Assembly (NCBI GenBank): GCA_014240275.1 | Contig: JAAZXH010000006.1 | Coordinates: 12,749 to 76,748, forward strand | Direction: 5' to 3' | Length of the DNA stretch: 64,000 bases | Source of the DNA: Candidatus Peregrinibacteria bacterium | GTDB taxonomy: Bacteria; Patescibacteriota; Gracilibacteria; UBA1369; GCA-2718715 | Part shown: in pieces, positions 1 through 64,000 of the stretch | How the letters are laid out: the number at the start of each line of letters is the position of its first letter | Numbering within the stretch: position 1 is the first letter of the stretch | Program-made: the position numbers and the translations under genes | Notes under the pieces: generated by a model | Told to the model about the DNA's origin: nothing | Seen by the model: the letters and a program-made list of their open reading frames with translations, nothing else | Databases searched by the model: none

Positions 1-1144
1 TATGCGGAAAATCTACCTTCGCACCATCTACAGAAGAAGAGGTTTGCTGCAATGCAGATTTATCTTTATAAATAAACTCAACACGAGCAGGCAGAGACTC
101 ATTACCTAAATCATCAATCGCTTTAACTTCAAATATATTTTTTCCAAGCACGATATTCCCATTCGAACCATCATAAGATGCATAGTAAATAAAACTACCT
201 GAACCAGGTTTAAATTCTTTCAAAATGTAAGGAACTGGAACACCAGCATCAAAACTAGTTACCATAACCTTATCTGTATTAGTTGGAACTGTACCACGTA
301 TAATAACTCTTTCTTCTGTTTCTACAGACGCATTTAATGGTTCGGTAATTTTTACCGGTGAATTTAATGAAACAGCTAAAGGAGTACTTTCTAAACTAAT
401 ATCATCTGACTTACTAACCTGGTTAGCAACAGGTGAATAATCAGACAAAACTCTCGGTGTTTCTAAGCGCAAAAACTGTTGGTACGCCTTATTGTCTAAA
501 GTTAATTTCGAATCTGAAGAAACTAAAACGGAGTCATAAGTAGATTTTGTTTCCAAGTCTAAAACATTTACCAAAGCATCACCATTTTCAATAGCAACCT
601 CAATTGGTAAACCAGATTTAATAGTACCTAACATTTTTGACGCAACGACACTTACATAATTCAAATCAAAACTCAATTGATTTAAAGTGGAGCTAGCTGT
701 ATCTATATCTAAAGTACCAGAATTCAATTTAAATTTATCAATTGGAACTTCCAAAACCTCAGTACCCAAATATTCTAACTCGGTTTGTGGCTTTAGAGTA
801 AGCTCAGCCCGAGATGGAGTTAAAAGATCTAAACTACCATCAGATCTAACTTGAACAATTGCACCAGGATTCACAACAGTCTCTAAAGTAATTGGTGAAA
901 AATCAGCCTCTAAACTACTCTTAACATAAACTTCCCCATCAAAACTTTTAACTTCTAAGAAAGTTAAAAGTTTTGAATCTGAAGAACCAGCAAAAAAATT
1001 ATAGATTCCATTTAAACAAAAACCAAAAAGTATCAAAAGTATCAAAACTAAAAAAGGCTTAAACATTCCTTTCCAGCGTGAAAGATCAACTCCAGAAGAC
1101 TTAGATTTTCGGTGACGATTTGGTCTGTAATAATAGTGTTGCAT
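1..1144 (-). CDS. Hypothetical membrane-anchored protein, partial (runs off the left edge; absent from the supplied ORF track)
   Basis: My own translation of the minus strand from ATG at 1142-1144 is open for 381 codons to position 2. It begins MQHYYYRPNRHRKSKSS..., has one TM segment (FLVLILLILFGFCL), then a long Ser/Thr/Val-rich, beta-looking ectodomain. No family recognised. Confidence 0.6.
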   Translation of the reverse strand, partial: MQHYYYRPNRHRKSKSSGVDLSRWKGMFKPFLVLILLILFGFCLNGIYNFFAGSSDSKLLTFLEVKSFDGEVYVKSSLEADFSPITLETVVNPGAIVQVRSDGSLDLLTPSRAELTLKPQTELEYLGTEVLEVPIDKFKLNSGTLDIDTASSTLNQLSFDLNYVSVVASKMLGTIKSGLPIEVAIENGDALVNVLDLETKSTYDSVLVSSDSKLTLDNKAYQQFLRLETPRVLSDYSPVANQVSKSDDISLESTPLAVSLNSPVKITEPLNASVETEERVIIRGTVPTNTDKVMVTSFDAGVPVPYILKEFKPGSGSFIYYASYDGSNGNIVLGKNIFEVKAIDDLGNESLPARVEFIYKDKSALQQTSSSVDGAKVDFPH

Positions 1145-1185
1145 ATCAAAAATTATTTTCTTATAAAGAATATCCAAATTTCAAA

Positions 1186-2613
1186 CTAAAGTCCAACTTG
1201 AAATTTAATATCTTCTAATTGTTTTTTTAAATTTAAATCTTTTTTCAAAGCCTTTCCTATTTTATTACAAGCATGCATAGCCGTTGTATGGTTACGTCCA
1301 CCAAATTCCATACCTATCTTTTCATAAGAATAACCAAAGTCTTTCCGCAAAATATAGATAGCAACCTGCCGAGGAATCATAATTTCACGACTTCTACGCT
1401 CGCCAACTAAATCAAAACGTGAAAGGTTATAAAAACAAGCTACTGTTTCTATAACATCCTTGCAAGATAACATTTTAGAACCAGGATTATGCTGATTCAA
1501 AGTAACTTCTTGCTTGGCAACTACCATTCCCATTTTCTGTAAAATACCGGTAACCATTTCAATACTTGCTGGCATTTGAATCAGCTTAGACTGTGCTACA
1601 ACCTGAGTTAAAATACCTTCAAGCTCTCTAATACTACCTTGAATATTTTGAGCCATAAAACTTAAAACTTCTTGGTCAATAAACAGCTGTTGTTGCTGAG
1701 ATTTTTGAATCAAAATAGCTAAACAAGTCTCATAATCGGGGCGTGAAATATCTACTATCATCCCCATTTCAAAGCGAGAAACTAAACGATCTTCAACACC
1801 AGCTAAATCCTTTGGAGGTTTATCAGAACTAATAATAATTTGCTTAGATTCATGATACAACTCATTAAAGGTATGGAAAAATTCTTCTTGGGTCCTTCCC
1901 TTTCCAGCTAAAAACTGAATATCGTCAATAATTAAACAATCGACATTTCTATACTTATTACGAAAGCTCTTCACTCCATTTTTTTTAATAGATTCAATAA
2001 TCTCATTAGTAAATTTTTCAGCAGTTACATAAACTACTACCGAAGAGGCACGATTTTTTAAAATTTCATTCCCTGTGCCTTGCAACAAATGAGTTTTACC
2101 TAAACCTACATTACCATATACAAACAAAGGGTTATACGCATGACCAGGTTTAATAGCTACTGCTTGACAAGCAGCTTGAGCTAAGCGATTATTATCTCCA
2201 ACTACAAAGTTTTCTAGAGTATATTTCTGATTCATCATTTTTGAAACAATCTGCGAAGAACCTCGAGCAGAATCACTAAACCTGTAACGCATTTCTTGCT
2301 TATTATTCACCTTACGTGAGGAAGTCTTTACCTTGCCAAAAATTTCTGGTAATTGAATTTTTTGTTCCGGAGTTAGTGTTTGAACAACAAATTCGAGATT
2401 TTCTACAGATAAGTTTAACTGAGCAAAAACTTCTAAAATTTGTTTATGATAACGTTTTTCAATCCACTCTTTCGCAAAAATACTTGGCACAGCAATATTG
2501 GCCTTTGAACCTTCTATTTGCAATAAAGCGGTATCACGAAACCAGACCATAAACTCGGCTCTTTTAATAACTCCACTGAGAGTTTTCAAAATTTTTATCC
2601 AGTTTTCATGCAT
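1186..2613 (-). CDS. dnaA: Chromosomal replication initiator DnaA
   Basis: Walker A GNVGLGKTHLL, Walker B LIIDDIQFL, sensor IRELEGIL, and domain IV RQVAIYILRK...GGRNHTTAMHACNKI. Confidence 0.95.
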   Translation of the reverse strand: MHENWIKILKTLSGVIKRAEFMVWFRDTALLQIEGSKANIAVPSIFAKEWIEKRYHKQILEVFAQLNLSVENLEFVVQTLTPEQKIQLPEIFGKVKTSSRKVNNKQEMRYRFSDSARGSSQIVSKMMNQKYTLENFVVGDNNRLAQAACQAVAIKPGHAYNPLFVYGNVGLGKTHLLQGTGNEILKNRASSVVVYVTAEKFTNEIIESIKKNGVKSFRNKYRNVDCLIIDDIQFLAGKGRTQEEFFHTFNELYHESKQIIISSDKPPKDLAGVEDRLVSRFEMGMIVDISRPDYETCLAILIQKSQQQQLFIDQEVLSFMAQNIQGSIRELEGILTQVVAQSKLIQMPASIEMVTGILQKMGMVVAKQEVTLNQHNPGSKMLSCKDVIETVACFYNLSRFDLVGERRSREIMIPRQVAIYILRKDFGYSYEKIGMEFGGRNHTTAMHACNKIGKALKKDLNLKKQLEDIKFQVGL

Positions 2614-4142
2614 TAAAAACGAATTATATCAAAAATGGTTACTATTATAATGAATGCCATCAAAATAATAAAGCCAAATAAATGTAAAACAGCCTCTATT
2701 TTAGGATTAATAGGTTTTTTAGTTATAACTTCAATTATTACAAATAATAATCTACCTCCATCTAGAGCTGGGATTGGTAAAATATTTAGAACTGCCAAAG
2801 ACAAGGAAATAATTGCAATAAAATTCAAAAAATCAGGTAAGCCTTGATCTAAGACCAAAGAACCCATACTAACGACCTTCAAAGGACCACCAACCTGGTT
2901 AGAAACTTCAGCCTTTGTAAAAATATCAGAAATAGTACTCAAAAAAATCGAGACAGTCTGAACTGCAAAAGTTGGAGCCTGACTCAAAGCTACCCAAGGA
3001 GCTTGATAAAAAGGATATTGATCTTTTTTCAAAATATCTAAAAAAAACGGATGGCTATCAATCCAAAAATTAAGTCCTAGGTCCTGTAAGCTAAACTTCT
3101 TAGATAAATAAACGCCCATCTGACCTTCACTATTTAACTTAACCTCTAAATTGTTAATAGACTGATTCTCTTGTAAAACTTTTAAGTTCACATTCTGATT
3201 AGCGTGCTTTAAATTATATGTACGCAATTGCTCAAAACTTTCAACTGACATATCATCTAATGCTAAAATCCTGTCACCTATTTGTAAATCATTATTTTGT
3301 AAAGTAGTAGTCTCTGAAATACCAGCCACTACTAATCCTGCCAATTGCTTAGAAACTGACAAATTCAAATATTCACCATCTCTTAAAACTAATAATTCCA
3401 AATCTGTAGACTGCTCAAATTCAGCTACTAAAATGTTAATATCAAAAGGATTCAAACCATTAATCTGCAATAGTTTATCACCAGCTTGTAAAGTATCTAC
3501 AAAAACCGAATCCTTAGATACGTCACTAATATGCAAAGTTGGTAAACTAATATACGGCATAAGTTTTAAACCAAAATTCTCTAAACTTTCACGATTCACA
3601 TTTCTTAAAACCTTACTACCCCATAACAAGTGACCATCTACATTTAAACTTATTTTCTGATTCTTCAGATCAACATATTCAGAGGCTGGAGCATCCAAAC
3701 TAACTTCTGGGGTAACTGAATGTACCGCTTGAATTTTTTCATCTAAGATAGCATATTTAAGATCTTCTTCAGACTGTAACATCGGATTCATACCTAAAGT
3801 AAAAGCAATGGAAGACAGCATCCAAAAAACCAAAAAATTCATCAATACACCACCCAAAATTATCTGAGTTTTTTGCCAAGAAGACTTCGAAGCAAAACTT
3901 TTTTTATCTTTTAAAATCTTGGGATCATGTGCGTCTTCTCCATACAACTTTACATAACCACCAAATGGAATCAAATTAATTGCAAATCGAGTTCCATCTT
4001 TAATAAAACTCCATATCTTAGGAGGAAATCCAATTGCAAACTCCAAAACCTTCACGCCATTTTTTTTGGCAAAATAATAGTGCCCCCACTCATGAATTAA
4101 AATCAAAAGTGATAGTGCAATTAAACTAAGTAAAATTCCCAT
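2613..4142 (-). CDS. rseP: Site-2 (M50) intramembrane metalloprotease, RseP family, with PDZ region
   Basis: N-terminal HEWGHY (HExxH) in a TM helix, C-terminal NILPIPALDGG motif, and a long PDZ-like middle region. Its TAA stop overlaps the dnaA ATG (TAATG). Confidence 0.85.
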   Translation of the reverse strand: MGILLSLIALSLLILIHEWGHYYFAKKNGVKVLEFAIGFPPKIWSFIKDGTRFAINLIPFGGYVKLYGEDAHDPKILKDKKSFASKSSWQKTQIILGGVLMNFLVFWMLSSIAFTLGMNPMLQSEEDLKYAILDEKIQAVHSVTPEVSLDAPASEYVDLKNQKISLNVDGHLLWGSKVLRNVNRESLENFGLKLMPYISLPTLHISDVSKDSVFVDTLQAGDKLLQINGLNPFDINILVAEFEQSTDLELLVLRDGEYLNLSVSKQLAGLVVAGISETTTLQNNDLQIGDRILALDDMSVESFEQLRTYNLKHANQNVNLKVLQENQSINNLEVKLNSEGQMGVYLSKKFSLQDLGLNFWIDSHPFFLDILKKDQYPFYQAPWVALSQAPTFAVQTVSIFLSTISDIFTKAEVSNQVGGPLKVVSMGSLVLDQGLPDFLNFIAIISLSLAVLNILPIPALDGGRLLFVIIEVITKKPINPKIEAVLHLFGFIILMAFIIIVTIFDIIRF

Positions 4143-4145
4143 AAA

Positions 4146-4706
4146 TTAAACTTTTAATATATCTTGTTCCTTGTTTTTTGACAACTCCTCTACGTCTTTA
4201 TTCGTAGAATCAACTTTATCTTGTAGTTTTTTTTCACATCTGTTTTGTTCGTCTTCAGAAATCTCATCAGACGATTTTAATTCTTTTAAACCTTGCTGTA
4301 CTTTTTGACGCGCCTGTCGAATAGAAATCTTAGCCTCTTCAGTAAACTTACTAACCACCTTAACTAATTCACGTCTTCTTTCTTCACTCAAAGGTGGAAT
4401 GTTAATAATAATCGATTCACCATTATTATTAGGGTTAAAACCCAATTGAGCTTTTAATATACCTTGCTCAATATCTCCTATCACACTTCTATCGAACGGT
4501 TTAATCAAAATAGACTTTGCATCCTGAACAATTATTTGAGCCACATTTTTAACCGGCTGCTTAGAACCATAAACTTCAACCAAAACATCTTCAAACAACT
4601 CAGGGTTAGCCCTGCCAACCTGTAATTTAGAAAACTCTTTGCGCATATGGGCAACAGAAGCTTCTGCTGATTTATCAAAATTATCTAATAAAGCATTAGC
4701 ACTCAT
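4146..4706 (-). CDS. frr: Ribosome recycling factor
   Basis: 186 aa with typical Frr sequence (RANPELFEDVLVEVYGS...IINIPPLSEERRRELVK) in the canonical pyrH-frr position. Confidence 0.95.
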   Translation of the reverse strand: MSANALLDNFDKSAEASVAHMRKEFSKLQVGRANPELFEDVLVEVYGSKQPVKNVAQIIVQDAKSILIKPFDRSVIGDIEQGILKAQLGFNPNNNGESIIINIPPLSEERRRELVKVVSKFTEEAKISIRQARQKVQQGLKELKSSDEISEDEQNRCEKKLQDKVDSTNKDVEELSKNKEQDILKV

Positions 4707-4723
4707 AAAAAAAAATTAAATAT

Positions 4724-5428
4724 CTAATATATTAAAGTCCCAAGACTAGAATCAAGATAAACTTTATCCAAATTCTCATACTTTGTAAAATCAAAAACCA
4801 TGATCTTTAAAGAATTTTCACATGCCATTCCAAAGGCAGTCAAATCCATAATCTTCAATTTTAACTCTAAAGCTTCCTGGTAAGAAAGAGTATCAAATCG
4901 TTTAGCATCATCATTCTTCATTGGATCTTTATCATACACTCCATCTACCTTGGTAGCCTTATAAACCACATCACAATCCAACTCTAAAGCCCGCAAAACT
5001 GCAGCTAAATCTGTTGTACAAAAAGGATATCCCGTGCCACCTGCCAATAAAACAATTTTACCTTTTTCCATAGAAGCCTTTGCTGCATCAGCAGAGTAAT
5101 CCAAAGCTAAATCTGCAATCGGAAAAGCGGAATGGACCTTAGACTCACCTCCAACTTCCTTTATCTTTTCTGCTAATAAAACTGCATTAAATACTGTCGC
5201 GGTCATACCCATTTTATCAGAAGTTAACCTAGGCAAGCCAGAACTAGTATTATCTCGATATCTCCAAATATTACCAGCACCTACCACCACAGCCAATTCA
5301 ACTTCATATTTTTTTTGAAACTCAACTAGAACAAAAGCTAAAGTTTTTAACTTATTATAGTCAAAACTGTTATTTTCATCTGAGAATAAATCTCCAGACA
5401 TCTTTAATAAAATTCTCTTATACTTCAT
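4724..5428 (-). CDS. pyrH: UMP kinase
   Basis: MKYKRILLKMSGDLF... and GAGNIWR, GGTGYPFCTTD motifs. I place the start at Met23 of the track ORF (ATG 5426-5428), which forms an ATGA overlap with the upstream ORF stop. Confidence 0.92.
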   Translation of the reverse strand: MKYKRILLKMSGDLFSDENNSFDYNKLKTLAFVLVEFQKKYEVELAVVVGAGNIWRYRDNTSSGLPRLTSDKMGMTATVFNAVLLAEKIKEVGGESKVHSAFPIADLALDYSADAAKASMEKGKIVLLAGGTGYPFCTTDLAAVLRALELDCDVVYKATKVDGVYDKDPMKNDDAKRFDTLSYQEALELKLKIMDLTAFGMACENSLKIMVFDFTKYENLDKVYLDSSLGTLIY

Positions 5429-5805
5429 TTCAAAAAAATTAAAAATATTATCAGCCCAACAAACATACCAAGCACTAGGCCTGAAAGTATCCAAGATACC
5501 TTATGTTCATCAGACTCAGAATCAGATTCAAAAGCTGCCAATTCAACTAAAAACTGTGGCGCTATTTTTACAATTTGCTTACCATATAAATTTAACAGCT
5601 CCTCTTGATCATAACGCAACAAAAACTGAACCAATTTAGCTAAAGTAATTTCCATATGACCATGATTGTCAACTTGCAATTCTGGCTGAGTAACGGAGCT
5701 TAATTTAGAACTACGCTCTATATGAAAATCTGAGTTTTCTTGAAAATCTACTTTTTCAATCGGAACTTTAATAGGTTTTTCAGACATAAATATGATTACA
5801 AGCAT
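5425..5805 (-). CDS. Hypothetical tail-anchored membrane protein
   Basis: ORF with an acidic body and a single C-terminal TM (ILSGLVLGMFVGLIIFLIFL), ATGA-coupled to pyrH. The start could be 5805 or 5787. No family recognised. Confidence 0.5.
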   Translation of the reverse strand: MLVIIFMSEKPIKVPIEKVDFQENSDFHIERSSKLSSVTQPELQVDNHGHMEITLAKLVQFLLRYDQEELLNLYGKQIVKIAPQFLVELAAFESDSESDEHKVSWILSGLVLGMFVGLIIFLIFLK

Positions 5806-5861
5806 ATTTTACCAGAAACCAAACTAAAAGGCCAAGCAGAAATACTTGGCCAAATTCAAAT

Positions 5862-7508
<1,647 letters not shown>

Positions 7509-7512
7509 TTAA

Positions 7513-7806
7513 TTATTCAACAATAGCCATAACATCCGACTCTTTTAAGAGCATATATTTTTCGCTAGCAGAAAGCTCTACATCATCTGGCGCATATTTA
7601 CGAAAAACTACAATTTGACCAACCATCAATTGCATTGGAACCAACTCCCCTTGATCATTCTTACGACCCGGACCAATAGCTAAGACTTTACCCTGGCCGG
7701 CTTTTTTATCATCTTTCTCAGGCAAATATAGTCCAGAGGCAGTTTGATTATCCTTTTGAATTGGCTCAACAACAATGTAGTCTGCCAAAGGTTTTAATTT
7801 TATCAT
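7513..7806 (-). CDS. groES: Co-chaperonin GroES
   Basis: 97 aa Cpn10 (IKLKPLADYIVVEP...GKVLAIGPG) immediately upstream of groEL. Confidence 0.95.
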   Translation of the reverse strand: MIKLKPLADYIVVEPIQKDNQTASGLYLPEKDDKKAGQGKVLAIGPGRKNDQGELVPMQLMVGQIVVFRKYAPDDVELSASEKYMLLKESDVMAIVE

Positions 7807-7820
7807 TCTTATATATTAAA

Positions 7821-7847
7821 TTAGCACTCTTAATTTTACAGTGCTAA
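7821..7847. promoter_or_regulatory. CIRCE (HrcA operator) inverted repeat upstream of groES
   Basis: TTAGCACTC-N9-CAGTGCTAA has one mismatch to the consensus TTAGCACTC-N9-GAGTGCTAA. It lies 15 nt upstream of the groES start. Confidence 0.8.
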
Positions 7848-7883
7848 TTTTTATTTTCAAGTGGATTTTAAAATTCTAAAAAT

Positions 7884-9392
7884 TTATGAAGCTTCTGCCT
7901 CCAAGCGTTTTTCACGCAAAACATGCACTTTAACCTGGCCCGAATACTGCATATCACTTTCAATTTTTTTAGAAATATCAACCGCTAAAGTCATAACTCT
8001 CAAATCATCAACCTTATCAACGTTAGCAATTACTCTAACCTGATTCCCATTATTGATAGCAAATGCTTCAGAAACCTCACCAAATGACTTAGCAATATTT
8101 TCCAACTCTGTTAGACGGCTTACAAAAGTTTCAAAATTATTTTTACCTATTCCAGGTCGGCTACAAACTAAATTATAAGCAATGTTTACAACTATAGCCG
8201 GTAGATTATCTGATGGATCTACAACTTCTGCAACTGCAAGAGCTAAACGATCTGCCAATCCAAACTTACGAATAATATCTGCTCCAACTTCGCTATATTT
8301 GCCAGAGACCTCATGATTCACCGCCTTACCAATTGAGTTTAATAAAGCCACCCTTTTAACAAAAGATGTATCAACATTTAACTCAGCTGCCAACACCGCT
8401 GCCAAATTGGCAACTTCAATAGATTGCTTTAACACATTTTGACCATTATTTGTACGAAATTTTAAGCGACCAAGCAAAGTTAAAATTTCAGGGGGCAATC
8501 CTGCTACACCAGCCTTGTAAGCTGCTTTTTCGCCTAAGTTATAAATTAATTCGTCAACTTCTTCCTGAACTTTTAAAACAACCTCTTCGATTCGAGCAGG
8601 ATGAATTCTTCCATCAGAAACTAAACGCTCCAATGCAATTTTAGCGATATACCTCCGTTTTAAATCAAAACCAGAAATCAAAACCACGCCTGGAGTATCA
8701 TCAACCACTACATCTACTCCTGTTAATCTTTCAAAAGACTGAATATTTCGACCTTCTTTACCAATTATTCGCCCTTTCATATCATCAGATGGTAAATCTA
8801 CTATGGTAGAGGTGTTTTCTGAAGCAATTTCCGAAGCATTTTTTTGCATAGCTAAAGCTAAAATCATTTTAGATTTCTCAACTGAGTCTTTCTTGACCTC
8901 AGATATAAGTGATTTAGCATAATCAGCCAATAATTCAGCATGATCAGATTGCACTTTTTCAAACATAAAATCCTTTGCTTGTTCCTGAGTCATACCTGAT
9001 ATTTTTTGTAACTGTTGATCTTGTAAAGTCAACATTTCTTTGTATTTTCCCTGAGTTTCTTTTGTTATTTGCAAATTCTTATCAATTTCTAAACGTTCTT
9101 TGTCTAGAGCATCTAATTGATTTTCTAAATCTTGCTCTCGTTTTAAAAGTTTCGATTGTTTTGCCTCCATTTCTTTTCTGACACCTCGCTCCTTTTCTTT
9201 AGATTCTTGCTGCAACTTGCGAAACTTACCTTCCGCATCGTGCAACATATCGTCAGCTTTTTGCTTAGCTTGTTCAAGAGTCACCTTAGACTCTTGTTGC
9301 AAACCTGCTAACGTTTTATTCAACAAGGCTTTCGATACAACAAATCCAGCTATAATACCTAATAATAAATATAAAAATTCCATAAAAAACAA
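7884..9392 (-). CDS. rny: RNase Y homologue (N-terminal TM, coiled coil, KH, HD-like domain with degenerate catalytic residues)
   Basis: TM helix, Lys/Glu-rich coiled coil, KH motif GRIIGKEGRNIQSFERLTG, DGRIHPARIEE, then a colinear HD-type domain. The conserved His/Asp positions of that domain are replaced (see finding). Confidence 0.85.
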   Translation of the reverse strand: MFFMEFLYLLLGIIAGFVVSKALLNKTLAGLQQESKVTLEQAKQKADDMLHDAEGKFRKLQQESKEKERGVRKEMEAKQSKLLKREQDLENQLDALDKERLEIDKNLQITKETQGKYKEMLTLQDQQLQKISGMTQEQAKDFMFEKVQSDHAELLADYAKSLISEVKKDSVEKSKMILALAMQKNASEIASENTSTIVDLPSDDMKGRIIGKEGRNIQSFERLTGVDVVVDDTPGVVLISGFDLKRRYIAKIALERLVSDGRIHPARIEEVVLKVQEEVDELIYNLGEKAAYKAGVAGLPPEILTLLGRLKFRTNNGQNVLKQSIEVANLAAVLAAELNVDTSFVKRVALLNSIGKAVNHEVSGKYSEVGADIIRKFGLADRLALAVAEVVDPSDNLPAIVVNIAYNLVCSRPGIGKNNFETFVSRLTELENIAKSFGEVSEAFAINNGNQVRVIANVDKVDDLRVMTLAVDISKKIESDMQYSGQVKVHVLREKRLEAEAS

Positions 9393-9504
9393 TAATATTA
9401 AACATAGGAAATTTTACCTAATTTTTTTCAAAAAATCAAATTTAGACAGAATTTATAAATCTTAAAAAAAAAAGGAATAGAGTAAAAGTATCTAACCAAA
9501 ATAT

Positions 9505-11589
9505 ATGAACGTACTAAGCCTTCTACTAAATATCGAACTTTTAAATTTTGAAATCAGCAATCAAGAACTAGAACTTGAACTCAAAAATAGCTTTGACAAA
9601 AAACAAGTCTATGAACTTTATTTAGACAACCATAAAAACGATGAAGTCAAATTAGCAATTGGAGAAAATACAATCACAGTCGATATCGAGCAAACCATGA
9701 AACTCAAAAATATAATTTTAAAAAACAAAGATAATCAATACCTATTTCCTCTAGTCAAAGAACCACCAAACTGCGATTTATCTCAGAATGCATTTATCAA
9801 CGAGATTAATATCGAAGAAGACTTTATCGAAATATACCTTCCACAAAAAATTGAATATGATTTTCTATACCTAGAAATTGACCAAAAAAAAATCCCAGTA
9901 CCAAACACAGCTGGACTACATATAATCAAATACCAATTACCTAGGAGTAGTGAACAAATCAGTTTGAAACTCTTAAATAAAACTTTAGACGGAATTTGTT
10001 ATCAAAACCAAAGCATCACAGAAAGCGAACTCAACGAACAAAATCAATTCACTTTAACTCACGAAACAAACTGCATTACAACAGAAGCAATTCCTAAAAA
10101 AATGAGTTTAATAAGAACAAACTATCTAGCAAATATCAACACCAATAATTATAAACTTAGTTTAAAATCTACTCCAAACTCTTTACAAAGTCATTTTAAC
10201 AAAAAACCATACGCCGAAATTTCAGTAATCAACCAAGATCAAAACCAAATTAACTTAAGTGCAGAAGAATCAAATGATCCAAACTCAGACAAACTCAAAT
10301 ATCACTGGGAACTCAATAACAAACTGATCTCAAACAAAACCGAAATACTAGTCAATAAAACAAACTCAAATCAAATAATTAACTTAACAGTCGAAGACCC
10401 ACTAAAAATGCAAGATACAACACAATTCACAATTCCAAAAACTGAGACTACATCCAGCTCAAAACAAAACCGTACAACAAAAAACATTAATGAAACCACA
10501 CAACCAATAATGGAAATGCAAAATATACAAAAAACAAATACCATAAACCAAACACCAAATATCAAAATCATCAATCTTTTAGCAAATCCAAGTGGCAAAG
10601 ATCAGAAACAAGAGTGGATAGAATTAAAAAACTTAGGTACAGAGAGTATTAGCACAACCATACAACTCAAAGATACATCTAAACAAATAGAAACAATTCA
10701 AATTAAAAATTTAAAACCTCAAGCAAGCATTAAACATTATCTCAACAAAATAACCTTAAATAATCAAACAGAAGAACTGAAGCTAGTATATAACGAACAA
10801 ACCATACAAGAGATCCAATACCATAACGCACAAGAAGGTCAAATTATAAACCCAAGCAAAACCAACAGTCAACAACAAGAAGAAAAACCAAACAAAAATA
10901 AAAACACACAAGAAGAAAATACAACACAAAGCGAACAGAAAGAACACACAGAAATCCAGAATTCCAAAATAATTGATTTAAAAATTTCAGAAATTTACCC
11001 CAATCCAAACGCTAATGAAAAAGAATGGATAGAAATATACAACAACTCAAATCAAGATGTCAATAACTTTGATTTTCAGATTCTAATCAACAACAGTAAG
11101 AAAAAAAATCCAACATTCACCATACCCAGCAAAGCTTATAAACTAATAGAAGTTTCAAGAATCAACAATCAAGAAGCTCAAATCAGCCTGAAACAAGGTG
11201 ACAGAATCATTGATCAAATTAATTACTCTAAAAGTCTAAAAGGAGAAAGCTTTAGCAAAATAAACCAAATCTTTTATTGGACCAAAGTTATAACACCAGG
11301 AGAAAAAAACCCAATTTTTCAAGAACTTAACGGAACAATCAATTCAATTGAAGATCAAACATTTGAACTTAACAAGCAAAAAATTATCGGAACAATTGAT
11401 AACAAATTCCTAAATCAGAAATTGACACTTCAAATCCTCAAACATAATTCAGACTTATATCTCCAAAAAATTATCAGTATTGAACAAAAAAGCACTACAA
11501 AAATAAGTTCAAAAACAAAAACTATTATTGCAAGCTCTCTAGGTATCTTTACCTTTTGCATAGGAAGTTTAATCAAACACCTTAGCTAA
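9505..11589 (+). CDS. Lamin-tail-domain (LTD) surface protein, Asn/Gln/Lys/Thr-rich, C-terminal TM anchor
   Basis: Two LTD-like segments (INLLANPSGKDQKQEWIELKN; ISEIYPNPNANEKEWIEIYNN), a PKD-like SNDPNSDKLKYHWELN, and a C-terminal hydrophobic helix. Confidence 0.7.
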   Translation: MNVLSLLLNIELLNFEISNQELELELKNSFDKKQVYELYLDNHKNDEVKLAIGENTITVDIEQTMKLKNIILKNKDNQYLFPLVKEPPNCDLSQNAFINEINIEEDFIEIYLPQKIEYDFLYLEIDQKKIPVPNTAGLHIIKYQLPRSSEQISLKLLNKTLDGICYQNQSITESELNEQNQFTLTHETNCITTEAIPKKMSLIRTNYLANINTNNYKLSLKSTPNSLQSHFNKKPYAEISVINQDQNQINLSAEESNDPNSDKLKYHWELNNKLISNKTEILVNKTNSNQIINLTVEDPLKMQDTTQFTIPKTETTSSSKQNRTTKNINETTQPIMEMQNIQKTNTINQTPNIKIINLLANPSGKDQKQEWIELKNLGTESISTTIQLKDTSKQIETIQIKNLKPQASIKHYLNKITLNNQTEELKLVYNEQTIQEIQYHNAQEGQIINPSKTNSQQQEEKPNKNKNTQEENTTQSEQKEHTEIQNSKIIDLKISEIYPNPNANEKEWIEIYNNSNQDVNNFDFQILINNSKKKNPTFTIPSKAYKLIEVSRINNQEAQISLKQGDRIIDQINYSKSLKGESFSKINQIFYWTKVITPGEKNPIFQELNGTINSIEDQTFELNKQKIIGTIDNKFLNQKLTLQILKHNSDLYLQKIISIEQKSTTKISSKTKTIIASSLGIFTFCIGSLIKHLS

Positions 11590-12387
11590 AACTAATTTTC
11601 CAAAAAAACTAATCAACCAAAAGAAAAACAATAAAGAAACTAAAAATTGCGATAAGGAAAAATTAAAGTCTAAAATGAAAGGGAAAAAAACTACCAACAA
11701 AATACTTGGCAGCAAAAATGAAAACTCTAAAAATTTACTAAAATTTTTACTATAAACTTCAGCGATTGCGAAAGGTAGTGAAAAGACTCCAAGTAATAAA
11801 AAAGGGCCTAAGAGATAAAACAATACAAATAAATTAATTAGTAAAACAAAACTTAAGCTAAAGATATTAATATTTTGGGTTCGACGATCACCTTTTATCA
11901 ACAAATAATGTAACTTTCTAAAATACAAACAATACAGACAGTAATTTAAAAGCAACAATCCACCCAAAATCAAATAAATTAAAGGTAAATTTAAACCAAA
12001 AAACTGAATCTTATTTAAAACGAAAATATCAAAATTACCAAACAGCAATATATCTGCATCTAAATGCCAATTTTTAGGAAACAAATTCATTAAAACAATA
12101 GCAAAATTCAAACCCAATGCGCTTAAACCCATAAAAAGTACATCTAAATTAGTTTTAATCGATTCTGCCTTAAATAAACTCCAAACAAGCCATACAAAAA
12201 AAGGAAAGATAATATAGAAAGCTAACCATTTAGAAGCAAACAAAACATACAACAATAACAAAACAGGTAGCAACATATGAGAATAAGCATCTACAAACCT
12301 CAACTTGGAATATAAACTTAACAACAAACCTAGAGGCCAAACAGCGATCAACAAAAGCAGCGACGGAATCAATAAATCAATATACAT
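11569..12387 (-). CDS. Metal ABC transporter permease (ABC-3 family), second copy
   Basis: 272 aa polytopic protein with an FVDAYSHMLLPVLL motif resembling the ABC-3 permease signature. It overlaps the upstream permease gene. Confidence 0.6.
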   Translation of the reverse strand: MYIDLLIPSLLLLIAVWPLGLLLSLYSKLRFVDAYSHMLLPVLLLLYVLFASKWLAFYIIFPFFVWLVWSLFKAESIKTNLDVLFMGLSALGLNFAIVLMNLFPKNWHLDADILLFGNFDIFVLNKIQFFGLNLPLIYLILGGLLLLNYCLYCLYFRKLHYLLIKGDRRTQNINIFSLSFVLLINLFVLFYLLGPFLLLGVFSLPFAIAEVYSKNFSKFLEFSFLLPSILLVVFFPFILDFNFSLSQFLVSLLFFFWLISFFGKLVLAKVFD

Positions 12388-13150
12388 ATTTGAATCTTAA
12401 AGGCAGTAAAAATAAAACAAGCAGTACAACTGCAGTAGGACCAAATAAAAATCCATCAAAATTAGCAAACAAATAATAACCACAACAAACAGCTGAAACA
12501 TTAACCACACCTGTAATCCAAAAAAAAGTTCTTTTGCAAGTCATACCTGAAGCTAAACATAGAAAATGTAACACTGAAACAGCCATACCTGCAATTAAAC
12601 CAAAAACGTATATCAACAAAAATTGCATAAGAATAGTCATAATGGCTAACAAAAAGCTTGAAAACCAACTTACTCTTAAATTTAAAAAATAATGTGCAAA
12701 CAAACGATGATTAAATAAAAGGTTAAAAAGCAACAAGACCAAACTCAAAAGTAACAAAAGTTTAGTTTCAAACTGGTTTAAATAAGCTGGATTCCCCAAG
12801 ATCAAAGTTTTGGATAAATCAAAGTTAACTAAATTTTTCTTTAATAAAAATCCCAATAACATAACACCAGCAGCATAAAAACCTGAAACCATACTAACTA
12901 CTAACAAGTCTATTGCCTTATTATGCCTTACAAAAACCTTTTTTACTCCAAAGGCAAAGCAATATGCAAAGCATACAGCTAAAAAAGTAATACCAACATT
13001 AAACACACCAAAAGTTAAAATTCCTGCACCGACAAAAAACAAAATAGCATGCATTAAAACTTCTAATAACACAATATCTCTATTCAAAATCCAAACTGGA
13101 GAAATAAAAGTTAAATTCAAAACGATAGCAATCAATAAAGCCAGCAACAT
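12377..13150 (-). CDS. Metal ABC transporter permease (ABC-3 family)
   Basis: 257 aa polytopic protein (LLEVLMHAILFFVGAG) placed between the ATPase gene and the second permease gene. Confidence 0.65.
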   Translation of the reverse strand: MLLALLIAIVLNLTFISPVWILNRDIVLLEVLMHAILFFVGAGILTFGVFNVGITFLAVCFAYCFAFGVKKVFVRHNKAIDLLVVSMVSGFYAAGVMLLGFLLKKNLVNFDLSKTLILGNPAYLNQFETKLLLLLSLVLLLFNLLFNHRLFAHYFLNLRVSWFSSFLLAIMTILMQFLLIYVFGLIAGMAVSVLHFLCLASGMTCKRTFFWITGVVNVSAVCCGYYLFANFDGFLFGPTAVVLLVLFLLPLRFKYVY

Positions 13151-13842
13151 TAGAAATATAATTTTAAAAACAAATCTTTAGACAATACTTTTTTTGGGTC
13201 TCCATGAGCTAGTATCCCTTCTTTTAATAAGATAACACGGTCAGACATTTTACGAGCGATTCCCCAATCATGATTTACGCTCAAAATAGAACCACCAGTA
13301 TCTCTAAATTTTTTAAAAATCAGAATCATCTCGTCCACATACCTAGCATCAATATTATTAAATGGTTCATCTAACAACAAAACCTTGGGATCTAATAACA
13401 TAGCTTGAGCTATCAACAACTTTTGTCTTTCTCCACCAGACAGCTGTGTAATAGCAGAACTAGCAATTTGATCCAAACCAAACTCTCGTAATATTTTTTC
13501 AATCTTTTTCTGTTCTACATAACTTAAGCGATAAAAAACGCTATGGTCTTTTAAAAAAGCTAAAGCTAAAAACTCATGAACTGACATCGGGAAATTAAAA
13601 TTCATATTTGCAAACTGCTTAACAAAAGCTAGCTTATCTTGAGGCAAATACCATTTAATGTCACCAGAGCCATGTTTCAAAAAACCTAAAACCAAATTTA
13701 ACAAAGTAGTTTTACCACTTCCATTTTGACCTAAAAAAGTCAAAATCTCACCTGGCTTAAAATCAAAACTAATATTTTCTAATAGGGCATCTTGATCCTT
13801 ATACCTAAAAGATAAATCCTCAACAGTTAATAGCTTATTCAT
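13150..13842 (-). CDS. Metal ABC transporter ATP-binding protein
   Basis: Walker A GQNGSGKTTLL, signature LSGGERQK, Walker B LLLDEP. Confidence 0.9.
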   Translation of the reverse strand: MNKLLTVEDLSFRYKDQDALLENISFDFKPGEILTFLGQNGSGKTTLLNLVLGFLKHGSGDIKWYLPQDKLAFVKQFANMNFNFPMSVHEFLALAFLKDHSVFYRLSYVEQKKIEKILREFGLDQIASSAITQLSGGERQKLLIAQAMLLDPKVLLLDEPFNNIDARYVDEMILIFKKFRDTGGSILSVNHDWGIARKMSDRVILLKEGILAHGDPKKVLSKDLFLKLYF

Positions 13843-14731
13843 ATATAACCATTAAATTATAGCGAATATAGTCAATAAAAGTTTGACCTGCTTGCAATGA
13901 ATCTCCAAGCAATGGCTGTGAAACAAAATTAGCCTCAAAACCCTGTTGAGCTAAAATTTCTTGCAATTTTACAAGGGGTTTAGAATTCACAGTTGACTCT
14001 GTATAAATATCTGAAATTTGATTCTCAACCATAAAATCTGCCAAATCTCTGATCTCCTTTAATGAAAAATCTGCTTCAGTAGTAATTCCAATCAATGATT
14101 TAACTTCAAACCCCATAACACGCGCCAAATAAGAAAAAGCATCATGAGTTGTAACCAAATATTTCAAATCGGCATTTGTTTGCATCTCAATTTGTAAAGA
14201 TTTTAGATCATTTAATTGCATCTGAAAGTCATCCAGATTTGCTGAAAGAAGTGTAGCATCTATAGAGCTAAATTGATTAATAATACTTTCAAAAATTAAT
14301 TCTGATGCAGTTGTCATCAAATCTAAATCAAACCAAAAATGAGGGTCATATTTAGGGTCAACAGTGGCAACTTGAATTAAATTTTGTTCTGATAAAGAGT
14401 CTCCTACAAACAAAATATTAAGTTGGTCGTCAATTAATTTTAAACCTTCATACATTGAAGCCTCTAAATGCAATCCATTTGCAATAATTAAATCTGCCGA
14501 TTTAATAAGTTCTAAATCTGCAGCACTTAAAGTATATAAATGAGGATCAACTCCGGGGGGAAATAAAGTTTTAACTGTCAAGTCAGTTCCCTGAACTAAA
14601 TCAGACGCTACACTACCCATATGGGTGGTAGTAGCAAGGATATTAAATTTTTCAGATCCTTGTTCTTGTAAACTCCAGTTCCAAACAAAAAGTAAAAGAA
14701 ATAAAAAGACTAGCGTAATAATTTTTTTCAT
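13835..14731 (-). CDS. Metal (Mn/Zn) ABC transporter substrate-binding protein, ZnuA/TroA family
   Basis: Signal peptide, then GVDPHLYTLSAADLELIKSADLIIANGLHLE and DPHFWFD, both typical of cluster A-I binding proteins. Confidence 0.85.
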   Translation of the reverse strand: MKKIITLVFLFLLLFVWNWSLQEQGSEKFNILATTTHMGSVASDLVQGTDLTVKTLFPPGVDPHLYTLSAADLELIKSADLIIANGLHLEASMYEGLKLIDDQLNILFVGDSLSEQNLIQVATVDPKYDPHFWFDLDLMTTASELIFESIINQFSSIDATLLSANLDDFQMQLNDLKSLQIEMQTNADLKYLVTTHDAFSYLARVMGFEVKSLIGITTEADFSLKEIRDLADFMVENQISDIYTESTVNSKPLVKLQEILAQQGFEANFVSQPLLGDSLQAGQTFIDYIRYNLMVIYE

Positions 14732-14744
14732 GTAAAGTAATTTT

Positions 14745-14760
14745 GTTAAGCGTGCCTAAC
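14745..14760. promoter_or_regulatory. Candidate DtxR/MntR-type operator in the divergent promoter region
   Basis: Imperfect palindrome GTTAAGCGTGCCTAAC (12 of 16 positions self-complementary). The right half GCCTAAC matches the DtxR-box core. It sits between the ABC operon and the repressor gene. Confidence 0.35.
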
Positions 14761-14786
14761 TTTAACACATCCCTAAATAAAATGCA

Positions 14787-15197
14787 ATGAAATTTCAAAC
14801 AATCAACCCAAACCGAGCCATAGAAGATTATTTAGAAACTATATACGAACTCAGCCTTAAAAATTCCAAGGTTAAAGTCAGTAACATTGCCCAAGCTCTT
14901 CAAATAACAAAGGCTTCAGTCAGCCAAATGTTAAACAAACTCGCTAAAGGCAAATACATTTTGTATACCAAATACAAACCTATTCAACTAACTGAAATTG
15001 GAATCAAAATTGGACAAGAAATTCATCACAAACACCAGGTTTTAGAAAACTTTTTTGATATTTTATCAATTCCAAAAGAAATTCAGTTAAAAGATATTCA
15101 TGGCATCGAACACTACCTAAGCACCACTACCCTAACCCAAATCGAAAAACTCAATACAAAACTATCAAACTTAAATATAAAAATCGACGCCAACTAA
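14787..15197 (+). CDS. mntR: DtxR-family metalloregulator, MntR-like
   Basis: 136 aa with IEDYLETIYEL, a wHTH region (VSNIAQALQITKASVSQMLNKL), HHKHQVLENFF and GIEHYLS, matching MntR metal-ligand positions. Confidence 0.75.
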   Translation: MKFQTINPNRAIEDYLETIYELSLKNSKVKVSNIAQALQITKASVSQMLNKLAKGKYILYTKYKPIQLTEIGIKIGQEIHHKHQVLENFFDILSIPKEIQLKDIHGIEHYLSTTTLTQIEKLNTKLSNLNIKIDAN

Positions 15198-15199
15198 CC

Positions 15200-15228
15200 T
15201 TGACAACACCTATTTTTTAACTTAAATT
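15200..15228 (+). promoter_or_regulatory. Putative sigma-70 promoter of guaB
   Basis: TTGACA-17 nt-TAAATT, ending 25 nt upstream of the guaB ATG. Confidence 0.45.
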
Positions 15229-15253
15229 ATACAACATACTATAAACACGTACG

Positions 15254-16735
15254 ATGACTCAAAAAAACATCCCACAATATTTAACGTTTGACGACGTTTT
15301 GATCAAACCCCAATATTCGGAAGTGCTCCCTACTCAAACTTGCGTCAAAACACAATTAACTAAAAAAATTAGCTTAAACGTTCCCCTACTTTCAGCCGCT
15401 ATGGACACTGTAACTGAACACGAACTAGCAATTGCAATTGCACTAGAAGGAGGAATTGGCATTATCCATAAAAACTTAAATCCAGACCAACAAGCCCTAG
15501 AGGTTGAAAAAGTAAAACGTTTCGAAAACGGATTCATCACTGACCCAATTTGTGCTAAACCAACCGATACCATAGAACAAATTATTCAAATCAGAGAAAC
15601 TTTTGGATACAAAGAAGTTCCAATCACTACAGATGGAACCAAAAAAGGCCAACTACTTGGGATGATCAACACAAACGATTACGTTTATCCAAAACATAAA
15701 GACAAAACTGTACACGAAAGAATGCGAGAAGTTTCAGAGTTATTAATAACAGAATCTGGCTTAACATTAAGCCAAGCAAACGATATTCTAGAAGAAAGTC
15801 GCCACAGCAAATTAATTATCGTAAACAACAAGCAAGAGCTCAAGTTAGAAGCACTTGTCACTCGTAGAGATCTTGAAAAAAACAAACTTTACCCAAATGC
15901 TTGTAAAGATGAACAAAAAAGACTCCGTGTTGGAGCAGCCATAGGCCCAGCCAAAAACATGGAGGAACGTGCAGCAAAATTGGTACAAGCCGGAGTTGAC
16001 GTTTTAGTTGTAGACACAGCACACGGGCACTCCAAAGGAGTTATTGATGTTATTAAATTCATAAAAAAAACCTACCCGAATGTAGAAGTCATAGGCGGAA
16101 ACATAGCTACCAAACAAGCAGTTAAAGCATTAGCAGAAGCTGGAGCAGATTCAGTTAAAGTTGGAATTGGACCAGGCTCTATTTGTACAACTCGTGTAAT
16201 TACAGGCATTGGAGTACCTCAACTTTCAGCCGTCATGGAATGTGTAGAAGAAGCCAATAAACATGGTATCCCAGTCATCGCTGATGGTGGAGTTAAACTT
16301 TCAGGAGATATCGCCAAAGCTATTGCAGCTGGAGCTTCCTGTGTCATGATAGGATCCTTATTTGCAGGAACGAAAGAAAGCCCGGGTCAACTCATTTCTT
16401 ACAATGGTAAAACCTTTAAATCATATCGCGGAATGGGATCCATTGGTGCAATGCAAAAAGGGGGCAAAGAACGATACGGACAATCAGAAATCGAAGAAGC
16501 CCACAAATATATAGCTGAAGGAATCGAAGGCCAAATCTTATACAAAGGACCAATTGAACAAGAAATCTTTCAACTTGTAGGTGGACTTAAATCTTCAATG
16601 GGATATACTGGAAGTAAGGATATTCCAACTTTCCAGCAACGAGCAGAGTTCGTACAAATTACTGCCGCTGGCTTTATAGAAAGCCATCCACACGACGTAC
16701 AAATTAACAAGGATGCTCCCAACTACAAACGCTAA
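15254..16735 (+). CDS. guaB: IMP dehydrogenase
   Basis: Full-length IMPDH with a CBS pair and the catalytic loop [11 protein letters not shown]. Confidence 0.97.
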
Positions 16736-16744
16736 CTTCAATTT

Positions 16745-18475
16745 ATGATCAATGATTTACTCAAAAAACAGTTTCAAACATTGATCAAACTCCTACAACT
16801 CAGACAAGAAAAAACTGATTTTTTTCGTATTCGCTCTTACCAAAAAGTAGTAGATACCTTAGACACCCTCACCTACCCTATTTCTGAAATTGTAGATTTA
16901 AAAACTCATACCTTTACTGAAAAAATTGATGGGTTTGGCAAAAACTCTATGGATAAAATCATAGAATTTATAGAACACAAAAAAATTCATGAAATTGAAA
17001 AGTTATTGGAAATTTACCCCCAAAGTCTAATCAACCTTACCGACATTCAGGGCCTTGGACCCAAAACCTTGCGACTCTTACACGACACCTTCCATATTCA
17101 AAACTCTAAAGATTTAAAAAAAGCCCTTAAAGACCCAAAAGTTTACGACCTACCCCGGATGGGAGAAAAAACGGTTCATAAGATCCTTCACAATTTAGAA
17201 ATTCACCTACTAGCCAAACAACGCAAAGCCATAGGTGATATTTATACGGATATTATAGAACTTAAAAACACCATTCAATCCATACCTGAAGTTCAAGATT
17301 GCGAAATTGCAGGATCCTTTAGACGCTTTAAAGAAAGCGTGGGAGATATCGATATTTTAATTACCTGCCATCCAAAAAACCAGTCTCAAGTAATCCAATC
17401 TATCACTGAACTTGCAGCGATTAACCAAATTATTAACCAAGGAGAAACCAAAATCACAGCTTTGATCAAAGACAAACTCCAAGTTGACTTTCGCATAGTA
17501 AAACCAGAAGAATTTGGGTCAGCTTTAATGTACTTTACAGGGAGCAAACAACACAACATTTTAATTCGCAAACTCGCAATTGAAAAACAAATGAAAGTCT
17601 CAGAGTATGGAATTTTTGACAAAAACGACAAACTCTTAGCATCCCAAACCGAACAAGAAATTTACAAGAAATTAGGTCTTAATTACATCCCACCCGAAAA
17701 CAGACTCGGAACAGATGAAATAGCATATGCCAAAAACAACAACTATGAAAACCAGCTTCAGATTACAGATATTCAAGGAGACCTACATCTACACAGCACC
17801 TACTCTGACGGTCGCAATACAATTTTTGAAATGGCACAGAAAGCTCAAAAATTAAATTACCAATTTTTAGCAATAACTGACCATTCCAAAAGTTTAAAAA
17901 TAGCATCTGGTCTTTCTAAAAACACAATGCAAGAAAAACTTTTAGAAATACAAAAAATCCAAACAAGTTTAGAAATTCAACTTTTAATGGGAACCGAAGT
18001 AGATATCATGCCAGATGGTTCCCTAGATTACTCAGACCAAACACTTAACATGTGCGACATAGTAGTTGCCAGCGTACACCAAGGGATGACTCACGGCTAT
18101 CAAGCCAGAATCTTAAAAGCCATTGAAAACCCACACGTTACTATAATTGGACACTTAACAGGAAGAGAATACGGAAAACGCGAAGCCCAAAACCTAGACT
18201 TCGATTTGATTTTCAAAGCCTGTCATAAAAACCAAGTCGTTCTAGAAATAAACTGCCAGCCAAGGCGATTTGACATCAACTGGAAACTTGCAACCCAAGC
18301 CAAAAAACACAACTGCTTGTTTAGTATCAATACCGACGCCCACAGCACCAAGCAACTAGACAACATGCACTTTGGAATCAAAATTGCCAACAAAGCCATG
18401 TTAAACAGATCGCAAATTATCAATACTTGGTCAGTCGAAAAGTTAAAGCAAATTAAAAAACAAAAGCTAAATTAG
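16745..18475 (+). CDS. polX: DNA polymerase X family protein with C-terminal PHP domain
   Basis: HhH motifs (GLGPKT, GEKT), the Pol-beta nucleotidyltransferase motif GSFRRFKESVGDIDIL, and PHP histidines (GDLHLHSTYSDG, ITDHS, NTDAHS). Confidence 0.9.
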   Translation: MINDLLKKQFQTLIKLLQLRQEKTDFFRIRSYQKVVDTLDTLTYPISEIVDLKTHTFTEKIDGFGKNSMDKIIEFIEHKKIHEIEKLLEIYPQSLINLTDIQGLGPKTLRLLHDTFHIQNSKDLKKALKDPKVYDLPRMGEKTVHKILHNLEIHLLAKQRKAIGDIYTDIIELKNTIQSIPEVQDCEIAGSFRRFKESVGDIDILITCHPKNQSQVIQSITELAAINQIINQGETKITALIKDKLQVDFRIVKPEEFGSALMYFTGSKQHNILIRKLAIEKQMKVSEYGIFDKNDKLLASQTEQEIYKKLGLNYIPPENRLGTDEIAYAKNNNYENQLQITDIQGDLHLHSTYSDGRNTIFEMAQKAQKLNYQFLAITDHSKSLKIASGLSKNTMQEKLLEIQKIQTSLEIQLLMGTEVDIMPDGSLDYSDQTLNMCDIVVASVHQGMTHGYQARILKAIENPHVTIIGHLTGREYGKREAQNLDFDLIFKACHKNQVVLEINCQPRRFDINWKLATQAKKHNCLFSINTDAHSTKQLDNMHFGIKIANKAMLNRSQIINTWSVEKLKQIKKQKLN

Positions 18476-18538
18476 AAAATCCAAACCACTTGGCCTAACA
18501 AAACTTAAGCTCTAATATAATTACCATTCAAAGTATTT

Positions 18539-19366
18539 ATGTTAGAACAATTACCCGAACCAATCAGCCTCATTTGCCACCAAAATGCAGATTTTGACGC
18601 AATAACAAGCCTTTATCTTCTTGAGGAGTGGTTAAAAAACATAGGCAAAAAACAAATCACTCTGCATTGTAAAACCGGGCTCCCAAAACAAATACCCTCA
18701 TTTTCTAACACTAGAATTTCAAAAAGCCCCCCAAAAGGGCGTAGCCTAATAACCGTAGACTGTAGAGCAATTGAAAGAACTGGTTTTGAATTAAAAAAAA
18801 TAGACATTAACTTTGACCACCATGAAGGCAACACCCAATTTGGAAATTTAAACATAGTAGATCGAAAAGCAGTAAGCACAACGGAATTACTTTGGAAGCT
18901 CATACCCAAATCACTTCAAAACCCATTAATCTGCAAACTAAGCCTCATTGGAATCTTAAGCGATAGTCAAAACCTTCAAACTCCAAATACCAAAAGCACT
19001 ACCTTTAAAACTGTTGCGAAAATACTCAAAACTTCAAAGCAACTTCAAAATGCACACCAGATTCTAAAACCCAAACTAAAATCTAAAGAACTTAAACAGC
19101 TAGGTGAAATTTTGAGCCAATCTGAAATTAATCAAAAACAAATTGGTTTTGTTTATTTAAATCAAAAATATCCAAAAAACATCAGGAATCTAGCCATTCA
19201 ACATCTCAATCAATTGCAAAATATCAAAGCTACCTGCCTTTTAGAAAATGAGGAAGGTCGCATTCAAGGTTCGTTGCGCAGCCAAACCATCGATGTTAAT
19301 AAAATCAGCCAGCTCTTCAACGGAGGAGGACACAAAAAAGCCGCCGGGTTTGAAACTCAGATTTAA
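18539..19366 (+). CDS. DHH/DHHA1 phosphoesterase (NrnA-like)
   Basis: HQNADFDA, DHHEGN and C-terminal GGGHKKAAGF motifs. Confidence 0.75.
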   Translation: MLEQLPEPISLICHQNADFDAITSLYLLEEWLKNIGKKQITLHCKTGLPKQIPSFSNTRISKSPPKGRSLITVDCRAIERTGFELKKIDINFDHHEGNTQFGNLNIVDRKAVSTTELLWKLIPKSLQNPLICKLSLIGILSDSQNLQTPNTKSTTFKTVAKILKTSKQLQNAHQILKPKLKSKELKQLGEILSQSEINQKQIGFVYLNQKYPKNIRNLAIQHLNQLQNIKATCLLENEEGRIQGSLRSQTIDVNKISQLFNGGGHKKAAGFETQI

Positions 19367-19872
19367 ACCCTAAGTAGATAACTCAATAAAAAACCAATTA
19401 AATAAGCAATACCAGCTGCTACACCCCCTAAAAGCAACGTTTCTGATGCAGCTTTAATACAACTTTCTTTCAAAAATAAACTCTTTAAAAAACCTACTAA
19501 AGCTAAAGCCAAACTAGTTAAAGCTATGGTCCAAGCAAAACTATTGCATGCAAATTCAAATAAGGCATCGTAAACATAAATCAAAAGCGGAATTGAACCT
19601 AAAACTAAAAATGCCACAAAAGTCATTAAACCACCAAGCAAAGCCTTATGCTTGGAAGCTTTACTTGCACTTTCAGTCTTTTCAGATAAATATTTAGAAA
19701 CCCCCATTGAAAAGCCATCAGCAACAAGGTTAGATAAACCTAAAATTAAAATTACTGCTGGTGACAAACCACCACCCTCAACTCCCGCCACTACCGCAAA
19801 GGTAGTTATGATTCCATCGATGGAACCATATACAAAGTCTGGTAAAAATTTTCTATCCAAAAATTTAAGCAT
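19363..19872 (-). CDS. VIT1/CCC1-family iron/manganese transporter
   Basis: DGIITTFAVVAG motif and 5 TM segments. It overlaps the upstream antiporter gene by 8 nt. Confidence 0.8.
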   Translation of the reverse strand: MLKFLDRKFLPDFVYGSIDGIITTFAVVAGVEGGGLSPAVILILGLSNLVADGFSMGVSKYLSEKTESASKASKHKALLGGLMTFVAFLVLGSIPLLIYVYDALFEFACNSFAWTIALTSLALALVGFLKSLFLKESCIKAASETLLLGGVAAGIAYLIGFLLSYLLRV

Positions 19873-20836
19873 TTAAAACTAAATAAGTGATATATGAAAA
19901 ATAAATCAATACAAACAAATAACCTTGAGAACGCTGCAAAATATGCTTTTTACCAATAAACATAAACAGAAATAATAACAAGGCCGCTAAAATCGAAACT
20001 ATAACATCAACATTCGACAAAGCCGCATTAAAATTTAAAGGATTAATAGTCGAAGACAAACCAAGTATCCAAAAAACATTAAAAAGATTTGAACCAACCA
20101 CGTTCCCTACTGCAATGTCAGCATGTCCTTTACGTGCAGCAACAATACTAGTTGCTAACTCTGGCAAAGATGTACCAATTGCCACGACAGTTAGACCAAT
20201 AAGGGTTTCTGTAAGACCAAAATTCTTAGCTATCATCATTGCCCCTTCTACTATCCACTGGCCACCCAAAGCCAGACCCAACATACCAAGAATAATAAAT
20301 ATCGTAGATTTTGAATTAGACAACTCATCTACCTTTTCACCTTCTGCATCGTTGGTATTTTTTGCTATCCCAAAACTGTAATACATAAAAACCACAAAGA
20401 ACGCCAGCAAAGAAATACCATCAATCCGCGAAAGCGTATTAAAATTCATACCGTCTAACATTGCATCGTTGACCATGAAAAACAAAAGCAAAACCGAGAG
20501 CAACACCAAGGGAATCTCCTTCCATACAGTATTTGATTTAACTTTCAAAGGACAAATTGCAGCCGCCACCCCAAGGATCAAAAAAATATTGGCAATGTTT
20601 GAACCTATCACATTTGAAATAGCTAAATCTGAACTACCCTTAAAAGCAGCCAAAAGGTTTACAATAAGCTCCGGCGCTGAAGTTCCAAAGGCAACAATAG
20701 TTAACCCTATTACCAAATTTGAAATTTTCATCTTTTTGGCAACCGAAGAAGCCCCAGATACCAACAAATCGGCACCCTTGATTAAGAAACAAAATCCAAG
20801 TACAAATAAAAAATAGGTTAATACCATGTTCATCAA
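19865..20836 (-). CDS. Ca2+/Na+ antiporter (CaCA, YrbG type)
   Basis: Two alpha-repeats (GTSAPE...GSNIANI and GTSLPE...GSNLFNV) in a 10-TM protein. Confidence 0.9.
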   Translation of the reverse strand: MMNMVLTYFLFVLGFCFLIKGADLLVSGASSVAKKMKISNLVIGLTIVAFGTSAPELIVNLLAAFKGSSDLAISNVIGSNIANIFLILGVAAAICPLKVKSNTVWKEIPLVLLSVLLLFFMVNDAMLDGMNFNTLSRIDGISLLAFFVVFMYYSFGIAKNTNDAEGEKVDELSNSKSTIFIILGMLGLALGGQWIVEGAMMIAKNFGLTETLIGLTVVAIGTSLPELATSIVAARKGHADIAVGNVVGSNLFNVFWILGLSSTINPLNFNAALSNVDVIVSILAALLLFLFMFIGKKHILQRSQGYLFVLIYFSYITYLVLNA

Positions 20837-20881
20837 TTATATCTATAATAATAACACAGCATCAACCTAGCTCAAAACCAT

Positions 20882-22669
20882 TTACGCATGAGTCAGATAG
20901 TCTACAGCAACCAAATAGTGCTTACCATCCAAAGAAACTCTAGCGTATGCCAGAAATTTACCATCTGCCACTTCACGTATCACGGGATTTGCATCAACAA
21001 CCTCCATAGCCAAGCCTGATTTTTCAGTTATAGTATTGGCTACAGATTCAAATCCATCACTCCATAACCTTAAATTAGAGTTGGCATTGGCAGTATTTGC
21101 AACAACCTCTTGCCCTGTATTAAAAGAAATATCGTCAGCGGCTTTTTCGGCAGTTGTTGTAACTCCGTTACCAAAATTATCAGAAATTGTACCTGCCGTA
21201 TTATAAGCTGAAGAAGGCAAATGACTCTTAACAGAAGTTACAGGCTGAGAATGTTCAAGCTCATCTTCATTATCAAAATTATAACTCTCATCATTATCAG
21301 CATTTGTGTCAGCCTGCTCACCAGCAGTTGTACCAGCCTGATTCTCTACAAGCGGTTCAGTCCCAGCAGTTATACCAGCCTGATTCTCTACAAGCGGTTC
21401 AGTCCCAGCAGTTGTACCAGCCTGATTCTCTACAAGCGGTTCAGTCCCAGCAGTTATACCAGCCTGATTCTCTACAAGCGGTTCAGTCCCAGCAGTTATA
21501 CCAGCTTGATTATCTACAGGCAGTTCAGGCCCAGCAGTTATACCAGGCAGATTATCTAAAGGCAGTTCAGTCCCAGCAGTTGTACCAGCCTGATTCTCTA
21601 CAGGCAGTTCAGTCCCAGCAGTTGTACCAGGCAGATTATCTAAAGGCACCTCAGTCCCAGCAGTTATACCAGCCTGATTCTCTACAGGTAGTTCAGTCCC
21701 AGCCCCAAAAAACCAATCAGAAGCAGAACTTAAAGATTCTAAAGGAGAATTCACAAATGCGTCAAACCCGGGTTTTAGAGCTTCAATGCCAGCAGACAAA
21801 CCAGTTTTCAAAGCAAAAGAACCCAAACAAGCAAGGCCAGCCGTTGCAGCAAAGCGTCCAGCTTTACGCTTCCAAAATTTATAACGTGATGCGGTAGCTT
21901 GTTCAGCCTGATTTACGAGTACTTCACCACCCTTTCCCTCTACAGTTTCGCGCCTTTGATAAAAATTATATAAGTTTTGTTTTGCCTTCTTAAAGTCCTC
22001 TCGGGTTTTCGCACGACGAGCCTTATATGCAGCATCTATTAATAATTCTTCCTCAGTAAACTTAATAAACTTCGAAGAACCCTTTGATGCAACCTTCCAC
22101 ATACTAGCAGTTCCATAAGCAAGAGCAGCAACAGGGACATAATGTGCAGTTGCACCTACCATCACAGTAGTTAAAGCGAACTTATAGGCCTTACCTTTAA
22201 AACCATCACGAGCTCTAAAAGGGTCCACAACTGTTAACAACTTACTATTAGTAATATTACTCCAAATACTACTTACAGTAGAACACATTTTACTCTCCCC
22301 CTCATACTGCAAATCTTCCATTAAGCTTAGATAAGATGGTTGAGAAATCATAGTTTGCCCCTCTCTTTCCAAGCCGGTATAAGCTGTAACCATTGTAGGA
22401 GTTTCCGCTGCATTATTAAATGATGCTGAGCCATCGCTCAGAGAAGTAATCGGCACACTATTAACATCCAAATAACTATCGTTATTCCCCCCATTCGTTA
22501 CAGAAGCAGTCTGCGAAACAGAGACTTCTTGAGAGGTATCTTCATTCCGCCCCTCCCGATTTGGAGTCAATTTTAACAAAGCAGATTTTAAAAACGATCT
22601 CACACGCCCCACTTTAGGATCATCACCTAAAGTATGAGCTTCAACACTGCCAGTATTTTCAATAGACAT
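20882..22669 (-). CDS. Hypothetical membrane protein, paralog 1 (variable N-terminus, TM core, 9 x 14-aa repeats, conserved C-terminal domain)
   Basis: 595-aa ORF. It shares the LAYGTAxxW..ASKG..EELL core and the C-terminal LWS(D/E)GF...P(V/I)(I/V)RE(V/I)A(D/E)GKF(L/M)AYA module with 22730-24454. A TTGACA-type promoter is at 22715-22720. Confidence 0.7.
   Translation of the reverse strand: MSIENTGSVEAHTLGDDPKVGRVRSFLKSALLKLTPNREGRNEDTSQEVSVSQTASVTNGGNNDSYLDVNSVPITSLSDGSASFNNAAETPTMVTAYTGLEREGQTMISQPSYLSLMEDLQYEGESKMCSTVSSIWSNITNSKLLTVVDPFRARDGFKGKAYKFALTTVMVGATAHYVPVAALAYGTASMWKVASKGSSKFIKFTEEELLIDAAYKARRAKTREDFKKAKQNLYNFYQRRETVEGKGGEVLVNQAEQATASRYKFWKRKAGRFAATAGLACLGSFALKTGLSAGIEALKPGFDAFVNSPLESLSSASDWFFGAGTELPVENQAGITAGTEVPLDNLPGTTAGTELPVENQAGTTAGTELPLDNLPGITAGPELPVDNQAGITAGTEPLVENQAGITAGTEPLVENQAGTTAGTEPLVENQAGITAGTEPLVENQAGTTAGEQADTNADNDESYNFDNEDELEHSQPVTSVKSHLPSSAYNTAGTISDNFGNGVTTTAEKAADDISFNTGQEVVANTANANSNLRLWSDGFESVANTITEKSGLAMEVVDANPVIREVADGKFLAYARVSLDGKHYLVAVDYLTHA
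21321..21703 (-). repeat. Tandem 42-bp coding repeat, about 9 copies
   Basis: ccagcagtt recurs at 21321, 21363, 21405 and onward with an exact 42-nt period. It encodes AGTE(L/P)(P/L)VENQAGIT units. The copies at 21321-21488 differ only at a single A/G site. Confidence 0.95.
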
Positions 22670-22729
22670 AACTATAACTTATATATAGAGAAAAATATAT
22701 AAAAATACAACTTATGTCAAATACTATTA

Positions 22730-24454
22730 CTAATTTTGGACCAACTTTGCATAAGCTGTTGATACCAAATAATCCTGACCTTTATATTGGACCTGAGCAT
22801 AAGCCATAAATTTACCTTCTGCAATTTCACGAACAATAGGAGTCTTAGATTGAACAGTTAACTCAGAAAAGCTAGATGGATCTATTCGTGCAGCGATTTT
22901 ATCAAAACCTTCTGACCACAAACTTACACGAGAATTAGCATTTTCAGTAAGAACAACTAACTTTTCCCCAACATTTTGGCTAAAAGAATTATAAGCCGCC
23001 TCCGCACTGTTATAAACACCACCTAATTTAGCACCACTCAAATTTTCAACAGAGTTATAAGCAGATTCTTGCAAATGACTTTCAACAGTAACCTGATCCC
23101 AATCTTCAAAGACATAATCATCTTTTTGTATAGTAGGTTCAGGGGTAGAACTAGTTTCAGGAACAACTTTATCTGGATTAAGATTAGATTCAGGTATTGT
23201 TTTTTGAACCACGTTGTTACCAGTATCCTCAGATGGAAGCTCAGAAGCACTAGAACCCACACCCAACACTTCTAAAGCCTTTCCAGCTACATAAGTTGAT
23301 AGAGCAGAAAGACCAAGCGAACCTGCGAGAGCTAAACCTCTGCGTTTCCATTTTCTCTTTTTTCTTTCTTTCTTAGAGTTTGAATGTTCAACCTCATAAA
23401 ATTTATCTAGAGCATTTTCAGAACCGAACTCGCGTTTATCATAAGAGGCTGTTAACTGTACTTTTTGATCGCTACGCTGATTATAGTATTTAGTCAGATT
23501 CCCTAAAGATTCATGGTACCCATAATTTGTATCAGCATATTGTGCTTTTCTTACATCTTCTAACAATAGCTCCTCTTGGGTCTTTGGTATAATTTTTTCA
23601 GCCCCCTTACTTGCAAGCCCATACCAATTAGCAGTTCCATAAGCTAAAGATGTAGCACCTAATACAAACTTTGCAGTCACAACTCCAGCCCCTATCGCTG
23701 GTAAAGCATAAGCTCCAGCAGTAAAAGCCGCTACCGAACCTAGCATTTTAAAGCCCATACCTTTGCGAGTTTTTGGATAGAAACATTTTGAGACTTTAGT
23801 TTTACAACGATTTAACCAAGTCGAACCTTTATAAGTAAAACCATAGTTAGTAAGAGTTCGAGGCACAGCAGGGTATGGATCATCATATGTAACCTTTATT
23901 TCATCTAACACAACAGCTTCTTCAGACTGAGTCTTAATTGAATTTAAAATATCATCTAATGACTCAAGTTCTAACTCGGACTCAGAAACCTTTTCTATTC
24001 TTATAATTTTTACCAACTCATGACATTGAAACTCTTGTAAAATCGCTTCATTCATAAATAGCTCCTCACATTGACTACCTATTTGTAAGTCTACCCTTAA
24101 ATCACAACCCTGCTTGTAAGTTCGATATTTCGTCAAACGACCATGCAAAATTGCCTGATCAATTAGCGGGTTATGCGGGTCCTCTGGAAGATGAGCTTCT
24201 CTTTCCTCTGCAATTTCAAAAACCTTCGACATTGTATCCTTAAATTCGGCATCCGAATCATCTACCAGTAATGGACCATTATAGTTAGACTCTTCTTCTG
24301 TTAGCATTAATGTATTAGCAAAACAATCTAGTTCATTATAAAGAGAATTAGGACGTTCAGTTAAGGTAGGAGGTTTATGCTTTGGACGTTGAGGCCGATG
24401 AGGTTGAAAACTAGAACCTTGATCATTAAAGCTTGGTACTGAATTCATATACAA
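22730..24454 (-). CDS. Hypothetical membrane protein, paralog 2
   Basis: 574-aa ORF with the same TM core and C-terminal module as 20882-22669, but an unrelated N-terminal ~230 aa and no 42-bp repeats. It has its own TTGACA promoter at 24495-24500. Confidence 0.7.
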   Translation of the reverse strand: MYMNSVPSFNDQGSSFQPHRPQRPKHKPPTLTERPNSLYNELDCFANTLMLTEEESNYNGPLLVDDSDAEFKDTMSKVFEIAEEREAHLPEDPHNPLIDQAILHGRLTKYRTYKQGCDLRVDLQIGSQCEELFMNEAILQEFQCHELVKIIRIEKVSESELELESLDDILNSIKTQSEEAVVLDEIKVTYDDPYPAVPRTLTNYGFTYKGSTWLNRCKTKVSKCFYPKTRKGMGFKMLGSVAAFTAGAYALPAIGAGVVTAKFVLGATSLAYGTANWYGLASKGAEKIIPKTQEELLLEDVRKAQYADTNYGYHESLGNLTKYYNQRSDQKVQLTASYDKREFGSENALDKFYEVEHSNSKKERKKRKWKRRGLALAGSLGLSALSTYVAGKALEVLGVGSSASELPSEDTGNNVVQKTIPESNLNPDKVVPETSSTPEPTIQKDDYVFEDWDQVTVESHLQESAYNSVENLSGAKLGGVYNSAEAAYNSFSQNVGEKLVVLTENANSRVSLWSEGFDKIAARIDPSSFSELTVQSKTPIVREIAEGKFMAYAQVQYKGQDYLVSTAYAKLVQN

Positions 24455-24516
24455 ATATTATTTTCAAGCTTTATGCTATCAAACTATTTAATATATGTCA
24501 AGCCACAATAAAAATA

Positions 24517-26829
24517 TTATGAAGCAGTTACAAATATCGTATAAAGTTTACCATCTTCAGCCTGTACACTTCGGTAAACAACAGTATTGTTTAAGTTTAA
24601 ATCCTCCAAAGATTCAAGTAAAGAACTTGGATAAGCAAATACATTCATAGTAACACGATATGATGTAAAGCCTAAATCATTTGGTAAAAGATCTAACAAA
24701 GACTGTCCATCGATACTGACTTCGTAACGGTTTTTTTCTTTCATAATCACTACCCAAGCATCAAGCGCATCAAGTAAAGCCTGGTTAGAATTAATAGCTG
24801 GATAAGCTAGAGAAATACCTTGATCAAATTCATTAAAGGCTAAAGTTGCATCATAAGAAAACTCTTGCACATAATGTAAGGCGTTATCAGCATCTAAAGT
24901 GGCGCCAAAACCTACCGAGGTCCAATCTGGATTTAATATGTTTTTCCGGTGAATAGCGCTGCGCATCAACAATTGATTCGCAGCCAAAACTCCTCCAAAA
25001 TTATTGTAAGTTAAATTTTCACCAACAAAAGAAGTAATATTAAAGCGAGTCCGTCTGTCGTTTGGACCTTCTGAATTATGATCAACATGGCCAACAAAAT
25101 CATTATTTACCATATTATCAGAGTGATACTGAGCCAATTGATTCAAAGTCGCATCAATAGTTACCGGATCTAAACCATACTTAGTTCTATAAGCATTAAC
25201 CAAAGTTAAAGACTCATCAATTGTTTGCTGTAAATTAAAATTACTAATTGCTTGAAAACTATTAGAAGCTCGAAAATCAGGAATTACAGGCCATAAACCT
25301 TCTATGTAAATTGGATGGTTAACTTCGGCAAAACCAGATTCATTATTAATCTCAATAAAATACACTCCAGAATCAGCCAAGCTGTAGTTTACGCTAAAAT
25401 TAGCTCCATTTATACTAACTCCATCGTTGACTTTTTCAACCAAACCATTGGGCATGATTACAAACAAATCATCACTTAAAGTCGCCGAAGTAGTTCCAGT
25501 AAGTTGTAAGTTTTGACCTTGGGTATAAGTATATGGCAAATCAATATTAGTAGCTTCATTGATATCCGAATAATGATTTTCAACTACATCTAATTTCAGA
25601 GTTTTTGCAACGCCCAAATTTGAAATTAACTCTACATCCATTTCACCTTCATCAAAACCTTCAAACCAAGCAGAGCTCACATAATATTTACCAGCAGACT
25701 TTAATTTTATAGAAACAGTTTTATTAGCAATAAAACGTAGTTCAAAAGCTCCAGGAACATTACCAGTCACATTTACATAAGGTCTGCCATCAAAACCAAA
25801 ATCTAAATTTAGCTCTTCCAAACGATCGGCTATTAAGCTTAAATCAGAAATAGTAATTGGCAACAATTTGGCAGTATTGCTTCCATTTGGATAAATTGTG
25901 AATTTCGAACTATTTGCATCTGGTACCAATACATCCGCTTCAAAGGATCCATTAACTACAACCACTTCAGACTTGGTTAAAGAACCATCTGCCGCTTCAA
26001 AAGCTACAAAAACCTTGGTAGCACCATTGGTTACTTTACCTGTAACTTTTTTCATATAAGATTTATGCCAAGTATTATCAAAGTTTTCAGGCAACTCAAT
26101 ATTATCAAAAAAGTCAGAGGCTACTACCGGGCCTTGGGCTACATCAGGCTGAACCTCAACCTCTGGTTCAGAAGCTGACTCAGGATCTACATTCGGCTCA
26201 ACTTCTGGCGTGATTTCAGCAGCTTCAGCCTGTGGAACTTCTGGATTCAAATCATCAGAAGTCAAAACACGATAAAAAATTTCTGCGAGTTCTCCCCTAT
26301 TAATAGCTTTATTAGGAAGCAAAGCTCGTTTAAATGGCAAAAGATCTAAGTTATCAGCAGTCACCACGTAAGCAAAAAACCAGTTATCCATTTTATTATC
26401 AAAAAAGGTGTTTTCAAAAGTAGACTTTTCTTCTATCTGCATAGCTTCCATTGCAATTTTTAAGGCTTCCGCACGAGAAATATTTTGAGCCGGCTTAAAC
26501 AAATTCCCCTCATAACCCTTTACCAAACCAAGCTTTTTAGCAGTACAAACATAACTATTGTACCATTGGTCCAAAGGCACATCGGCAAAACAGTCGCTTG
26601 CCTCCTCCAGCTCAACCTTAGTTGAAAGCATAATTATCTTTAACGCCTCTGCTCTATTTATACTATTTGCTGGTTTATAAGTTCCATCATCATAACCCTC
26701 AACAATTTTTTGGTCCTTTAAATATTGAATTCCATCGGCATACTTATGGTCAGAGCCAACATCCGAAAAAATAGCAGCAAAAGCTACATTTATAAGCAAA
26801 GGTAAAATTAATAAATATTTTTTAAACAT
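24517..26829 (-). CDS. Secreted SLH-domain protein with C-terminal CAP/SCP (PR-1-like) domain
   Basis: Signal peptide and three SLH repeats (FSDVGSDHKYADGIQYL..., FADVPLDQWYNSYV..., FFDNKMDNWFFAYV...). Then an acidic linker, a beta-rich middle and a CAP-like YRTKYGLDPV...HSDNMVNNDFVGHV...GENL region. Confidence 0.8.
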   Translation of the reverse strand: MFKKYLLILPLLINVAFAAIFSDVGSDHKYADGIQYLKDQKIVEGYDDGTYKPANSINRAEALKIIMLSTKVELEEASDCFADVPLDQWYNSYVCTAKKLGLVKGYEGNLFKPAQNISRAEALKIAMEAMQIEEKSTFENTFFDNKMDNWFFAYVVTADNLDLLPFKRALLPNKAINRGELAEIFYRVLTSDDLNPEVPQAEAAEITPEVEPNVDPESASEPEVEVQPDVAQGPVVASDFFDNIELPENFDNTWHKSYMKKVTGKVTNGATKVFVAFEAADGSLTKSEVVVVNGSFEADVLVPDANSSKFTIYPNGSNTAKLLPITISDLSLIADRLEELNLDFGFDGRPYVNVTGNVPGAFELRFIANKTVSIKLKSAGKYYVSSAWFEGFDEGEMDVELISNLGVAKTLKLDVVENHYSDINEATNIDLPYTYTQGQNLQLTGTTSATLSDDLFVIMPNGLVEKVNDGVSINGANFSVNYSLADSGVYFIEINNESGFAEVNHPIYIEGLWPVIPDFRASNSFQAISNFNLQQTIDESLTLVNAYRTKYGLDPVTIDATLNQLAQYHSDNMVNNDFVGHVDHNSEGPNDRRTRFNITSFVGENLTYNNFGGVLAANQLLMRSAIHRKNILNPDWTSVGFGATLDADNALHYVQEFSYDATLAFNEFDQGISLAYPAINSNQALLDALDAWVVIMKEKNRYEVSIDGQSLLDLLPNDLGFTSYRVTMNVFAYPSSLLESLEDLNLNNTVVYRSVQAEDGKLYTIFVTAS

Positions 26830-26891
26830 TTTTGAAATAAATTAAACAAATTAATTGTACCAAATTTTGCAAATTATTCAAACCAGATAAA

Positions 26892-26920
26892 TTGACAATC
26901 AGAATGTAGCCAATTAAAAT
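26892..26920 (+). promoter_or_regulatory. Putative sigma-70 promoter of pgk
   Basis: TTGACA-17 nt-TAAAAT, 26 nt upstream of the pgk ATG. Confidence 0.45.
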
Positions 26921-26946
26921 AGAAACACCCAAATTAATTTATATAA

Positions 26947-28119
26947 ATGTCAAATCAGAGACTCCCAAAGAATAAAAGCGTCCTTCTTCGTGTGGACTTA
27001 AACCTACCATTTAAAAAAGGTGAATTTACTGACCTTTCCAGACTCGTAGCAATTGGACCTACCTTAAACAAATTACTTAAAAACAATTGTAAAGTAGGTC
27101 TGATCTCACACCTTGGAAGACCTGACCCTGACAATTTTGAAGAAAGATTCTCATTAAAAAACGTTGCGAAAGCTATTGAACAAATGTTTAAAATAGGTTG
27201 TGAATTCACAGAAATAGACAAAACTTCCATTGCCAACATTCTACCTAAACTCGACTCAACAAGAGTCCTGTTACTTGAAAATACTCGTAAATATAAGGGC
27301 GAAAAACAAGACGACCCAAAGTTTGCTAAAGACCTAGCTGCTAACTTTGATCATTTTGTGTTTGATGCCTTTGCAGTCGCCCATCGTAAAAATGCCACTA
27401 CCCATGCCATTTTTGATGAACTTCCAAGCACACATGGCCTACTAGTTGAAAGAGAAATAGCTCACCTAAAACCATTACTATATGATCAGTTTGAAAAACC
27501 CCTAACGGTAATTTTAGGTGGTAAAAAAATTGAAACTAAAATTGGAGTTATTATCAACTTCCTGACCAAGTCTGAAAACATTTTAATAGGAGGTGCCATG
27601 GCCAATACCTTCCTTAAAGCCAAAGGTTTTAACATTGGTAAGAGCATACATGAACCTAAAAAAATCGAGACAGCCAAAAGTATTTTAAGTATAGTATCCG
27701 AACATGAATGCGACCTGATTTTACCCGTGGATGTTATTACTACTAAAGACCTTAAAAACCCTAAGACCATCGAAGTCAAAAACGTAGAAAACGTGCAAGA
27801 CGATGACTTTATTATCGACATCGGTCCTTCAACCATTAATGACTTTCAAACTAAACTTCAAAACACTAAAACAGTCATAGCCAATGGACCACTCGGTTTT
27901 TACGAGCTCCCTGCCTCGCTCCAAGGTTCCAAACAAATCTACAAAACTCTAAGCAATCTAGATGCCAATACCATTATTGGAGGTGGTGACACTATCGACT
28001 GTATTAGACTCAGCAAAATCAGCCTAAAGACCTTCAATTTTGTATCAACTGGAGGAGGTGCCATGCTAGCATATCTTTCCAAACAGCACTTGCCTGCACT
28101 TTTAAAACTTAAAATCTAA
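26947..28119 (+). CDS. pgk: Phosphoglycerate kinase
   Basis: Full-length PGK (VLLRVDLNLP, ISHLGRP, GGGDT, STGGGAMLAYL). Confidence 0.97.
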   Translation: MSNQRLPKNKSVLLRVDLNLPFKKGEFTDLSRLVAIGPTLNKLLKNNCKVGLISHLGRPDPDNFEERFSLKNVAKAIEQMFKIGCEFTEIDKTSIANILPKLDSTRVLLLENTRKYKGEKQDDPKFAKDLAANFDHFVFDAFAVAHRKNATTHAIFDELPSTHGLLVEREIAHLKPLLYDQFEKPLTVILGGKKIETKIGVIINFLTKSENILIGGAMANTFLKAKGFNIGKSIHEPKKIETAKSILSIVSEHECDLILPVDVITTKDLKNPKTIEVKNVENVQDDDFIIDIGPSTINDFQTKLQNTKTVIANGPLGFYELPASLQGSKQIYKTLSNLDANTIIGGGDTIDCIRLSKISLKTFNFVSTGGGAMLAYLSKQHLPALLKLKI

Positions 28120-30621
28120 TTATTCAGGTTTAAAACCAATTCTGTTTTGAACTTCTTTATCTACAAATTTCTTAGCACGAGCGTATTTCAAACGTACATA
28201 TTGCTTAATCTTAGCAGCTAAAACAGGATTCGACTTACTTTGGTCATATAGCGTTTGCATAGAAAAAGGACGAGAGGTAGTATTACGAATATTTAATTTA
28301 ACGTAAGCCTTGTAGTTAGCAATATTAATTACATCTTGCTCAGATAAGGCTGGTGCGTATTCTTTAGCTAAATATTCAGCATCTTCGGCACCTACTTTAA
28401 AACTCATCATAGTACCCACATTACCAAATACCGCATCTTTAATTGCCGAAGATGAATTACCAAACTTCGAAACAGTCAACTGGTTAATATACTGATGGGC
28501 CATAATTAAGTTTAAGCGATATTTACGAGCTTCAGACAAAATTGTAGCAAAAGAATCGGTTGCAAAGTTTTGGAATTCATCCACATACAAATAAAAATCC
28601 TTCCTATCTTTTTTAGGTATATCTGCACGACTCATAGCCGCCATCTGAATTTTAGAAACCAACACCAGCCCCAATAACTGAGTATTTAGATCCCCTATCT
28701 TACCTTTTGAAAGATTAATTAATAAAATCTTTTTCTCATCCATACATTTACGTACATCAAAAGCCGAACTTTTTTGGCCTATAGTATTTCTCATTATGGT
28801 ATTTGTAATAAAAGGTCCAAATTTACTTGAAAAATATGGAACCATTTCTTGCCGTTCTCTTTGACCCGTATTCGCGTACTCATGCTCCCAAAAAGATTTT
28901 ACTACCGGATTACTACATTTTGAAACCTTATATTTCATAAAGGCATCATCGGTAAAAATCCTTGGTACATCGATCAAAGTTGCTCCTTCATCTGGATCTT
29001 CCATCAAAGTCAAACAAGCATTTCTAAAATAATGCTGAATTCGCGGACCAAAAATCTCATCTCCAAATAGTTTAATAAAAATTTCCGTAGCATTCGATGA
29101 GGCCATATCCATTTCGTTCGGCTCACTAGCCTCCAAGATGTTCAGGCCCATTGGCCTTTCTGTATCTGCTGGGTTAAAAACTATCACATCTTTTACCCTT
29201 TCTTTAGGGACAAAGCACAACAAATCTTCAATCAAATCTCCATGTGGATCAACAACACAAACCCCGTCTCCATTCCAGATATCTTGACGAGCCATAAAGT
29301 TCAAAAACACAGATTTACCAGAACCCGACTTCCCTATTACATACTGATGTCTAGTTCTATCATCACGTAAAAATTTAATTTTTGTTCGAACCCCCCGAAA
29401 AATATTATCACCTAAATAAACACCTTCAGTTGGAACATCTGGCGGTGGAGCCAAAACTTTATACTTCAACCATTTAATCGATGGAGTAAAGTTGTAAATA
29501 GAATCAGGAAAATGCACAATATTAGCCAATTCATCTGGAACCATTACAGAGGACTTTTCAAAAAACTTGAAATAACGAGCCTTATAGTTTTTTTGCATCA
29601 ACCAATTATTGATAGAGTCGATCGGAACAATACGTCTCATTTGAAACCAATTTGAAGAAGCATCCTTAAAAGCATTAAAAGCCACAAAAACACTGTTCAA
29701 AATTTCTATCGTACGGGCTTTGGTAGGAGTTATAGCATACAATCGAATCACAGTATCAAAACCTAATTGCGCAGATTTCAAACCAATATTTTTAGCGACA
29801 TCCTCGTTAGCTTGTAACATACGCACATAGCCATCACCTCCAGATGCACCCGGTGCATTGGATTTACCAAGACCAGATTTTTCACTCCCTACAAACAAAG
29901 TTAAAATTAAACGTAGTAAGAAACCAATAACAGGAACTCTAAAATGCTTTTTATTTGGATCCTTTCCTTTAAAAAGCTGAGTACCAAAGGCATTAGCTTT
30001 GTCTTGCCACTTATCTAAACGAGGTCTTATAGATAAATTAATCATCGCAAATTCATCAGCCTCCATTTTTGAAAAAACATTTGTCAAAACATTCAAAGGA
30101 TCATTTTCAATTTCTTTGTACATTTTAATTGGATACCAGTTAGTTCTTTGCAAATAAGCAAAATAAGACCTAGCATAACCTTTTTTCTTTTTGAAATCCA
30201 AAGGGTCATATACATCAACAGAGGCAGTAGAATAATATGAAGTAATTTGCTTTTCCAACAAATCTTTGTATTCATAAAAAGTAGATACTCGAAATTCAAT
30301 AACAGAATTCTCACAAACTATATCAAAATTCACAATATCTAAACCAAATAGCCACACTCTAAATTTATTGCCTAAATCTAGCTCTCCTATTTCATGAATA
30401 GAACGATACAGCTGACTCATAATACCAATTTTTTCGTGAAAATCTTTTTCCACCTCTTCTTGTCTATCTTTTTGAGAATCACTTCTTGGTAACAATATGG
30501 TATACCGCACGATCTGATTTTTCTTTAACTTAGCCATGTGGTGGTGTAAAAATGATTTCAAACCTTTAATCCCCAAGTATAAAAAAACCAATAATACCAA
30601 TACTAAAATCACAGTGCGCAT
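28120..30621 (-). CDS. VirD4/TraG/TraD-like (type IV coupling protein family) membrane-anchored ATPase
   Basis: N-terminal TM, Walker A GKSGSGKSVFLNFM followed by VVDPHGDL, Walker B FYLYVDEFQNF, and C-terminal RKYRLNLIMAHQYINQL. The start is set at Met21 (30621) because an extended -10 (TGATATAAT, 30647-30655) lies inside the longer ORF. Confidence 0.75.
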   Translation of the reverse strand: MRTVILVLVLLVFLYLGIKGLKSFLHHHMAKLKKNQIVRYTILLPRSDSQKDRQEEVEKDFHEKIGIMSQLYRSIHEIGELDLGNKFRVWLFGLDIVNFDIVCENSVIEFRVSTFYEYKDLLEKQITSYYSTASVDVYDPLDFKKKKGYARSYFAYLQRTNWYPIKMYKEIENDPLNVLTNVFSKMEADEFAMINLSIRPRLDKWQDKANAFGTQLFKGKDPNKKHFRVPVIGFLLRLILTLFVGSEKSGLGKSNAPGASGGDGYVRMLQANEDVAKNIGLKSAQLGFDTVIRLYAITPTKARTIEILNSVFVAFNAFKDASSNWFQMRRIVPIDSINNWLMQKNYKARYFKFFEKSSVMVPDELANIVHFPDSIYNFTPSIKWLKYKVLAPPPDVPTEGVYLGDNIFRGVRTKIKFLRDDRTRHQYVIGKSGSGKSVFLNFMARQDIWNGDGVCVVDPHGDLIEDLLCFVPKERVKDVIVFNPADTERPMGLNILEASEPNEMDMASSNATEIFIKLFGDEIFGPRIQHYFRNACLTLMEDPDEGATLIDVPRIFTDDAFMKYKVSKCSNPVVKSFWEHEYANTGQRERQEMVPYFSSKFGPFITNTIMRNTIGQKSSAFDVRKCMDEKKILLINLSKGKIGDLNTQLLGLVLVSKIQMAAMSRADIPKKDRKDFYLYVDEFQNFATDSFATILSEARKYRLNLIMAHQYINQLTVSKFGNSSSAIKDAVFGNVGTMMSFKVGAEDAEYLAKEYAPALSEQDVINIANYKAYVKLNIRNTTSRPFSMQTLYDQSKSNPVLAAKIKQYVRLKYARAKKFVDKEVQNRIGFKPE

Positions 30622-30766
30622 AAATGTTTTTTTTAAAAACAAAATAATTATATCATAAAGAAAGCACTTCCCAAAAGTCACAACTTAAGGCAGACAACGG
30701 AACAAATAAAAAGCAAGCAGTAAATTTATTGCAAAAAATAAAAAAACTACAAGTATAATTTCTATA

Positions 30767-32029
30767 TTAAAAATCTTTCATATTAATCAACCGAGTTCCT
30801 GGATCGAACACATTTGGATCCGTTAAAAAACGAGGATCAGATATTGAAAAGACCCGAGTGTCACCCATCCCTCTGCTTCTAAACTGCCCATGACCCAGAG
30901 ACAGATCCCTCACAGAAGGTACAGCATGCCGAGATTGAACCGCCTCAATAAGTTTACCTTTTGAATCAACAGGTTGACCCAATGTATTAAAAAATTGGGT
31001 AGGGATTAAAGGCTCAAAGCCTTCCCTTGACATACTTTGAACCGGATCCTCAGGCACAGGACTTGCAAACAAACGGGTTGTTGCAGAGTTAGGCTCACTA
31101 TCATAATCGGATAAAGCTTTATGTACATCTAAAGTATCAATAGGGATAGTATCAGAGTCATTTTGAAACGGTTGAAAAGCTGGCGAACTTATTGAAAAAG
31201 TTGACCAAGTAAAATCTTGAGCCCTCTCCCTACCATCAACTCCATCGCGCCCTAACCCCAACCAAAAATATCCGTTAGGCAAATAATAATTTAAACAAGA
31301 AGCAAATGAATTAAGGTCAAACACATGTATAGAAGACTGAAAACTTTTCACTAAAGGATGCTGGGGAGAACCTGAAAAAATCTCAAATAACCCCTGAGAC
31401 ATCAACTGACAATTTCTTAAATCAGACATCACACCCTTTTGATAAATAGCCGTAGGATGATCTGGTCGGACAAAGTTCATCAAATCAAGCTCCTGAAAAC
31501 CAAAACCTGACAACGAATCCCTCCACTCTGGAGTAGCATAACGAAACACTTCAGGATAATTCAAAACATCATTGTCTTTTACCAATATATTACTACCAAC
31601 CGTAAGATATCCATATTCACCAGTTGGAATAGGAAATAACACAACAATACTAGCTTGAACATTCCTATTAAAAGACAAAGTACTTCTAACAGAACACAAT
31701 AAATCTGACAACTTAGAAGTAACATAATCAAGATAAAACTTAGACTTACCATCTAATCCGTTTTCATCAGGTAAACAAAAGATATTACCTGTTTTAAATT
31801 GCAAACCATAAGAGTCCAACTGTTTGTTAATTTCATTCCAAAATCGCGTATCAGATAAAACTTCATTTAAACGCTCAGTAAAAGCAGATACCTGGCTTCG
31901 GGCACCTCTTGATTCAACACCTATAAACTGACCAGTTTCAAGCATCGAAAGACCGTTAGAAAAACTACCACTACCTATATATCCATGACCAACACCTTTA
32001 TTATAAACGTACTGAGAATTGATAGACAT
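30767..32029 (-). CDS. Hypothetical protein (420 aa), no recognisable family
   Basis: Long intact ORF on the same strand, immediately upstream of the VirD4-like gene. It has no TM segment or signal peptide, and its composition is less AT-biased than its neighbours. Confidence 0.6.
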   Translation of the reverse strand: MSINSQYVYNKGVGHGYIGSGSFSNGLSMLETGQFIGVESRGARSQVSAFTERLNEVLSDTRFWNEINKQLDSYGLQFKTGNIFCLPDENGLDGKSKFYLDYVTSKLSDLLCSVRSTLSFNRNVQASIVVLFPIPTGEYGYLTVGSNILVKDNDVLNYPEVFRYATPEWRDSLSGFGFQELDLMNFVRPDHPTAIYQKGVMSDLRNCQLMSQGLFEIFSGSPQHPLVKSFQSSIHVFDLNSFASCLNYYLPNGYFWLGLGRDGVDGRERAQDFTWSTFSISSPAFQPFQNDSDTIPIDTLDVHKALSDYDSEPNSATTRLFASPVPEDPVQSMSREGFEPLIPTQFFNTLGQPVDSKGKLIEAVQSRHAVPSVRDLSLGHGQFRSRGMGDTRVFSISDPRFLTDPNVFDPGTRLINMKDF

Positions 32030-32075
32030 AATTATAAATTAACCACACCTATGCTATACTCGTTTACAAAACATG

Positions 32076-33452
32076 TCAAGCAACCTGGATGTAATTCAAC
32101 AACATGTCAATAGCAACTCGCTCCTGCTTCAGAGTGTCCCTATTACGAACAGTTACACAGTTGTCTTCTAGACTATCAAAATCGATTGTTACACAAGCTG
32201 GGGTACCTATTTCATCTTGCTTACGATACCTTTTACCGATTGAACCGGCCTCATGATATTCAATATTTCCAAGAGGAGCTAAAATACCAACAACCTTTTT
32301 AGCCAAAGCCTGCAATTCTGGTTTTTTCATAAGGGGTAATACTGCAACCCTCACTGGAGCAATATGCTCAGGTAACTCTAAATAAACTCGAGTTGAACCA
32401 TCAACTTCTTGCTCTCTATAAGTATCCATTAATAAAATAGTTACAAAGCGAGACAAACCAAAAGTCGGCTCAATTACATGCGGAACAACTTTTTTCCCAT
32501 CTGGGTAGGTCACAACCAATTTTTGGCCAGATTTTTCAGCATGATTTTTTAAATCAAAATCAGTTCTGTAAGCTACAGCAAACATTTCTTTAAACCCCCA
32601 ATCAAATTTGTACTCAAGATCAGCTGTACCCTTAGAATAATGCGAAAGCTCAAAGTCTTGATGATCCCTCCAGCGTAAATTAGCAGCAGAAACACCAGAT
32701 TCAATTGCAAAATCATAAATTTCACATTGCCAGTAATCCATTAATTCTTTCCAATCATTAAGCGATGGATCAAAAAAGTACTCAAACTCCATTAAGTCAA
32801 ACTCTAAAGTACGGAATGTAAATTGACCTTTTGAAATTTCATTTCTAAAAGCCTTACCCGCCTGACCTATACCAAAAGGTAATTTTGGACTCATAGAGTC
32901 AACAATATTTTTAAAGTTCAAAAATATACCTTGAGCTATCTCACCTCTTAAAAAGGCTTTGTTACCTTCGCCTTCTATTATTCCAATTTCTGTTTCAAAC
33001 AACAGGTTAAACTTGCGTGCCTTACCTAATGGGTTACCATCTGGGCTTAAGATATTTTCAGCATCAATAATTTCCTGTAACTGCTGCGCAGACATCCCAT
33101 CTACTACTTTGTCTTCACCTTTATTATGAAAATATTCTTCAATCAAATGGTCAGCACGATAACGTTTATTTGTCTTTAAATCTTCTACCATTACATCGGC
33201 AAAAGTCTCAACATGACCAGAAGCCTCCCAAACCTTAGGGTTTAAAATAATTGAACTTTCTATCCGAAACAAATCATGCCTCTGCTCAAAAAACTTCTTA
33301 AACCAAGCCTGCTTTATATTTTCCTTTAATAGTGAACCATAATGACCGTAGTCATAAGTATTGGCTAAACCACCATAGATCTCACAACTAGGGAAAACAA
33401 AACCTCGACGTTTCGCTAAAGAAACAACCTTTTCGAACAAAGACATAATCAA
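32076..33452 (-). CDS. glyQS: Glycine--tRNA ligase (dimeric class II, GlyQS type)
   Basis: RRGFVFPSCEIYGG, class II motifs (FRNEISKGQFTFRTLEFDLMEFEYF, GLSR) and a C-terminal anticodon-binding domain. Confidence 0.95.
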   Translation of the reverse strand: MIMSLFEKVVSLAKRRGFVFPSCEIYGGLANTYDYGHYGSLLKENIKQAWFKKFFEQRHDLFRIESSIILNPKVWEASGHVETFADVMVEDLKTNKRYRADHLIEEYFHNKGEDKVVDGMSAQQLQEIIDAENILSPDGNPLGKARKFNLLFETEIGIIEGEGNKAFLRGEIAQGIFLNFKNIVDSMSPKLPFGIGQAGKAFRNEISKGQFTFRTLEFDLMEFEYFFDPSLNDWKELMDYWQCEIYDFAIESGVSAANLRWRDHQDFELSHYSKGTADLEYKFDWGFKEMFAVAYRTDFDLKNHAEKSGQKLVVTYPDGKKVVPHVIEPTFGLSRFVTILLMDTYREQEVDGSTRVYLELPEHIAPVRVAVLPLMKKPELQALAKKVVGILAPLGNIEYHEAGSIGKRYRKQDEIGTPACVTIDFDSLEDNCVTVRNRDTLKQERVAIDMLLNYIQVA

Positions 33453-33465
33453 AAATTAAAGTAAA

Positions 33466-33795
33466 TTAAGCAGCCGGTGCAGCAGGAGCTTCCCCACCCT
33501 TACCTTGTTGTTGAGCTTGCATTTCTTTAACTTTATTACGGAAATCTAAAAGAGAGTTTTGCAATACAGTTAAAAACTGCTCAGCAGCTCTATGATTCAT
33601 ATTCATTCTTTGAACAACCATAATTTCCATAGGATTAGTATTTGGAATAGTATAACCAAAGTCTAAAACTACTTCATTACCGTTAATGTGTACAGAAACG
33701 GCGTTAGAATATTTACCTTGCTTAGAAGTTTCATCAGGGAAAACTACTTTAATATTTTGTTGCCCACCTTGTGGAGCTTGTGCTTGTTGATTCAT
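33466..33795 (-). CDS. DUF3467-like small protein
   Basis: 109 aa. YSNAVSVHINGNEVVLDFGY...MNHRAAEQFLTVLQ resembles the DUF3467 family, and the termini are low-complexity. Confidence 0.55.
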   Translation of the reverse strand: MNQQAQAPQGGQQNIKVVFPDETSKQGKYSNAVSVHINGNEVVLDFGYTIPNTNPMEIMVVQRMNMNHRAAEQFLTVLQNSLLDFRNKVKEMQAQQQGKGGEAPAAPAA

Positions 33796-33979
33796 AATAA
33801 ATCAGTTAATTACCCTTCAATTTTAACAAAAGAACAGAATTTAGCAAGCTCCAATTGTTCTTTAAAAGATCAAAATATATTACAACATATAATATTCAAC
33901 AATCTAATGTTTTGACTACACTAAATCCAACATAAGACAACTTATTTGTTATAATTAAGCTGAAAATTAACCATAAAAT

Positions 33980-35494
33980 ATGCAAGACAAATCAAACCAG
34001 GCTGGAATATTTACAAAAATATTCAATTGGTGCAAAGAAGACCCTCTATTAAAAATTGGAGCTTTGTTTGTATTATTAAGTATCGGCTGGTTCTTAAAAA
34101 ACACATTTTCAAGTGGTCTGATTGGACCAGTTGGGCAAATTACAATTGGCTTCTTAGTTGGAGCCGGACTCCTAGTTGCGGGAAACAAATTCACAAAATC
34201 CAAACCCAACGTTAGCACTGCCTTTACTCTAATAGGAGGTTTAACAATTTTAGCCACGGCTTTTACCAGTCGGCATATCTACGATCTATTAGACCCAACG
34301 GCCGCTTTTGGCATCATGGTACTAGCAATTATATATATGAGCAGCCAAGCCGTTAAAAATAATCAATACCCAATATCTCTAATAGCATTATTAGGAGGGG
34401 GGGTAATTCCAATTCTCACCAACTCACCAACCCCAAACTACATTAGCCTTTTAACCTATGTGTTTGTACTTAACCTTGGAACTCAAATTGTCAGCCTCAA
34501 TAAAGGGTGGCGTAGCTTAAGCATCATCTCCTTATTAATTACCTTTATATATAGCTTCTCATTTTTCGAAATTTACCCAGAGCAAGACACTACAGTTTGG
34601 ATGTTTATGGGTCTATTCTATCTACAATTCCTCTATAACAACATCAGCAATATTATAAAAAAACAAAGTATTCAAATCGCTGATATTATTGGTAGCCTCT
34701 TCAACGGACTAATAATCATTATTTGGATTATGAATCTTACACCTGAACACATCCAAAATTTTCTCTTTTGTGGACTAGGCCTAATGGGAATCGGCATTAG
34801 TTACTTCATGCAAAAAAACGCTCAATTTAAAAATATATTTTATACCTTCCTAGGTCTCAGCTTATTATACTTAGGTATTGCTACCGCCCAAACATTTGAC
34901 GGAACTACCCTAGCTACAGTATTTGCCTTAGAAGCATTAATCCTAGTTTATTTATCTTACGCAAGAATCAAAGACTATGCCCTAACACACCTAACAAGCT
35001 TAAGCTTTGCCATTCCTATCGTTATGAGTATAGAACATTTAGAGCCAAGAAACCTGGAATACTTCCTAAACAGTCCATCACTAATTGTTTTAATTACCAT
35101 TGCCTTAACAACAGGACTAGCAAGCTACATAATACCTAAACTCAAACCTAAAAACGACAATTACCCAATCGGATCAGCAGTTTTAGGTATCATATCTTTT
35201 CTTTATAGCTTAAGAACAATCTGGTTAATTAACGAAAGCCTGTTCCAATCATATAGCTTTGCCAAAGGAGTAAGCCTAATGACTTATACCCTTGTAGGTT
35301 TATTTACACTTTGGAACGGAACACATAACAAGCAAAAAATCTCAACTATTATAGGACAAAGCCTATTAACAATAGTAACCCTCCGATTACTTCTTACCGA
35401 AGCTTGGCAAATGACAGACACATACCGCATGCTAACATTCTCAATCATTGGTATACTCTTTATTGCTACCGCATTCTATAAAAAAAACAAATAA
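33980..35494 (+). CDS. Polytopic membrane protein (DUF2339-like)
   Basis: 504 aa with more than 12 predicted TM helices. The family assignment is tentative. Confidence 0.5.
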   Translation: MQDKSNQAGIFTKIFNWCKEDPLLKIGALFVLLSIGWFLKNTFSSGLIGPVGQITIGFLVGAGLLVAGNKFTKSKPNVSTAFTLIGGLTILATAFTSRHIYDLLDPTAAFGIMVLAIIYMSSQAVKNNQYPISLIALLGGGVIPILTNSPTPNYISLLTYVFVLNLGTQIVSLNKGWRSLSIISLLITFIYSFSFFEIYPEQDTTVWMFMGLFYLQFLYNNISNIIKKQSIQIADIIGSLFNGLIIIIWIMNLTPEHIQNFLFCGLGLMGIGISYFMQKNAQFKNIFYTFLGLSLLYLGIATAQTFDGTTLATVFALEALILVYLSYARIKDYALTHLTSLSFAIPIVMSIEHLEPRNLEYFLNSPSLIVLITIALTTGLASYIIPKLKPKNDNYPIGSAVLGIISFLYSLRTIWLINESLFQSYSFAKGVSLMTYTLVGLFTLWNGTHNKQKISTIIGQSLLTIVTLRLLLTEAWQMTDTYRMLTFSIIGILFIATAFYKKNK

Positions 35495-35495
35495 T

Positions 35496-36602
35496 ATGAA
35501 AATTTTCAAAAAACTAATAAGCCTAGTAGTCCTAAGTACAATCAGCACTACCTTAGCATTTAATACCTTACCAGAACAAAGCTTCCAAGCTTATGAAAAC
35601 CAACAGACCCTAGAAATAAACAATATTGCAGTCCCAACCCTTGTAGAATTTAATTATGAAATTCAAAAATACCCTATCTTAATTATTGATGAGCAAAACA
35701 CTAGCTACGGATACCAAAGTACTACAATTTATGAATCAGATAAATTTCAAGTCACAAGTCCACAAAAAATATCCAACCTAAAAAATATTAAAGATGGTAA
35801 ATTTCAAACCTCGACACAACTAAAATTAGTAAAAGAAACTAACACCACAACTTTAAACTTTAAAACACAAGAAGCCTACCAATATGATTCTCTGACAATA
35901 GACTACAAACAGAATTCCCAAAAAACTGACTACATCACAATAGAAGCCAAAACAAATGGCAATTATGAAACCCTCTTTGCAAGAAGCAAGACAAGTACAA
36001 ATCGAATCAACTTCCCAAAAACCAAAACACAAGAATTTAAAATCACTCTGGAACACAGCCAGCCATTAGTAATTAATGAAATTCAATTCAGACGCAATCA
36101 AGACCGACAAGCTATTTACAACCAATATAAATTCTTAGCTATTCCAGACCAAACATACACAATTTATACCGACGCAGATCGCAACCCAAAATATCAATTA
36201 CCAGAAACCGGCAGATTTAACAAACAACAAACCACCATTAATGGAAAGTTAATAAATCAAGCAGCAAACCCGAAATACCAAGCTGCAGATACTGACAAAG
36301 ACACAATATTAGATAAACAAGACAACTGCCCACAAATAGCCAATAGCGACCAAGCTGATTTAAACAAAAACAGTATTGGAGACGCTTGCGAAGATTTTGA
36401 CGGAGACCGAGTCTTAAACGCTAATGACAACTGCCCTAATCAAGCCAACTACAACCAAAAAGATCAAGATAATGACAAAATAGGAGATGCCTGTGACAAT
36501 CAAGAAAACCGCATTACCGAAAAACTCCCCTGGCTACAATGGCTAGCGCTAGGAATAACAGCTGCCATCATAATATATCTCACAGTTAAACAAAGCGATT
36601 AA
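35496..36602 (+). CDS. Secreted protein with thrombospondin type-3 (Ca-binding) repeats and C-terminal TM anchor
   Basis: The start is moved to MKIFKKLISLVVLSTIST (signal peptide). Repeated DxDxDxxxDxxDNCP motifs (DKQDNCPQIANSDQAD, DGDRVLNANDNCPNQANYNQKDQDND) and a terminal TM helix. Confidence 0.7.
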   Translation: MKIFKKLISLVVLSTISTTLAFNTLPEQSFQAYENQQTLEINNIAVPTLVEFNYEIQKYPILIIDEQNTSYGYQSTTIYESDKFQVTSPQKISNLKNIKDGKFQTSTQLKLVKETNTTTLNFKTQEAYQYDSLTIDYKQNSQKTDYITIEAKTNGNYETLFARSKTSTNRINFPKTKTQEFKITLEHSQPLVINEIQFRRNQDRQAIYNQYKFLAIPDQTYTIYTDADRNPKYQLPETGRFNKQQTTINGKLINQAANPKYQAADTDKDTILDKQDNCPQIANSDQADLNKNSIGDACEDFDGDRVLNANDNCPNQANYNQKDQDNDKIGDACDNQENRITEKLPWLQWLALGITAAIIIYLTVKQSD

Positions 36603-36630
36603 AAAAAGCCCCTTAAAGGGGCTTTTAATT
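36601..36630. terminator. Bidirectional rho-independent terminator
   Basis: AAAAAAAGCCCC-TTAAA-GGGGCTTTT hairpin with an A-run on one side and a T-run on the other, between convergent genes. Confidence 0.7.
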
Positions 36631-36646
36631 TTATTAAATAAAACTT

Positions 36647-37198
36647 TTATTCAACAACTAAAGTACCAACCATTCCCATAGCCCTGTGAGAACCAATACT
36701 ACAATAAAACTCATAAGACCCTGGAGCTGGAGCGGCAAAACTCACTGAACCAGAACTACCTGCACCCATAGCTGCAATAGATCCGACTCCATCAATAACT
36801 AAATCATGAAAACCTTCTGTAACCGCTAAATTCAAAGTCACTTGAGCACCAGATTGAACCTTTAAGCTACTTTGCGAATAGGCAAAATTAGTTGCATTTA
36901 AATTAAAACTAACTGGAGCGACCGCTTCAGGCTCAGCATTTACTTCAGGCTCAGCATTTACTTCAGGCTCAGCATTTACTTCAGGCTCAGCATTTGCTTC
37001 AGCCTCAGCATTTGCTTCAGGCTCAGCATTTGCTTCAGGCTCAGCATTTGAGGCTTCTTCTGCAGCTGGTGCTTCTTCTGCAGCTGTATCAACTTGCGTC
37101 TCTAACAGGGTATCAACAGGTTGATCTTGTGTAGCAGGTTCGCTAGCACCACAACCAACCAAAGTTAGTACCAAAAGTATTGCCAATAAATTTTTCAT
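36647..37198 (-). CDS. Cupredoxin (type-1 copper) lipoprotein with acidic repeat linker
   Basis: Lipobox LTLVGC, NAEPE(A/V) repeats, and a C-terminal cupredoxin signature GFHDLVIDG...YEFYCSIGSHRAMGMVGTLVV (His, Cys, His, Met ligands). Confidence 0.8.
   Translation of the reverse strand: MKNLLAILLVLTLVGCGASEPATQDQPVDTLLETQVDTAAEEAPAAEEASNAEPEANAEPEANAEAEANAEPEVNAEPEVNAEPEVNAEPEAVAPVSFNLNATNFAYSQSSLKVQSGAQVTLNLAVTEGFHDLVIDGVGSIAAMGAGSSGSVSFAAPAPGSYEFYCSIGSHRAMGMVGTLVVE
36925..37050 (-). repeat. Tandem 18-bp coding repeat, 7 copies
   Basis: cttcaggctcagcattt(a/g) is repeated head to tail and encodes (N/E)AEPE(A/V) units. Confidence 0.95.
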
Positions 37199-37258
37199 AA
37201 TTTAAGTTAATGAATACAATATTAATTTTACAAAAAATCTACAAAAATGAAAAGTCAA

Positions 37259-38170
37259 TTAACGGAAATTTTTCTGGATATAATCATATGCCATAACAGA
37301 AGCGTAAACACCTTCTCCAGCTCCAATGATAGCTTGTTTAAATTTTGCATCAGTTACATCACCCGCAGCAAAAAAACCAGCAATATTAGTTTCAGACTGA
37401 CGAGTAATAATCACTTCGTTACGGGCATTTAATTCTACTCCCAAATCTTGAGCCAAAGCAGAATTGGTGTTCCAACCAATTGCAATAAAAACTCCATCGA
37501 GGTCCATACGTGAACCATCTTTTAAAATAACATGTGTCATTTTATCTTCACCACAAATTTCAGCAATTTCAGTTTCATAACAGATTTCAACCTTAGGATC
37601 AGCTTCAATTCGATCTTGGTTAGTAGGCTCAGCGCGCATAAAATCCTTTCGTACCAACACATAAACCTTTTTACAATGCTGAGCTAAAATATTGGCATCT
37701 ATGGCGGCTGTGTCTCCACCACCTACCACTGCTACAGTTTTTTCCTTAAAAAAAGCTGCATCACATAAAGCACAATACGATACACCTTTATTTTTAAACT
37801 CCTCTTCACCAGGAACACCCAAATGCTTATGTTCAGTGCCAGTTGAATAAATTACCGTGCGAGACTGAAATTCTTTACCAGAAGCAATAATCACAAAAAC
37901 ATCATCCTTCTTTTCAATCTTTGTCACAGTTGAAAAATTATATTCGGCACCAGTTTCCATAGCGTGCTCTAGAAAAACTTGACCCATAGCCGGACCCGTT
38001 ATTTGCTTAATTCCAGGGTAGTTCTCCACCATGTGAGTGGTAGTAATTAAACCTCCAGGCAAGGTGGCAAAACCTAAAGTTTTTAAATTAAACCTAGCGC
38101 AATACATAGCAGCTGCCGCACCGGAAACTCCGCCTCCAACTACTATTGCATCATATATTTCTGTATTCAT
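37259..38170 (-). CDS. trxB: Thioredoxin-disulfide reductase
   Basis: FAD motif VVGGGVSGAAAAMY, redox CALC (CxxC) motif, NADPH motif VVGGGDTA, and C-terminal GFFAAGD. Confidence 0.9.
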   Translation of the reverse strand: MNTEIYDAIVVGGGVSGAAAAMYCARFNLKTLGFATLPGGLITTTHMVENYPGIKQITGPAMGQVFLEHAMETGAEYNFSTVTKIEKKDDVFVIIASGKEFQSRTVIYSTGTEHKHLGVPGEEEFKNKGVSYCALCDAAFFKEKTVAVVGGGDTAAIDANILAQHCKKVYVLVRKDFMRAEPTNQDRIEADPKVEICYETEIAEICGEDKMTHVILKDGSRMDLDGVFIAIGWNTNSALAQDLGVELNARNEVIITRQSETNIAGFFAAGDVTDAKFKQAIIGAGEGVYASVMAYDYIQKNFR

Positions 38171-38269
38171 TTTATTAATTAAGTACCTAAACTTTATATC
38201 ACAAATAAGACTTTTAGGCTATTGGATTTTCGAATCATCTCAGCTAAAATTAAAACAAAAAACACTAAC

Positions 38270-39040
38270 ATGAACAAATTATTTAGAACTAAAAGAAAAA
38301 CAAAAAGACGTAAAACTAAATTTTTGAAAATATGTCTAAGCCTAATTGGATTATTATTATTTATCTTTGGTATTTTACTTTTTAGTCCCTTAGGTGAAGT
38401 ACAGAAAATCTACATCAGTCAAAATCAAGAAATCAATAACGCTAAAAAACTAAAAACCGTACTTTTAAGTCTAAAAGGCAAAAAACTACTTTTACTGAAC
38501 CCAAAACAAATCAAACAGTTTTTACATACCCAAATTCCAAACCTAAAAAATTTAAAAATTAAAAAAAGTTATCCAAATAAGCTCTATATTCTATTCGATA
38601 CCTTCGACTTAAGCTTTAAAATCAACGACAACCTCTACCTAGACCAAACAGGAACCTTAATTGAAACTAACTTTCAAAACGCAAAACAAACCCCAAATTT
38701 ACCTGAATTGATTTTAACTCCTAACCAAAACTTAAAAGCCTTAGACCAAGTCTTAAACCAAGAACAAGTAAAAAGAATGCAAGAAACGCTAGATTATTTT
38801 AAAAAAATCATCAATCTTGAAATTAAACAGATCGAATATAAAATTATTCCTAAAGAACTTCACCTAAAAACTCCACTAGGAACCAAAATTTGGATAGATA
38901 CCACCTACGATTTTAAACCACAAATTAACAAACTTAAAAACTCAATTCCTAAAATTGATGTTCGAAACACTTACTACAAACATATAGACTTAAGGATTCG
39001 AAGCAAAAAAGCACAAAAAATATTTTACAAACCAGCTTAA
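38270..39040 (+). CDS. FtsQ/DivIB-like protein (TM + POTRA)
   Basis: The start is moved to MNKLFRTKRKTKRRK. Basic N-terminus, one TM, then a POTRA-like VQKIYISQNQEI...LKNLKIKKSYPNKLYILF. Not adjacent to ftsA or ftsZ. Confidence 0.5.
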   Translation: MNKLFRTKRKTKRRKTKFLKICLSLIGLLLFIFGILLFSPLGEVQKIYISQNQEINNAKKLKTVLLSLKGKKLLLLNPKQIKQFLHTQIPNLKNLKIKKSYPNKLYILFDTFDLSFKINDNLYLDQTGTLIETNFQNAKQTPNLPELILTPNQNLKALDQVLNQEQVKRMQETLDYFKKIINLEIKQIEYKIIPKELHLKTPLGTKIWIDTTYDFKPQINKLKNSIPKIDVRNTYYKHIDLRIRSKKAQKIFYKPA

Positions 39041-39096
39041 ACAAACCTTGTAAAATACTAATTTAATGCTAAAATAACAGAGTTTTAAAAAAACTT

Positions 39097-40068
39097 ATGT
39101 TCCGTTGGAAAGATTTTTCAGCCAAACACAAACCAATGATATTACTAGCTCCTATGGAGGGTTATACCGACAGTGCATATCGCCAACTGGTAAAAAGTGT
39201 TGAACCAAGTGTAGTTTGCTACACGGAATTTACTAGTAGCGATGGTCTTAAATATGGAAGTCGAAGATCTTTTCAAAAAATAGATTTTAAAGAAGACGAA
39301 CGACCGCTGATTGCACAAATTTTTGGGAAAAACCCAGAACACTTTGGGGAATGTGCGAAAATGCTAGAAGAAATGGGCGTAGATGGAATCGACATCAACA
39401 TGGGGTGTCCATCTGGTAAAGTGATAAATTCCTGCCACGGTTCGGCACTTTTTAAATTCCCAAAATTAGCCTGCGATATCGTAGAAGCTACAGCCAAAGC
39501 CACCAAACTCGACGTCAGCGTCAAAATGCGCTTAGGCTTTAGTCATTTGGATATCAACGACTTACTTCCCTTCACCAAAGGCCTAGAAAACAGCGGCTGC
39601 AAACACCTTGCTATTCACGGAAGAACTACCAAACAAAAATATACTGGGCTGGCTGACTTTGAACCAATTTATATTATCAAAGAACATTTAACCATTCCAG
39701 TTTCCGGCAATGGCGACATTAAAAGCTTTGCAGACGCACAAGACAAACTCAAAAATCTAGATGGGCTTATGATAGGTAGAGCTACCTACGGAAACCCATG
39801 GGTAATGAAAGAAATAGTAGAAGGTTTCAAAGGCAATACATATAATGGACCAAAAACCTTTCTAGAAAAACTTCCAACCATCTACAACCAACTACGTCTA
39901 GCAGTCGACTTTAAAGGTGAAAGAGTGGGCATTCTTGAAATGCGTAAACATCTTGCCAACTATATCAAAGATTTCCCAGGAGCTTCCAAATACCGATTCG
40001 AACTAGTTCGTGTCAACACTGAACAAGAAGCCGTTAATATTTTAGAAGAAATCAAAAAAAGCCTCTAA
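39097..40068 (+). CDS. dus: tRNA-dihydrouridine synthase
   Basis: LAPMEGYTDSAYR, DINMGCP and HGRT motifs. Confidence 0.9.
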   Translation: MFRWKDFSAKHKPMILLAPMEGYTDSAYRQLVKSVEPSVVCYTEFTSSDGLKYGSRRSFQKIDFKEDERPLIAQIFGKNPEHFGECAKMLEEMGVDGIDINMGCPSGKVINSCHGSALFKFPKLACDIVEATAKATKLDVSVKMRLGFSHLDINDLLPFTKGLENSGCKHLAIHGRTTKQKYTGLADFEPIYIIKEHLTIPVSGNGDIKSFADAQDKLKNLDGLMIGRATYGNPWVMKEIVEGFKGNTYNGPKTFLEKLPTIYNQLRLAVDFKGERVGILEMRKHLANYIKDFPGASKYRFELVRVNTEQEAVNILEEIKKSL

Positions 40069-40080
40069 GAGGCTTTTTTA
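40054..40080. terminator. Bidirectional rho-independent terminator overlapping the dus stop codon
   Basis: AAAAAAAGCCTC-TAA-GAGGCTTTTTT; the loop TAA is the dus stop codon. Convergent genes lie on both sides. Confidence 0.65.
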
Positions 40081-40082
40081 AT

Positions 40083-42269
40083 TTATGCCGCTCTCCTGAA
40101 TACATCTCTTATTTTATCATGAATAACTTCCTCCGGATGATCATGAACCACTGTAGATATTCCAGATTTATTTAAACGAACTATCGTCAAATTAAATACC
40201 ATATTGATCTCTTCATATATAGCTGTAAAATCTTTTAAATTAGTATTTAAAGCTTGTTTAGCTTGATCATGTAAACTCGCTATTTTACGAATAATATCTT
40301 CCATTTGCAATTCCGAATCTTCATCTTTACGCAAAACCATAGTAATTTTACCTGAATAAACCATGTCTTTCAAACTCTCAACTAAACCATCATTTAAATC
40401 TCGTTCTTTATAACCAAAGGCAAGAGCTAAAGACTTAATACCTTTATCGAATATGTCTTCTAATAAAGCTTCTTGTGATTCAATTGTATTAGCAATTTCG
40501 TCATTTTTATCGTCTTCCAATCCTTTAAACATACCATAATTAGCTTTAGTATCAGACAAATCACCTAACACAGACAAATCTCTTTGCAATTTAATTTCAA
40601 CCGTTTCTATCTGACCAGAAATACGAGTTACCTGAACTAAAGAATCAGCCTCTCTAGCAAAATTCAGCATTTCATACTTTCGAATTAATTCTAACCAATT
40701 TTCTTGAAATGCAGCTGTATTTTTACGCAAACACAAAGTCGAATTCATTCCATCCAACTTATTAAACATCCTATCATACAACTCAACAAAATGAGCATGC
40801 AACTGTGCAGATTCAGACGTTCGAGATTTACGATTCCTATACATTCCATCTAAAAACTTAAAACGAAACTGATCAATTTCGGCGGCTACATGGTCAAAAA
40901 TTTTATCCAAAGTAGATTCACTATCTAACATATTAAATCTTCTAGAAAAAACAGATAGCTTATCAACCGCATTTGGATAAGCAGGGTTGATTCTGCGAAC
41001 AGCTGAATTTAAATTCATAAATAAATCTAAAGCCTCTAACTTTTTATCAACTAACTCTAAACCAGATTCAACTTTATCAAAAATCTTAGAAAAATGATCA
41101 TTTAACAACTTAATACTTAAAAAATCAGCATCCTTAAATTGACTCAAATGTTTGTGAACTGCAGTTAAAGCAGATTTGTTTTTTTGTAAAACAGACACAT
41201 CAACCCCCCTTTTAACAGTACGTAGTACCTTAGAAAGACTTTCTAAACCTTTGTTATAAGGAGCAAATTCTTCTAACTTAAAATTATATTCATTAACTCT
41301 GTTTTGACGGCTCTGATCAAACTGAGTACGATGAGTTAAATTATAATTACCAAAAACTTGCTGAGAATCAACAGCCATCAAAGCCTCTAGATCAGAACCA
41401 AGATCACGAACACCATTAAAATCCTTTACTCTGTCTAGCTTCTTAGTAAAATCTTTTAAATAATCTTCTACCTTAGATACCTTTAAATCTTCTGCTTCTG
41501 AATTTAAAATCTCTTGATTCTTAATTACCGCTCTTATATAAAAAACCGGTACTTCTTTAATAGTATTCCCAAGTTGCATTTTAACCATACCTGGTTGTTC
41601 ACTCATGCCAACCAACTCATACTTAGCACCTGGGTTGGAGTTATCTATCCCTTTGTAATAACGCATCCTAAAACCATGATTCTTAAAAACAACGGCTCTT
41701 TTAATTTGAGATACGAACTCATCTTGATCTAAAGTAAATATTCCATTTTCAGAAGTAAAACGAAATATAAAGCCACCAGTTTCTGGGTTCTTCTTTGTAT
41801 CAATCAATTTAATATCTGAAGTGATTTCCCCAATTTCTGGATGTGAAAAAACACCAACCGATAAATCTATCTTATAAGCAGTAGAAAATTTATTTAATAC
41901 CAACTGACTCATTTCATAACCTTTTACTAAACCTTTTAATCTATCTAAATTATAGGTAACATCCTTTGTAAAATTCATAAAATATTCACCATCCTCAACT
42001 CTAACGTGCTTTAATTCAGCATTATCATAAAATTGTTCAGTATAAGGGCAATAAAAACTTAAAGGTTTATCTAAACCGTTCTCCTTCAAAAAACTTGCAT
42101 GTTCTAACGTAGTAGGTACTACATCTTCTCGAATCAATTGCTCTTTAGAGGAATCTAAACCTTTTTCCAAATTAATTTCTCTATCAGAATTATCTATCTT
42201 TGCAGACTTAGCAAGTACCTCTTTAAAAGCTTGCAACTTATTCAGATCGAATCTTTTCATTTGATTCAT
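40083..42269 (-). CDS. Hypothetical large soluble protein (~728 aa)
   Basis: Intact ORF. The track start is TTG; the first ATG gives MNQMKRFDL. N-terminal ~270 aa looks beta-rich, the rest is long and helical. No motif recognised. Confidence 0.6.
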   Translation of the reverse strand: MNQMKRFDLNKLQAFKEVLAKSAKIDNSDREINLEKGLDSSKEQLIREDVVPTTLEHASFLKENGLDKPLSFYCPYTEQFYDNAELKHVRVEDGEYFMNFTKDVTYNLDRLKGLVKGYEMSQLVLNKFSTAYKIDLSVGVFSHPEIGEITSDIKLIDTKKNPETGGFIFRFTSENGIFTLDQDEFVSQIKRAVVFKNHGFRMRYYKGIDNSNPGAKYELVGMSEQPGMVKMQLGNTIKEVPVFYIRAVIKNQEILNSEAEDLKVSKVEDYLKDFTKKLDRVKDFNGVRDLGSDLEALMAVDSQQVFGNYNLTHRTQFDQSRQNRVNEYNFKLEEFAPYNKGLESLSKVLRTVKRGVDVSVLQKNKSALTAVHKHLSQFKDADFLSIKLLNDHFSKIFDKVESGLELVDKKLEALDLFMNLNSAVRRINPAYPNAVDKLSVFSRRFNMLDSESTLDKIFDHVAAEIDQFRFKFLDGMYRNRKSRTSESAQLHAHFVELYDRMFNKLDGMNSTLCLRKNTAAFQENWLELIRKYEMLNFAREADSLVQVTRISGQIETVEIKLQRDLSVLGDLSDTKANYGMFKGLEDDKNDEIANTIESQEALLEDIFDKGIKSLALAFGYKERDLNDGLVESLKDMVYSGKITMVLRKDEDSELQMEDIIRKIASLHDQAKQALNTNLKDFTAIYEEINMVFNLTIVRLNKSGISTVVHDHPEEVIHDKIRDVFRRAA

Positions 42270-42415
42270 AGTAAATATTAAATACAGGAGAATCTTACTA
42301 CAAAACAAATATCAATCAATCAACCTTAGGACAAAAACAGAATAATAATATAATTCAGACATTTATCTAGAAATATTTATAAAAACATGATACAATAATA
42401 AGAACCAAATAAGTT

Positions 42416-43456
42416 ATGGAAATTAAAAAAATCTTACAAACCGCAGTCAACTACAAAGCATCTGACGTTTACATAAGTCAAGGGATTAAGCCGTTTCTAA
42501 GGATAAACGGTAAGCTACATGAAATTGCACAACACGAAAAAGTTGACAAAGGACTCATAGAGTCCTACATAAAAGAGCTTTTAAGTAAAGAGCAAATAAA
42601 TAAGTTTGCAAATTCTAGAGATTATGATCTAGCTATAGAAATTAAAGACCTAGGGCGTTTTCGTGTCAACCTCTTCTGCCAAAAAAATGGTTACGGAATA
42701 GTACTACGCAATATTCCAGAAGAAATACTAAGTATCGATCAGTTAAATCTACCAAACCAAATCAAAAAGATCGCTGAACTCAAACAAGGAATAGTTTTAG
42801 TTACAGGACCAACCGGACAGGGTAAATCAACGACGATGGCCGCCATAATAAACGAAATCAACGAAAACAAAAAATACAACATCATCACTATTGAAGACCC
42901 AATTGAATTTGTGTATAAAAACAAATCATCCATTATCCAACAAAGAGAAATCGGCACCCATACAAACAATTTTCAAACAGCTCTAAAAAGCGCTCTGCGT
43001 GAAAGTTGTGACGTTATCTTAATTGGAGAAATGCGTGACCCAGAAACAATTCAACTAGCACTAACAGCAGCAGAAACAGGGCATTTAGTAATATCAACAC
43101 TACATACCTCAGGTGCTGCAAAAACTATTGATAGAATTATAGATTCATTTGAAACTAATAAACAAAATCAAATCAGAAACCAAATTTCAGAATCTCTCAG
43201 AACTGTCATTTGGCAACAACTTTTACCAAGTATAGATGGAAAAAGTCGTGTGGCAGCCCTTGAAATCATGAACAAAAACGAAGCTATTGGAAACCTTATT
43301 CGCAAGAACAAAACGTTTCAAATTGCATCTGTTATCGAAACCAACGTTCAAAAAGGAATGGTAAGTATGAAAAAAAGTATAGAAAATCACTTAGCAACCG
43401 GATTCATTTCGTCAGACGTAGCAGAAAAATACATCCAAGGTCTTGGTTTAAACTAA
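42416..43456 (+). CDS. pilT: Type IV pilus retraction ATPase PilT
   Basis: Walker A GPTGQGKSTT, IITIEDPIEF, Walker B ILIGEMRD, His box TGHLVISTLHT. An extended -10 (TGATACAAT) is at 42388-42396. Confidence 0.92.
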   Translation: MEIKKILQTAVNYKASDVYISQGIKPFLRINGKLHEIAQHEKVDKGLIESYIKELLSKEQINKFANSRDYDLAIEIKDLGRFRVNLFCQKNGYGIVLRNIPEEILSIDQLNLPNQIKKIAELKQGIVLVTGPTGQGKSTTMAAIINEINENKKYNIITIEDPIEFVYKNKSSIIQQREIGTHTNNFQTALKSALRESCDVILIGEMRDPETIQLALTAAETGHLVISTLHTSGAAKTIDRIIDSFETNKQNQIRNQISESLRTVIWQQLLPSIDGKSRVAALEIMNKNEAIGNLIRKNKTFQIASVIETNVQKGMVSMKKSIENHLATGFISSDVAEKYIQGLGLN

Positions 43457-44545
43457 TTCATATAAACCTTCTCTATTCTTTCTAAACTTATTCTTTTTCG
43501 AAGAAAGGTTGATTTGAATCGTAATTGGTTTTACCTTACGCATTTTTAAAACTTCATCAGTAAGTTGTGCCAATTGCATTGGACCTTTTTTAGACAAAAT
43601 ACTTTCTAACACATCAGATACAGTACCTTCTTTAAAACCCCAACTGCGCATTGCGTAAATACCTCTACCAATCAAAACAAATTTTTTATTAGAAATTAAT
43701 TCATTATTAACAGCTTGCATTGAAACTTTCTTTTGGTCAAACATTTGACCTTCTATTTTTTCAACAATTTTAAGAAAATGCATTGGTTCTTTTTGTAAAT
43801 TCAAAACAAATTCTACCTTATCACTTAAGGTTCTTGGATTTACATGTCTCCAAGACACTAAACTATACCCATGTTCATTTAAAAAGATTCTACGATCTAA
43901 ACATAAAATAGAATATAAAGTATTATTAGAAAAGTGTATATAATTTGTTTTAACTTGTTTTTTAATTGCTTTAAACAATTCATCTTCAGTCATTAATTGC
44001 ATTTCAGAATTTAAAATTTTCATTGCTACAGTAGTAACCTCTTTGATCTGCTTAAAAGCAATGGAATTTAAGCGAAAATGGGGTAAAAAATCTACTTTAT
44101 TATATTCCTGAGTAATTCTATCATCCAAAATCAAAGCTACTTTTAAAATAGCGTATGAACCATTTTTATTCTCATAATTAAACTTTAAAAATTCCGCAAT
44201 TTGAGAATCAAGCACCAAACCACCACAATGCATCACAAACTTCATGAATGCGGCATGTAAAACGTGCAAATCTGTTTCTATTGCAGATTTAGATAACTTT
44301 TTAATTGCTGAAACCTGTATTTGTCTTACTCGTTCACGAGTTATACCCAAACTATCACCAATTGCTGCTAAAGTACGAGGTGTTTCAGAAAACAAACCAT
44401 ACCTCTGCTTTAAAACCATCTGTTCTTTTTCATTCAAAACATCCATTAAACCATAAAAAATTTCAACTGGGTGACAATCAGCCCCCTGTAATATTCCATC
44501 GAAAATTGATAAGTCCAAACGACCAATGTATGAATGTGCAAGCAT
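43448..44545 (-). CDS. Sigma-70 region-4-only protein fused to two HARE-HTH-like domains
   Basis: N-terminal EKEQMVLKQRYGL...RTLAAIGDSLGITRERVRQIQVSAIKKL (regions 4.1/4.2) with no region 2 or 3. Two C-terminal HARE-HTH-like units (..KKFVLIGRGIYAMRSWG; ..KNKFRKNREGLYELV). Confidence 0.6.
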   Translation of the reverse strand: MLAHSYIGRLDLSIFDGILQGADCHPVEIFYGLMDVLNEKEQMVLKQRYGLFSETPRTLAAIGDSLGITRERVRQIQVSAIKKLSKSAIETDLHVLHAAFMKFVMHCGGLVLDSQIAEFLKFNYENKNGSYAILKVALILDDRITQEYNKVDFLPHFRLNSIAFKQIKEVTTVAMKILNSEMQLMTEDELFKAIKKQVKTNYIHFSNNTLYSILCLDRRIFLNEHGYSLVSWRHVNPRTLSDKVEFVLNLQKEPMHFLKIVEKIEGQMFDQKKVSMQAVNNELISNKKFVLIGRGIYAMRSWGFKEGTVSDVLESILSKKGPMQLAQLTDEVLKMRKVKPITIQINLSSKKNKFRKNREGLYELV

Positions 44546-44654
44546 ATAAAATATGTTAATAACTATATATTAAGTTAAATCTCTAAAGCGAAAATGTCAA
44601 CAAGGCTAGTGCATTTTAACAAAATGCTTGTTTTCCGCTTTCTCAAGGTGTATA

Positions 44655-45449
44655 ATGATAGTGTTGACATTTATTAACAACGGAACATTGCTCTGGCAAG
44701 TATTAACTAATATCGGATTAACAGAAAAAGAAGCCAAAATCTATTTAACCCTGCTCACCACAGGTGCACAACCCGCATCGATAGTGGCAAAAAAAGCTGG
44801 ATTAAATAGAACTACCACTTACCTAAATTTAGAAGAACTTAAAAACAAAGGACTAGTCAATACTTCTAACAAAGGGAAGCTTTATCTTTTTCAAGCCAAC
44901 GACCCGGCATGTCTAGAAAAATTCATTGAAAGTGAGAAACAACAAATCATGAAAAAAGAATTCCTACTACAAAACAACATCCCCTACATTAAACGTTTAA
45001 TTCAAAACAACACCCCAAAACCAAAAGCTGAAACTCACGAAGGCTTCAAGTCAGTACAATCCTTACTCCTAGAAATGCTACGACCTTCCACCGAAATTTG
45101 CTGTTACTTCAATTTTGAAACTCTTCCCCCCAATTTAAGAGTTTTTTTTGAAAAAGATTTATTTGCCAAACGCTTACGACTTAAAATCCCAATCAAAATC
45201 ATTAGCGACGCAAGCATCAAAACTCACAAACTCTACGTACAATCCCAAAACCCTAAATTTAAATCTAAAATTAAAATCATAGACCAATCCATTATGGAAG
45301 AAGGATCTATGTTTTTAACAGACAACAAAACCATTATGTTAAACTTCAACGATGAACATAACGTCTACGGAAACCTGATTGAAAACAACTCTTGCTCAAA
45401 GATCCTACACCACAATTTTCAACAAATCTGGAACCAAGCTACTGACTAG
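44655..45449 (+). CDS. TrmB-family transcriptional regulator
   Basis: N-terminal wHTH IGLTEKEAKIYLTLLTTGAQPASIVAKKAGLNRTTTYLNLEELKNKGLV. The start is uncertain: track TTG at 44628, first ATG at 44655, and a TATAAT at 44651-44656 overlaps that ATG. Confidence 0.7.
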   Translation: MIVLTFINNGTLLWQVLTNIGLTEKEAKIYLTLLTTGAQPASIVAKKAGLNRTTTYLNLEELKNKGLVNTSNKGKLYLFQANDPACLEKFIESEKQQIMKKEFLLQNNIPYIKRLIQNNTPKPKAETHEGFKSVQSLLLEMLRPSTEICCYFNFETLPPNLRVFFEKDLFAKRLRLKIPIKIISDASIKTHKLYVQSQNPKFKSKIKIIDQSIMEEGSMFLTDNKTIMLNFNDEHNVYGNLIENNSCSKILHHNFQQIWNQATD

Positions 45450-47829
45450 GAGTTTGTACAAACATTGCAAACAAGGTGTTCACATAAGAAGTCTCAATGG
45501 TATATACCAAAGATTGAAATTTATGATAACCAATGTTCTTATATTCTAACAATGGATCTTTTTGACCATATGCCTGCAAAGCCACATTTTGTCGCAAGTA
45601 CTGCATATCATCAATGTGTTCCATCCACAAAGTATCGATTGTATTTAAATAAACCATACGTTCCAAACGTTTCAGTTTTTCTTGATCCGTAGCAGCCGAC
45701 GACAAACGTCTATATTCATGATTAAAAAAGTCATAAATATTTACTTTCAATTGACTTGGATCCTGGGTTTGAATTTGAAAATCAGAATTAAAACGATGAA
45801 TAGCATTCACACTTTCTACTATCTCTTTATGATCCATACCTTTATCACCAATATGGTTATCAACTATTGAGTCTGCTGTGAGCTTAAACGCGCCATCCAT
45901 CATCTCACTTAAATCCTTGGCCTCTAAAATCACTCGTCGCTTTTTATAAATAATTTCGCGATGATAATTAATTACATCATCGTATTCAACAATATGCTTT
46001 CTAATATCAAAATTTCTACCCTCTACCCTTCTTTGAGCTTTTTCAATAGAAGAAGATATAAATCTATTTTCAATCGGCATATCATCTGGAATATTTAAAG
46101 TCTGCATTACAGCCTTTACTCTGTCTCCTCCAAAAATACGCATCAAATCATCATCCATGCTCAAATAAAAACGGGATTCTCCAGGGTCTCCTTGCCGTCC
46201 AGAACGACCTCGCAACTGGTTATCTATCCTACGACTTTCATGCCTTTCTGAACCTATTACACACAATCCATGTTCTGCAATTTCGGGGTCTAATTTAATA
46301 TCCGTACCACGGCCAGCCATATTAGTAGCAATAGTAACCGCACCCTTTTTACCAGCCTCGGCCACAATTTCAGCTTCTCTAGCATGCTGCTTAGCATTCA
46401 GTACGTGATGCTTGATCTTTAAGGCTTTTAAATGCTTTGAAAGCTGCTCAGACTTCTCAACCGAAACCGTTCCTATCAAAATAGGCTGACCAATTTCATT
46501 CTTTTCTTGAACCGTTTTTGCAATCGCTGTAAATTTACCCTGCTCATTTTTAAAGATCAAATCATTCATATCGTTCCGAGCAATTGGCTTATTAGTTGGA
46601 ACGACAACTGTGTTCAAACCATAGATCTTGTAAAACTCTTCCTTTTCAGTTTCTGCAGTTCCCGTCATACCAGATAATTTATCAAATAAACGGAAATAAT
46701 TTTGAAAAGTAATACTAGCTAAAGTTTTAGATTCTTTTTGAATAGCAACCCCTTCTTTAGCTTCAATAGCTTGGTGTAAACCGTCACTGTAACGACGTCC
46801 TGGCATCAAACGACCTGTAAATTCATCTACAATCACAACCTGACCTTCGTTAAGCACATAATCTACGTCTTTTTTAAACACAAAATTTGCCTTTAAAGCC
46901 TGTTCAATATTATGCATAAGACGAAAACCACCGTCTGCATATAAATTATTTAAATTCAACTTTTGCTCTAACATACGAACGCCCTCTTCAGACAAAGTCG
47001 CCACACGCATCTTTTCATCTAAATTATAGTGGGTGTTTTCTTGCATACCAGAAATCAGTTGTGTAGCAGCTAAATATTCTTTTACCGACTCTTCCTTCGG
47101 AGCTGAAATAATCAAGGGAGTTCGAGCTTCATCAATCAAAATAGAGTCTACTTCATCTACAATTGCATAATGCAAGTCTCTTTGAACTACGTTTTCAAAG
47201 TCTAACGCCATGTTGTCACGCAAATAATCAAAACCAAACTCATTATTAGTACCATAAGTTATGTCCGCCTGATACATTTGCTTTTTGATTGTAAAGTCTT
47301 GTCCAGGAACAACACAACTGACACTTAAGCCTAAAAATTCATATAAATAACCCATCCACTGAGAATCACGAGTTGCCAAGTAATCATTAACGGTTACCAC
47401 ATACACTCCACGGCCAGTAAGTGCATTTAAAAAGGCTGGCATGGTACAAACTAAAGTTTTACCTTCCCCAGTTTTCATTTCCGCAATTAACCCTTTATGC
47501 AAAACATAAGCACCTATTAATTGGACATCAAATGGTACCATTTTCCATTCCACATCATTTCCAGCAACTTCCATTACTCTCCCACATAAAAATTTACATG
47601 CTGCTTTCACAAGGGCAAAAGCTTCTGGCATAATTTCATCTAAAGACTCTCCCTTTTGAACTCTTTCTCTAAATTCTGCAGTTTTAGTTTTAAAATCCTC
47701 CTCAGACTCTAAAACATTTAAATAATCCTGATAATGCGTTTCAACTAATGGTAAGATCGCACGGGCTTCTTTTAAAGACTTCGAATTAGTATCACCTGCA
47801 ATCCACTCTGCTATTTTTTTTATAACCAT
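45439..47829 (-). CDS. secA: Preprotein translocase ATPase SecA
   Basis: Full DEAD-motor, PPXD and HSD architecture (MKTGEGKTL, DEVDSILIDEARTPLIIS, TNMAGRGTDI). 796 aa, with no C-terminal zinc-binding tail. Confidence 0.97.
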   Translation of the reverse strand: MVIKKIAEWIAGDTNSKSLKEARAILPLVETHYQDYLNVLESEEDFKTKTAEFRERVQKGESLDEIMPEAFALVKAACKFLCGRVMEVAGNDVEWKMVPFDVQLIGAYVLHKGLIAEMKTGEGKTLVCTMPAFLNALTGRGVYVVTVNDYLATRDSQWMGYLYEFLGLSVSCVVPGQDFTIKKQMYQADITYGTNNEFGFDYLRDNMALDFENVVQRDLHYAIVDEVDSILIDEARTPLIISAPKEESVKEYLAATQLISGMQENTHYNLDEKMRVATLSEEGVRMLEQKLNLNNLYADGGFRLMHNIEQALKANFVFKKDVDYVLNEGQVVIVDEFTGRLMPGRRYSDGLHQAIEAKEGVAIQKESKTLASITFQNYFRLFDKLSGMTGTAETEKEEFYKIYGLNTVVVPTNKPIARNDMNDLIFKNEQGKFTAIAKTVQEKNEIGQPILIGTVSVEKSEQLSKHLKALKIKHHVLNAKQHAREAEIVAEAGKKGAVTIATNMAGRGTDIKLDPEIAEHGLCVIGSERHESRRIDNQLRGRSGRQGDPGESRFYLSMDDDLMRIFGGDRVKAVMQTLNIPDDMPIENRFISSSIEKAQRRVEGRNFDIRKHIVEYDDVINYHREIIYKKRRVILEAKDLSEMMDGAFKLTADSIVDNHIGDKGMDHKEIVESVNAIHRFNSDFQIQTQDPSQLKVNIYDFFNHEYRRLSSAATDQEKLKRLERMVYLNTIDTLWMEHIDDMQYLRQNVALQAYGQKDPLLEYKNIGYHKFQSLVYTIETSYVNTLFAMFVQTPSQ

Positions 47830-47877
47830 ATAAAATTTTAATCATTAATACTCTAAAGCAATGCAAATATTTTGCAA

Positions 47878-49245
47878 TCATTTTTTAGAATTTTTAAATT
47901 CAGAATGACCTCTTAAAACCACCCATGGAGTCTTCCACAAAATCATTAAATCCATCCAAAAAGACCAATTTTGAATATAATACCTATCCAACTCAACCTC
48001 CTTTTCAAAAGATAGATCAGAACGACCACTTACCTGGGATAAACCAGTGATGCCAGGTTTTACATTAAATACAAACTTATGGTTTTCCGCATACCTTGCT
48101 ACTTCTTCTTGCAAATGTGGGCGCGGTCCTACCAAACTCATATCTCCCATTAAAACATTCCACAATTGAGGTAGCTCGTCTAAATCTAAACGCCGCAATA
48201 TTTGACCAAACCAAGTAACTCTTGGATCATTCTTGATTTTAACCAAAGGTGAATCTTTACGAAAATTTGCACCTTGTAAGTTATTATACCGCTCGGTATG
48301 CGAAGCTGCAATCATACTTCTAAATTTCAGCATAGTAAATAATTCTTGATTTTTTTTGACTCGATAAACGGGTTCGCCTTCGTCATTAGCAGTAAAGAAA
48401 ACTGGCCCACGGGAGGTCAATTTGACCAACACAGCCAACAACAAAAACAACGGAGACAAAATCAGCAACAAAACCAAACTGACTATAACATCAAATAAAC
48501 GCTTTATTATCCGACCCCAACCAGTGATCATAGTAACTCGCAATTTTACAAAAGGATTTAAATGCAAGCGTTTAGCTAAAGGTGTTTCGAAAGGTTTTAA
48601 AAACAGTTCCTTTTGATTGTTTTCGCAAAAACGAACTAACTTAGCAAAATCTTTTTCTGAACCACAGACTACAACGTCACACAAATTAGGATTTTCCAGC
48701 AACTTTGTTAAACTATAACTTTTACGTTTAAATTTATAAAAAGGATAACAAGCTAAAAAACTTTGTTTATCTGCATCGTCTAAACCAAAAAGTACAGCCT
48801 TGGGCAAATGTTTATTTTTTAAAGCTAAATTTAAAAAGATCTTATCCAAAACAAAGCGAAAAATCAGAATCAAACTCAAACTCAAAACAAAACCTAATAC
48901 AAATACACCTCTAGAAAAAGGAAAACTCCGCTGAACAAAAAAATACAACACTATTCCAAATATCCATAATAAAAAAATACGAAACACAGGCCAAAAATCA
49001 GATTTTAAATTAGCATCTAGACCAAAACGATACATCCCAAAAAATATACCTAAAAACACAAAAGCCAGGCCTGCCTTGATACTTACGCATACAAAATCAA
49101 GCAATGGCAAAAAATCTTTAGTCATTTGAGTAACATTGACTACTAATTGAGTTTGCCTTAAAAAATAAGCCAAAATCATAGCTAAAAAAACCGCACAAAA
49201 ATCCGCAATTAATTTAGAAAAACTATAATGATAAGCGATTTTCAT
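47878..49245 (-). CDS. Polyprenyl-phosphate sugar phosphotransferase (WbaP/EpsL-type bacterial sugar transferase)
   Basis: N-terminal TM bundle and a C-terminal catalytic domain (KRLFDVIVSLVLL, KFRSM, DELPQLWNVLMGDMSLVGPRP). Confidence 0.88.
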   Translation of the reverse strand: MKIAYHYSFSKLIADFCAVFLAMILAYFLRQTQLVVNVTQMTKDFLPLLDFVCVSIKAGLAFVFLGIFFGMYRFGLDANLKSDFWPVFRIFLLWIFGIVLYFFVQRSFPFSRGVFVLGFVLSLSLILIFRFVLDKIFLNLALKNKHLPKAVLFGLDDADKQSFLACYPFYKFKRKSYSLTKLLENPNLCDVVVCGSEKDFAKLVRFCENNQKELFLKPFETPLAKRLHLNPFVKLRVTMITGWGRIIKRLFDVIVSLVLLLILSPLFLLLAVLVKLTSRGPVFFTANDEGEPVYRVKKNQELFTMLKFRSMIAASHTERYNNLQGANFRKDSPLVKIKNDPRVTWFGQILRRLDLDELPQLWNVLMGDMSLVGPRPHLQEEVARYAENHKFVFNVKPGITGLSQVSGRSDLSFEKEVELDRYYIQNWSFWMDLMILWKTPWVVLRGHSEFKNSKK

Positions 49246-49260
49246 AAATATAAATTATTA

Positions 49261-49599
49261 CCCTTTAAAATCATAAGCCGAGTTCTGTTAGCATAAATGC
49301 CGTGGTCATCTATCTGGGCCTAAACTCACGCCTAGGCTCTTGCGATGGGCAACCTAATAACTTTAAGACCAAGTTTTACATAGGTTCCCGTCCCATCTTG
49401 CATCAGGTAGGGTTTACCAGGTTCCTCTAGTTACCTAGAGGCCCAGGCCTAAAGCCTGCTTTTCACCTTTCACCTTGCGGCTAGTATTGTCTCTGTGGCA
49501 CTTTCCCTAAGCTTGCGCTCGGCAGACGTTATCTGCTACCCGTCTTAACGATGCTCGGACTTTCCTCACCAAATTGGCGTAACCACTCCTTTTAAAGGG
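49261..49599 (-). ncRNA. rnpB: RNase P RNA, bacterial type A
   Basis: The minus strand reads CCCUUUAAAAGG...GAGGAAAGUCCG (P4 5' strand)...GUGCCACAGAGACAA...GGUGAAAGGUGAAAAG...ACAGAACUCGGCUUAUGAUUUUAAAGGG. The 5' CCCUUUAAAA pairs with the 3' UUUUAAAGGG (P1). Length 339 nt. Confidence 0.9.
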
Positions 49600-49606
49600 C
49601 CTAAAC

Positions 49607-49641
49607 AGTATACAAAAAAAGCCCCAAATTACAAGGGCTTA
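49607..49641 (-). promoter_or_regulatory. Putative rnpB promoter overlapping the upstream terminator
   Basis: The minus strand reads TTGTAA-16 nt-TATACT, and the -10 ends 7 nt before the predicted RNA 5' end. Confidence 0.4.
49613..49640 (-). terminator. Rho-independent terminator after the TPR gene
   Basis: The minus strand reads AAGCCC-TTGTAATTTG-GGGCTT followed by TTTTTTT. Confidence 0.6.
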
Positions 49642-49661
49642 TCACATTTTTTTAAATATTT

Positions 49662-50252
49662 TTAAGAATTATAATATTCACATAATTTCAAACATTCTGT
49701 GGCGTGGTGATGAGTAGGATCTAATTTTAAAATTTTATTAAAAATCTCATAGGCTTCAGTAAATTTTTTAGAGTTCAATAAACATACTCCCAGATCAGTC
49801 AATACTAAAATATCTTCCGGAGCTAAAGAAGCAGCACGCAACAAAATAGCTAAACCTTGAATTTTTTCTCCGTAGTGAAATAAGCTCCAGCCCAAACAAC
49901 GTAAAATTTCAGCGTGATTCGGTTCAATTTTGTTAGCTAGATCCAATTGAGCAACTGAACGTGTCCAGTTAGTTTTAGAACCGTACACAAAACCTAATAA
50001 ATAGTGAGCATTGGCAGAAATAGGGTTTAATTTAATCGCTTGTTTTAGAGCCTTTTCTGCCCCTTCTAACTTGCGTAAACTTAACAGATTATCACCTAAT
50101 TCTTCATAAGCGTGACTATTATTAAAATCCTCACAAATCAACCCCTCTAATTCTTTAACAGCTAATTCGTGTTTACCACTTTGCTTTAGTGTTTCAACTT
50201 GTTCAAAAAACTCATTATATTCTTCGCGTCCTGTAACTTTATTTTTAAGCAT
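49662..50252 (-). CDS. TPR-repeat protein
   Basis: 196 aa made of about 5 tetratricopeptide repeats (A..AL..AI.L.P..A.A...LG pattern). Confidence 0.8.
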   Translation of the reverse strand: MLKNKVTGREEYNEFFEQVETLKQSGKHELAVKELEGLICEDFNNSHAYEELGDNLLSLRKLEGAEKALKQAIKLNPISANAHYLLGFVYGSKTNWTRSVAQLDLANKIEPNHAEILRCLGWSLFHYGEKIQGLAILLRAASLAPEDILVLTDLGVCLLNSKKFTEAYEIFNKILKLDPTHHHATECLKLCEYYNS

Positions 50253-50384
50253 TTAATTTTTTAAATCTTACTATCATATCACAGTTTTAATATTTTTTCA
50301 AACACATTAAGAAAAAAAACAAATAAACAATATAGTTTACTTTTATAAATAATTTTGATATAATAAGGAGATTAAATTGAATTT

Positions 50385-51401
50385 ATGAACCAAAAATTTG
50401 CCAATTTCCAAAGACACGAACTTTTAACTAAGTTCCAAAAGAGTCTAAAGTCTCAAAAAGAGCTTGAAAAGCGCGAAGACTACAACCATGTGTGCGTATA
50501 TCACGTATTTGTTCACGGAGCAGTTGACACTTACACCCCAAGCACTATTGCTGAAATTCTTGAGCAAGAACAAGACAATAAACTAGAATTACAAAATACA
50601 ATTTTAGATCACAAAATTAAACCTAAAGGCAAACTTAAAGAACTTTTAAAGTTTAAAACACCACTTTTAAAAGTTGCCATAATTCCTCAAAAAATCTACA
50701 AACGCATCGGTAAAGATGACAAAACCTACAAATACCGCAAAACTAGCCAGTACTTTTTAGCACCACTACCTCAATACAAAGTAGAAATTTTTGAAAACCA
50801 AGTTTACCTCCCAGTTATGAAATTAATGCCAAACCTTAGTAGTAAATTTATAGGGCACGTGCATGTAGATGAATTTGAATTTCAAAATTCCCTCCAACAA
50901 CTCCAACATACATCTAAAGCTTTAGAATTACGACTCCAAGGCTTACTACCAAATAAACATCCAGAGTTTGAAAATTATTACCAAGACAACCTAGAAGCCT
51001 TCTTATACGACACTCCCCTGACTCAAGAACTTACAAACCAAAGTATTTTTAATTGGATCAAAAAAGCCCAAACCGCAATCACCAAAAACCAAGATCTCAA
51101 CATCCCCGCAAACTTAAAAAGCGCCTTAAAGCAATTTCAAACACATAGTCATCATGTATTTGACTTACTTGAAGACTTTAAGCCAGCCCTTAGCCACACC
51201 GACTTTGCAAAACTCAGCTTTTACCACAAAAAATATCAAGAAACCCCAAGCCTAATCTGGGTGGCCAAAGCCTACCTAGTTTGGCAAGCCAACCTAGATA
51301 CAATTTTAACTTATTACCGTCACAACTCAAACCGCACTGACCTCCCAAAGACTGACGAAAGCACTCTTACTAAATTACAATATTTAAATCAATTATCATG
51401 A
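50385..51401 (+). CDS. Hypothetical protein (338 aa)
   Basis: Intact ORF whose TGA stop overlaps the ATG of the next gene (ATGA at 51398-51401). An extended -10 (TGATATAAT) lies upstream. No family recognised. Confidence 0.6.
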   Translation: MNQKFANFQRHELLTKFQKSLKSQKELEKREDYNHVCVYHVFVHGAVDTYTPSTIAEILEQEQDNKLELQNTILDHKIKPKGKLKELLKFKTPLLKVAIIPQKIYKRIGKDDKTYKYRKTSQYFLAPLPQYKVEIFENQVYLPVMKLMPNLSSKFIGHVHVDEFEFQNSLQQLQHTSKALELRLQGLLPNKHPEFENYYQDNLEAFLYDTPLTQELTNQSIFNWIKKAQTAITKNQDLNIPANLKSALKQFQTHSHHVFDLLEDFKPALSHTDFAKLSFYHKKYQETPSLIWVAKAYLVWQANLDTILTYYRHNSNRTDLPKTDESTLTKLQYLNQLS

Positions 51402-53503
51402 ATACAGATATACCATTTAAATCTCTACTAACAGCTAAGTCACAAGATGCCGCAAAACAACTGACTAAAGAGCAAGAACAATGCAAGGCAGAAACACAAG
51501 AACTAACTTTAAAATTAAAAGAAAATCAAGAGGCAAACGCACGGAAATTTTTGGAACAAAATCAGACAATAGTCAATAAACTTCGAAACATAAATCCAAG
51601 TCAACTAGAAGGTGAAACCTTAGATCCTAAAACCATCCAAGTTTTAGTAATTGCCAGACTCCTCATAGCCAAACACAGTGGTAAAACTAACGTTCAAGAA
51701 GGTGATTTTTCAGAAGGAATTAGCTTTACTAACCCACTAAGCCTACTAAAAGACAGCCATAACATTAAAGAGGGTTTACTACCACTATTTAATACTTTTA
51801 CAATTCAAGCACGATCAGGGCTTTTCACAAGAACCATTCAGGGCAATCAACTGCAAAAATCTGGAAGTAAAATCCCAAACGGAAAATCTGTTTTAATAGA
51901 CTTTATAAACAAACCAACTTCATACGTAGGTACTGTAAAAAATAATGAAGGAAAAGAAGAAAAACATCTTTTTATTAGACTACGTAACATTGGAAGAAAG
52001 AACGTTGCCAAGCAAGGAATTTTTGTTTCTGTCGCCTTTTTAAAATCCTCAATTTCCGAAGAAAAATATGACGCATTAATTCAAAAAAGCTGTGGCGAAA
52101 TAGCAAGTGAGACCCCAAAACAAAGCCAACCTAAAGTAATTCCTACAAGTCCAAACCAAGCTGAAAAACAGCCGCCAGAGGAAGCTGTAGAAACAACAAA
52201 GTCAACAAGCCCAATCACGCCCGAAACTTCAACAACTACAGAAGAAGCAAGCCAAACAAGCAATGAAACAATTACAGGAATTCTAGCACAAGCACAACCT
52301 GCAAGGAAAGGCAATATAGACACACATACACCAAAAGCACCGGGCCGAATACCACTACCAAAAACACCAGCTCTACCAACACCTGGACCAAACCCAGAAC
52401 TTAGCAGGCAAATACACGAACCCTTACAATCCAATCAAGAAACAGAACAGTGGTTAGAAGAACAGGCCGCTGCCGATAAAGCCCAAGAACAGGCCGCTGC
52501 CGATAAAGCCCAAGAACAAGCTGAGCGCGATGCCATTAAACTAGAAGACATAGATTATACCAATTTTAAAGAAGCTTTAAAATTAGTAACTAAAAAATTC
52601 ATCAACAATTTTGATAAAGCCTTTGCAGAACTTCAAAAGGAAGTTTTGGACATTCATGAAGAAACCTTTGAAAACAGAAACAGCAATCAAGAGATTCACA
52701 GTTTACACAATATTATCGTATCAACACTCAGCCTACAAGCAGAGCAAAAAGCAAAAGTTCTAGAAGCTATCCACAATTCTGTTTTAGAGGATGATGCCGA
52801 ATATTTCTTTAGCAAGATTACTGACTTTTTACCGAAAGGTTCAATAATTGCAAAATCAACTCAAGCCAAGTTAATAGAAAAATTTGCAAACCTCATTGCA
52901 GATAATGATTTAAATACAACTACTATTAACAAAACATTACAAGTTCTATCAGCCAGTAAGGATGGCAAACAGCATCTATCAAAAATCACTGCATCACTTA
53001 GCAAAATTGATCTTGAGGAACATGCAATGGATCTAAATCCAGTCATCCTACACCTCATCCCAATTGCAAGCATCCAAGCTTATTTTCAAACTCTAGACGA
53101 CGCAAATAAAATCACTTTTTTACAACAATATACACAGTACTCTGGTCAAAGTTTTTATGGAAACAGTAGTAAAAAGAATGGTTTTAGTATAAACCCAAGT
53201 AATGAAAGAACTGTAAAACAGAATTTAAAAAGCTTACTCAGTATCACAACAATGGATAAGCCAATCTACAGCGCCTTCCGATTTGGTCCACTCGTCGAAC
53301 ATAACAAAATCATTACTACCTTTTTTACTAAATCTCAAGACTACGCAGGCGCCTTCGAAGTGCGAGACGAAGTTGCAGATTTCATAGAAGAAACAATTCC
53401 CAGATCAGACCGATCAATCATCTATTTTGAAAAAGACATCAAAAAGTTCCAAACAATCCAAAAACTTATACAAAAATACATAGAATTGAAAGCATCACTC
53501 TAA
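51398..53503 (+). CDS. Hypothetical protein (701 aa): N-terminal shared module, Pro/Thr/Ser-rich linker, helical C-terminal region
   Basis: Intact ORF. Residues ~76-215 resemble residues ~74-214 of 55448-56983. There is a low-complexity linker (TPKQSQPKVIPTSPNQ...PLPKTPALPTPGPNP). No family recognised. Confidence 0.6.
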   Translation: MNTDIPFKSLLTAKSQDAAKQLTKEQEQCKAETQELTLKLKENQEANARKFLEQNQTIVNKLRNINPSQLEGETLDPKTIQVLVIARLLIAKHSGKTNVQEGDFSEGISFTNPLSLLKDSHNIKEGLLPLFNTFTIQARSGLFTRTIQGNQLQKSGSKIPNGKSVLIDFINKPTSYVGTVKNNEGKEEKHLFIRLRNIGRKNVAKQGIFVSVAFLKSSISEEKYDALIQKSCGEIASETPKQSQPKVIPTSPNQAEKQPPEEAVETTKSTSPITPETSTTTEEASQTSNETITGILAQAQPARKGNIDTHTPKAPGRIPLPKTPALPTPGPNPELSRQIHEPLQSNQETEQWLEEQAAADKAQEQAAADKAQEQAERDAIKLEDIDYTNFKEALKLVTKKFINNFDKAFAELQKEVLDIHEETFENRNSNQEIHSLHNIIVSTLSLQAEQKAKVLEAIHNSVLEDDAEYFFSKITDFLPKGSIIAKSTQAKLIEKFANLIADNDLNTTTINKTLQVLSASKDGKQHLSKITASLSKIDLEEHAMDLNPVILHLIPIASIQAYFQTLDDANKITFLQQYTQYSGQSFYGNSSKKNGFSINPSNERTVKQNLKSLLSITTMDKPIYSAFRFGPLVEHNKIITTFFTKSQDYAGAFEVRDEVADFIEETIPRSDRSIIYFEKDIKKFQTIQKLIQKYIELKASL
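52460..52513 (+). repeat. Perfect 27-bp tandem duplication inside the CDS
   Basis: gaacaggccgctgccgataaagcccaa occurs twice head to tail and encodes EQAAADKAQ twice. It is locally GC-rich. Confidence 0.95.
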
Positions 53504-53525
53504 TAATTACCCAAAAACCATACAC

Positions 53526-54065
53526 TTACACTTCTCTCTCTATTTGAAAATAGAAGAAATGTTCTAAAAAGTTATTAATTTGCTTTACAGTCTGTTCACA
53601 AGAGGCCAGCTCAGAGGAATTTAAATAAAGCGAAATCCGATTAATAAAAACTGCTTCTGCCACTTCTGAAATAATATAAGGCTGCCTAAAACGATCCCCC
53701 AAAATATCTTGTAGCTGATCCGATCCGGGCTCAGACATTTGAATGGTTTGTGGCAACATGGCTTGAAAATCCTGCTGAAAAGCTTCATTTTCAAACATAG
53801 GGCGAATTAATTTCTGGATCAAAGCAAATACAAAAGGCACTAACTTACCTTGCAAATCTACAAATTGCTCATGTGGCAAAACCCGCTTGAAAGAACTTAA
53901 TCCATTCGCAAATTGCTTTTCCTTAAAATACAAACTCGGATATTCCAAATCCGCCAGTACACGGTCGTAAAGTAAGCCACAAAACTCCTCCAATACCAAT
54001 TGCTGATCTTGCTTTCTGATACGAGCTAATTTAGTCACATACTTTTGCAAAGTCGTCTCATTCAT
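53526..54065 (-). CDS. Hypothetical protein (179 aa from the SD-supported start; the ORF is open up to 54242)
   Basis: A strong Shine-Dalgarno sequence, GGGAGGA, lies 6 nt before the ATG at 54063-54065 (MNETTLQKY...). The longer track ORF starts at a TTG. No family recognised. Confidence 0.55.
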   Translation of the reverse strand: MNETTLQKYVTKLARIRKQDQQLVLEEFCGLLYDRVLADLEYPSLYFKEKQFANGLSSFKRVLPHEQFVDLQGKLVPFVFALIQKLIRPMFENEAFQQDFQAMLPQTIQMSEPGSDQLQDILGDRFRQPYIISEVAEAVFINRISLYLNSSELASCEQTVKQINNFLEHFFYFQIEREV

Positions 54066-54344
54066 AAGATATCCTCCCATAAATGTGATAAAATGCAAAC
54101 GGTACCTCTGAAAATCCTGCAAACCAATATCACTTGATTCTAAAGGACTCAAGCCAGGAAAGAAACAAATCACTCGTCCGCCTTTGGACTGCTTTTTTCT
54201 TCGGATTTTTTTTACCATCCCATAAAGATTATATAAGTCCAAAGTATAGAACTTTCATCTTTTTGTCAAGCCCTCTTGTTAGCCAAGGCAATCACATGAC
54301 CCTTAGATTTTATAGAGTAAAAATTTTTAAATATCACCTAATCC

Positions 54345-55262
54345 TCAATCTAATAAGTTATGGCGGACTTTGTATCTTTGTATAAAAGGTCCTAAATCTA
54401 TATTATTGATTTTTAAACGGCTTAGCACCATTAACATATCTTCATTAAGCACTTGAATATCATCATCTACTTTTAGAAAATTTCCGGTTAATACAGTTAG
54501 CATCTGAACTAATAATTCCTCAACAGCAAGTTCTGAAAAATAGTTCGCTTGAAAATCATCAATTATTGAAATCCTATTTTCAATTTGTAAAAAATATGTT
54601 TCACAATTAAAAGAATTCATATCCCGCAAATAAGCTTGTAAAACAACATGCTTGTCACGTAATTTATCTATAAATTCATTTAATTTGTTTCTAACATCAA
54701 GGCGAAAATTGAAACTTAAAGGATCATCTAAAACCTCTTGATACTCTATACCCAAAGCTGCTACATCCTTAACAAATTGTGTTAAATACTTATGTAAATT
54801 TACTGCACCATCTGCTTCTTGTAAATTTAATATTTCTGTCGACATCTCAGTCAAAAAGACCAACATATCTTGGTAAAAAAATTGTATATCATTAAATTTT
54901 GATACGTTCTTACTCAAATAATTATATAAAACCTGCTTTAATTCATCATAATCCGGATAACTCCAACCATGCTGATGCATTAATGCATGCCAATACTCAT
55001 GAGTACATACACCTACTTCATAAATCTCGTCAAACTGTGAAAAATAAACCACCTTGTCCTTCGGATGATATTCAGCAAAATAATTAAAATTCTTTTCATC
55101 CAAAACTTTACCTACAACTCTCAGATTAATCCTTCGAACCATTGCCTCCAAATCCAAATCCACATTTAAACAGAATTGATCTGTTTTATCAGGAATTGTC
55201 TTAGATACAGATGTACATGAAACCAAAAGCATAGAAGACAACAACAATGATTTCATATCCAA
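54345..55262 (-). CDS. Putative lipoprotein with HExxH motif (candidate zinc metallopeptidase)
   Basis: Signal peptide with lipobox (SSMLLVSC|TS), then VGVCTHEYWHALMHQHGW containing HEYWH, and a helical C-terminal half. Confidence 0.55.
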   Translation of the reverse strand: MDMKSLLLSSMLLVSCTSVSKTIPDKTDQFCLNVDLDLEAMVRRINLRVVGKVLDEKNFNYFAEYHPKDKVVYFSQFDEIYEVGVCTHEYWHALMHQHGWSYPDYDELKQVLYNYLSKNVSKFNDIQFFYQDMLVFLTEMSTEILNLQEADGAVNLHKYLTQFVKDVAALGIEYQEVLDDPLSFNFRLDVRNKLNEFIDKLRDKHVVLQAYLRDMNSFNCETYFLQIENRISIIDDFQANYFSELAVEELLVQMLTVLTGNFLKVDDDIQVLNEDMLMVLSRLKINNIDLGPFIQRYKVRHNLLD

Positions 55263-55391
55263 ATTCTAAAGTACAAATCGACACAATAATAACAGCATCT
55301 CACTAATAAAGCAAGATTCCAAAAAAAATCACTTAAAAAAAACCTCCACACAAAAGGCTTTATTATCAAAAGTCTCTAAAACATAAAAAAC

Positions 55392-55420
55392 TTGCAAAGG
55401 ACAAAGAAACGTGTTACAAT
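55392..55420 (+). promoter_or_regulatory. Putative sigma-70 promoter
   Basis: TTGCAA-17 nt-TACAAT, 27 nt upstream of the ATG at 55448. Confidence 0.5.
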
Positions 55421-55447
55421 AATATGATTATCATTTAAATAATAAAA

Positions 55448-56983
55448 ATGAACATCCATAAACCAGGCAATTTAAGATTAAATACACCGGATCAAAAACA
55501 TCCTGAGGTGAAAGAAGTGCAAGATACCACCCAACAGTATTTAACACAACTCAAAAGCGAAATTGATACGGCCAACCCTAACGAAATACAATCATATTTA
55601 AATCAAGATCATGTCCAAAATGCGATTAATGAATTCCGAAACGGAAAATTTGATACACTAAATACTGCTCAAAAAAGATCGCTTCTCAAAGCCGCGATGT
55701 TCTATCGGGCCAAGTTAATGCAAGACAAACAAACTGAAGGAGCAACGGATGCAGGTGTTTTCTTTGGTGCAATGTTAGACAAAGCAACATTCGCAACTAC
55801 TGCAAGTCCAAACTCGCTTATTGAATCCTTAGACAACAAAACTGTTTTAAATAAACTTATTTTGCCTCTATTTGGTGAGATCAAAGTTACAACTCGCAAA
55901 GGAAATCTACTCACCAGAGATGCAGATGGAGATAAAATCGGCTCAATCCCATCAGGAGCTAGCTTAAAATTAGATATCAAAGCAGAGCCAAGTATGATGG
56001 TTGCAGAGACCGCCACAGATGCACATTTGTACACAGCTGTAATATTAGAAAACGGCTCCAAGGCATATGTTTGTACCGAATTTTTAGGCACCAAAGTTAG
56101 TAATCAAAAGTTTACAAAATTCCTCAAATCAGGTCAGCAACAAGCTGAAATGCAAGCATCTCTAGATGCTTACAAGGCCTATACAGACCTCGAAAGTAAT
56201 CTCGCAACTAAAGTTTCAGAAATCCAACAAAATAATCAAGCACTCAAGGACGCCGGTTTAAACAATCGTCTACAAAAACAGACATTAGAGGCTCTGCGAG
56301 AGCTAGTTCCCTTAAGAGATAATATAGACGAAGGTACAGAACTTGGCACCGTTGAAAAAAATAGAGAAAATGCAGCTGGCACTATCGAAGATAAATTGGC
56401 ATATTATCAAAGGATGCAAACCTTAGCCAAAACAACACAAGATAATCTTAGAACCTATATTGCTTCAAATCCAAGTGCAGAACCAGTAGCAGCAAAAAAA
56501 GTACGCGATAGGCGAGAAGCTATAAAAACAGGCCGAACAGCAGTAGAAGAAGCAACCAAGTATCGAGATAGCTTAGAAGCTCATGCAAAAGACGTAGAAT
56601 TAGACAGCTTAGACTTTGAAGACCTTGAAACAACTAGTAAGGTAGCTGCCAAACTGTTACTAGATCCAGCAGGCTTTAACACAAAAGTTCAAGATGAAAT
56701 TTTAACAGGGGTTTTCGAAGAAGAATCTACTGAATACAAACAACAGTTTCTTGGTCTTTTAAGCAAGATAAGACCGTTAATTCTAAAAAAAGGACACGAA
56801 CAATTGAAAGATATAAGGGGCAAAATAGACTCTAATACAAATCCAGAACACAAAGAGTTCTTAAAAACAGAATTTAAAGCCTGCAGCAAATTCTTTCGTG
56901 CTGGCCTTACAGGCACAGACTCGGCAAAGAAGGCAGTAGAAGCATCGATCAAACAGGATGAAGAAGATGAAAACAACGAATAG
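55448..56983 (+). CDS. Hypothetical protein (511 aa) with the shared N-terminal module and a helical, acidic C-terminus
   Basis: Intact ORF whose N-terminal region is paralogous to 51398-53503 (ILPLFGEIKVTTRKGNLLTRD..IGSIPSGASLKLDIKAEP). It has its own promoter and terminator. Confidence 0.6.
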   Translation: MNIHKPGNLRLNTPDQKHPEVKEVQDTTQQYLTQLKSEIDTANPNEIQSYLNQDHVQNAINEFRNGKFDTLNTAQKRSLLKAAMFYRAKLMQDKQTEGATDAGVFFGAMLDKATFATTASPNSLIESLDNKTVLNKLILPLFGEIKVTTRKGNLLTRDADGDKIGSIPSGASLKLDIKAEPSMMVAETATDAHLYTAVILENGSKAYVCTEFLGTKVSNQKFTKFLKSGQQQAEMQASLDAYKAYTDLESNLATKVSEIQQNNQALKDAGLNNRLQKQTLEALRELVPLRDNIDEGTELGTVEKNRENAAGTIEDKLAYYQRMQTLAKTTQDNLRTYIASNPSAEPVAAKKVRDRREAIKTGRTAVEEATKYRDSLEAHAKDVELDSLDFEDLETTSKVAAKLLLDPAGFNTKVQDEILTGVFEEESTEYKQQFLGLLSKIRPLILKKGHEQLKDIRGKIDSNTNPEHKEFLKTEFKACSKFFRAGLTGTDSAKKAVEASIKQDEEDENNE

Positions 56984-57048
56984 TAATTAGATAACATCCA
57001 AGCAGTCTCCAATCAGTTTTACCAAACTAACACTCCACAAAATATCAT

Positions 57049-57080
57049 AAAAGCCATCCCCAAAAAGATGGCTTTTATTG
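57049..57080. terminator. Rho-independent terminator hairpin between convergent genes
   Basis: AAAGCCATC-CCCAAAAA-GATGGCTTTTATT. Confidence 0.55.
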
Positions 57081-57155
57081 TAACCTAATTCAAAAGAATT
57101 GCTAAACAGCCAAGCCATTGTTGCTTATAAACCATTCTGGCAGTGTCTCAAAGAA

Positions 57156-58007
57156 CTAAATTTGAATCCCCTGGGCTCTGGCCACAGCCAGGGAGGCGCG
57201 CAAAAGGCCCTCGACTGAGCCGGCGTCAAAGCGTTCGCCTTGAATCTGCTTACCATAAACTTGCTGGCCTCGGGAGATTGCTTCCATCAAAACATTGGCC
57301 AGGCGCAACTCGCCGTTTTGAAAATTGTGCAAGGCAGACATTTCATCCAACAAACCTGGGATCTGGGGACTCAAAACATACTTGCCTATCACTCCAAAAT
57401 TAGAAGGAGCCAGACTCGGTTCAGCAGGCTTTTCGACTAGGCCTTTTAAAGGAGCATAATGCTGTTTGGGATCAAAGGGCTGGGCCAAATCAACCACGCC
57501 GTACTGACCCAACATATCCTGACTAAGCTCTGTAAGAGCGATTACCGAACCCTGAGTCTGCTCATAAACCTCCAGCAACTGGCTCAAGGCCGGAGTGTCT
57601 GAAAAAACTAAGTCATCTCCAAACAACACAGCCACCGGCTCGTTTTGCACCAAGTGCATGGCCTGCAAAATGGCATCGCCACAACCGCGAGGCACAGGCT
57701 GACGGACATAAGTAAATTTCGCCAATTTGGAAATGGCCTGGACTTCCTTTAAAAGCTCATGCTTGCCCTTTTCGACTAAATTATGTTCTAACTCAAAGGA
57801 ATGATCAAAATAATCCTCGATAGCGCGCTTGCCACGGCCAGTGACTATAATGATTTCTTCTATTCCGGAGGCTACCGCCTCCTCCACCAAATAATGAATC
57901 ACCGGCTTGTTTAAAACTGGCAACATTTCTTTAGGCTGAGTTTTAGTAACCGGCAGAAAGCGGGTTCCATAACCCGCCACCGGCATAATAGCTTTTTTTA
58001 CTTTCAC
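57156..58007 (-). CDS. galU: UTP--glucose-1-phosphate uridylyltransferase
   Basis: KAIMPVAGYGTRFLPVTKTQPKEMLPV, plus VLFGDD and later family motifs. Confidence 0.93.
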   Translation of the reverse strand: MKVKKAIMPVAGYGTRFLPVTKTQPKEMLPVLNKPVIHYLVEEAVASGIEEIIIVTGRGKRAIEDYFDHSFELEHNLVEKGKHELLKEVQAISKLAKFTYVRQPVPRGCGDAILQAMHLVQNEPVAVLFGDDLVFSDTPALSQLLEVYEQTQGSVIALTELSQDMLGQYGVVDLAQPFDPKQHYAPLKGLVEKPAEPSLAPSNFGVIGKYVLSPQIPGLLDEMSALHNFQNGELRLANVLMEAISRGQQVYGKQIQGERFDAGSVEGLLRASLAVARAQGIQI

Positions 58008-58399
58008 ATTTTCAAATTAAGTTTTGCAATTTCTATTCGCAAGACCCCTTGATACAACTGGGCATGCATAGAATCGTAATCCAGATCTACTGGTAACAGC
58101 ACTTCACGGCTCAATTTACCGTAAAAGCACTCCGAAATCAAATAATCTTCCTCTTCAAAGTCATCCGAAGGCCTGCGAACGGCCTCTACGTGCAAAACTC
58201 CATCTGCTGTAACTCGAACAGACAAATCCTGCACGGCGACTCCCGCCAAAAAACCTTGAATTATTACTTTGGATGGAAAGTCCACTACATCTAACATCAT
58301 TTCACCCACGTTCAACATAAAATGCGCACCGCTTGAGCTTGCTGATTTTATATCAGATGAAAGCTCCAGGTCCCCGAACTGTTTACGAGTTTCGTTCAT
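58004..58399 (-). CDS. Small heat-shock protein (Hsp20/alpha-crystallin)
   Basis: Alpha-crystallin domain ending in GVLRIEIAK. It overlaps the galU start by 4 nt. Confidence 0.8.
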   Translation of the reverse strand: MNETRKQFGDLELSSDIKSASSSGAHFMLNVGEMMLDVVDFPSKVIIQGFLAGVAVQDLSVRVTADGVLHVEAVRRPSDDFEEEDYLISECFYGKLSREVLLPVDLDYDSMHAQLYQGVLRIEIAKLNLKM

Positions 58400-58401
58400 A
58401 A

Positions 58402-60219
58402 TTATTTAGATTTCTTAAAATAAGGTAAAAATTCATCCCGCGAAATATTTTCTTTCTCCAACAAGTCTTTCGAAATTTTTGTAATCAGAGCCTTATGCTT
58501 AGTGACAATATCCGTTGCAACTTTATGAGCAGAGTGAATAATTCCTATAACTTTTTGGTCAATTTCGTAAGCTGTTTTTTCAGAATAATTTTTAACATGA
58601 CCGTAGTCACGACCTAAAAAGACTTCATTTTTATCTTCACCGTAAGCCACTGGGCCAAGCTCTGTCATACCAAAACGTGTCACCATGCTACGAGCCATTT
58701 TAGAAGCGCGCTCTAAGTCAGAAGATGGCCCGGTAGTGACCTCTCCAAAAAAGATTTCTTCAGCCACATAACCACCAAGCATGGCAGCTAAGTCGTCTTT
58801 ATATTTCGAAACTGAGTACAAATGCTTGTCTTCTTCTGGCAAATACCAAGTTACACCCAAAGCTTGCCCACGCGAAATTATCGAAATTTTATGTACTGGG
58901 TCACAATTTTCTAGCAAATGCCCAACCACCGCGTGCCCAACTTCGTGGAAAGCTGTGATTTTGCGTTCTTTTTCGCTCAAAATTCGAGATTTCTTTTCTG
59001 GCCCCAAAGCCACCTTTTCAACCGATCTTTCTAAATGCGACTGATTAATAGTTTTCTTACCTTCGCGAGCCGCCAAAATTGCCGCTTCGTTGACCAGATT
59101 TTCCAAATCAGCACCGGTAAACCCTGGAGTTTGGCGGGCAATTTTTAATAAATCCACAGTCTTTGCCAAAGGTTTTTTCCGGACGTGCACGGCTAAAATG
59201 GAATCCCTATCTTTAATATCTGGGCGATCTACAACTACCCTTCTATCAAAACGACCAGGACGCAAAAGCGCAGGATCAAGCACATCTGGGCGGTTAGTTG
59301 CAGCCACTACTATCACCTTAGAATCAACTTCGAAACCATCCATTTCGGTTAAAATTTGGTTTAAGGTTTGCTCTCTTTCATCGTGACCACCACCTAAACC
59401 CGTACCTCTTTGGCGCCCAACTGCATCAATTTCATCAATAAATACTATACAAGGAGCACAGGCCTTAGCTTTTACAAACATATCACGAACCCTAGATGCA
59501 CCAACCCCTACAAACATTTCTACAAATTCGGAACCAGAAATTGAAAAGAACGGAACTTCAGCCTCTCCAGCCACCGCTCGAGCTAGCAAAGTTTTACCTG
59601 TACCTGGAGGGCCTACCAAAAGCACTCCTCTTGGAATTTTAGCACCCAGGCGAGTGAACTTTTCTGGCTCCTTTAAGAATTCTACAATTTCTTCTAATTC
59701 TTCTTTTGACTCCACCGCACCGGCTACATCTTTAAAAGTCGTTTTTCGCTTAGACCTATCATAAAGTTTTGCACGAGTTTTTCCAAAACTCATGGCCTGT
59801 GAATTTTGACTAGAAGCCGACTTAAACATAAAAATAAAAAAGGCAATAATTAAAATCACTGGTAAAAAACTCAAAAGTACGTCCCACCAAATTGCATTGT
59901 CTTGCTTTACATTTACATTTAAAAGCTCATACTCTTCGAGAGCTAAGGTTTCTTTCAAAGCCGCTCCTGGCTCTCGCAGAGCGTACTTTGGCTGAGCCTG
60001 TAAGTCTAAGTAACTCACCTTAGTGCCTTCTAAATTAATTTTAAAATTATCGATATTTTTAGCACGAATATCTTCTCGAAATTCCGAAAAGGTAACTTTT
60101 TCTGGAGTTTTATAAGCTCCATTTTGAGTATAAACATTATAACTAATTGCTAATGCTAAAATCAGCAATATCCAAATACTGGAGCGCTTTCTTGGCATCT
60201 GCTTAAGTGTTTTTTTCAT
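58402..60219 (-). CDS. ftsH: ATP-dependent zinc metalloprotease FtsH
   Basis: Two TM segments, AAA+ motifs ([27 protein letters not shown]), SRH, and the protease HEVGHA. Confidence 0.97.
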
Positions 60220-60251
60220 CTATCTAGATTTAATTTCTTACACGCAACATT

Positions 60252-61292
60252 TTACCAAAGTTCCTTGAACTTTCCAAGCCCTTTATCACGGATTTTTAAA
60301 ATATTAAATTCATAATTAGGACCCAAAAGATAAAATGGAATTTTGGCTCTTTGATTATAAGCTTTCGGCTGTTTATCTGAGGCGAGCGCAAACTCCCCTT
60401 GCAAATGACTCCAAATCGCTTGCAAACTAAAGCTACTGACCAAAAAATGATCCGCCGCTACATATAAAAACTTCCCCTTATTTTGAAATTGCTTAGAAGC
60501 AGGACCTTCACACAAATCTAAAAGCGCATTTAATTTTTGAGCAGACAAAGGGCCAATCAAATCCTTCAAAATTACTTTGCGCTCGTAAACATGCAAGGCT
60601 TTAAAGAGCTTTTTATCAACCTTATTTCCCCAAAAAGTTTCAACCAATGAATTTTCCAAGAGTTTAGCGTCATGTAATTTTAAGAAATCTAAAATTTCAG
60701 CTAAATTTTTTAATGTTCTTAAAAAACCGGTTCGAAAATTTGGTAAATATTTATAAACATTTGGTAAAACTTTAGCTCTTAACAAATTACGAGTAAAATC
60801 CAAATTTAAATTGGAAGGATCCTCAAAATAACGTAAACCATGAACTTTGGCATATTCGTAAATATGAGCCTTTACATAAGACAACAAAGGTCGCACTATT
60901 TCCCGACTAGAAGCCATATTGACTAAACCTTGCAAGGAGGTTCCAGTAGCCAACTTCATAACGCTAGTTTCTAATAAGTCATCGGCATGGTGAGCAGTAA
61001 CTACCACAAAACCCTGAGCTTGAAATTCCGCAAAAGCCTTTCTGCGAAACTCTCGCCATACGGCTTCTTTATTAGCTTTTGGAGCTTGTTCTAACTTCCG
61101 CAAGTGTAACTTAATGGGCAAACTTTTAAGGTGCTCAATTATCAAATCGGCCTCTTGTAAAGTTCCATGGTCTACATTTAAAACCTCAAATTTATAATTT
61201 GACCTTAAAAACAAATCTAGAAGCACCATAGAATCCACTCCTCCAGAAACTGCCAACAAGTATTTCCCCTCTTGATTTAAATTAAGCTTCAT
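60252..61292 (-). CDS. tilS: tRNA(Ile)-lysidine synthase
   Basis: PP-loop LLAVSGGVDSMVL, HHADD, in the canonical position next to ftsH. Confidence 0.88.
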   Translation of the reverse strand: MKLNLNQEGKYLLAVSGGVDSMVLLDLFLRSNYKFEVLNVDHGTLQEADLIIEHLKSLPIKLHLRKLEQAPKANKEAVWREFRRKAFAEFQAQGFVVVTAHHADDLLETSVMKLATGTSLQGLVNMASSREIVRPLLSYVKAHIYEYAKVHGLRYFEDPSNLNLDFTRNLLRAKVLPNVYKYLPNFRTGFLRTLKNLAEILDFLKLHDAKLLENSLVETFWGNKVDKKLFKALHVYERKVILKDLIGPLSAQKLNALLDLCEGPASKQFQNKGKFLYVAADHFLVSSFSLQAIWSHLQGEFALASDKQPKAYNQRAKIPFYLLGPNYEFNILKIRDKGLGKFKELW

Positions 61293-61596
61293 AATAAGGG
61301 TTTAATTTTTCCATTACCTGCATGTTATCGTCTAGCAACATCATATTCCAATGTTTATAAGAGCATTTTTGACACTTATATAAGATTTTATAATCGGTTT
61401 TACCTCCGACCTTAAATGCAATCGGCTTCATCAAACCCCCACAATCGGAGGCTCTATCACCGGGGTGCACATCCAAATGTAAAGAGTGCAAACAATCAGA
61501 ACAATGGTCGCGAATATAACGCTTGGCAGGTTCATTCAAAGCCCCACAATGCTGACACTTAAAACTCTCATTTTTATAGGTAAATTTTTTATTCAT
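61282..61596 (-). CDS. RNHCP-domain-like zinc-ribbon protein
   Basis: 104 aa with CQHC...RDHCSDCLHSLHLD...CGG...CQKC cysteine pairs, resembling the RNHCP family. It overlaps the tilS start. Confidence 0.55.
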   Translation of the reverse strand: MNKKFTYKNESFKCQHCGALNEPAKRYIRDHCSDCLHSLHLDVHPGDRASDCGGLMKPIAFKVGGKTDYKILYKCQKCSYKHWNMMLLDDNMQVMEKLNPYYEA

Positions 61597-61656
61597 ACAG
61601 CTGATTTTTATTTAAACTTAGCTAATTTTAGGCATAAAGTCAATTTAAAGCCAAGC

Positions 61657-61685
61657 TTGATAATTTTAACAAAAACCTGTATAAT
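61657..61685 (+). promoter_or_regulatory. Putative sigma-70 promoter of the pilus operon
   Basis: TTGATA-17 nt-TATAAT, 21 nt upstream of the ATG at 61707. Confidence 0.5.
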
Positions 61686-61706
61686 AAATAGATAACCCAA
61701 AAAACA

Positions 61707-62333
61707 ATGAACAAACCGAATTTTCAAGAAAATCAAGGCAGCAAACCCATAGATATTTTAATGATTGTTTTATTAATTTTCACAATTGGATTTGGAGCCT
61801 TTAGTAAATTTCAAATTCAACAGACCAAAAAAGCTAACCAAAACATTCAAAACCGACTCAATATATTACAAAGCGCGCTTGATCCAGACCAAATGCAAAG
61901 CGTAAAGCTTCAAACCAAAAAAGCTTTTTATGATCAAAAACAAAACAACAAAATCTTTTACACTAATTTTATTGCACGGATCTTTCAAATTAACCAAAAA
62001 GCACTTAAATCAGCATCGCTGAGAGAGCAAGACAGCTTTAGCGCTAATTACCAAACCGATCAAAAAAGCCTCAACCCTCTTTTAGATAGCACAGTAGTTA
62101 TTAAAAGCTTTTCAGATTCCAAAAATTTCAAACAAACCTTTACTCCATCCATTAGCTTAGCAAAAAACATCTTCGATAAATTACAAACTAATTTTTCGGT
62201 ACAAGGCGATTACGAAGCCGATCTCAACGAAGAAATTTTTGCCACGGGTCAAAGAGCCAAAAGCCAAAAACAAGATCAAATTGAAAAAATTAAAGCCCAA
62301 TTAAAAGCTAATCCAGATCAAAATGAACGTTAA
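61707..62333 (+). CDS. Bitopic membrane protein, possibly PilN-like pilus assembly component
   Basis: Short cytoplasmic N-terminus, one TM, a Gln/Lys-rich periplasmic part, and first position in an operon with pilO-like and pilC genes. The assignment rests mainly on context. Confidence 0.35.
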   Translation: MNKPNFQENQGSKPIDILMIVLLIFTIGFGAFSKFQIQQTKKANQNIQNRLNILQSALDPDQMQSVKLQTKKAFYDQKQNNKIFYTNFIARIFQINQKALKSASLREQDSFSANYQTDQKSLNPLLDSTVVIKSFSDSKNFKQTFTPSISLAKNIFDKLQTNFSVQGDYEADLNEEIFATGQRAKSQKQDQIEKIKAQLKANPDQNER

Positions 62334-62838
62334 AAAATACCAAGCAGCCATTTTAGCTCTTTTAATTATAGTAGTTTATAATGCCTGGGTCAGCCCAGCC
62401 CGAAGCGAATTGGCAAACCAAAAAGAACAACTCGCAAATACTCAAAATCAGCTAGAAGAACTAAACCTGGTCGACATCGACTCCAGCCAAACTCAACTAA
62501 GCAGTCTCGACAAAGAAATACTAGACAAAGCTATTCCTAAAAACCACAACCAAGACCAGCTCATCGTGCAACTACAAGAACTCATGGACAAACACCAAGT
62601 GTTTAACAATGGAGGCTTTAGTTTCCAACAGTCTGCGGCTGATACCAAAAATCAGATCAAAATGATGCAATTTAGCTTCAGCGGATCCATCGGACTCGAT
62701 CGTTTACAAAACTTTGTAAAAGACCTCGAAACCCATGACCGCTTCTTTGATATTCAATCTATGAATTTCAGCATTGAAAGCATCGAAGACAAATCCGTAG
62801 CCAACTTCAACCTCAGCCTTCAAGTTTACTTTAGTTAA
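62323..62838 (+). CDS. PilO-like pilus assembly protein
   Basis: N-terminal TM, a coiled coil (ELANQKEQLANTQNQLEELN), then an ~90-aa globular domain. It sits directly upstream of pilC. Confidence 0.45.
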   Translation: MNVKKYQAAILALLIIVVYNAWVSPARSELANQKEQLANTQNQLEELNLVDIDSSQTQLSSLDKEILDKAIPKNHNQDQLIVQLQELMDKHQVFNNGGFSFQQSAADTKNQIKMMQFSFSGSIGLDRLQNFVKDLETHDRFFDIQSMNFSIESIEDKSVANFNLSLQVYFS

Positions 62839-62844
62839 AAATTT

Positions 62845-63927
62845 ATGAATCTTTTCAATCGCCTCAACAACTACCTCATCCAACACACTAAGGTCAAACT
62901 TAAAGACAAAGCCGATTTTTTTGGACTATTTGCAACCTTACAAAGTGCTGGGATTTCCACCATCAAAGCTCTAGACATTTTAAGTCGGGCCAGTCAAAAC
63001 CCAAAACTCAAACTAATCATCGCCCAAACCAAAGACGATGTTCAAAAAGGTCAAAACCTTTCGCAAAGCTTACAGAAACATCCAGATGTATTTAACAAAA
63101 CCGAAATCGGAGTCATCATCGCCGGTGAATCGATCGGACAGCTCGACAAAATGCTCCTAAAACTTAAACAAAAACTCAAACGTGATCTAATTTTACAAAA
63201 AGAAGTCAAAAGCGCAACCACCTACCCTATAGTAGTTTTATTAATCCTAGCTTTAGCTGGTGTAATAATGTTTGGTTTCGTAATTCCACAACTAGCTAGC
63301 ATGTTCGCCGAAAACGACATTCAGCTTCCCCGCCTAACCCGCATACTCATGGGAGTTTCTGACTTTTTGGTAGCTCAATGGTCAATTGTTTTAGCCAGCC
63401 TGGTACTAGTCGGGCTACTGGTTCAAAGCTATTTTGACAGCCCAAACGGACGCATCAAAAAAGATTACCTACTACTTAAAACACCAATTTTAGGAAAATT
63501 TTTAAGACTCTACTACCAAATTCGTTTTTTTGATACCCTTGGCAACCTTACAGAAGCCGGCGTGCCACTTGAAAAAGCCTTCGACATTATTTCAGAGGTC
63601 GTAGACAACAAAATCTACCAAATGCAAATTGTAGCCACCCAAGCCGAAGTTAAAAAAGGGAACAGTATTTCTGAAAGCCTGCTAAGCGCCCAATTCTTAT
63701 TCGAAGAAACCGCCTCCGAAATGCTAGCCGTAGGTGAAAAAACTGCCAACATCTCTGAAATGTCACAGGAAGTGGCCCAAACCCAAACCCACGAACTTTC
63801 ATACCGTCTACAAAACCTAACCACCATTATAGGACCCGTCGTAATTGTTGCAGTCGGTGTAATGGTAGCCATCTTTGCCCTGGCAATTTTAAGCCCAGTA
63901 TTCTCCCTTTCGCAAGGTGTCGTTTAA
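62845..63927 (+). CDS. pilC: Type IV pilus platform protein PilC (GspF family)
   Basis: Two GspF-type repeats (VQKGQNLSQSLQKHPDVFNKTEIGVIIAGESIGQLDKML and VKKGNSISESLLSAQFLFEETASEMLAVGEKTANISEM) and three TM segments. Confidence 0.88.
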   Translation: MNLFNRLNNYLIQHTKVKLKDKADFFGLFATLQSAGISTIKALDILSRASQNPKLKLIIAQTKDDVQKGQNLSQSLQKHPDVFNKTEIGVIIAGESIGQLDKMLLKLKQKLKRDLILQKEVKSATTYPIVVLLILALAGVIMFGFVIPQLASMFAENDIQLPRLTRILMGVSDFLVAQWSIVLASLVLVGLLVQSYFDSPNGRIKKDYLLLKTPILGKFLRLYYQIRFFDTLGNLTEAGVPLEKAFDIISEVVDNKIYQMQIVATQAEVKKGNSISESLLSAQFLFEETASEMLAVGEKTANISEMSQEVAQTQTHELSYRLQNLTTIIGPVVIVAVGVMVAIFALAILSPVFSLSQGVV

Positions 63928-63940
63928 TAATTTAAAGCTT

Positions 63941-64000
63941 ATGAAAGCCTTTACCCTCATTGAAATCATCGTTGTTATTTCTATCATGGGCTTTTTAGCA
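63941..64000 (+). CDS. Prepilin-type (type IV pilin/pseudopilin) protein, 5' fragment running off the right edge
   Basis: MKAFTLIEIIVVISIMGFLA: a short basic leader, FTLIE with Glu at +5, and a hydrophobic helix, which together form the class III signal peptide. Position -1 is Ala rather than the usual Gly. Confidence 0.8.
   Translation, partial: MKAFTLIEIIVVISIMGFLA

What the first reader, a model, noticed from the sequence alone, without database searches (positions are those of the whole stretch)
8148..8435. RNase Y homologue with every conserved HD-domain His/Asp replaced
The protein is colinear with characterised RNase Y (TM, coiled coil, KH, HD, C-terminal domain), and the KH region is well conserved. 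The catalytic HD motifs are not. Where B. subtilis Rny has NVLKHS, LLHDVGK, SHHGD and AAADAL, this protein has NVLKQS, LLNSIGK, AVAEVVD and VNIAYNL. The metal-binding His...His-Asp...His/His...Asp constellation is therefore absent. The His-Asp dyad is required for activity in the B. subtilis enzyme. This looks like a catalytically dead scaffold, or an enzyme using a different mechanism.
Basis: partly seen in the sequence, partly recalled or inferred. Interest (0 to 1): 0.6.

Follow-up and report, generated by a model that had tools for sequence, protein, structure and literature searches.

The report
RNase Y paralogue without catalytic residues
This candidate-phyla bacterium carries an RNase Y copy that keeps its membrane anchor and RNA-binding domain but has lost all seven metal-binding residues, while its relatives carry a second copy with the opposite pattern, which suggests the two copies divide the work.

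Summary
The gene at 7884-9392 (-) scores as full-length RNase Y (TIGR03319, 485.6 bits; cut-off 454). All seven HD metal-ligand positions are replaced: Q323, N352, S353, Y366, V390, V391, Y406. This is not an assembly error or a pseudogene. Two other assemblies give the same HD region, the same-genus relative has the same pattern, and non-synonymous change is far below synonymous change.

Nearly all 40 relatives in the same order carry two rny paralogues. Copy A, the window's type, keeps an invariant KH GXXG loop, but its HD site decays. Asp424 is never Asp in 120 A-type proteins, and every ligand is gone in one subclade of the window's family. Copy B keeps all seven ligands in 93 of 93 proteins. 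B loses the KH GXXG loop in the same subclade.

The best reading is that A is a non-catalytic, membrane-bound RNA-binding subunit and B is the nuclease. They may work as a heterodimer, loosely like RNase J1/J2.

B is absent from this 79%-complete assembly. Its whole conserved neighbourhood, including holB, is also absent. A fitting B gene (P0122) occurs in a sister sample.

An earlier scan note (e1-5120799) saw the Asp-to-Asn A-type in another genome.

The parts
7884..9392 (-). rnyA, the RNase Y paralogue A. It has 502 codons from TTG 9392; the probable start is ATG 9383 (499 aa).
   Evidence: TIGR03319 scores 485.6 bits against a 454.35 cut-off. Two other assemblies call a 499-aa protein (P0002) from this ATG; it differs from the window's at one residue, Y284D.
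9327..9383 (-). N-terminal hydrophobic helix (MEFLYLLLGIIAGFVVSKA), the membrane anchor.
   Evidence: Sequence. It is colinear with the B. subtilis TM segment, residues 1-25 (PMC3997798). The AF2 model has a helix from residue 2.
8829..9377 (-). RNase_Y_N long helix, the coiled-coil region (residues 6-188).
   Evidence: Pfam PF12072 scores 71.1 bits against a cut-off of 32. The AF2 model has helices at 2-132, 136-150 and 152-184.
8631..8801 (-). KH domain (residues 198-254) with an intact GXXG loop, GKEG at 211-214 (window 8751-8762).
   Evidence: Pfam KH_1 scores 34.3 bits against a cut-off of 21.5. MKGRIIGxEGRNI is conserved in all A copies apart from rare conservative M/L and I/V changes, and it matches B. 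subtilis. pN is 0.05 against pS 0.73 in the comparison with G001.
8148..8444 (-). HD-fold module (residues 317-415) without any of the seven metal ligands: Q323, N352, S353, Y366, V390, V391, Y406.
   Evidence: Pfam HD is below its cut-off. The fold is still predicted at pLDDT 82-94. Foldseek hits HD proteins 2pq7, PgpH and PhnZ. pN is 0.19 against pS 0.72.
7887..8147 (-). C-terminal beta/alpha region (residues 416-502). This is the putative dimerisation region of RNase Y. RPGAR reads RPGIG here.
   Evidence: Alignment and model. The role in dimerisation is proposed for the B. subtilis enzyme in PMC9775385.

Best explanation
The gene encodes paralogue A of a duplicated RNase Y. A keeps the membrane anchor, the coiled-coil dimerisation helix, a fully canonical KH RNA-binding domain, an HD-shaped module and the C-terminal region. 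It has lost every His/Asp that binds the catalytic metal, so it cannot be a metal-dependent HD phosphodiesterase (inferred from sequence; no assay was done).

A is kept by purifying selection as a non-catalytic, membrane-bound RNA-binding subunit or scaffold. The endonuclease chemistry is supplied by paralogue B. B keeps all seven ligands, but in this same subclade it has lost the KH GXXG RNA-binding loop.

[quoted passage not shown] In it, A contributes RNA binding and B contributes cleavage (inferred).

B is expected to lie in the unassembled 21% of this genome.
For: Shown by tools:
- Zero of seven ligands are kept, and Pfam HD is below its cut-off.
- The replacement residues differ between genera: QNSYVVY, HMHFQSN, QHAFMQY, FKFMQKT. 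This indicates relaxed constraint, not a new site.
- The gene is under purifying selection. Against G001, KH has pN 0.05 and pS 0.73, and HD has pN 0.19 and pS 0.72. Within the population, 5 differences are synonymous and 1 is non-synonymous.
- Most of the 40 relatives in the order have two paralogues.
- B keeps H, HD, H, HH, D and RPGAR in every B sequence complete over those columns from the relatives and in 93 of 93 database proteins.
- Domain conservation is reciprocal. A has KH 0.81-0.86 and HD 0.50-0.66. B has KH 0.37-0.41 and HD 0.57-0.70.
- In the tree, the clade with dead A (99*) and the clade with GXXG-less B (100*) contain the same genomes and have congruent topology.
- Every other genome with a dead A (G001, G003, G005-G009, G015, G033) has an HD-intact B.
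- Both AF2 models show the same architecture: A with pLDDT 85 and B with pLDDT 88. B keeps the KH fold.

Evidence that B exists in this organism:
- The conserved B neighbourhood (peptidase, rnyB, VanW, TPR, holB, PPIase) is entirely missing from G000, including the essential holB. Only DnaX is found.
- P0122 is a B-type protein 63% identical to G001_B, and sister to it in the tree. This fits the calibration that 75% identity in A corresponds to 64-72% in B.
- P0122 comes from BUSC20-1 SAMN14422883. The near-identical A comes from BUSC20-1 SAMN14422882.
Against: - No B gene is present in the G000 assembly.
- Some relatives have only one copy. G023 (100% complete) and G031 have only A. G018 and G019 have only B. 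The two copies are therefore not universally interdependent.
- The pairing of A-HD loss with B-KH loss is one evolutionary event. In G015 and G033, A lost HD but B keeps GXXG. In f37, B lost GXXG but A keeps H, HD and HH.
- No heteromer prediction and no assay were possible.
Its numbering fits PMC3997798, and the ligand columns are independently defined by the B-type and single-copy sequences.
Confidence: 0.68

Rival explanations
1. A works alone as a scaffold. It is a membrane-anchored RNA-binding or organiser protein, for example one that recruits RNase J or RNase III. It works without any RNase Y-type nuclease partner, and this organism really has no B.
For: B is absent from the assembly. 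RNase J (525 bits) and RNase III (230 bits) are present, so RNA decay does not need RNase Y. Some relatives live with one copy only. In B. subtilis, RNase Y also acts as a degradosome hub (PMC5289998 is listed; this role is stated from my own knowledge).
Against: The same-genus genome and all other genomes with a dead A have B. The whole B neighbourhood, including holB, is missing, which points to an assembly gap and not to gene loss. A fitting B occurs in a sister sample. The single-copy relatives that have only A keep H, HD and at least one H of the HH pair.
Confidence: 0.2
2. A is still a nuclease that uses a different, non-HD mechanism.
For: The HD-fold module is retained with high model confidence and is under purifying selection. 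H360, in the DHE motif, is kept in all A copies.
Against: The residues at the seven former ligand positions are not conserved among the dead A lineages, so no new catalytic constellation is visible. The H360 equivalent is Gln in most B copies and in some single-copy enzymes, so it is not a catalytic requirement. Mean HD conservation drops from 0.66 to 0.50 in dead A copies.
Confidence: 0.07
3. The finding is an artefact or a decaying pseudogene: a sequencing or assembly error, or a gene on its way out.
For: The assembly is a 79%-complete MAG.
Against: The frame is open over 502 codons. Two independent assemblies agree. Synonymous differences far exceed non-synonymous ones. The dead form persists across at least four genera with a conserved KH domain.
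Confidence: 0.02

Closest known systems
RNase Y (Rny/YmdA, CvfA) of Bacillus subtilis and other Firmicutes; NCBIfam TIGR03319
   Same: The protein is colinear over its full length: TM helix, coiled coil, KH with GXXG, HD-fold module and C-terminal region. It is 38% identical to B. subtilis Rny by tblastn. It scores above the equivalog cut-off.
   Different: All seven His/Asp metal ligands of the HD module are replaced, including the H368/D369 dyad of the His/Asp motif required for activity (PMC3997798). RPGAR reads RPGIG. The gene lies upstream of groES-groEL, not next to ymdB.
RNase J1/J2 paralogue pair of Firmicutes
   Same: Both are duplicated RNA-decay nucleases in which one paralogue has weak or dispensable catalysis and acts within heterodimers or heterotetramers with the active one (PMC4419217).
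   Different: The fold is unrelated (beta-CASP, not KH-HD). J2 keeps its active-site residues and some activity. Here the active site is erased, and the partner has reciprocally lost its RNA-binding loop. An A/B heteromer is only inferred.
HD-superfamily pseudoenzymes, i.e. HD-fold domains that lack the H...HD...D motif
   Same: The HD fold is retained without metal ligands. Foldseek matches 2pq7, PgpH and PhnZ, and Pfam HD is below threshold.
   Different: Here the dead HD module sits inside an otherwise canonical RNase Y. I found no paper describing this for RNase Y.

Membership tests
RNase Y (TIGR03319 equivalog) | Whole-protein HMM score above the curated cut-off. | tested here: met
   485.6 bits against a cut-off of 454.35.
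RNase Y (TIGR03319 equivalog) | N-terminal membrane helix plus a long coiled-coil region (PF12072). | tested here: met
   PF12072 scores 71.1 bits against a cut-off of 32. The N-terminus is hydrophobic. The AF2 model has a helix at 2-184.
RNase Y (TIGR03319 equivalog) | KH domain with a GXXG loop. | tested here: met
   KH_1 scores 34.3 bits against a cut-off of 21.5. GKEG lies at residues 211-214.
RNase Y (TIGR03319 equivalog) | HD domain with the His/Asp metal ligands (B. subtilis H339, H368, D369, H382, H406, H407, D424). | tested here: not met
   Zero of seven are kept. PF01966 scores 17.5 bits against a cut-off of 22.
RNase Y (TIGR03319 equivalog) | Mg2+/Mn2+-dependent endoribonuclease activity. 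| not testable with these tools
   This needs a biochemical assay.
HD superfamily phosphohydrolases (PF01966) | H...HD...D metal-binding motif. | tested here: not met
   The motif reads Q...NS...Y.
HD superfamily phosphohydrolases (PF01966) | All-helical HD fold. | tested here: met
   In the AF2 model the blocks spanning the HD module score pLDDT 82-94 up to residue 410 and 60 for residues 411-420. Foldseek gives probability 1.00 hits to 2pq7, 4s1c (PgpH) and 4mlm (PhnZ), with weak E-values because the query is multi-domain.
Non-catalytic paralogue working with an active paralogue (J1/J2-like arrangement) | An active paralogue is encoded in the same genome. | tested here: inconclusive
   None is present in the 79%-complete G000. 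B is present in G001 and in all other genomes with a dead A. The B neighbourhood is missing as a block. The candidate P0122 comes from a sister sample.
Non-catalytic paralogue working with an active paralogue (J1/J2-like arrangement) | Physical heteromer of the two paralogues. | not testable with these tools
   Only monomer prediction is offered. Both paralogues keep the coiled-coil and C-terminal dimerisation regions.

The most novel reading that the evidence does not exclude
In one subclade of this Peregrinibacteria-like family, the two RNase Y paralogues have undergone reciprocal domain decay. A has lost the HD active site and B has lost the KH GXXG loop. Neither would then be a complete RNase Y, and the functional enzyme would be an obligate A/B heterodimer. 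That heterodimer would have one RNA-binding subunit and one catalytic subunit, held together by the coiled coil. This would be subfunctionalisation at the level of domains within a membrane-bound RNA-decay nuclease.
Probability: 0.35. Interest if true: 0.72.

Novelty: new variant of a known kind. Interest (0 to 1): 0.55.

Why it matters
RNase Y initiates mRNA decay in many bacteria, and it has been studied as a homo-oligomer encoded by one gene. This work shows that an entire order of candidate-phyla bacteria carries two diverged copies with complementary patterns of conservation. In one subclade, the copy that annotation pipelines name 'ribonuclease Y' has no catalytic residues.

That matters in three ways:
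- **Annotation:** the TIGR03319 equivalog labels the dead copy and misses the copy that is probably active.
- **Metabolic reconstruction:** it affects how RNA decay is reconstructed in reduced genomes.
- **Evolution:** it is a natural experiment on how a KH-HD nuclease can split RNA binding and catalysis between subunits.

It also gives a clean, testable case of pseudoenzyme evolution.

Tried and rejected
- **PDB sequence search.** It found only a generic KH protein (IGF2BP1) and no solved RNase Y catalytic domain.
- **Second rny in G000.** I searched with TIGR03319, with A, with 18 B proteins and with a B from another family. Only the A locus came up. The weak TIGR03319 hits on C24 and C18 are an unrelated HD protein and a coiled-coil protein.
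- **Assembly error or pseudogene.** Rejected on the basis.
- **Shifted but present ligands.** Rejected. MAFFT alignments with 120, 49 and 95 sequences place the same columns, and there is no His or Asp within one or two residues of the dyad.
- **New active site.** Rejected because the replacement residues vary between genera.
- **Strict co-evolution of A-HD loss with B-KH loss.** Not supported as a rule. It is one joint event, with counter-examples in both directions.
- **Timing of the duplication.** Unresolved. B nests among the single-copy sequences of the class, and the A-like copies of f37, f39 and f46 are unresolved at the base.
- **Literature.** No paper was found that links RNase Y to Peregrinibacteria or Patescibacteria paralogues.

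Full report
**What is at the coordinates**

The finding lies inside one ORF, window 7884-9392 on the minus strand. It has 502 codons from TTG. Other assemblies start the same protein at ATG 9383, giving 499 aa.

NCBIfam TIGR03319 (ribonuclease Y, equivalog) scores 485.6 bits, above its 454.35 cut-off. Pfam finds RNase_Y_N (71.1 bits) and KH_1 (34.3 bits) above their cut-offs. HD scores only 17.5 bits, below its 22-bit cut-off. The coordinates 8148-8435 correspond to residues 320-415, the HD module.

**Checking the observation**

The four quoted motifs are present at residues 319, 350, 386 and 402. I aligned the protein with its 120 nearest database homologues and with B. subtilis Rny. Its length and domain numbering agree with PMC3997798: KH at 211-270 and HD at 336-429.

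The metal-ligand columns map as follows:

| B. subtilis | This protein |
|---|---|
| H339 | Q323 |
| H368 | N352 |
| D369 | S353 |
| H382 | Y366 |
| H406 | V390 |
| H407 | V391 |
| D424 | Y406 |

R434 of the RPGAR motif is G416. No shifted His or Asp is available near these positions.

This is not an error. Two independent metagenome contigs (L082 and L083) are 99.6-99.7% identical over 3.4-3.8 kb. Within the gene they differ only at codons 9, 133, 207, 218 and 236 (all synonymous) and at codon 284 (Y to D). None of these lies in the HD module. The same-genus genome G001, whose A copy is 75% identical, has the same Q/NS/Y pattern.

**The gene is maintained**

In the comparison with G001, KH has pN 0.05 and pS 0.73, and HD has pN 0.19 and pS 0.72. 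dS is saturated, so the ratios are only rough.

The AF2 model has mean pLDDT 85. It shows a long N-terminal helix, a KH fold, an HD-type helical module at pLDDT 82-94 and a C-terminal beta/alpha region. Foldseek matches HD proteins (2pq7, PgpH, PhnZ) and KH proteins (Dim2p, Rrp4).

**The context that explains the finding**

The window lies in an 851-kb, 28-contig assembly that is 79% complete. The names of its homologues point to Peregrinibacteria within the Patescibacteria group.

A search of 40 relatives in the same order found two RNase Y-like genes in most of them:

- **Copy A** is 41-75% identical to the window's protein.
- **Copy B** is 23-32% identical.

I extracted both copies from all the genomes. 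The contrast between them is sharp.

Every B sequence that covers those columns keeps H, HD, H, HH, D and RPGAR. In an alignment of 93 B-type database proteins, all seven ligands are invariant columns.

Every A keeps MKGRIIGxEGRNI apart from rare conservative M/L and I/V changes, so the KH GXXG loop matches B. subtilis in all of them. The HD site of A, however, erodes:

- None of the 120 nearest A-type proteins has Asp at position 424. It is N in 89, Y in 15 and S in 9.
- 67 of the 120 keep the other six ligands.
- 23 keep two or fewer.
- 7 keep none, and the window's protein is one of these.

Single-copy RNase Y sequences from other orders of the same class have both an intact KH and the full HD site with Asp and RPGAR. 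Two copies occur only in the window's order and in three other families: f37, f39 and f46.

**Reciprocal decay in the window's subclade**

Mean pairwise identity by domain is reciprocal between the two copies:

| Copy | KH | HD |
|---|---|---|
| A | 0.81-0.86 | 0.50 (dead copies) to 0.66 |
| B | 0.37-0.41 | 0.57-0.70 |

In family f1, the A copies of G000, G001, P0003, G003 and G005-G009 form one clade (99*). All of them have a dead HD site. Their sisters are G002, which is intact, and G004, which lacks only the HH pair.

The B copies of the same genomes form one clade (100*). All of them lack GXXG; for example, G001 reads FKNA-TQNESQYL. Their sister, G002_B, keeps GRGA. The two clades have congruent topology.

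The AF2 model of the B-type protein P0122 (pLDDT 88) keeps the KH fold and has a very confident HD module.

The replacement residues in dead A copies differ between genera: QNSYVVY, HMHFQSN, QHAFMQY and FKFMQKT. That is what relaxed constraint produces. A new catalytic site would not look like this.

**Does this organism have B?**

No B is present in the assembly. Three observations suggest that it lies in the missing 21%.

1. In relatives, B sits in a conserved block: peptidase, rnyB, VanW, TPR, holB and PPIase. None of these has an orthologue in G000. The only holB-like hit is DnaX. Since holB is normally essential, an assembly gap is more likely than a deletion.
2. P0122 is a B-type protein that is 63% identical to G001_B and is sister to it in the tree. 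Pairs of genomes whose A copies are about 75% identical have B copies that are 64-72% identical, so P0122 sits where G000's B should be.
3. P0122 comes from ENA ERZ23488034 (BUSC20-1, SAMN14422883). The near-identical A comes from ERZ23487860 (BUSC20-1, SAMN14422882). These are sister samples.

**Other RNases in G000**

RNase J is present at C4:19543-21192 (525 bits), and RNase III at C18:4034-4681. No RNase E/G and no PNPase were found in this incomplete genome.

**Mechanism**

The following steps are shown:

- A lacks all the ligands.
- A is conserved elsewhere, most strongly in the KH domain.
- B is the mirror image of A.
- The two copies co-occur and co-diverge.

The following steps are inferred:

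- A is catalytically inactive as an HD phosphodiesterase.
- A acts as a membrane-bound RNA-binding subunit.

B. subtilis RNase Y dimerises through a parallel N-terminal coiled coil, which makes up about 72% of the interface, and through the C-terminal region. Its KH domains line a putative RNA channel (PMC9775385). Both A and B retain these parts. An A/B heteromer in which A binds RNA and B cuts it is therefore structurally plausible.

The closest precedent is RNase J1/J2, where a weakly active paralogue works in heteromers with the active one (PMC4419217).

**Caveats**

- The joint loss of A's HD site and B's KH loop is one evolutionary event, and there are counter-examples in both directions. 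G015 and G033 lost the HD site in A but keep GXXG in B. The f37 genomes lost GXXG in B but keep H, HD and HH in A.
- G023 (100% complete) and G031 have only A. G018 and G019 have only B.
- The date of the duplication is not resolved by my quick tree, which has a single outgroup.

**Comparison with what is known, and novelty**

By whole-protein score and architecture the protein belongs to the RNase Y family. It fails the family's catalytic hallmark. It is best described as a non-catalytic RNase Y paralogue.

I found no paper on RNase Y paralogues or dead RNase Y in Patescibacteria or Peregrinibacteria.

There is also an annotation pitfall. TIGR03319 names the dead A 'ribonuclease Y' (486-502 bits) and leaves the HD-intact B below its cut-off (283-292 bits).

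**Verdict**

The 'dead scaffold' reading is supported and is extended to a two-paralogue model with divided labour. The 'different mechanism' reading is not supported. This is a new variant of a known kind, of moderate interest.

Noticed in passing
window 7821-7847 (-): A CIRCE-type inverted repeat, TTAGCACTG-N9-GAGTGCTAA, lies in the 77-nt gap between the rnyA stop codon and the groES ATG. groES-groEL therefore appears to have its own HrcA-type operator. The order rnyA-groES-groEL is kept in 22 of 30 A loci of relatives, and B is never next to groES.
   Followed up: partly
window 9383-9392 (-): The ORF list starts the gene at TTG 9392. Other assemblies call the protein from ATG 9383 (499 aa), which is the more likely start.
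   Followed up: partly
window 8541-8543 (-), codon 284: The window has Tyr284 (TAT), whereas two other assemblies of the same population have Asp (GAT). This is the only non-synonymous difference among six.
   Followed up: yes
G023, G031, G018, G019 (relatives): Some genomes of the order have only one paralogue. G023 (100% complete) and G031 have only A, with H, HD and at least one H of the HH pair kept. G018 and G019 have only B, plus fragments. A and B are therefore not universally co-dependent.
   Followed up: partly
P0122, L034 (B copies) compared with the window gene: The NCBIfam TIGR03319 equivalog scores the ligand-less A copies above its cut-off (486-502 bits) and the HD-intact B copies far below it (283-292 bits). 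Sources name B 'Rnase Y domain-containing', 'DUF3552' or 'HD domain-containing' protein. This is likely to cause systematic mis-annotation in this lineage.
   Followed up: yes
A-type proteins P0003-P0121: No A-type protein has Asp at the position of B. subtilis D424. It is N in 89, Y in 15 and S in 9. The final Arg of RPGAR is also replaced. These two changes appear to be the founding hallmark of paralogue A, even in copies that keep the other six ligands.
   Followed up: partly
window 9505-11589 (+): A 694-aa protein rich in Asn, Gln, Lys and Ile, with low complexity and a C-terminal hydrophobic helix, lies in a stretch with 29% GC and a strong AT skew (0.4). Its function is unknown.
   Followed up: no
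G000 as a whole: No holB, no PPIase of the L080 type, no PNPase and no RNase E/G were found in the 79%-complete assembly. RNase J and RNase III are present.
   Followed up: partly

Follow-up and report, generated by a model that had tools for sequence, protein, structure and literature searches.

Bitopic envelope proteins of the MapZ/LocZ, RodZ and FtsN types share a plan in which a disordered or variable cytoplasmic N-terminal part is followed by a membrane anchor, a Ser/Pro/Thr-rich extracellular linker and a small C-terminal wall-binding domain. The SH3b wall-targeting domains, such as those of CPF_0587 of C. perfringens (2krs), the phiSM101 endolysin (4krt) and lysostaphin (5leo), are small, mostly-beta C-terminal domains that lie outside the membrane after a flexible linker. 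Genomes of CPR bacteria commonly encode orphan, fast-evolving membrane and surface proteins, and in CPR bacteria the attachment to partner cells is attributed to surface proteins. Here we describe two adjacent genes, A and B, in a stretch of 64,000 nucleotides of a Candidatus Peregrinibacteria genome (contig JAAZXH010000006.1; the whole stretch is referred to as the window). By general description the architecture of their products resembles the MapZ/LocZ, RodZ and FtsN types, with no match when homology was compared through Pfam (E≤1), and differs from them in that the anchor is preceded by an added hydrophobic hairpin and by ∼90 residues of basic, helical sequence, and in that no division or elongation genes lie near A and B. 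As in the SH3b proteins, a small, mostly-beta C-terminal domain follows a flexible linker, on what would be the outer side of the membrane. Our preferred reading, to which we give a probability of roughly 45%, is that A and B represent a lineage-restricted, envelope-spanning surface protein of a narrow Candidatus Peribacteria clade that binds a wall or surface ligand.

The sequence-only reading of this DNA had placed two adjacent minus-strand genes here, each with its own TTGACA promoter. Both genes are real and their open reading frames are present, flanked by two conserved neighbours:

20882-22669, minus strand: gene A, an open reading frame of 595 aa, directly upstream of the Na/Ca exchanger gene
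22730-24454, minus strand: gene B, an open reading frame of 574 aa counted from the TTG at 24454
22692-22720, minus strand: putative promoter of gene A (TTGACA followed at 17-bp spacing by TATTTT), 51 bp ahead of the start codon
24473-24501, minus strand: putative promoter of gene B (TTGACA followed at 17-bp spacing by TG-TAGCAT), the box 47 bp upstream
19865-20836, minus strand: Na/Ca exchanger gene (Pfam, 7.1e-65), the downstream neighbour at every related locus
24517-26829, minus strand: secreted SLH + CAP wall protein, the upstream neighbour (Pfam SLH 3.7e-26, CAP 1.1e-15)

Because the database gene call for B (P0001) is 572 aa long, the ATG at 24448 (572 aa) is a more likely start than the TTG. 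Exact TTGACA boxes with -10-like hexamers at 17-bp spacing stand ahead of both genes, as claimed. Just 27 TTGACA sites occur in the whole window; a correct-strand site lies 27-81 bp upstream of 7 of its 50 genes, A and B included, and in 6 of these 7 the box is found 47-55 bp upstream. Given this positional clustering, the putative promoters of A and B are more than chance would be expected to produce.

A and B are diverged and probably old copies of a single lineage-restricted protein. BLASTP aligns them significantly in two regions, the C-terminal module of ∼115-130 aa (39% identity over 131 aa, E=9e-25) and the hydrophobic/charged core (35% identity over 118 aa, E=3e-11), and no alignment covers the N-terminal 130-210 residues, in agreement with the earlier description of tandem paralogues that share a core and a C-terminal module behind unrelated N-termini. 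The motifs quoted there are literally present in both translations, namely ALAYGTASMW..ASKG/SLAYGTANWY..ASKG and EELLI/EELLL in the core, and SHLPSSAYN/SHLQESAYN, ANS...LWS(D/E)GF and P(V/I)(I/V)RE(V/I)A(D/E)GKF(L/M)AYA in the C-terminal module. The linkers likewise differ as described, being an array of 42-bp repeats in A and a non-repetitive Pro/Ser/Thr/Glu sequence in B. From the N-terminus onwards the proteins are laid out as follows:

22190-22669, minus strand: A residues 1-160, variable, acidic, Ser/Thr/Asn-rich N-terminal tail, probably cytoplasmic (composition; BLASTP against B)
22097-22189, minus strand: A residues 161-191, uncharged Ala/Gly/Val/Thr/Pro-rich stretch ending LAYGTASMW, a putative membrane hairpin
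21854-22096, minus strand: A residues 192-272, basic (net charge +10) and helical, probably cytoplasmic segment ASKG...EEELLID...NLYNFY...KFWKRKAGR
21776-21853, minus strand: A residues 273-298, small-residue-rich putative transmembrane anchor
21236-21775, minus strand: A residues 299-478, acidic linker (composition and boundaries)
21321-21703, minus strand: tandem repeat within the linker of A, 42 bp x 9.1 copies with 90% matches, 14-aa unit AGTELPVENQAGIT
20885-21235, minus strand: A residues 479-595, conserved beta-rich C-terminal module (BLASTP, AF2 model)
23753-24454, minus strand: B residues 1-234, N-terminal region, partly helical by prediction at low confidence
23621-23752, minus strand: B residues 235-278, putative membrane hairpin, uncharged and rich in Ala/Gly, with a Pro at its centre and LAYGTANWY at its end
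23339-23620, minus strand: B residues 279-372, basic (net charge +6) and helical segment with KKERKKRKWKRR at its end
23258-23338, minus strand: B residues 373-399, small-residue-rich putative transmembrane anchor
23087-23257, minus strand: B residues 400-456, non-repetitive Pro/Ser/Thr/Glu linker
22733-23086, minus strand: B residues 457-574, conserved beta-rich C-terminal module (BLASTP, AF2 model)

Only the last ∼20 residues of the N-terminal tail of A, a conserved PF(K/R)AR region just before the hydrophobic stretch, align with B; the first ∼210 residues of B are unrelated to A and the alignment of the common core starts near B residue 211. The stretch at A residues 161-191 is conserved in B and in the related loci L001 and L004, and the homologue in L004 also carries a 42-bp 'LTAGTE' repeat, and a 14-aa 'TAGTE' unit is common to A and L004. 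On the plus strand, the repeat of A produces two antisense open reading frames as by-products (21221-21559 and 21304-21897). Acidic, Pro-containing tandem repeats of 13-14 aa with 'PVEN' also make up the lysostaphin pre-pro repeats (Pfam Lysostaphin_N). The match of the L004 homologue to this family, with 14.5 bits where the cut-off is 60 (E=0.038), falls far below threshold and looks compositional, while A has no match and its repeats lie between a putative membrane anchor and the C-terminal domain and not in a propeptide.

Both products had been called membrane proteins, a claim that the charge pattern favours and the hydropathy does not. The Kyte-Doolittle 19-residue maxima of the candidate segments are marginal (1.41-1.66) and their summed Hessa values amount to +4.0 to +4.4, whereas bona fide transmembrane or signal segments encoded by this genome reach 2.0-2.9 and -2.5 to +3.1, respectively, the Hessa range of the transmembrane ones being -2.5 to +0.3; the candidate segments are on a par with buried helices of the soluble proteins GroEL and IMPDH of this genome (1.64-1.75 and +3.3 to +4.3). 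Neither translation shows an N-terminal hydrophobic signal, and the full-length AF2 model, at a pLDDT of 35, is uninformative. On the other side, the segments are 26-44 residues long and almost charge-free, forming uncharged runs of 30-45 residues with prolines inside otherwise highly charged proteins, and they follow a positive-inside pattern, as the loop between them has a net charge of +10 (A) or +6 (B), a polybasic cluster (KFWKRKAGR in A and its counterpart in B given above) directly precedes the second segment, and the sequence after it is net -36 (A) or -12 (B). Membrane anchoring is therefore plausible from the charge distribution and the long uncharged stretches, but not secure, because the hydropathy equals that of buried GroEL and IMPDH helices. 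If A and B were instead soluble or peripheral cytoplasmic proteins, the Ala/Gly-rich helices would form a buried core or coiled assembly and the linker an intracellular disordered spacer, a reading to which the hydropathy, the lack of a signal peptide and the low confidence of the AF2 helices at the segments all lend support. We consider it unlikely, as the uncharged, proline-bearing runs and their basic flanks are conserved in four very divergent homologues, the second segment sits between a polybasic cluster and strongly acidic sequence, acidic linkers rich in Pro/Thr/Ser or built of tandem repeats are a usual mark of wall-spanning stalks, and the genes neighbour those of envelope proteins.

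The pair matches no known family, as the first reading had it, and nothing points to a new kind of system. A matches no Pfam family at E≤1 and B gives only 12-bit matches (DUF7517, Rv2743c) against cut-offs of 27; the best NCBIfam match is 15 bits against a cut-off of 419, PHROGs and PADLOC returned nothing below E=0.079, and the PDB sequence search gave no match. SLH domains, found by Pfam in the upstream neighbour, are absent from A and B, as are zf-HC2/RskA, HTH + DUF4115, MapZ and SPOR domains (Pfam, E≤1). Structure prediction of the C-terminal module, a check that had been proposed from the letters, yielded from four input sequences a beta-rich AF2 model made mostly of strands (pLDDT 65 overall and 75-84 over most of the module, pTM 0.61), for which Foldseek against the PDB and BFVD found no match at E<0.03. 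The highest-ranking PDB matches are all non-significant and SH3-like, headed by the SH3 domain 2krs (E=0.13, probability 0.94, TM 0.34 for the query and 0.56 for the target) and followed by Tudor, chromo and KOW small barrels; several SH3b-bearing lysins in BFVD (E 0.2-1) are non-significant as well. The fold may be of the SH3b type, from which the module differs by an extra N-terminal helical part (SHLP.SAYN...). Pfam listed no SH3 family at E≤10 when the C-terminal modules of A, B, P0003, L004p and L006p were searched in isolation, and the hhalign profile comparison of A5 and A9 with the lysostaphin SH3b found nothing (probability 0.3%). Between close strains the module is under purifying selection, with a pN/pS of ∼0.24 against the strain fragment L002 over 60 codons in this one strain comparison.

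The notion of a family with many members did not hold up. A profile search of 1.84 billion (1.84e9) representative proteins returned only B itself and two fragments, and overall only four proteins or fragments are detectable in that set, to which the synteny search adds one more. A 46-bit motif scan matched a single MAG among 185,579 species genomes and nothing in JGI metagenomes or viral contigs. Counting fragments and neighbour-based synteny, with the Na/Ca exchanger gene as anchor, the family comprises three lineages of Candidatus Peribacteria and one strain fragment. In both L001 and L004 its gene is flanked by the SLH+CAP wall protein gene on one side and the Na/Ca exchanger gene on the other, a conserved slot that is weak evidence, as it was seen over two to three close genomes within a fully syntenic block. 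The SLH+CAP neighbour, which is not homologous to A or B, is kept at every related locus, and in L004 it lies just 2 bp from the homologue, a hint of an operon.

The earlier reading had set its idea of diversification against homologues that are single-copy and invariant. Single-copy they are, with one gene in each of two related genomes against two here, which makes the tandem arrangement a peculiarity of this genome; invariant they are not. A is 34-35% identical to the syntenic L001 gene over 217-250 aa (39% over 114 aa), and identity among the relatives is 22-39%, and between genomes 34-39%, where flanking genes keep 54-92%; this is the fastest-evolving gene of the block. The AYGT..W core motif is conserved in four proteins; the N-terminal tails of the relatives range from 140 to about 500 aa, and each lineage has a repeat or Pro-rich acidic linker of independent sequence, N-termini and linkers being replaced outright. 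Diversification by module replacement, which had been proposed, thus stands. By sequence and position gene A is orthologous to the gene that related Peribacteria have in single copy; gene B is an extra, more diverged paralogue.

In the envelope-spanning surface protein that we favour, the acidic variable N-terminal tail would remain cytoplasmic, the 30-45-residue uncharged Ala/Gly/Pro-rich hairpin would dip into the membrane, ending in the conserved AYGT..W..AS.G, and the basic helical segment of ∼80-95 residues would sit on the cytoplasmic face. The small-residue-rich helix, with the polybasic cluster before it, would then cross the membrane, the acidic linker, whether tandem repeat or Pro/Ser/Thr-rich, would serve as a stalk through the wall, and the beta-rich C-terminal domain of ∼115 residues would be displayed outside. 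The ligand bound by this domain would most likely belong to the cell wall, to the S-layer or to a partner cell. Such a protein would serve as a tether or as a receptor on the surface, its exposed and disordered parts diversifying rapidly. As a special case, the ligand could be foreign and not the cell's own wall, A and B being adhesins or receptors by which an episymbiotic CPR bacterium binds its host or partner cell, or else acting as phage-receptor decoys, with duplication and repeat expansion as the footprint of an arms race. The pace of evolution within the block, the duplication in one lineage and the near-identical repeats, which are prone to copy-number change, agree with this, and Peribacteria are proposed symbionts in which strain variation is concentrated in large extracellular proteins (PMC4736985). 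The C-terminal module, however, is small and under the purifying selection seen in the one 60-codon comparison, and no adhesin-type domain was found, which leaves this case rather improbable.

A signalling role, as the sequence-only reading had raised, finds no kinase, phosphatase, anti-sigma or HTH module in A or B to rest on. It would take a more specific form if A and B were transmembrane signalling proteins reduced or derived from those that fill the same slot between SLH+CAP and Na/Ca exchanger in distant, marine and other Peribacteria (L006, L007, L008, L009, L010 and two JGI contigs), the outer module sensing a cue from the wall or surface that the cytoplasmic tail would pass on, perhaps by serving as a docking site or phospho-substrate. 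Like A and B, those proteins run from a cytoplasmic part through an anchor to a beta-rich C-terminal end with a ...G..Y...Y(A/L)K-like hairpin; unlike them, they are 1100-1280 aa long, have one clearly hydrophobic transmembrane helix and no AYGT core, and carry a PP2C_2 domain (present in L007-L010, weak in L006 with E=0.0016). By eye, the C-terminal end of the proven family member L004p can be aligned with theirs, with R, G, G, L, G and G invariant, and hhalign pairs the last hairpin of both groups over 23 columns (P=0.013), albeit at a probability of 3%. Yet no similarity is significant by BLASTP (all-against-all, nothing at E<0.01), phmmer, hmmsearch or hhalign, profile searches in both directions reach at most ∼1 bit, neither A nor B matches PP2C in Pfam at E≤1, no kinase, sigma factor or response regulator gene is adjacent, and positional equivalence in a variable slot equally fits non-orthologous replacement, so we regard such a derivation as quite unlikely. 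Very improbable is the bolder version in which the slot is a conserved Peribacteria 'envelope sensor' locus, A, B and the PP2C/TM/beta-domain proteins all descending from one transmembrane Ser/Thr-phosphatase sensor whose catalytic domain was, in the clade of A and B, lost and replaced by the hairpin and disordered tail, the gene being duplicated, with the common C-terminal domain a new wall- or host-binding fold. If true, this would document a rare instance in which, in a CPR symbiont, a signalling receptor became a surface protein of structural or decoy function.

A and B do not open a long-standing question. They illustrate how quickly such genes fall below detection, at 34-39% identity or none where neighbours keep 54-92%, and anchoring on synteny found homologues and positional counterparts that the search of 1.84 billion proteins had missed. 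If the envelope-spanning surface protein is the true reading, the pair would represent a new and very narrowly distributed protein family in the poorly understood cell envelope of the CPR.

Two neighbouring minus-strand genes, A and B, are paralogues with unrelated N-termini, and one of them contains a long tandem repeat:

20882-22669, minus strand: gene A, an open reading frame of 595 aa
21321-21703, within A: a 42-bp tandem repeat of 9.1 copies (90% matches), encoding the 14-aa unit AGTELPVENQAGIT
22730-24454, minus strand: gene B, an open reading frame of 574 aa

Because the database gene call for B (P0001) is 572 aa long, we take the ATG at 24448 as the start of B. A BLASTP comparison of A with B aligns the C-terminal ~130 residues (39% identical, E = 9e-25) and a hydrophobic and charged core (35% over 118 residues, E = 3e-11) and yields no alignment over the N-terminal 130-210 residues, which bears out the sequence-only reading in its claim of a common core and C-terminal module behind unrelated N-termini; every motif it quoted is literally present. 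The linkers differ as it had described, that of A being the repeat and that of B a Pro/Ser/Thr/Glu stretch without repeats. Plus-strand ORFs within the repeat are antisense by-products. A gene-prediction artefact is ruled out by ORFs of ~600 codons in AT-rich DNA, conserved homologues and a pN/pS of ~0.24 (over 60 codons of A and P0002, a fragment relative on contig L002), and tblastn finds no further copies in the window, matching only A and B.

Each gene had also been proposed to carry its own promoter, and both indeed have an exact TTGACA upstream, followed at a spacing of 17 bp by a -10-like hexamer, with the box 51 bp before the start codon of A and 47 bp before that of B. TTGACA occurs only 27 times in the window, standing on the correct strand 27-81 bp upstream of 7 of its 50 genes, and in 6 of these a box lies 47-55 bp before the start codon; this scarcity, together with the recurrent placement upstream of genes, makes a promoter reading of the sequence reasonable for A and B. 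In a 64-kb window that is 93% coding, the six boxes at 47-55 bp also suggest that this CPR genome uses a canonical -35 box and has short leaders. Neither start is preceded by an obvious Shine-Dalgarno sequence.

The window is chromosomal, has a G+C content of about 35% and carries groEL, RNase Y, IMPDH, PolX, PGK, a VirD4/TraG-like ATPase and:

1186-2613, minus strand: dnaA
49258-49598, minus strand: RNase P RNA

On the minus strand the gene order is SLH+CAP wall protein (24517-26829), B, A, Na/Ca exchanger and VIT1. Origin of A and B from a mobile element or phage is ruled out by the syntenic chromosomal housekeeping context (dnaA, groEL, PGK, IMPDH) and the lack of PHROG or viral matches. 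The wall protein directly upstream is a secreted 770-aa protein that combines two SLH domains with a CAP/SCP domain at the C-terminus, and its gene is kept in every related locus. The first Peribacteria genome paper describes a heavy investment in wall and envelope, S-layer genes, and extracellular proteins that vary between strains (PMC4736985).

That no family is recognised holds for Pfam, NCBIfam, PHROGs and PADLOC, none of which gave a credible match, and for PDB sequences, against which single-sequence and profile searches returned nothing below E = 1. An HMMER profile of core and C-terminal module, run against 1.84 billion representative proteins, found only B itself and the fragments P0002 (59 aa) and P0003 (144 aa). 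A hand-made 46-bit degenerate DNA pattern for (V/I)(I/V)RE(I/V)A..KF(L/M)AYA matched the window twice and, among 185,579 species representatives, a single MAG, titled 'uncultured Candidatus Peribacteria bacterium'; JGI metagenome contigs and IMG/VR yielded no match to it. The core alignment gave 600 pattern matches in metagenome contigs with 0 confirmed, and patterns from the two-sequence alignment of A and B, which were uninformative, found nothing in genome contigs. Word-indexed homology searches with A and B returned B itself or nothing, with a swamped prefilter and even the paralogue missed, and exact look-up found neither sequence on record.

P0003 sits on L001, a 19.6-kb contig of the MAG hit by the DNA pattern; Peribacteria is a class within the phylum Peregrinibacteriota. 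The genes of L001 follow the order of the window (VirD4-like, PGK, SLH+CAP, family gene, Na/Ca exchanger, VIT1, PolX, IMPDH, ZnuABC). Its family gene is one ORF of about 710 codons, whose sole interruption is a stretch of N inside a Pro-rich repeat (NDTPVPP...); as the split comes from this stretch and not from stop codons, an alternative genetic code is ruled out. In the core, L001 and A share 35% identity over 217 aa (E = 3e-26). The L001 C-terminal module has 39% identity with that of A and 38% with that of B; the A-B, A-L001 and B-L001 identities of this module all lie at 38-39.5%. With the Na/Ca exchanger as anchor we located further loci. In the relative represented by L004 and L005 (exchanger 75% identical), a single 895-aa gene occupies the slot between wall protein and exchanger, beginning in L004 only 2 bp past the SLH+CAP gene. 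Its hydrophobic core matches those of L001 (27% over 192 aa, E = 4e-9) and A (E = 5e-4), its repeats are a 42-bp 'LTAGTE' unit (x2.1) and a 117-bp unit (x2.1), and at its C-terminal end the final hairpin alone is common to A and B. P0002 is a strain-level variant of the C-terminal end of A (87% nucleotide identity). The 539-bp ENA contig that carries it (L002:204-539) matches the window through the intergenic region and the first exchanger codons and then diverges totally, by either rearrangement or an assembly chimera.

Between the window and L001 the neighbouring genes retain 54-92% identity, and the family gene diverges much faster than they do. The A/B family is real, limited to a narrow clade and single-copy elsewhere; by position and sequence A is the orthologue of the single-copy gene, and B is an old extra copy. 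The sequence-only reading was correct in what it observed and right in part of its interpretation: of the modular family proposed to be diversifying, the diversification is real, whereas the family is tiny and the tandem pair unique to this genome; the relatives, although single-copy, are not invariant.

Other genes of the block deserve brief mention. The type IV coupling ATPase (VirD4/TraG-like, 28120-30681, minus strand, 853 aa) is its most conserved gene, at 92% identity to L001; DUF8128 is also present in relatives, and an adjoining 420-aa ORF (30767-32029) matches no family. A 694-aa protein (9505-11589, plus strand) matches the lamin-tail domain (LTD) at 30.3 bits, below the Pfam cut-off of 34.3, and keeps its position beside the ZnuABC genes in all related loci. 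PolX of the window (16745-18475, plus strand), L001, L004 and L006 (571-612 aa) carries a PHP domain at its C-terminus; that of the marine clade is ~430 aa long and has no PHP (L007:9424-10716, L008:9402-10700, L009:10427-11719). The 64-kb window contains no tRNA genes, and its GC skew is negative throughout (-0.08 to -0.31).

The conserved core consists of (a) a basic stretch resembling PF(K/R)AR, (b) a run of 30-45 Ala/Gly/Val/Thr/Pro residues, nearly without charge, that closes with AYGT..W..AS.G, (c) 80-95 net basic residues, predicted helical (EE.L(I/L)(D/E)...NL..YY...KFWKRKA.RF), and (d) about 25 hydrophobic residues, rich in small ones. The loop has a net charge of +10 in A and +6 in B, and the sequence past segment (d) one of -36 and -12, respectively; this strong asymmetry fits a topology that starts inside with the N-terminus, turns back through a hairpin to an inner loop and ends with the C-terminus outside. 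However, when calibrated against other proteins of this genome, (b) and (d) reach only the hydrophobicity of buried GroEL and IMPDH helices and fall far below that of true transmembrane helices. We therefore consider insertion of A and B in the membrane likely (about 70%), not established, and the membrane status proposed for them not secure; a cytoplasmic protein that is not membrane-inserted is a less likely alternative.

For the C-terminal module, AF2 with a four-sequence alignment gave a beta-rich model (pLDDT 64.6, pTM 0.61; pLDDT 75-84 over most of residues 31-120) in which seven strands come after one or two helices. Foldseek returned no significant match: the best PDB hit is 2krs, a bacterial SH3 domain (E = 0.13), with Tudor, chromo and further SH3 domains ranking behind it, and BFVD gave scattered SH3b-bearing lysins (E 0.2-1). 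Pfam SH3 families gave no match and a profile comparison with lysostaphin SH3b was null. An SH3-like small barrel is a lead and not a result. The full-length AF2 model of B (pLDDT 35) is unusable.

In the window clade the exchanger is 75-84% identical. In more distant loci (L006 to L010 and two JGI contigs) it is 67-69% identical, and the slot is taken by a different protein of 1100-1280 aa, which combines a PP2C_2 domain and a single transmembrane helix of clear hydrophobicity with a C-terminal end rich in beta structure. Marine-clade loci add a soluble protein between it and the exchanger:

L006:2-3052, L007:2062-5562, L008:1962-5519, L009:2811-6503, L010:3062-6562: PP2C slot proteins
L007:5669-6946, L008:5624-6946, L009:6611-7945, L010:6669-7946: soluble marine-clade protein of 425-444 aa

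The soluble protein has no Pfam match, and its L007 and L008 copies are 56% identical. The PP2C proteins of L006 and L007 (L006p, L007p1) are so divergent that only the PP2C motif is detectably similar between them. We treat the PP2C proteins as positional counterparts of A and B, and common descent is possible; a less likely alternative is that A and B are a derived sensor, kin of the proteins in the same slot. Homology of A and B to the PP2C or soluble marine proteins is not detectable, the C-terminal ends of the PP2C proteins align with the L004 slot protein (L004p) by eye with no test significant, and the signalling role once suggested found no support, as nothing indicates signalling. A transition from receptor to surface protein at a conserved envelope locus is improbable.

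Otherwise unrelated N-terminal tails have in common a short basic amphipathic Ser/Phe/Trp/Lys motif, which reads VRSFLKSALLKL, GLKSWFSNKFSRSKK and KSFLDKAKEL...IFGVFGSW, and SVFSRGLSWGSKLMSSIF in a PP2C protein:

A residues 20-35 (window ~22565-22612)
L001:7290-7340
L004:7300-7400
L007:2110-2180

This motif, too short for statistics, may be a membrane- or partner-binding helix.

The best-supported reading is that A and B are a lineage-restricted envelope-spanning protein. Such a protein would run from a variable cytoplasmic tail through a membrane hairpin with a basic helical segment and a transmembrane anchor to an acidic stalk in which repeats readily expand, and would end in a small conserved domain outside the cell, with a ligand in the wall, in the S-layer or on a partner cell. 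Less likely is an adhesin or receptor that faces a host or phage. The plan resembles that of the bitopic wall-associated proteins MapZ, RodZ and FtsN, a likeness of plan only, without homology. CPR genomes are rich in orphan, fast-evolving surface proteins, and A and B form a protein family that is new and unannotated but familiar in its general kind.

Follow-up and report, generated by a model that had tools for sequence, protein, structure and literature searches.

In the window (the whole 64,000-nucleotide stretch of the Candidatus Peregrinibacteria contig JAAZXH010000006.1 that was analysed), ORF4 and ORF5, two genes of a block of five without a known family, constitute a replaceable cassette, which occupies a slot between ORF3 and the stop codon of galU. 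This is a new result. The cassette is 2.86 kb long (54297..57155) and includes its own intergenic promoter region and terminator. Comparison with the relatives L093 and L090 revealed that the DNA of L093 is 96.2% identical to window positions 52510-54296, which cover ORF3 and the C-terminal part of ORF2, and that the DNA of L090 is 97.95% identical to positions 57157-57790 in galU. Between these flanks, no nucleotide similarity to the window was found, and the encoded proteins are 27% (ORF4) and 30% (ORF5) identical to their window counterparts. The reverse complement of L090 overlaps L093 by exactly 28 nt. One junction of the cassette lies at 54296/54297 and the other at the stop codon of galU; both are sharp. 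ORF4 and ORF5 were always replaced together, and their allele classes are roughly equidistant. The terminator, a hairpin with a 14-bp stem (57047..57078, minus strand), lies between the convergent ORF5 and galU inside the swapped cassette, and the spacer that carries it is not conserved in L090.

Divergent versions were found at one locus between conserved flanks, and one version was found in different genomic backgrounds, as is expected of a replacement island. In aquatic prokaryotes, replacement flexible genomic islands as a rule code for exposed structures; they are swapped between clonal frames by homologous recombination and are thought to be selected by phage pressure (PMC4033161). The islands of this kind that specify O-chains, glycosylation and exposed structures (Lopez-Perez, Martin-Cuadrado and Rodriguez-Valera 2014, PMC4033161) are the closest known system. 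The likeness consists of a slot filled in all strains, genes that are homologous in function but very divergent between near-identical flanks, identical versions in different genomic backgrounds, substitution gradients or peaks in the flanks that indicate homologous recombination, and a marine planktonic organism. The ORF4-ORF5 island differs in its tiny size of 2.86 kb and two genes, in encoding two proteins without a known family instead of a glycosyltransferase cluster, and in having alleles that are recognisably homologous (25-37% identity) instead of different gene content. Moreover, one of its genes, ORF5, has a dN/dS above 1 within an allele class. Exposed products are typical of the known islands; here ORF4 is predicted to face outward, and ORF5 has no export signal. 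The swap pattern of ORF4-ORF5 is one usual at cell-surface or recognition loci.

The initial annotation had described five unrecognisable, clustered genes between 50385 and 56983, and the sequence and database follow-up confirmed this observation overall, with all five ORFs present at the positions given. No family was found for any of the five products in Pfam, NCBIfam, PADLOC, PHROGs or PDB sequences and profiles. In PADLOC, none of the five proteins (0/5) gave a match at E≤1, and the PHROGs search returned nothing below E=0.04. The AlphaFold models of ORF4 and ORF5 gave no fold match in the PDB with Foldseek, and that of ORF5 gave none in BFVD either. An exhaustive HMMER scan of 1.84 billion representative proteins found only 13 relatives, all from Peribacteria-like assemblies that are partly marine (TARA). 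The genes are lineage-specific, as had been claimed, and the lineage is tiny. All comparison sequences are metagenome assemblies, five of which are independent and agree. Phage or mobile-element genes were rejected as an explanation: scans of IMG/VR with alignments of the ORF5, ORF4 and ORF1 families, tblastn against phage genomes and the PHROGs search below E=0.04 revealed no viral relatives, and no repeats were found flanking the locus.

A reading of the five genes as one conserved unit was not supported. The block consists of two conserved pairs, the overlapping ORF1→ORF2 and the divergent ORF4↔ORF5, and is not one five-gene operon. Only the pairs recur, ORF1-ORF2 in L083 and L084 and ORF4-ORF5 in L082, L085 and L090. 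ORF4-ORF5 have other neighbours in L085, a distant relative, where none of ORF1, ORF2 and ORF3 was found within roughly 10 kb. ORF3 occurs only in near-identical relatives. Syntenic co-occurrence in related genomes holds for each pair, not for all five genes. The divergent adjacency of ORF4 and ORF5 was found in four independent lineages (the window with L002; L082; L085/L087; L090) at 25-37% identity and with differing flanks. Both pairs persist with intact, full-length genes and an unchanged arrangement even where identity is as low as 25-35%, and their products keep a lipobox, the C-x-HExxH, NPLxxN and LPLFG motifs, and barrel residues.

ORF4 (54345..55262, minus strand) encodes 305 aa if read from TTG 55262; its most likely start is ATG 55256 (MKSLLL...). 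The signal peptide ends in a lipobox, L-V-S-C with Cys16 (55215..55226, minus strand), read from the sequence. Inspection by eye and a hydropathy script showed in ORF4 the basic n-region, the hydrophobic h-region and the lipobox [LVI][ASTVI][GAS]C of a lipoprotein signal. The residues ahead of the lipobox cysteine are MKSLLLSSMLLVS in the window, MRLALISALLVS in P0012, MRNIFFALALTS in P0013 and ...VGSMA in L090/L093, so that the lipobox reads LVSC in P0012, LTSC in P0013 and an atypical SMAC in L090/L093. On these grounds, the predicted product of ORF4 is a lipoprotein that sits on the outward-facing side of the membrane. Further along the protein is HEYWH (His88-Glu89-x-x-His92; 54987..55001, minus strand) in a predicted helix (87-98), preceded by a conserved Cys86 and followed by a helical bundle. 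The pattern C[TV]HE[YL][WF]H is kept in each of the four family members whose sequence spans this part (4/4), at 25-30% identity. The description of one ORF as a lipoprotein with an HExxH motif was therefore correct, and both features persist in distant homologues. The family has a second conserved Cys besides C-x-HExxH; the conserved Cys residues and the motif would fit an extracytoplasmic disulfide or metal site, and the Cys-x-His-Glu-x-x-His site is probably metal-binding.

The AlphaFold2 model of ORF4 (pLDDT 68, pTM 0.68) has helices at 87-300, with pLDDT <50 for aa 1-62. Foldseek against the PDB with this moderately confident model gave a generic helical bundle as the best match (E=0.3), the PDB profile search gave only designed coiled coils and similar chains (E≥0.04), and Pfam and NCBIfam gave no match even at E≤10. 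ORF4 resembles zincin-type metallopeptidases and metallopeptidase-like lipoproteins in its conserved HExxH in a predicted helix after short beta-strands and in its predicted extracytoplasmic location by way of the lipobox. It differs from them in having no Pfam, NCBIfam, PDB profile or Foldseek zincin match and no demonstrated third ligand, in a bundle of about 200 aa past the motif with the motifs NPLxxN and E-x3-Q-x-LT-x-L, and in the invariant Cys two residues ahead of the first His. His96 and His98 are not conserved in homologues, and the sole invariant downstream acidic residue, Glu249, is ~160 residues away. Neither the profile searches (Pfam, NCBIfam, PDB) nor Foldseek matched ORF4 to a known peptidase family.

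ORF5 (511 aa; 55448..56983, plus strand) and ORF2 (701 aa; 51398..53503, plus strand) are paralogues. Their stop-to-stop frames begin at 55439 and 51374, respectively, so neither gene can be extended upstream. The N-terminal module of ORF2 (aa ~44-228; 51527..52081, plus strand), which comprises helices and a predicted SH3-like beta-barrel, is common to ORF5. By BLASTP, the two modules match only at E=0.017, whereas hhalign gives a probability of 96.3-97.3% (E=1.7e-9 to 1.7e-11) over about 165-170 columns, and jackhmmer cross-detects the ORF5 family. The claims that two of the ORFs share an N-terminal module and that the genes are partly paralogous were thereby substantiated (hhalign 96-97%). 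The two proteins have the same plan, namely helices and the SH3-like barrel, a variable coiled-coil or disordered linker, a short (E/K)LDxLDF-type motif and a helical C-domain. In ORF5, the AlphaFold2 model (pLDDT 70) places helices at 27-141, the barrel of seven predicted strands at 144-213 (55877..56086, plus strand; pLDDT about 60-80) and long helices at 219-510. The barrel is the least variable part of ORF5, whose homologues are 25-41% identical. It resembles the bacterial SH3b/SH3_3 cell-wall-binding domains in its length of ~70 aa and its G-x-L-x-x-R...G...Y/F-V pattern. It differs from them in being flanked by a helical region on one side and a long coiled coil on the other, with no hydrolase domain, and in its carriers having no export signal. 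Pfam SH3_3 matched one of the seven family members (E=0.11), below any significance threshold, and Foldseek gave no SH3-fold match for ORF5, the whole-protein query being dominated by helices.

The linker of ORF2 is Pro/Thr/Glu/Lys-rich and hypervariable, and its length and sequence vary in every relative. It shows a 45-aa indel relative to L083 and is divergent in P0016, and L092 and L093 end or diverge there. In the window, it contains a perfect 27-nt tandem repeat of 2.3 copies that encodes EQAAADKAQ (52458..52518, plus strand). Apart from this repeat, ORF2 and ORF5 have no direct repeats, and no reverse transcriptase was found among the scanned neighbours; a diversity-generating retroelement target was therefore rejected. 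A word-indexed search with ORF2 matched nothing but ORF2 itself; partial homologues were found in L083, L084 and P0016. The absence of TM segments and signal peptides that had been noted for four of the ORFs holds for ORF1, ORF2, ORF3 and ORF5, whose maximum 19-residue Kyte-Doolittle score is <1.3. No homologue of ORF5 or ORF2 has a recognisable export signal or TM segment either, so surface exposure of these proteins would require a route beyond recognisable signals.

Comparison with a sister species gave a measure of how the alleles move and change. The backbone identity to this species is about 75%, yet its ORF4 is of the same allele, with an identity of about 100%; over the part covered by its contig (window 54557-55262), ORF4 is 100% identical. 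For ftsH and hsp20, dS is above 2, whereas galU is about 99% identical. Along ORF2, dS falls stepwise from saturated to 0.49, 0.14 and about 0. These values suggest that homologous recombination in the flanking DNA carries alleles from one species to another. ORF5 differs from the sister allele by 98 nonsynonymous and 14 synonymous differences (dN=0.086, dS=0.044, omega=1.97), whereas omega is 0.02 for galU and 0.04 for ftsH. The excess over 1 is significant (binomial p=0.011), for an estimate from one allele pair whose differences could be made non-independent by recombination within ORF5. The changes are concentrated in aa 1-120 and 421-511 and spare the barrel: aa 421-511 hold 45 nonsynonymous and 6 synonymous differences, and aa 121-180 only 1 nonsynonymous difference. 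By this measure, ORF5 appears to be under diversifying selection. The C-domain of ORF2 has a dN/dS of 0.35-0.81 between strains. Within its allele class, ORF4 stays the same while ORF5 changes, so the two give no sign of co-evolving on a fine scale.

Our preferred reading, which we hold tentatively and at slightly less than an even chance, is a fast-evolving, lineage-specific locus of a small marine Peribacteria-like (CPR) clade, in which ORF4-ORF5 form a protein-encoding replacement island that serves as a strain-specific contact or recognition module. The pair would face an antagonist or partner outside the cell, for instance phage, a cell that acts as host or partner, or competitors. The conserved barrel of ORF5 (and ORF2) may dock the protein on some part of the cell that is itself conserved, while specificity would come from the hypervariable regions, namely the N-terminal helices and the C-terminal end. 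The lipoprotein ORF4 would be the partner anchored in the membrane and would serve to process the other protein or to anchor it. Alleles that diverged long ago (25-37% identity) occupy the chromosomal slot in near-identical genomes, and negative frequency-dependent selection would maintain many of them in the population; within one allele class, ORF5 gains amino-acid changes faster than silent ones. The earlier guess of host or partner interaction or envelope remodelling gains from the cassette replacement, the cross-species allele and the dN/dS of ≈ 2, which point that way. No biochemical function could be assigned, and the claim of a dedicated system stays inferential. Against the recognition module count the lack of any sequence or structure link to adhesin, receptor or peptidase families (Pfam, NCBIfam, PADLOC, PDB, Foldseek), the missing export signals of ORF2, ORF5 and their homologues, and the constancy of ORF4 beside a varying ORF5.

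To our knowledge, partner recognition and attachment and phage evasion in bacteria of the candidate phyla radiation are largely unknown, partly because the relevant genes are 'hypothetical'. ORF4-ORF5 provide a small and well-delimited candidate, two genes in 2.86 kb with exact boundaries, that shows three signatures of an interaction interface: ancient alleles in near-identical flanks, a cross-species allele and a dN/dS above 1. An orphan gene block is in this way turned into a testable hypothesis. The locus also shows that islands of the replacement type are not confined to glycan-synthesis clusters and that a cognate protein pair can fill one even in a minimal genome. In a bolder form, which we consider unlikely, ORF4-ORF5 and the paralogous ORF1-ORF2 would be an undescribed CPR protein specificity system, in which a membrane-anchored metallo-lipoprotein and an exported, signal-less fibrous protein set partner attachment or phage or competitor attack, and ancient allele classes are kept by frequency-dependent selection and exchanged across species. 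If true, the system would be a first genetic candidate for what determines partner specificity in Peregrinibacteria, and the SH3-like coiled-coil proteins would have to be exported by a new route.

Polymorphic toxin/immunity cassettes, such as those of the LXG and Rhs types, have a conserved N-terminal module, a variable C-terminus, a co-replaced cognate gene and many ancient alleles that move horizontally. By analogy, ORF5/ORF2 might be delivered toxins or kin-discrimination proteins in which a conserved N-terminal module serves trafficking and the variable C-terminal end is the effector, ORF4/ORF1 their cognate immunity, processing or chaperone partners, and whole cassettes would be swapped as partners must match. 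The likeness lies in the conserved N-module and the most variable C-terminus of ORF5 (aa 421-511, 45 versus 6 differences), the joint swapping of ORF4 with ORF5, the roughly equidistant, anciently diverged and mobile allele classes, an adjacent partner gene for each paralogue, and the lack of a Sec signal, as for substrates of specialised secretion. We nevertheless find this reading rather doubtful. None of the proteins matched a toxin, immunity, LXG, Rhs or WXG domain that is known (Pfam, NCBIfam), and the N-terminal 120 aa of ORF5 are hypervariable too. ORF4 is a large (305 aa), divergently oriented lipoprotein with a catalytic-looking HExxH, whereas a typical immunity gene is small, downstream and in the same orientation. 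No associated secretion system was found, type IV pilus components being the only secretion-related genes seen among the window ORFs scanned. The layout of a polymorphic toxin system was not found: no toxin or trafficking domain was matched, and the gene downstream of ORF5 is galU, on the opposite strand.

Anti-phage defence or abortive infection, with ORF5/ORF2 as cytoplasmic sensors in an arms race with phage and ORF4 as a membrane-associated effector, we judge improbable. The dN/dS above 1, the cassette-like allele replacement and the cross-species transfer are common features of defence genes, but the locus is syntenic and always occupied instead of present or absent, ORF4 is predicted to face outward, away from cytoplasmic phage components, and there are no relatives in IMG/VR or phage genomes. 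No nuclease, NTPase, TIR, SIR2 or similar effector domain was found, and a known defence system was rejected because no component matched any of the five proteins in PADLOC at E≤1. We give equally little credence to a cytoplasmic structural scaffold that organises a polar or contact structure from inside. Such a scaffold would resemble the attachment-organelle proteins of Mycoplasma, which are coiled-coil and acidic proline-rich. In its favour, the present proteins are long, charged and helical or coiled-coil without export signals, the ORF2 linker is acidic and Pro/Thr-rich, and the bacterium, whose genome is minimal, probably depends on a partner. An omega of about 2, allele classes at 27-30% between flanks at 96-98% and cross-species sweeps are not expected of a scaffold, and the co-replaced ORF4 is predicted to be extracytoplasmic. 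Unrelated, poorly constrained orphans without a joint function, varying by relaxed selection in a recombination hot spot, would agree with the lack of a detectable function or family in all five, the omega of 0.35-0.8 in the ORF2 C-domain, the restriction of ORF3 to very close relatives and the absence of the five-gene order from L085, but are very unlikely in view of the full-length pairs in one arrangement at 25-35% identity, the conserved lipobox, C-x-HExxH, NPLxxN, LPLFG and barrel residues, the omega of ORF5, which is significantly above 1 and not near it, and the unchanging ORF4 inside its allele class.

Promoter-like sites were located by a consensus scan, in which matches are only about 1.7 times commoner than in shuffles and are, for that reason, weak evidence alone. 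The scan found both the promoter-like site noted earlier (55392..55420, plus strand; TTGCAA-17-TGnTACAAT), which stands before ORF5 in the 185-bp divergent intergenic region, and the terminator (57047-57078) described above. The promoter is a consensus match only, as is the site TTTACT-17-TGnTATAAT (10/12 matches; 50336..50364, plus strand) before ORF1-ORF2. ORF1 (50385..51401, plus strand) encodes a basic protein of 338 aa (pI 9.1) that is predicted to be soluble and has no known family; its PDB profile search was empty. It overlaps ORF2 by ATGA, through which the two genes are predicted to be translationally coupled. Its homologues P0005 (61%) and P0009 (32%) are each followed by an overlapping ORF2-like gene. 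ORF3 (53526..54065, minus strand) is an acidic protein without a known family, probably of 179 aa. ATG 54065 is its most likely start, because GGGAGGA stands 6 nt before it and a TTGACA-type promoter-like site lies upstream at about 54270; the alternative start at 54242 would give 238 aa. The ORF3 cluster comprises 7 sequences, which lie on short contigs of several samples, and the alleles are 98-99% identical with few substitutions. In favour of the recognition module, genes for the envelope lie near the locus: in the window these are galU and a gene for a Bac_transf sugar transferase, and in L085 they encode SLH-domain proteins. Upstream of ORF1 and divergent from it, a gene for a TPR protein of 196 aa (49662..50252, minus strand) matches Pfam TPR_2 and other TPR families. 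This protein is a possible accessory component, and its membership in the block is putative; the adjacency of its gene to ORF1 is retained in the sister species L083.

The protein families encoded in the block are new. All five ORFs proposed in the initial annotation were recovered at exactly 50385-51401 (ORF1, +), 51398-53503 (ORF2, +), 53526-54065 or 54242 (ORF3, -), 54345-55262 (ORF4, -) and 55448-56983 (ORF5, +), and its verdict that none belongs to a recognisable family was borne out. Against Pfam, NCBIfam, PADLOC and PHROGs, the five proteins and their family members gave nothing above noise down to E ≤ 10, and sequence and profile searches of the PDB with ORF1-ORF5 returned nothing. Profile searches and structure prediction with Foldseek, the latter for the modelled ORF4 and ORF5, yielded no significant match; the best PDB hits of the ORF4 model (E = 0.3) and the ORF5 model (E = 0.044; CagA, TM 0.13) and the best BFVD hit of the ORF5 model (E = 0.006; TM 0.11) are not meaningful. 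As annotated, ORF1, ORF2, ORF3 and ORF5 contain no transmembrane segment or signal peptide. Nothing emerged when the block was scanned with Rfam or when the ORF3 leader was folded.

Relatives of these proteins are rare. In word-indexed searches of 5.8 billion proteins, ORF5 retrieved itself and one relative, and ORF2 only itself. An exhaustive phmmer search of 1.84 billion representatives was performed with ORF1, ORF3, ORF4 and ORF5(1-240) concatenated as the query. It gave 13 matches: two to ORF1 (61% and 32% identity), one to ORF3 (94%), five to ORF4 (the window protein, a near-identical 102-aa fragment and three proteins at 27-32%) and five to the N-terminal part of ORF5 (one at 93%, the others at 29-41%). 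A profile of the N-terminal module common to ORF2 and ORF5 added one match, a TARA fragment of an ORF2-like protein. ORF3 was found only as near-identical copies; these lie on short contigs, seven in all, that stem from several samples. No relatives were detected in the JGI metagenomes scanned, in IMG/VR scans or by tblastn against phage genomes. When 185,579 species representatives were searched with galU as the anchor, the sole close genome was GCA_964521035.1 (contigs L002 and L083), a MAG labelled 'uncultured Candidatus Peribacteria bacterium' and treated here as a sister species; the remaining galU matches did not exceed 48% identity. Relatives of the block proteins are also present in TARA ocean samples; the lineage is thus marine, Peribacteria-like and part of the CPR.

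The initial annotation had proposed a dedicated, undescribed five-gene system. This proposal is supported in part: the locus is undescribed and looks dedicated, but it consists of two pairs, and its ORF4-ORF5 core can be swapped. The arrangement of ORF1 and a downstream, overlapping ORF2 is found again in the sister MAG in the same SecA-Bac_transf-TPR context (61% identity) and on a distant 1.5-kb contig (32% identity). The divergent, adjacent ORF4 and ORF5 were found again at the loci L082, L085/L087 and L090, in the last of these followed by a galU-type gene. At L085, the pair lies among a UvrD/PD-(D/E)XK helicase, a 773-aa unknown protein and SLH-domain proteins, with no ORF1, ORF2 or ORF3 within ~10 kb, so the five genes do not form one conserved unit. 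Two large neighbours were considered as ORF2 homologues and rejected: the 773-aa protein, adjacent to the ORF4-like gene of L085, is unrelated, and a 709-aa protein of L091 is a pentapeptide-repeat protein. Pentapeptide-repeat genes (L085 14953-15744, 263 aa; L091 2687-4816, 709 aa) lie 3-5 kb from an ORF5-like gene in these two unrelated loci, which could be a coincidence or a loose association.

The ORF4-ORF5 pair is replaced as a unit. The contig L093 has 96.2% nucleotide identity to window positions 54296-52510, which cover ORF3 and the C-domain of ORF2, but the C-terminus of the ORF4 family encoded in its first 327 nt is a different one. L090, a contig of the same sequencing run, carries the N-terminal part of an ORF4-like gene and a divergent ORF5-like gene (protein P0010), followed by a galU with 97.95% identity to window positions 57157-57790. 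Between the two contigs there is an exact 28-mer overlap, and in each of them alone a divergent cassette gene is attached to a nearly identical flank. Read across the overlap, ORF4' is complete, has a lipobox and HELFH, and shares 27% identity with ORF4; ORF5' shares 30% with ORF5. Both junctions are razor-sharp. On the left, similarity begins ~25 nt upstream of the promoter-like -35 of ORF3, and on the right at the galU stop codon; the cassette thus corresponds to window positions 54297-57155, including the divergent promoter region and the terminator. Pairwise identities among the known alleles are all similar, at 25-37%, except for L082/L085 (54%) and the window and its sister species (84%). 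A prophage or mobile element was rejected as an explanation of the block, for which neither an integrase nor att-like repeats nor viral relatives were found.

The sister species shows the opposite: its backbone is clearly diverged, and parts of this region are shared. The SecA, FtsH and hsp20 proteins of the sister MAG are 82%, 85% and 61% identical to those of the window, dS is 2.6 for ftsH and 2.0 for hsp20, and backbone nucleotide identity is ~63-87%. Between 52000 and 57900, comparison with L083/L002 revealed a mosaic in which the ORF2 C-domain, ORF4 and galU reach 91-100% against this backbone of 63-87%. ORF4 is ~100% identical over the 705 nt covered, and galU is 99-100% identical up to ~57900, where identity drops sharply inside its 5' end. 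ORF2 identity climbs stepwise: dS is saturated for aa 1-200, then falls to 0.49, 0.14-0.18 and 0-0.03. The mosaic and the drop in galU imply a recent between-species recombination tract of ~6 kb, the signature of a recent import of the cassette and its flanks from one species to another by homologous recombination. That the pattern is a simple assembly chimera is improbable, since one and the same contig contains the gradient, the ORF5 allele is not that of the window and the independent assemblies L001 and L002 agree. A 42-bp in-frame indel was noted in galU (57750-57900; 14 aa, ...FELEHNLVEKGKH...), which makes the window protein 283 aa long and the sister allele 269 aa; the two are otherwise 99.6% identical.

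The window and sister alleles of ORF5 differ by 98 nonsynonymous and 14 synonymous changes, which gives dN = 0.086, dS = 0.044 and omega = 1.97. The deficit of synonymous changes was significant in a binomial test (p = 0.011), and the contrast with galU was highly significant. Omega was 0.02 for galU and 0.04 for ftsH in the flanks and 0.35-0.81 for the ORF2 C-domain between strains; hardly any changes occur in ORF3 or at the C-terminus of ORF4. The ORF5 changes cluster in aa 1-120 and 421-511 and spare the barrel described below. A diversity-generating retroelement (DGR) was rejected as the cause of this variability, as no template or variable repeat was found.

The claim that two of the proteins share an N-terminal module held for ORF2 and ORF5 over ~170 residues (hhalign 96.3%, E = 1.7e-9); a local hhalign re-run gave a probability of 97.3% and E = 1.7e-11, and in jackhmmer searches the two families detect each other. 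In the module, helices precede a barrel (LPLFG...R...G...P...HLY...G..YV..EF), for which one family member gave a Pfam SH3_3 match at E = 0.11. In the AlphaFold2 model of ORF5 (7 sequences, pLDDT 70), residues 27-141 are helical, 144-213 form a barrel of seven strands, and the rest, up to the C-terminus, consists of long helices. A search for further hidden paralogy among ORF1, ORF3, ORF4 and the C-domains turned up only a short, weakly matching motif after the variable linker (ORF2 380-417, IKLEDIDYTNF...; ORF5 383-419, VELDSLDFEDL...; 37 columns, E = 0.0018, probability 15%). The ORF2 linker is rich in Pro, Thr, Glu and Lys, and no relative has one of similar length or sequence. It contains a perfect 27-nt tandem repeat of 2.3 copies (52458-52518). 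The L092 and L093 assemblies break or diverge exactly there, which suggests that repeat number or sequence varies between strains.

All ORF4 homologues retain the signal peptide and lipobox, a second Cys, C-x-H-E-x-x-H, and NPLxxN with E-x3-Q-x-LT-x-L. The deposited protein (P0004, 295 aa, start MLLVSC...) probably lacks most of the signal peptide through its gene call; the homologues favour a longer start, MKSLLLSSMLLVSC, at ATG 55256 (region 55215-55262). The AlphaFold2 model, built on a 4-sequence alignment (pLDDT 68, pTM 0.68), shows a bundle of helices; a few short strands come before the first long helix, which contains HExxH. The protein may bind a metal or act as a catalyst. A shorter ORF4-family protein, P0014 (206 aa), has no signal peptide, lipobox or HExxH part, although the helical motifs of the C-terminus are present; a pseudogene, a paralogue that has been truncated or a wrongly called start could each account for it. 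The contig L092 (1-221) is 97.7% identical to the window as far as 54572 and continues into unrelated DNA, so that its 102-aa chimeric ORF (P0008) holds only an ORF4 C-terminus, and L002 ends at window position 54557. A second breakpoint or structural variant may lie inside ORF4 at 54557-54572 (aa ~231).

The behaviour of the cassette fits the replacement flexible genomic islands of aquatic prokaryotes, which typically encode exposed structures, are exchanged between clonal frames by homologous recombination and are believed to owe their selection to pressure from phages (PMC4033161). The island described here is a two-gene protein cassette, and the locus evolves as a new, protein-pair version of this already known type. 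We therefore tentatively favour a strain-specific contact or recognition module, at somewhat less than even chances. The ORF4 lipoprotein would sit on the outer membrane face, possibly as a physical partner of ORF5; the elongated ORF5 and ORF2, presumably surface-exposed, would dock to a cell component through the conserved barrel, and their variable ends would give specificity. The nature of the agent selecting on the cassette we likewise infer. The main weakness of the contact-module reading is that ORF5 and ORF2 carry no export signal. A polymorphic toxin/immunity-like pair is unlikely. Still more doubtful, and equally so, are a defence module, an internal scaffold and a lack of any joint function.

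The block is flanked by housekeeping and envelope genes. Upstream lie genes for a PilT-like ATPase (42416-43456), a sigma-70-region-4 protein, a TrmB-type regulator, SecA, a Bac_transf sugar transferase, RNase P RNA (49258-49598, -) and a TPR protein; downstream lie galU, hsp20, ftsH, a PP-loop (TilS-like) protein gene, two unannotated ORFs and a PilC-type T2SSF gene (62845-63927). The G+C content of the window is ~29-42%, and GC skew is constantly negative. The Bac_transf (47878-49245) and TPR (49662-50252) proteins are only 54% and 73% identical to their sister-species orthologues, whereas SecA, FtsH and the sigma-like protein reach 82-85%; the entire envelope-related neighbourhood thus evolves fast. 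Antisense ORFs of 86-130 aa overlap ORF2 (52081-52434, -), ORF5 (55702-56094, -) and galU (57143-57403, +). They are most likely not genes, being conserved in relatives solely because the sense genes are. The two unannotated ORFs (61707-62838; 208 and 171 aa) overlap, have no Pfam match, lie directly 5' of the PilC-type gene and are kept in L001; they may encode type IV pilus components not yet characterised.
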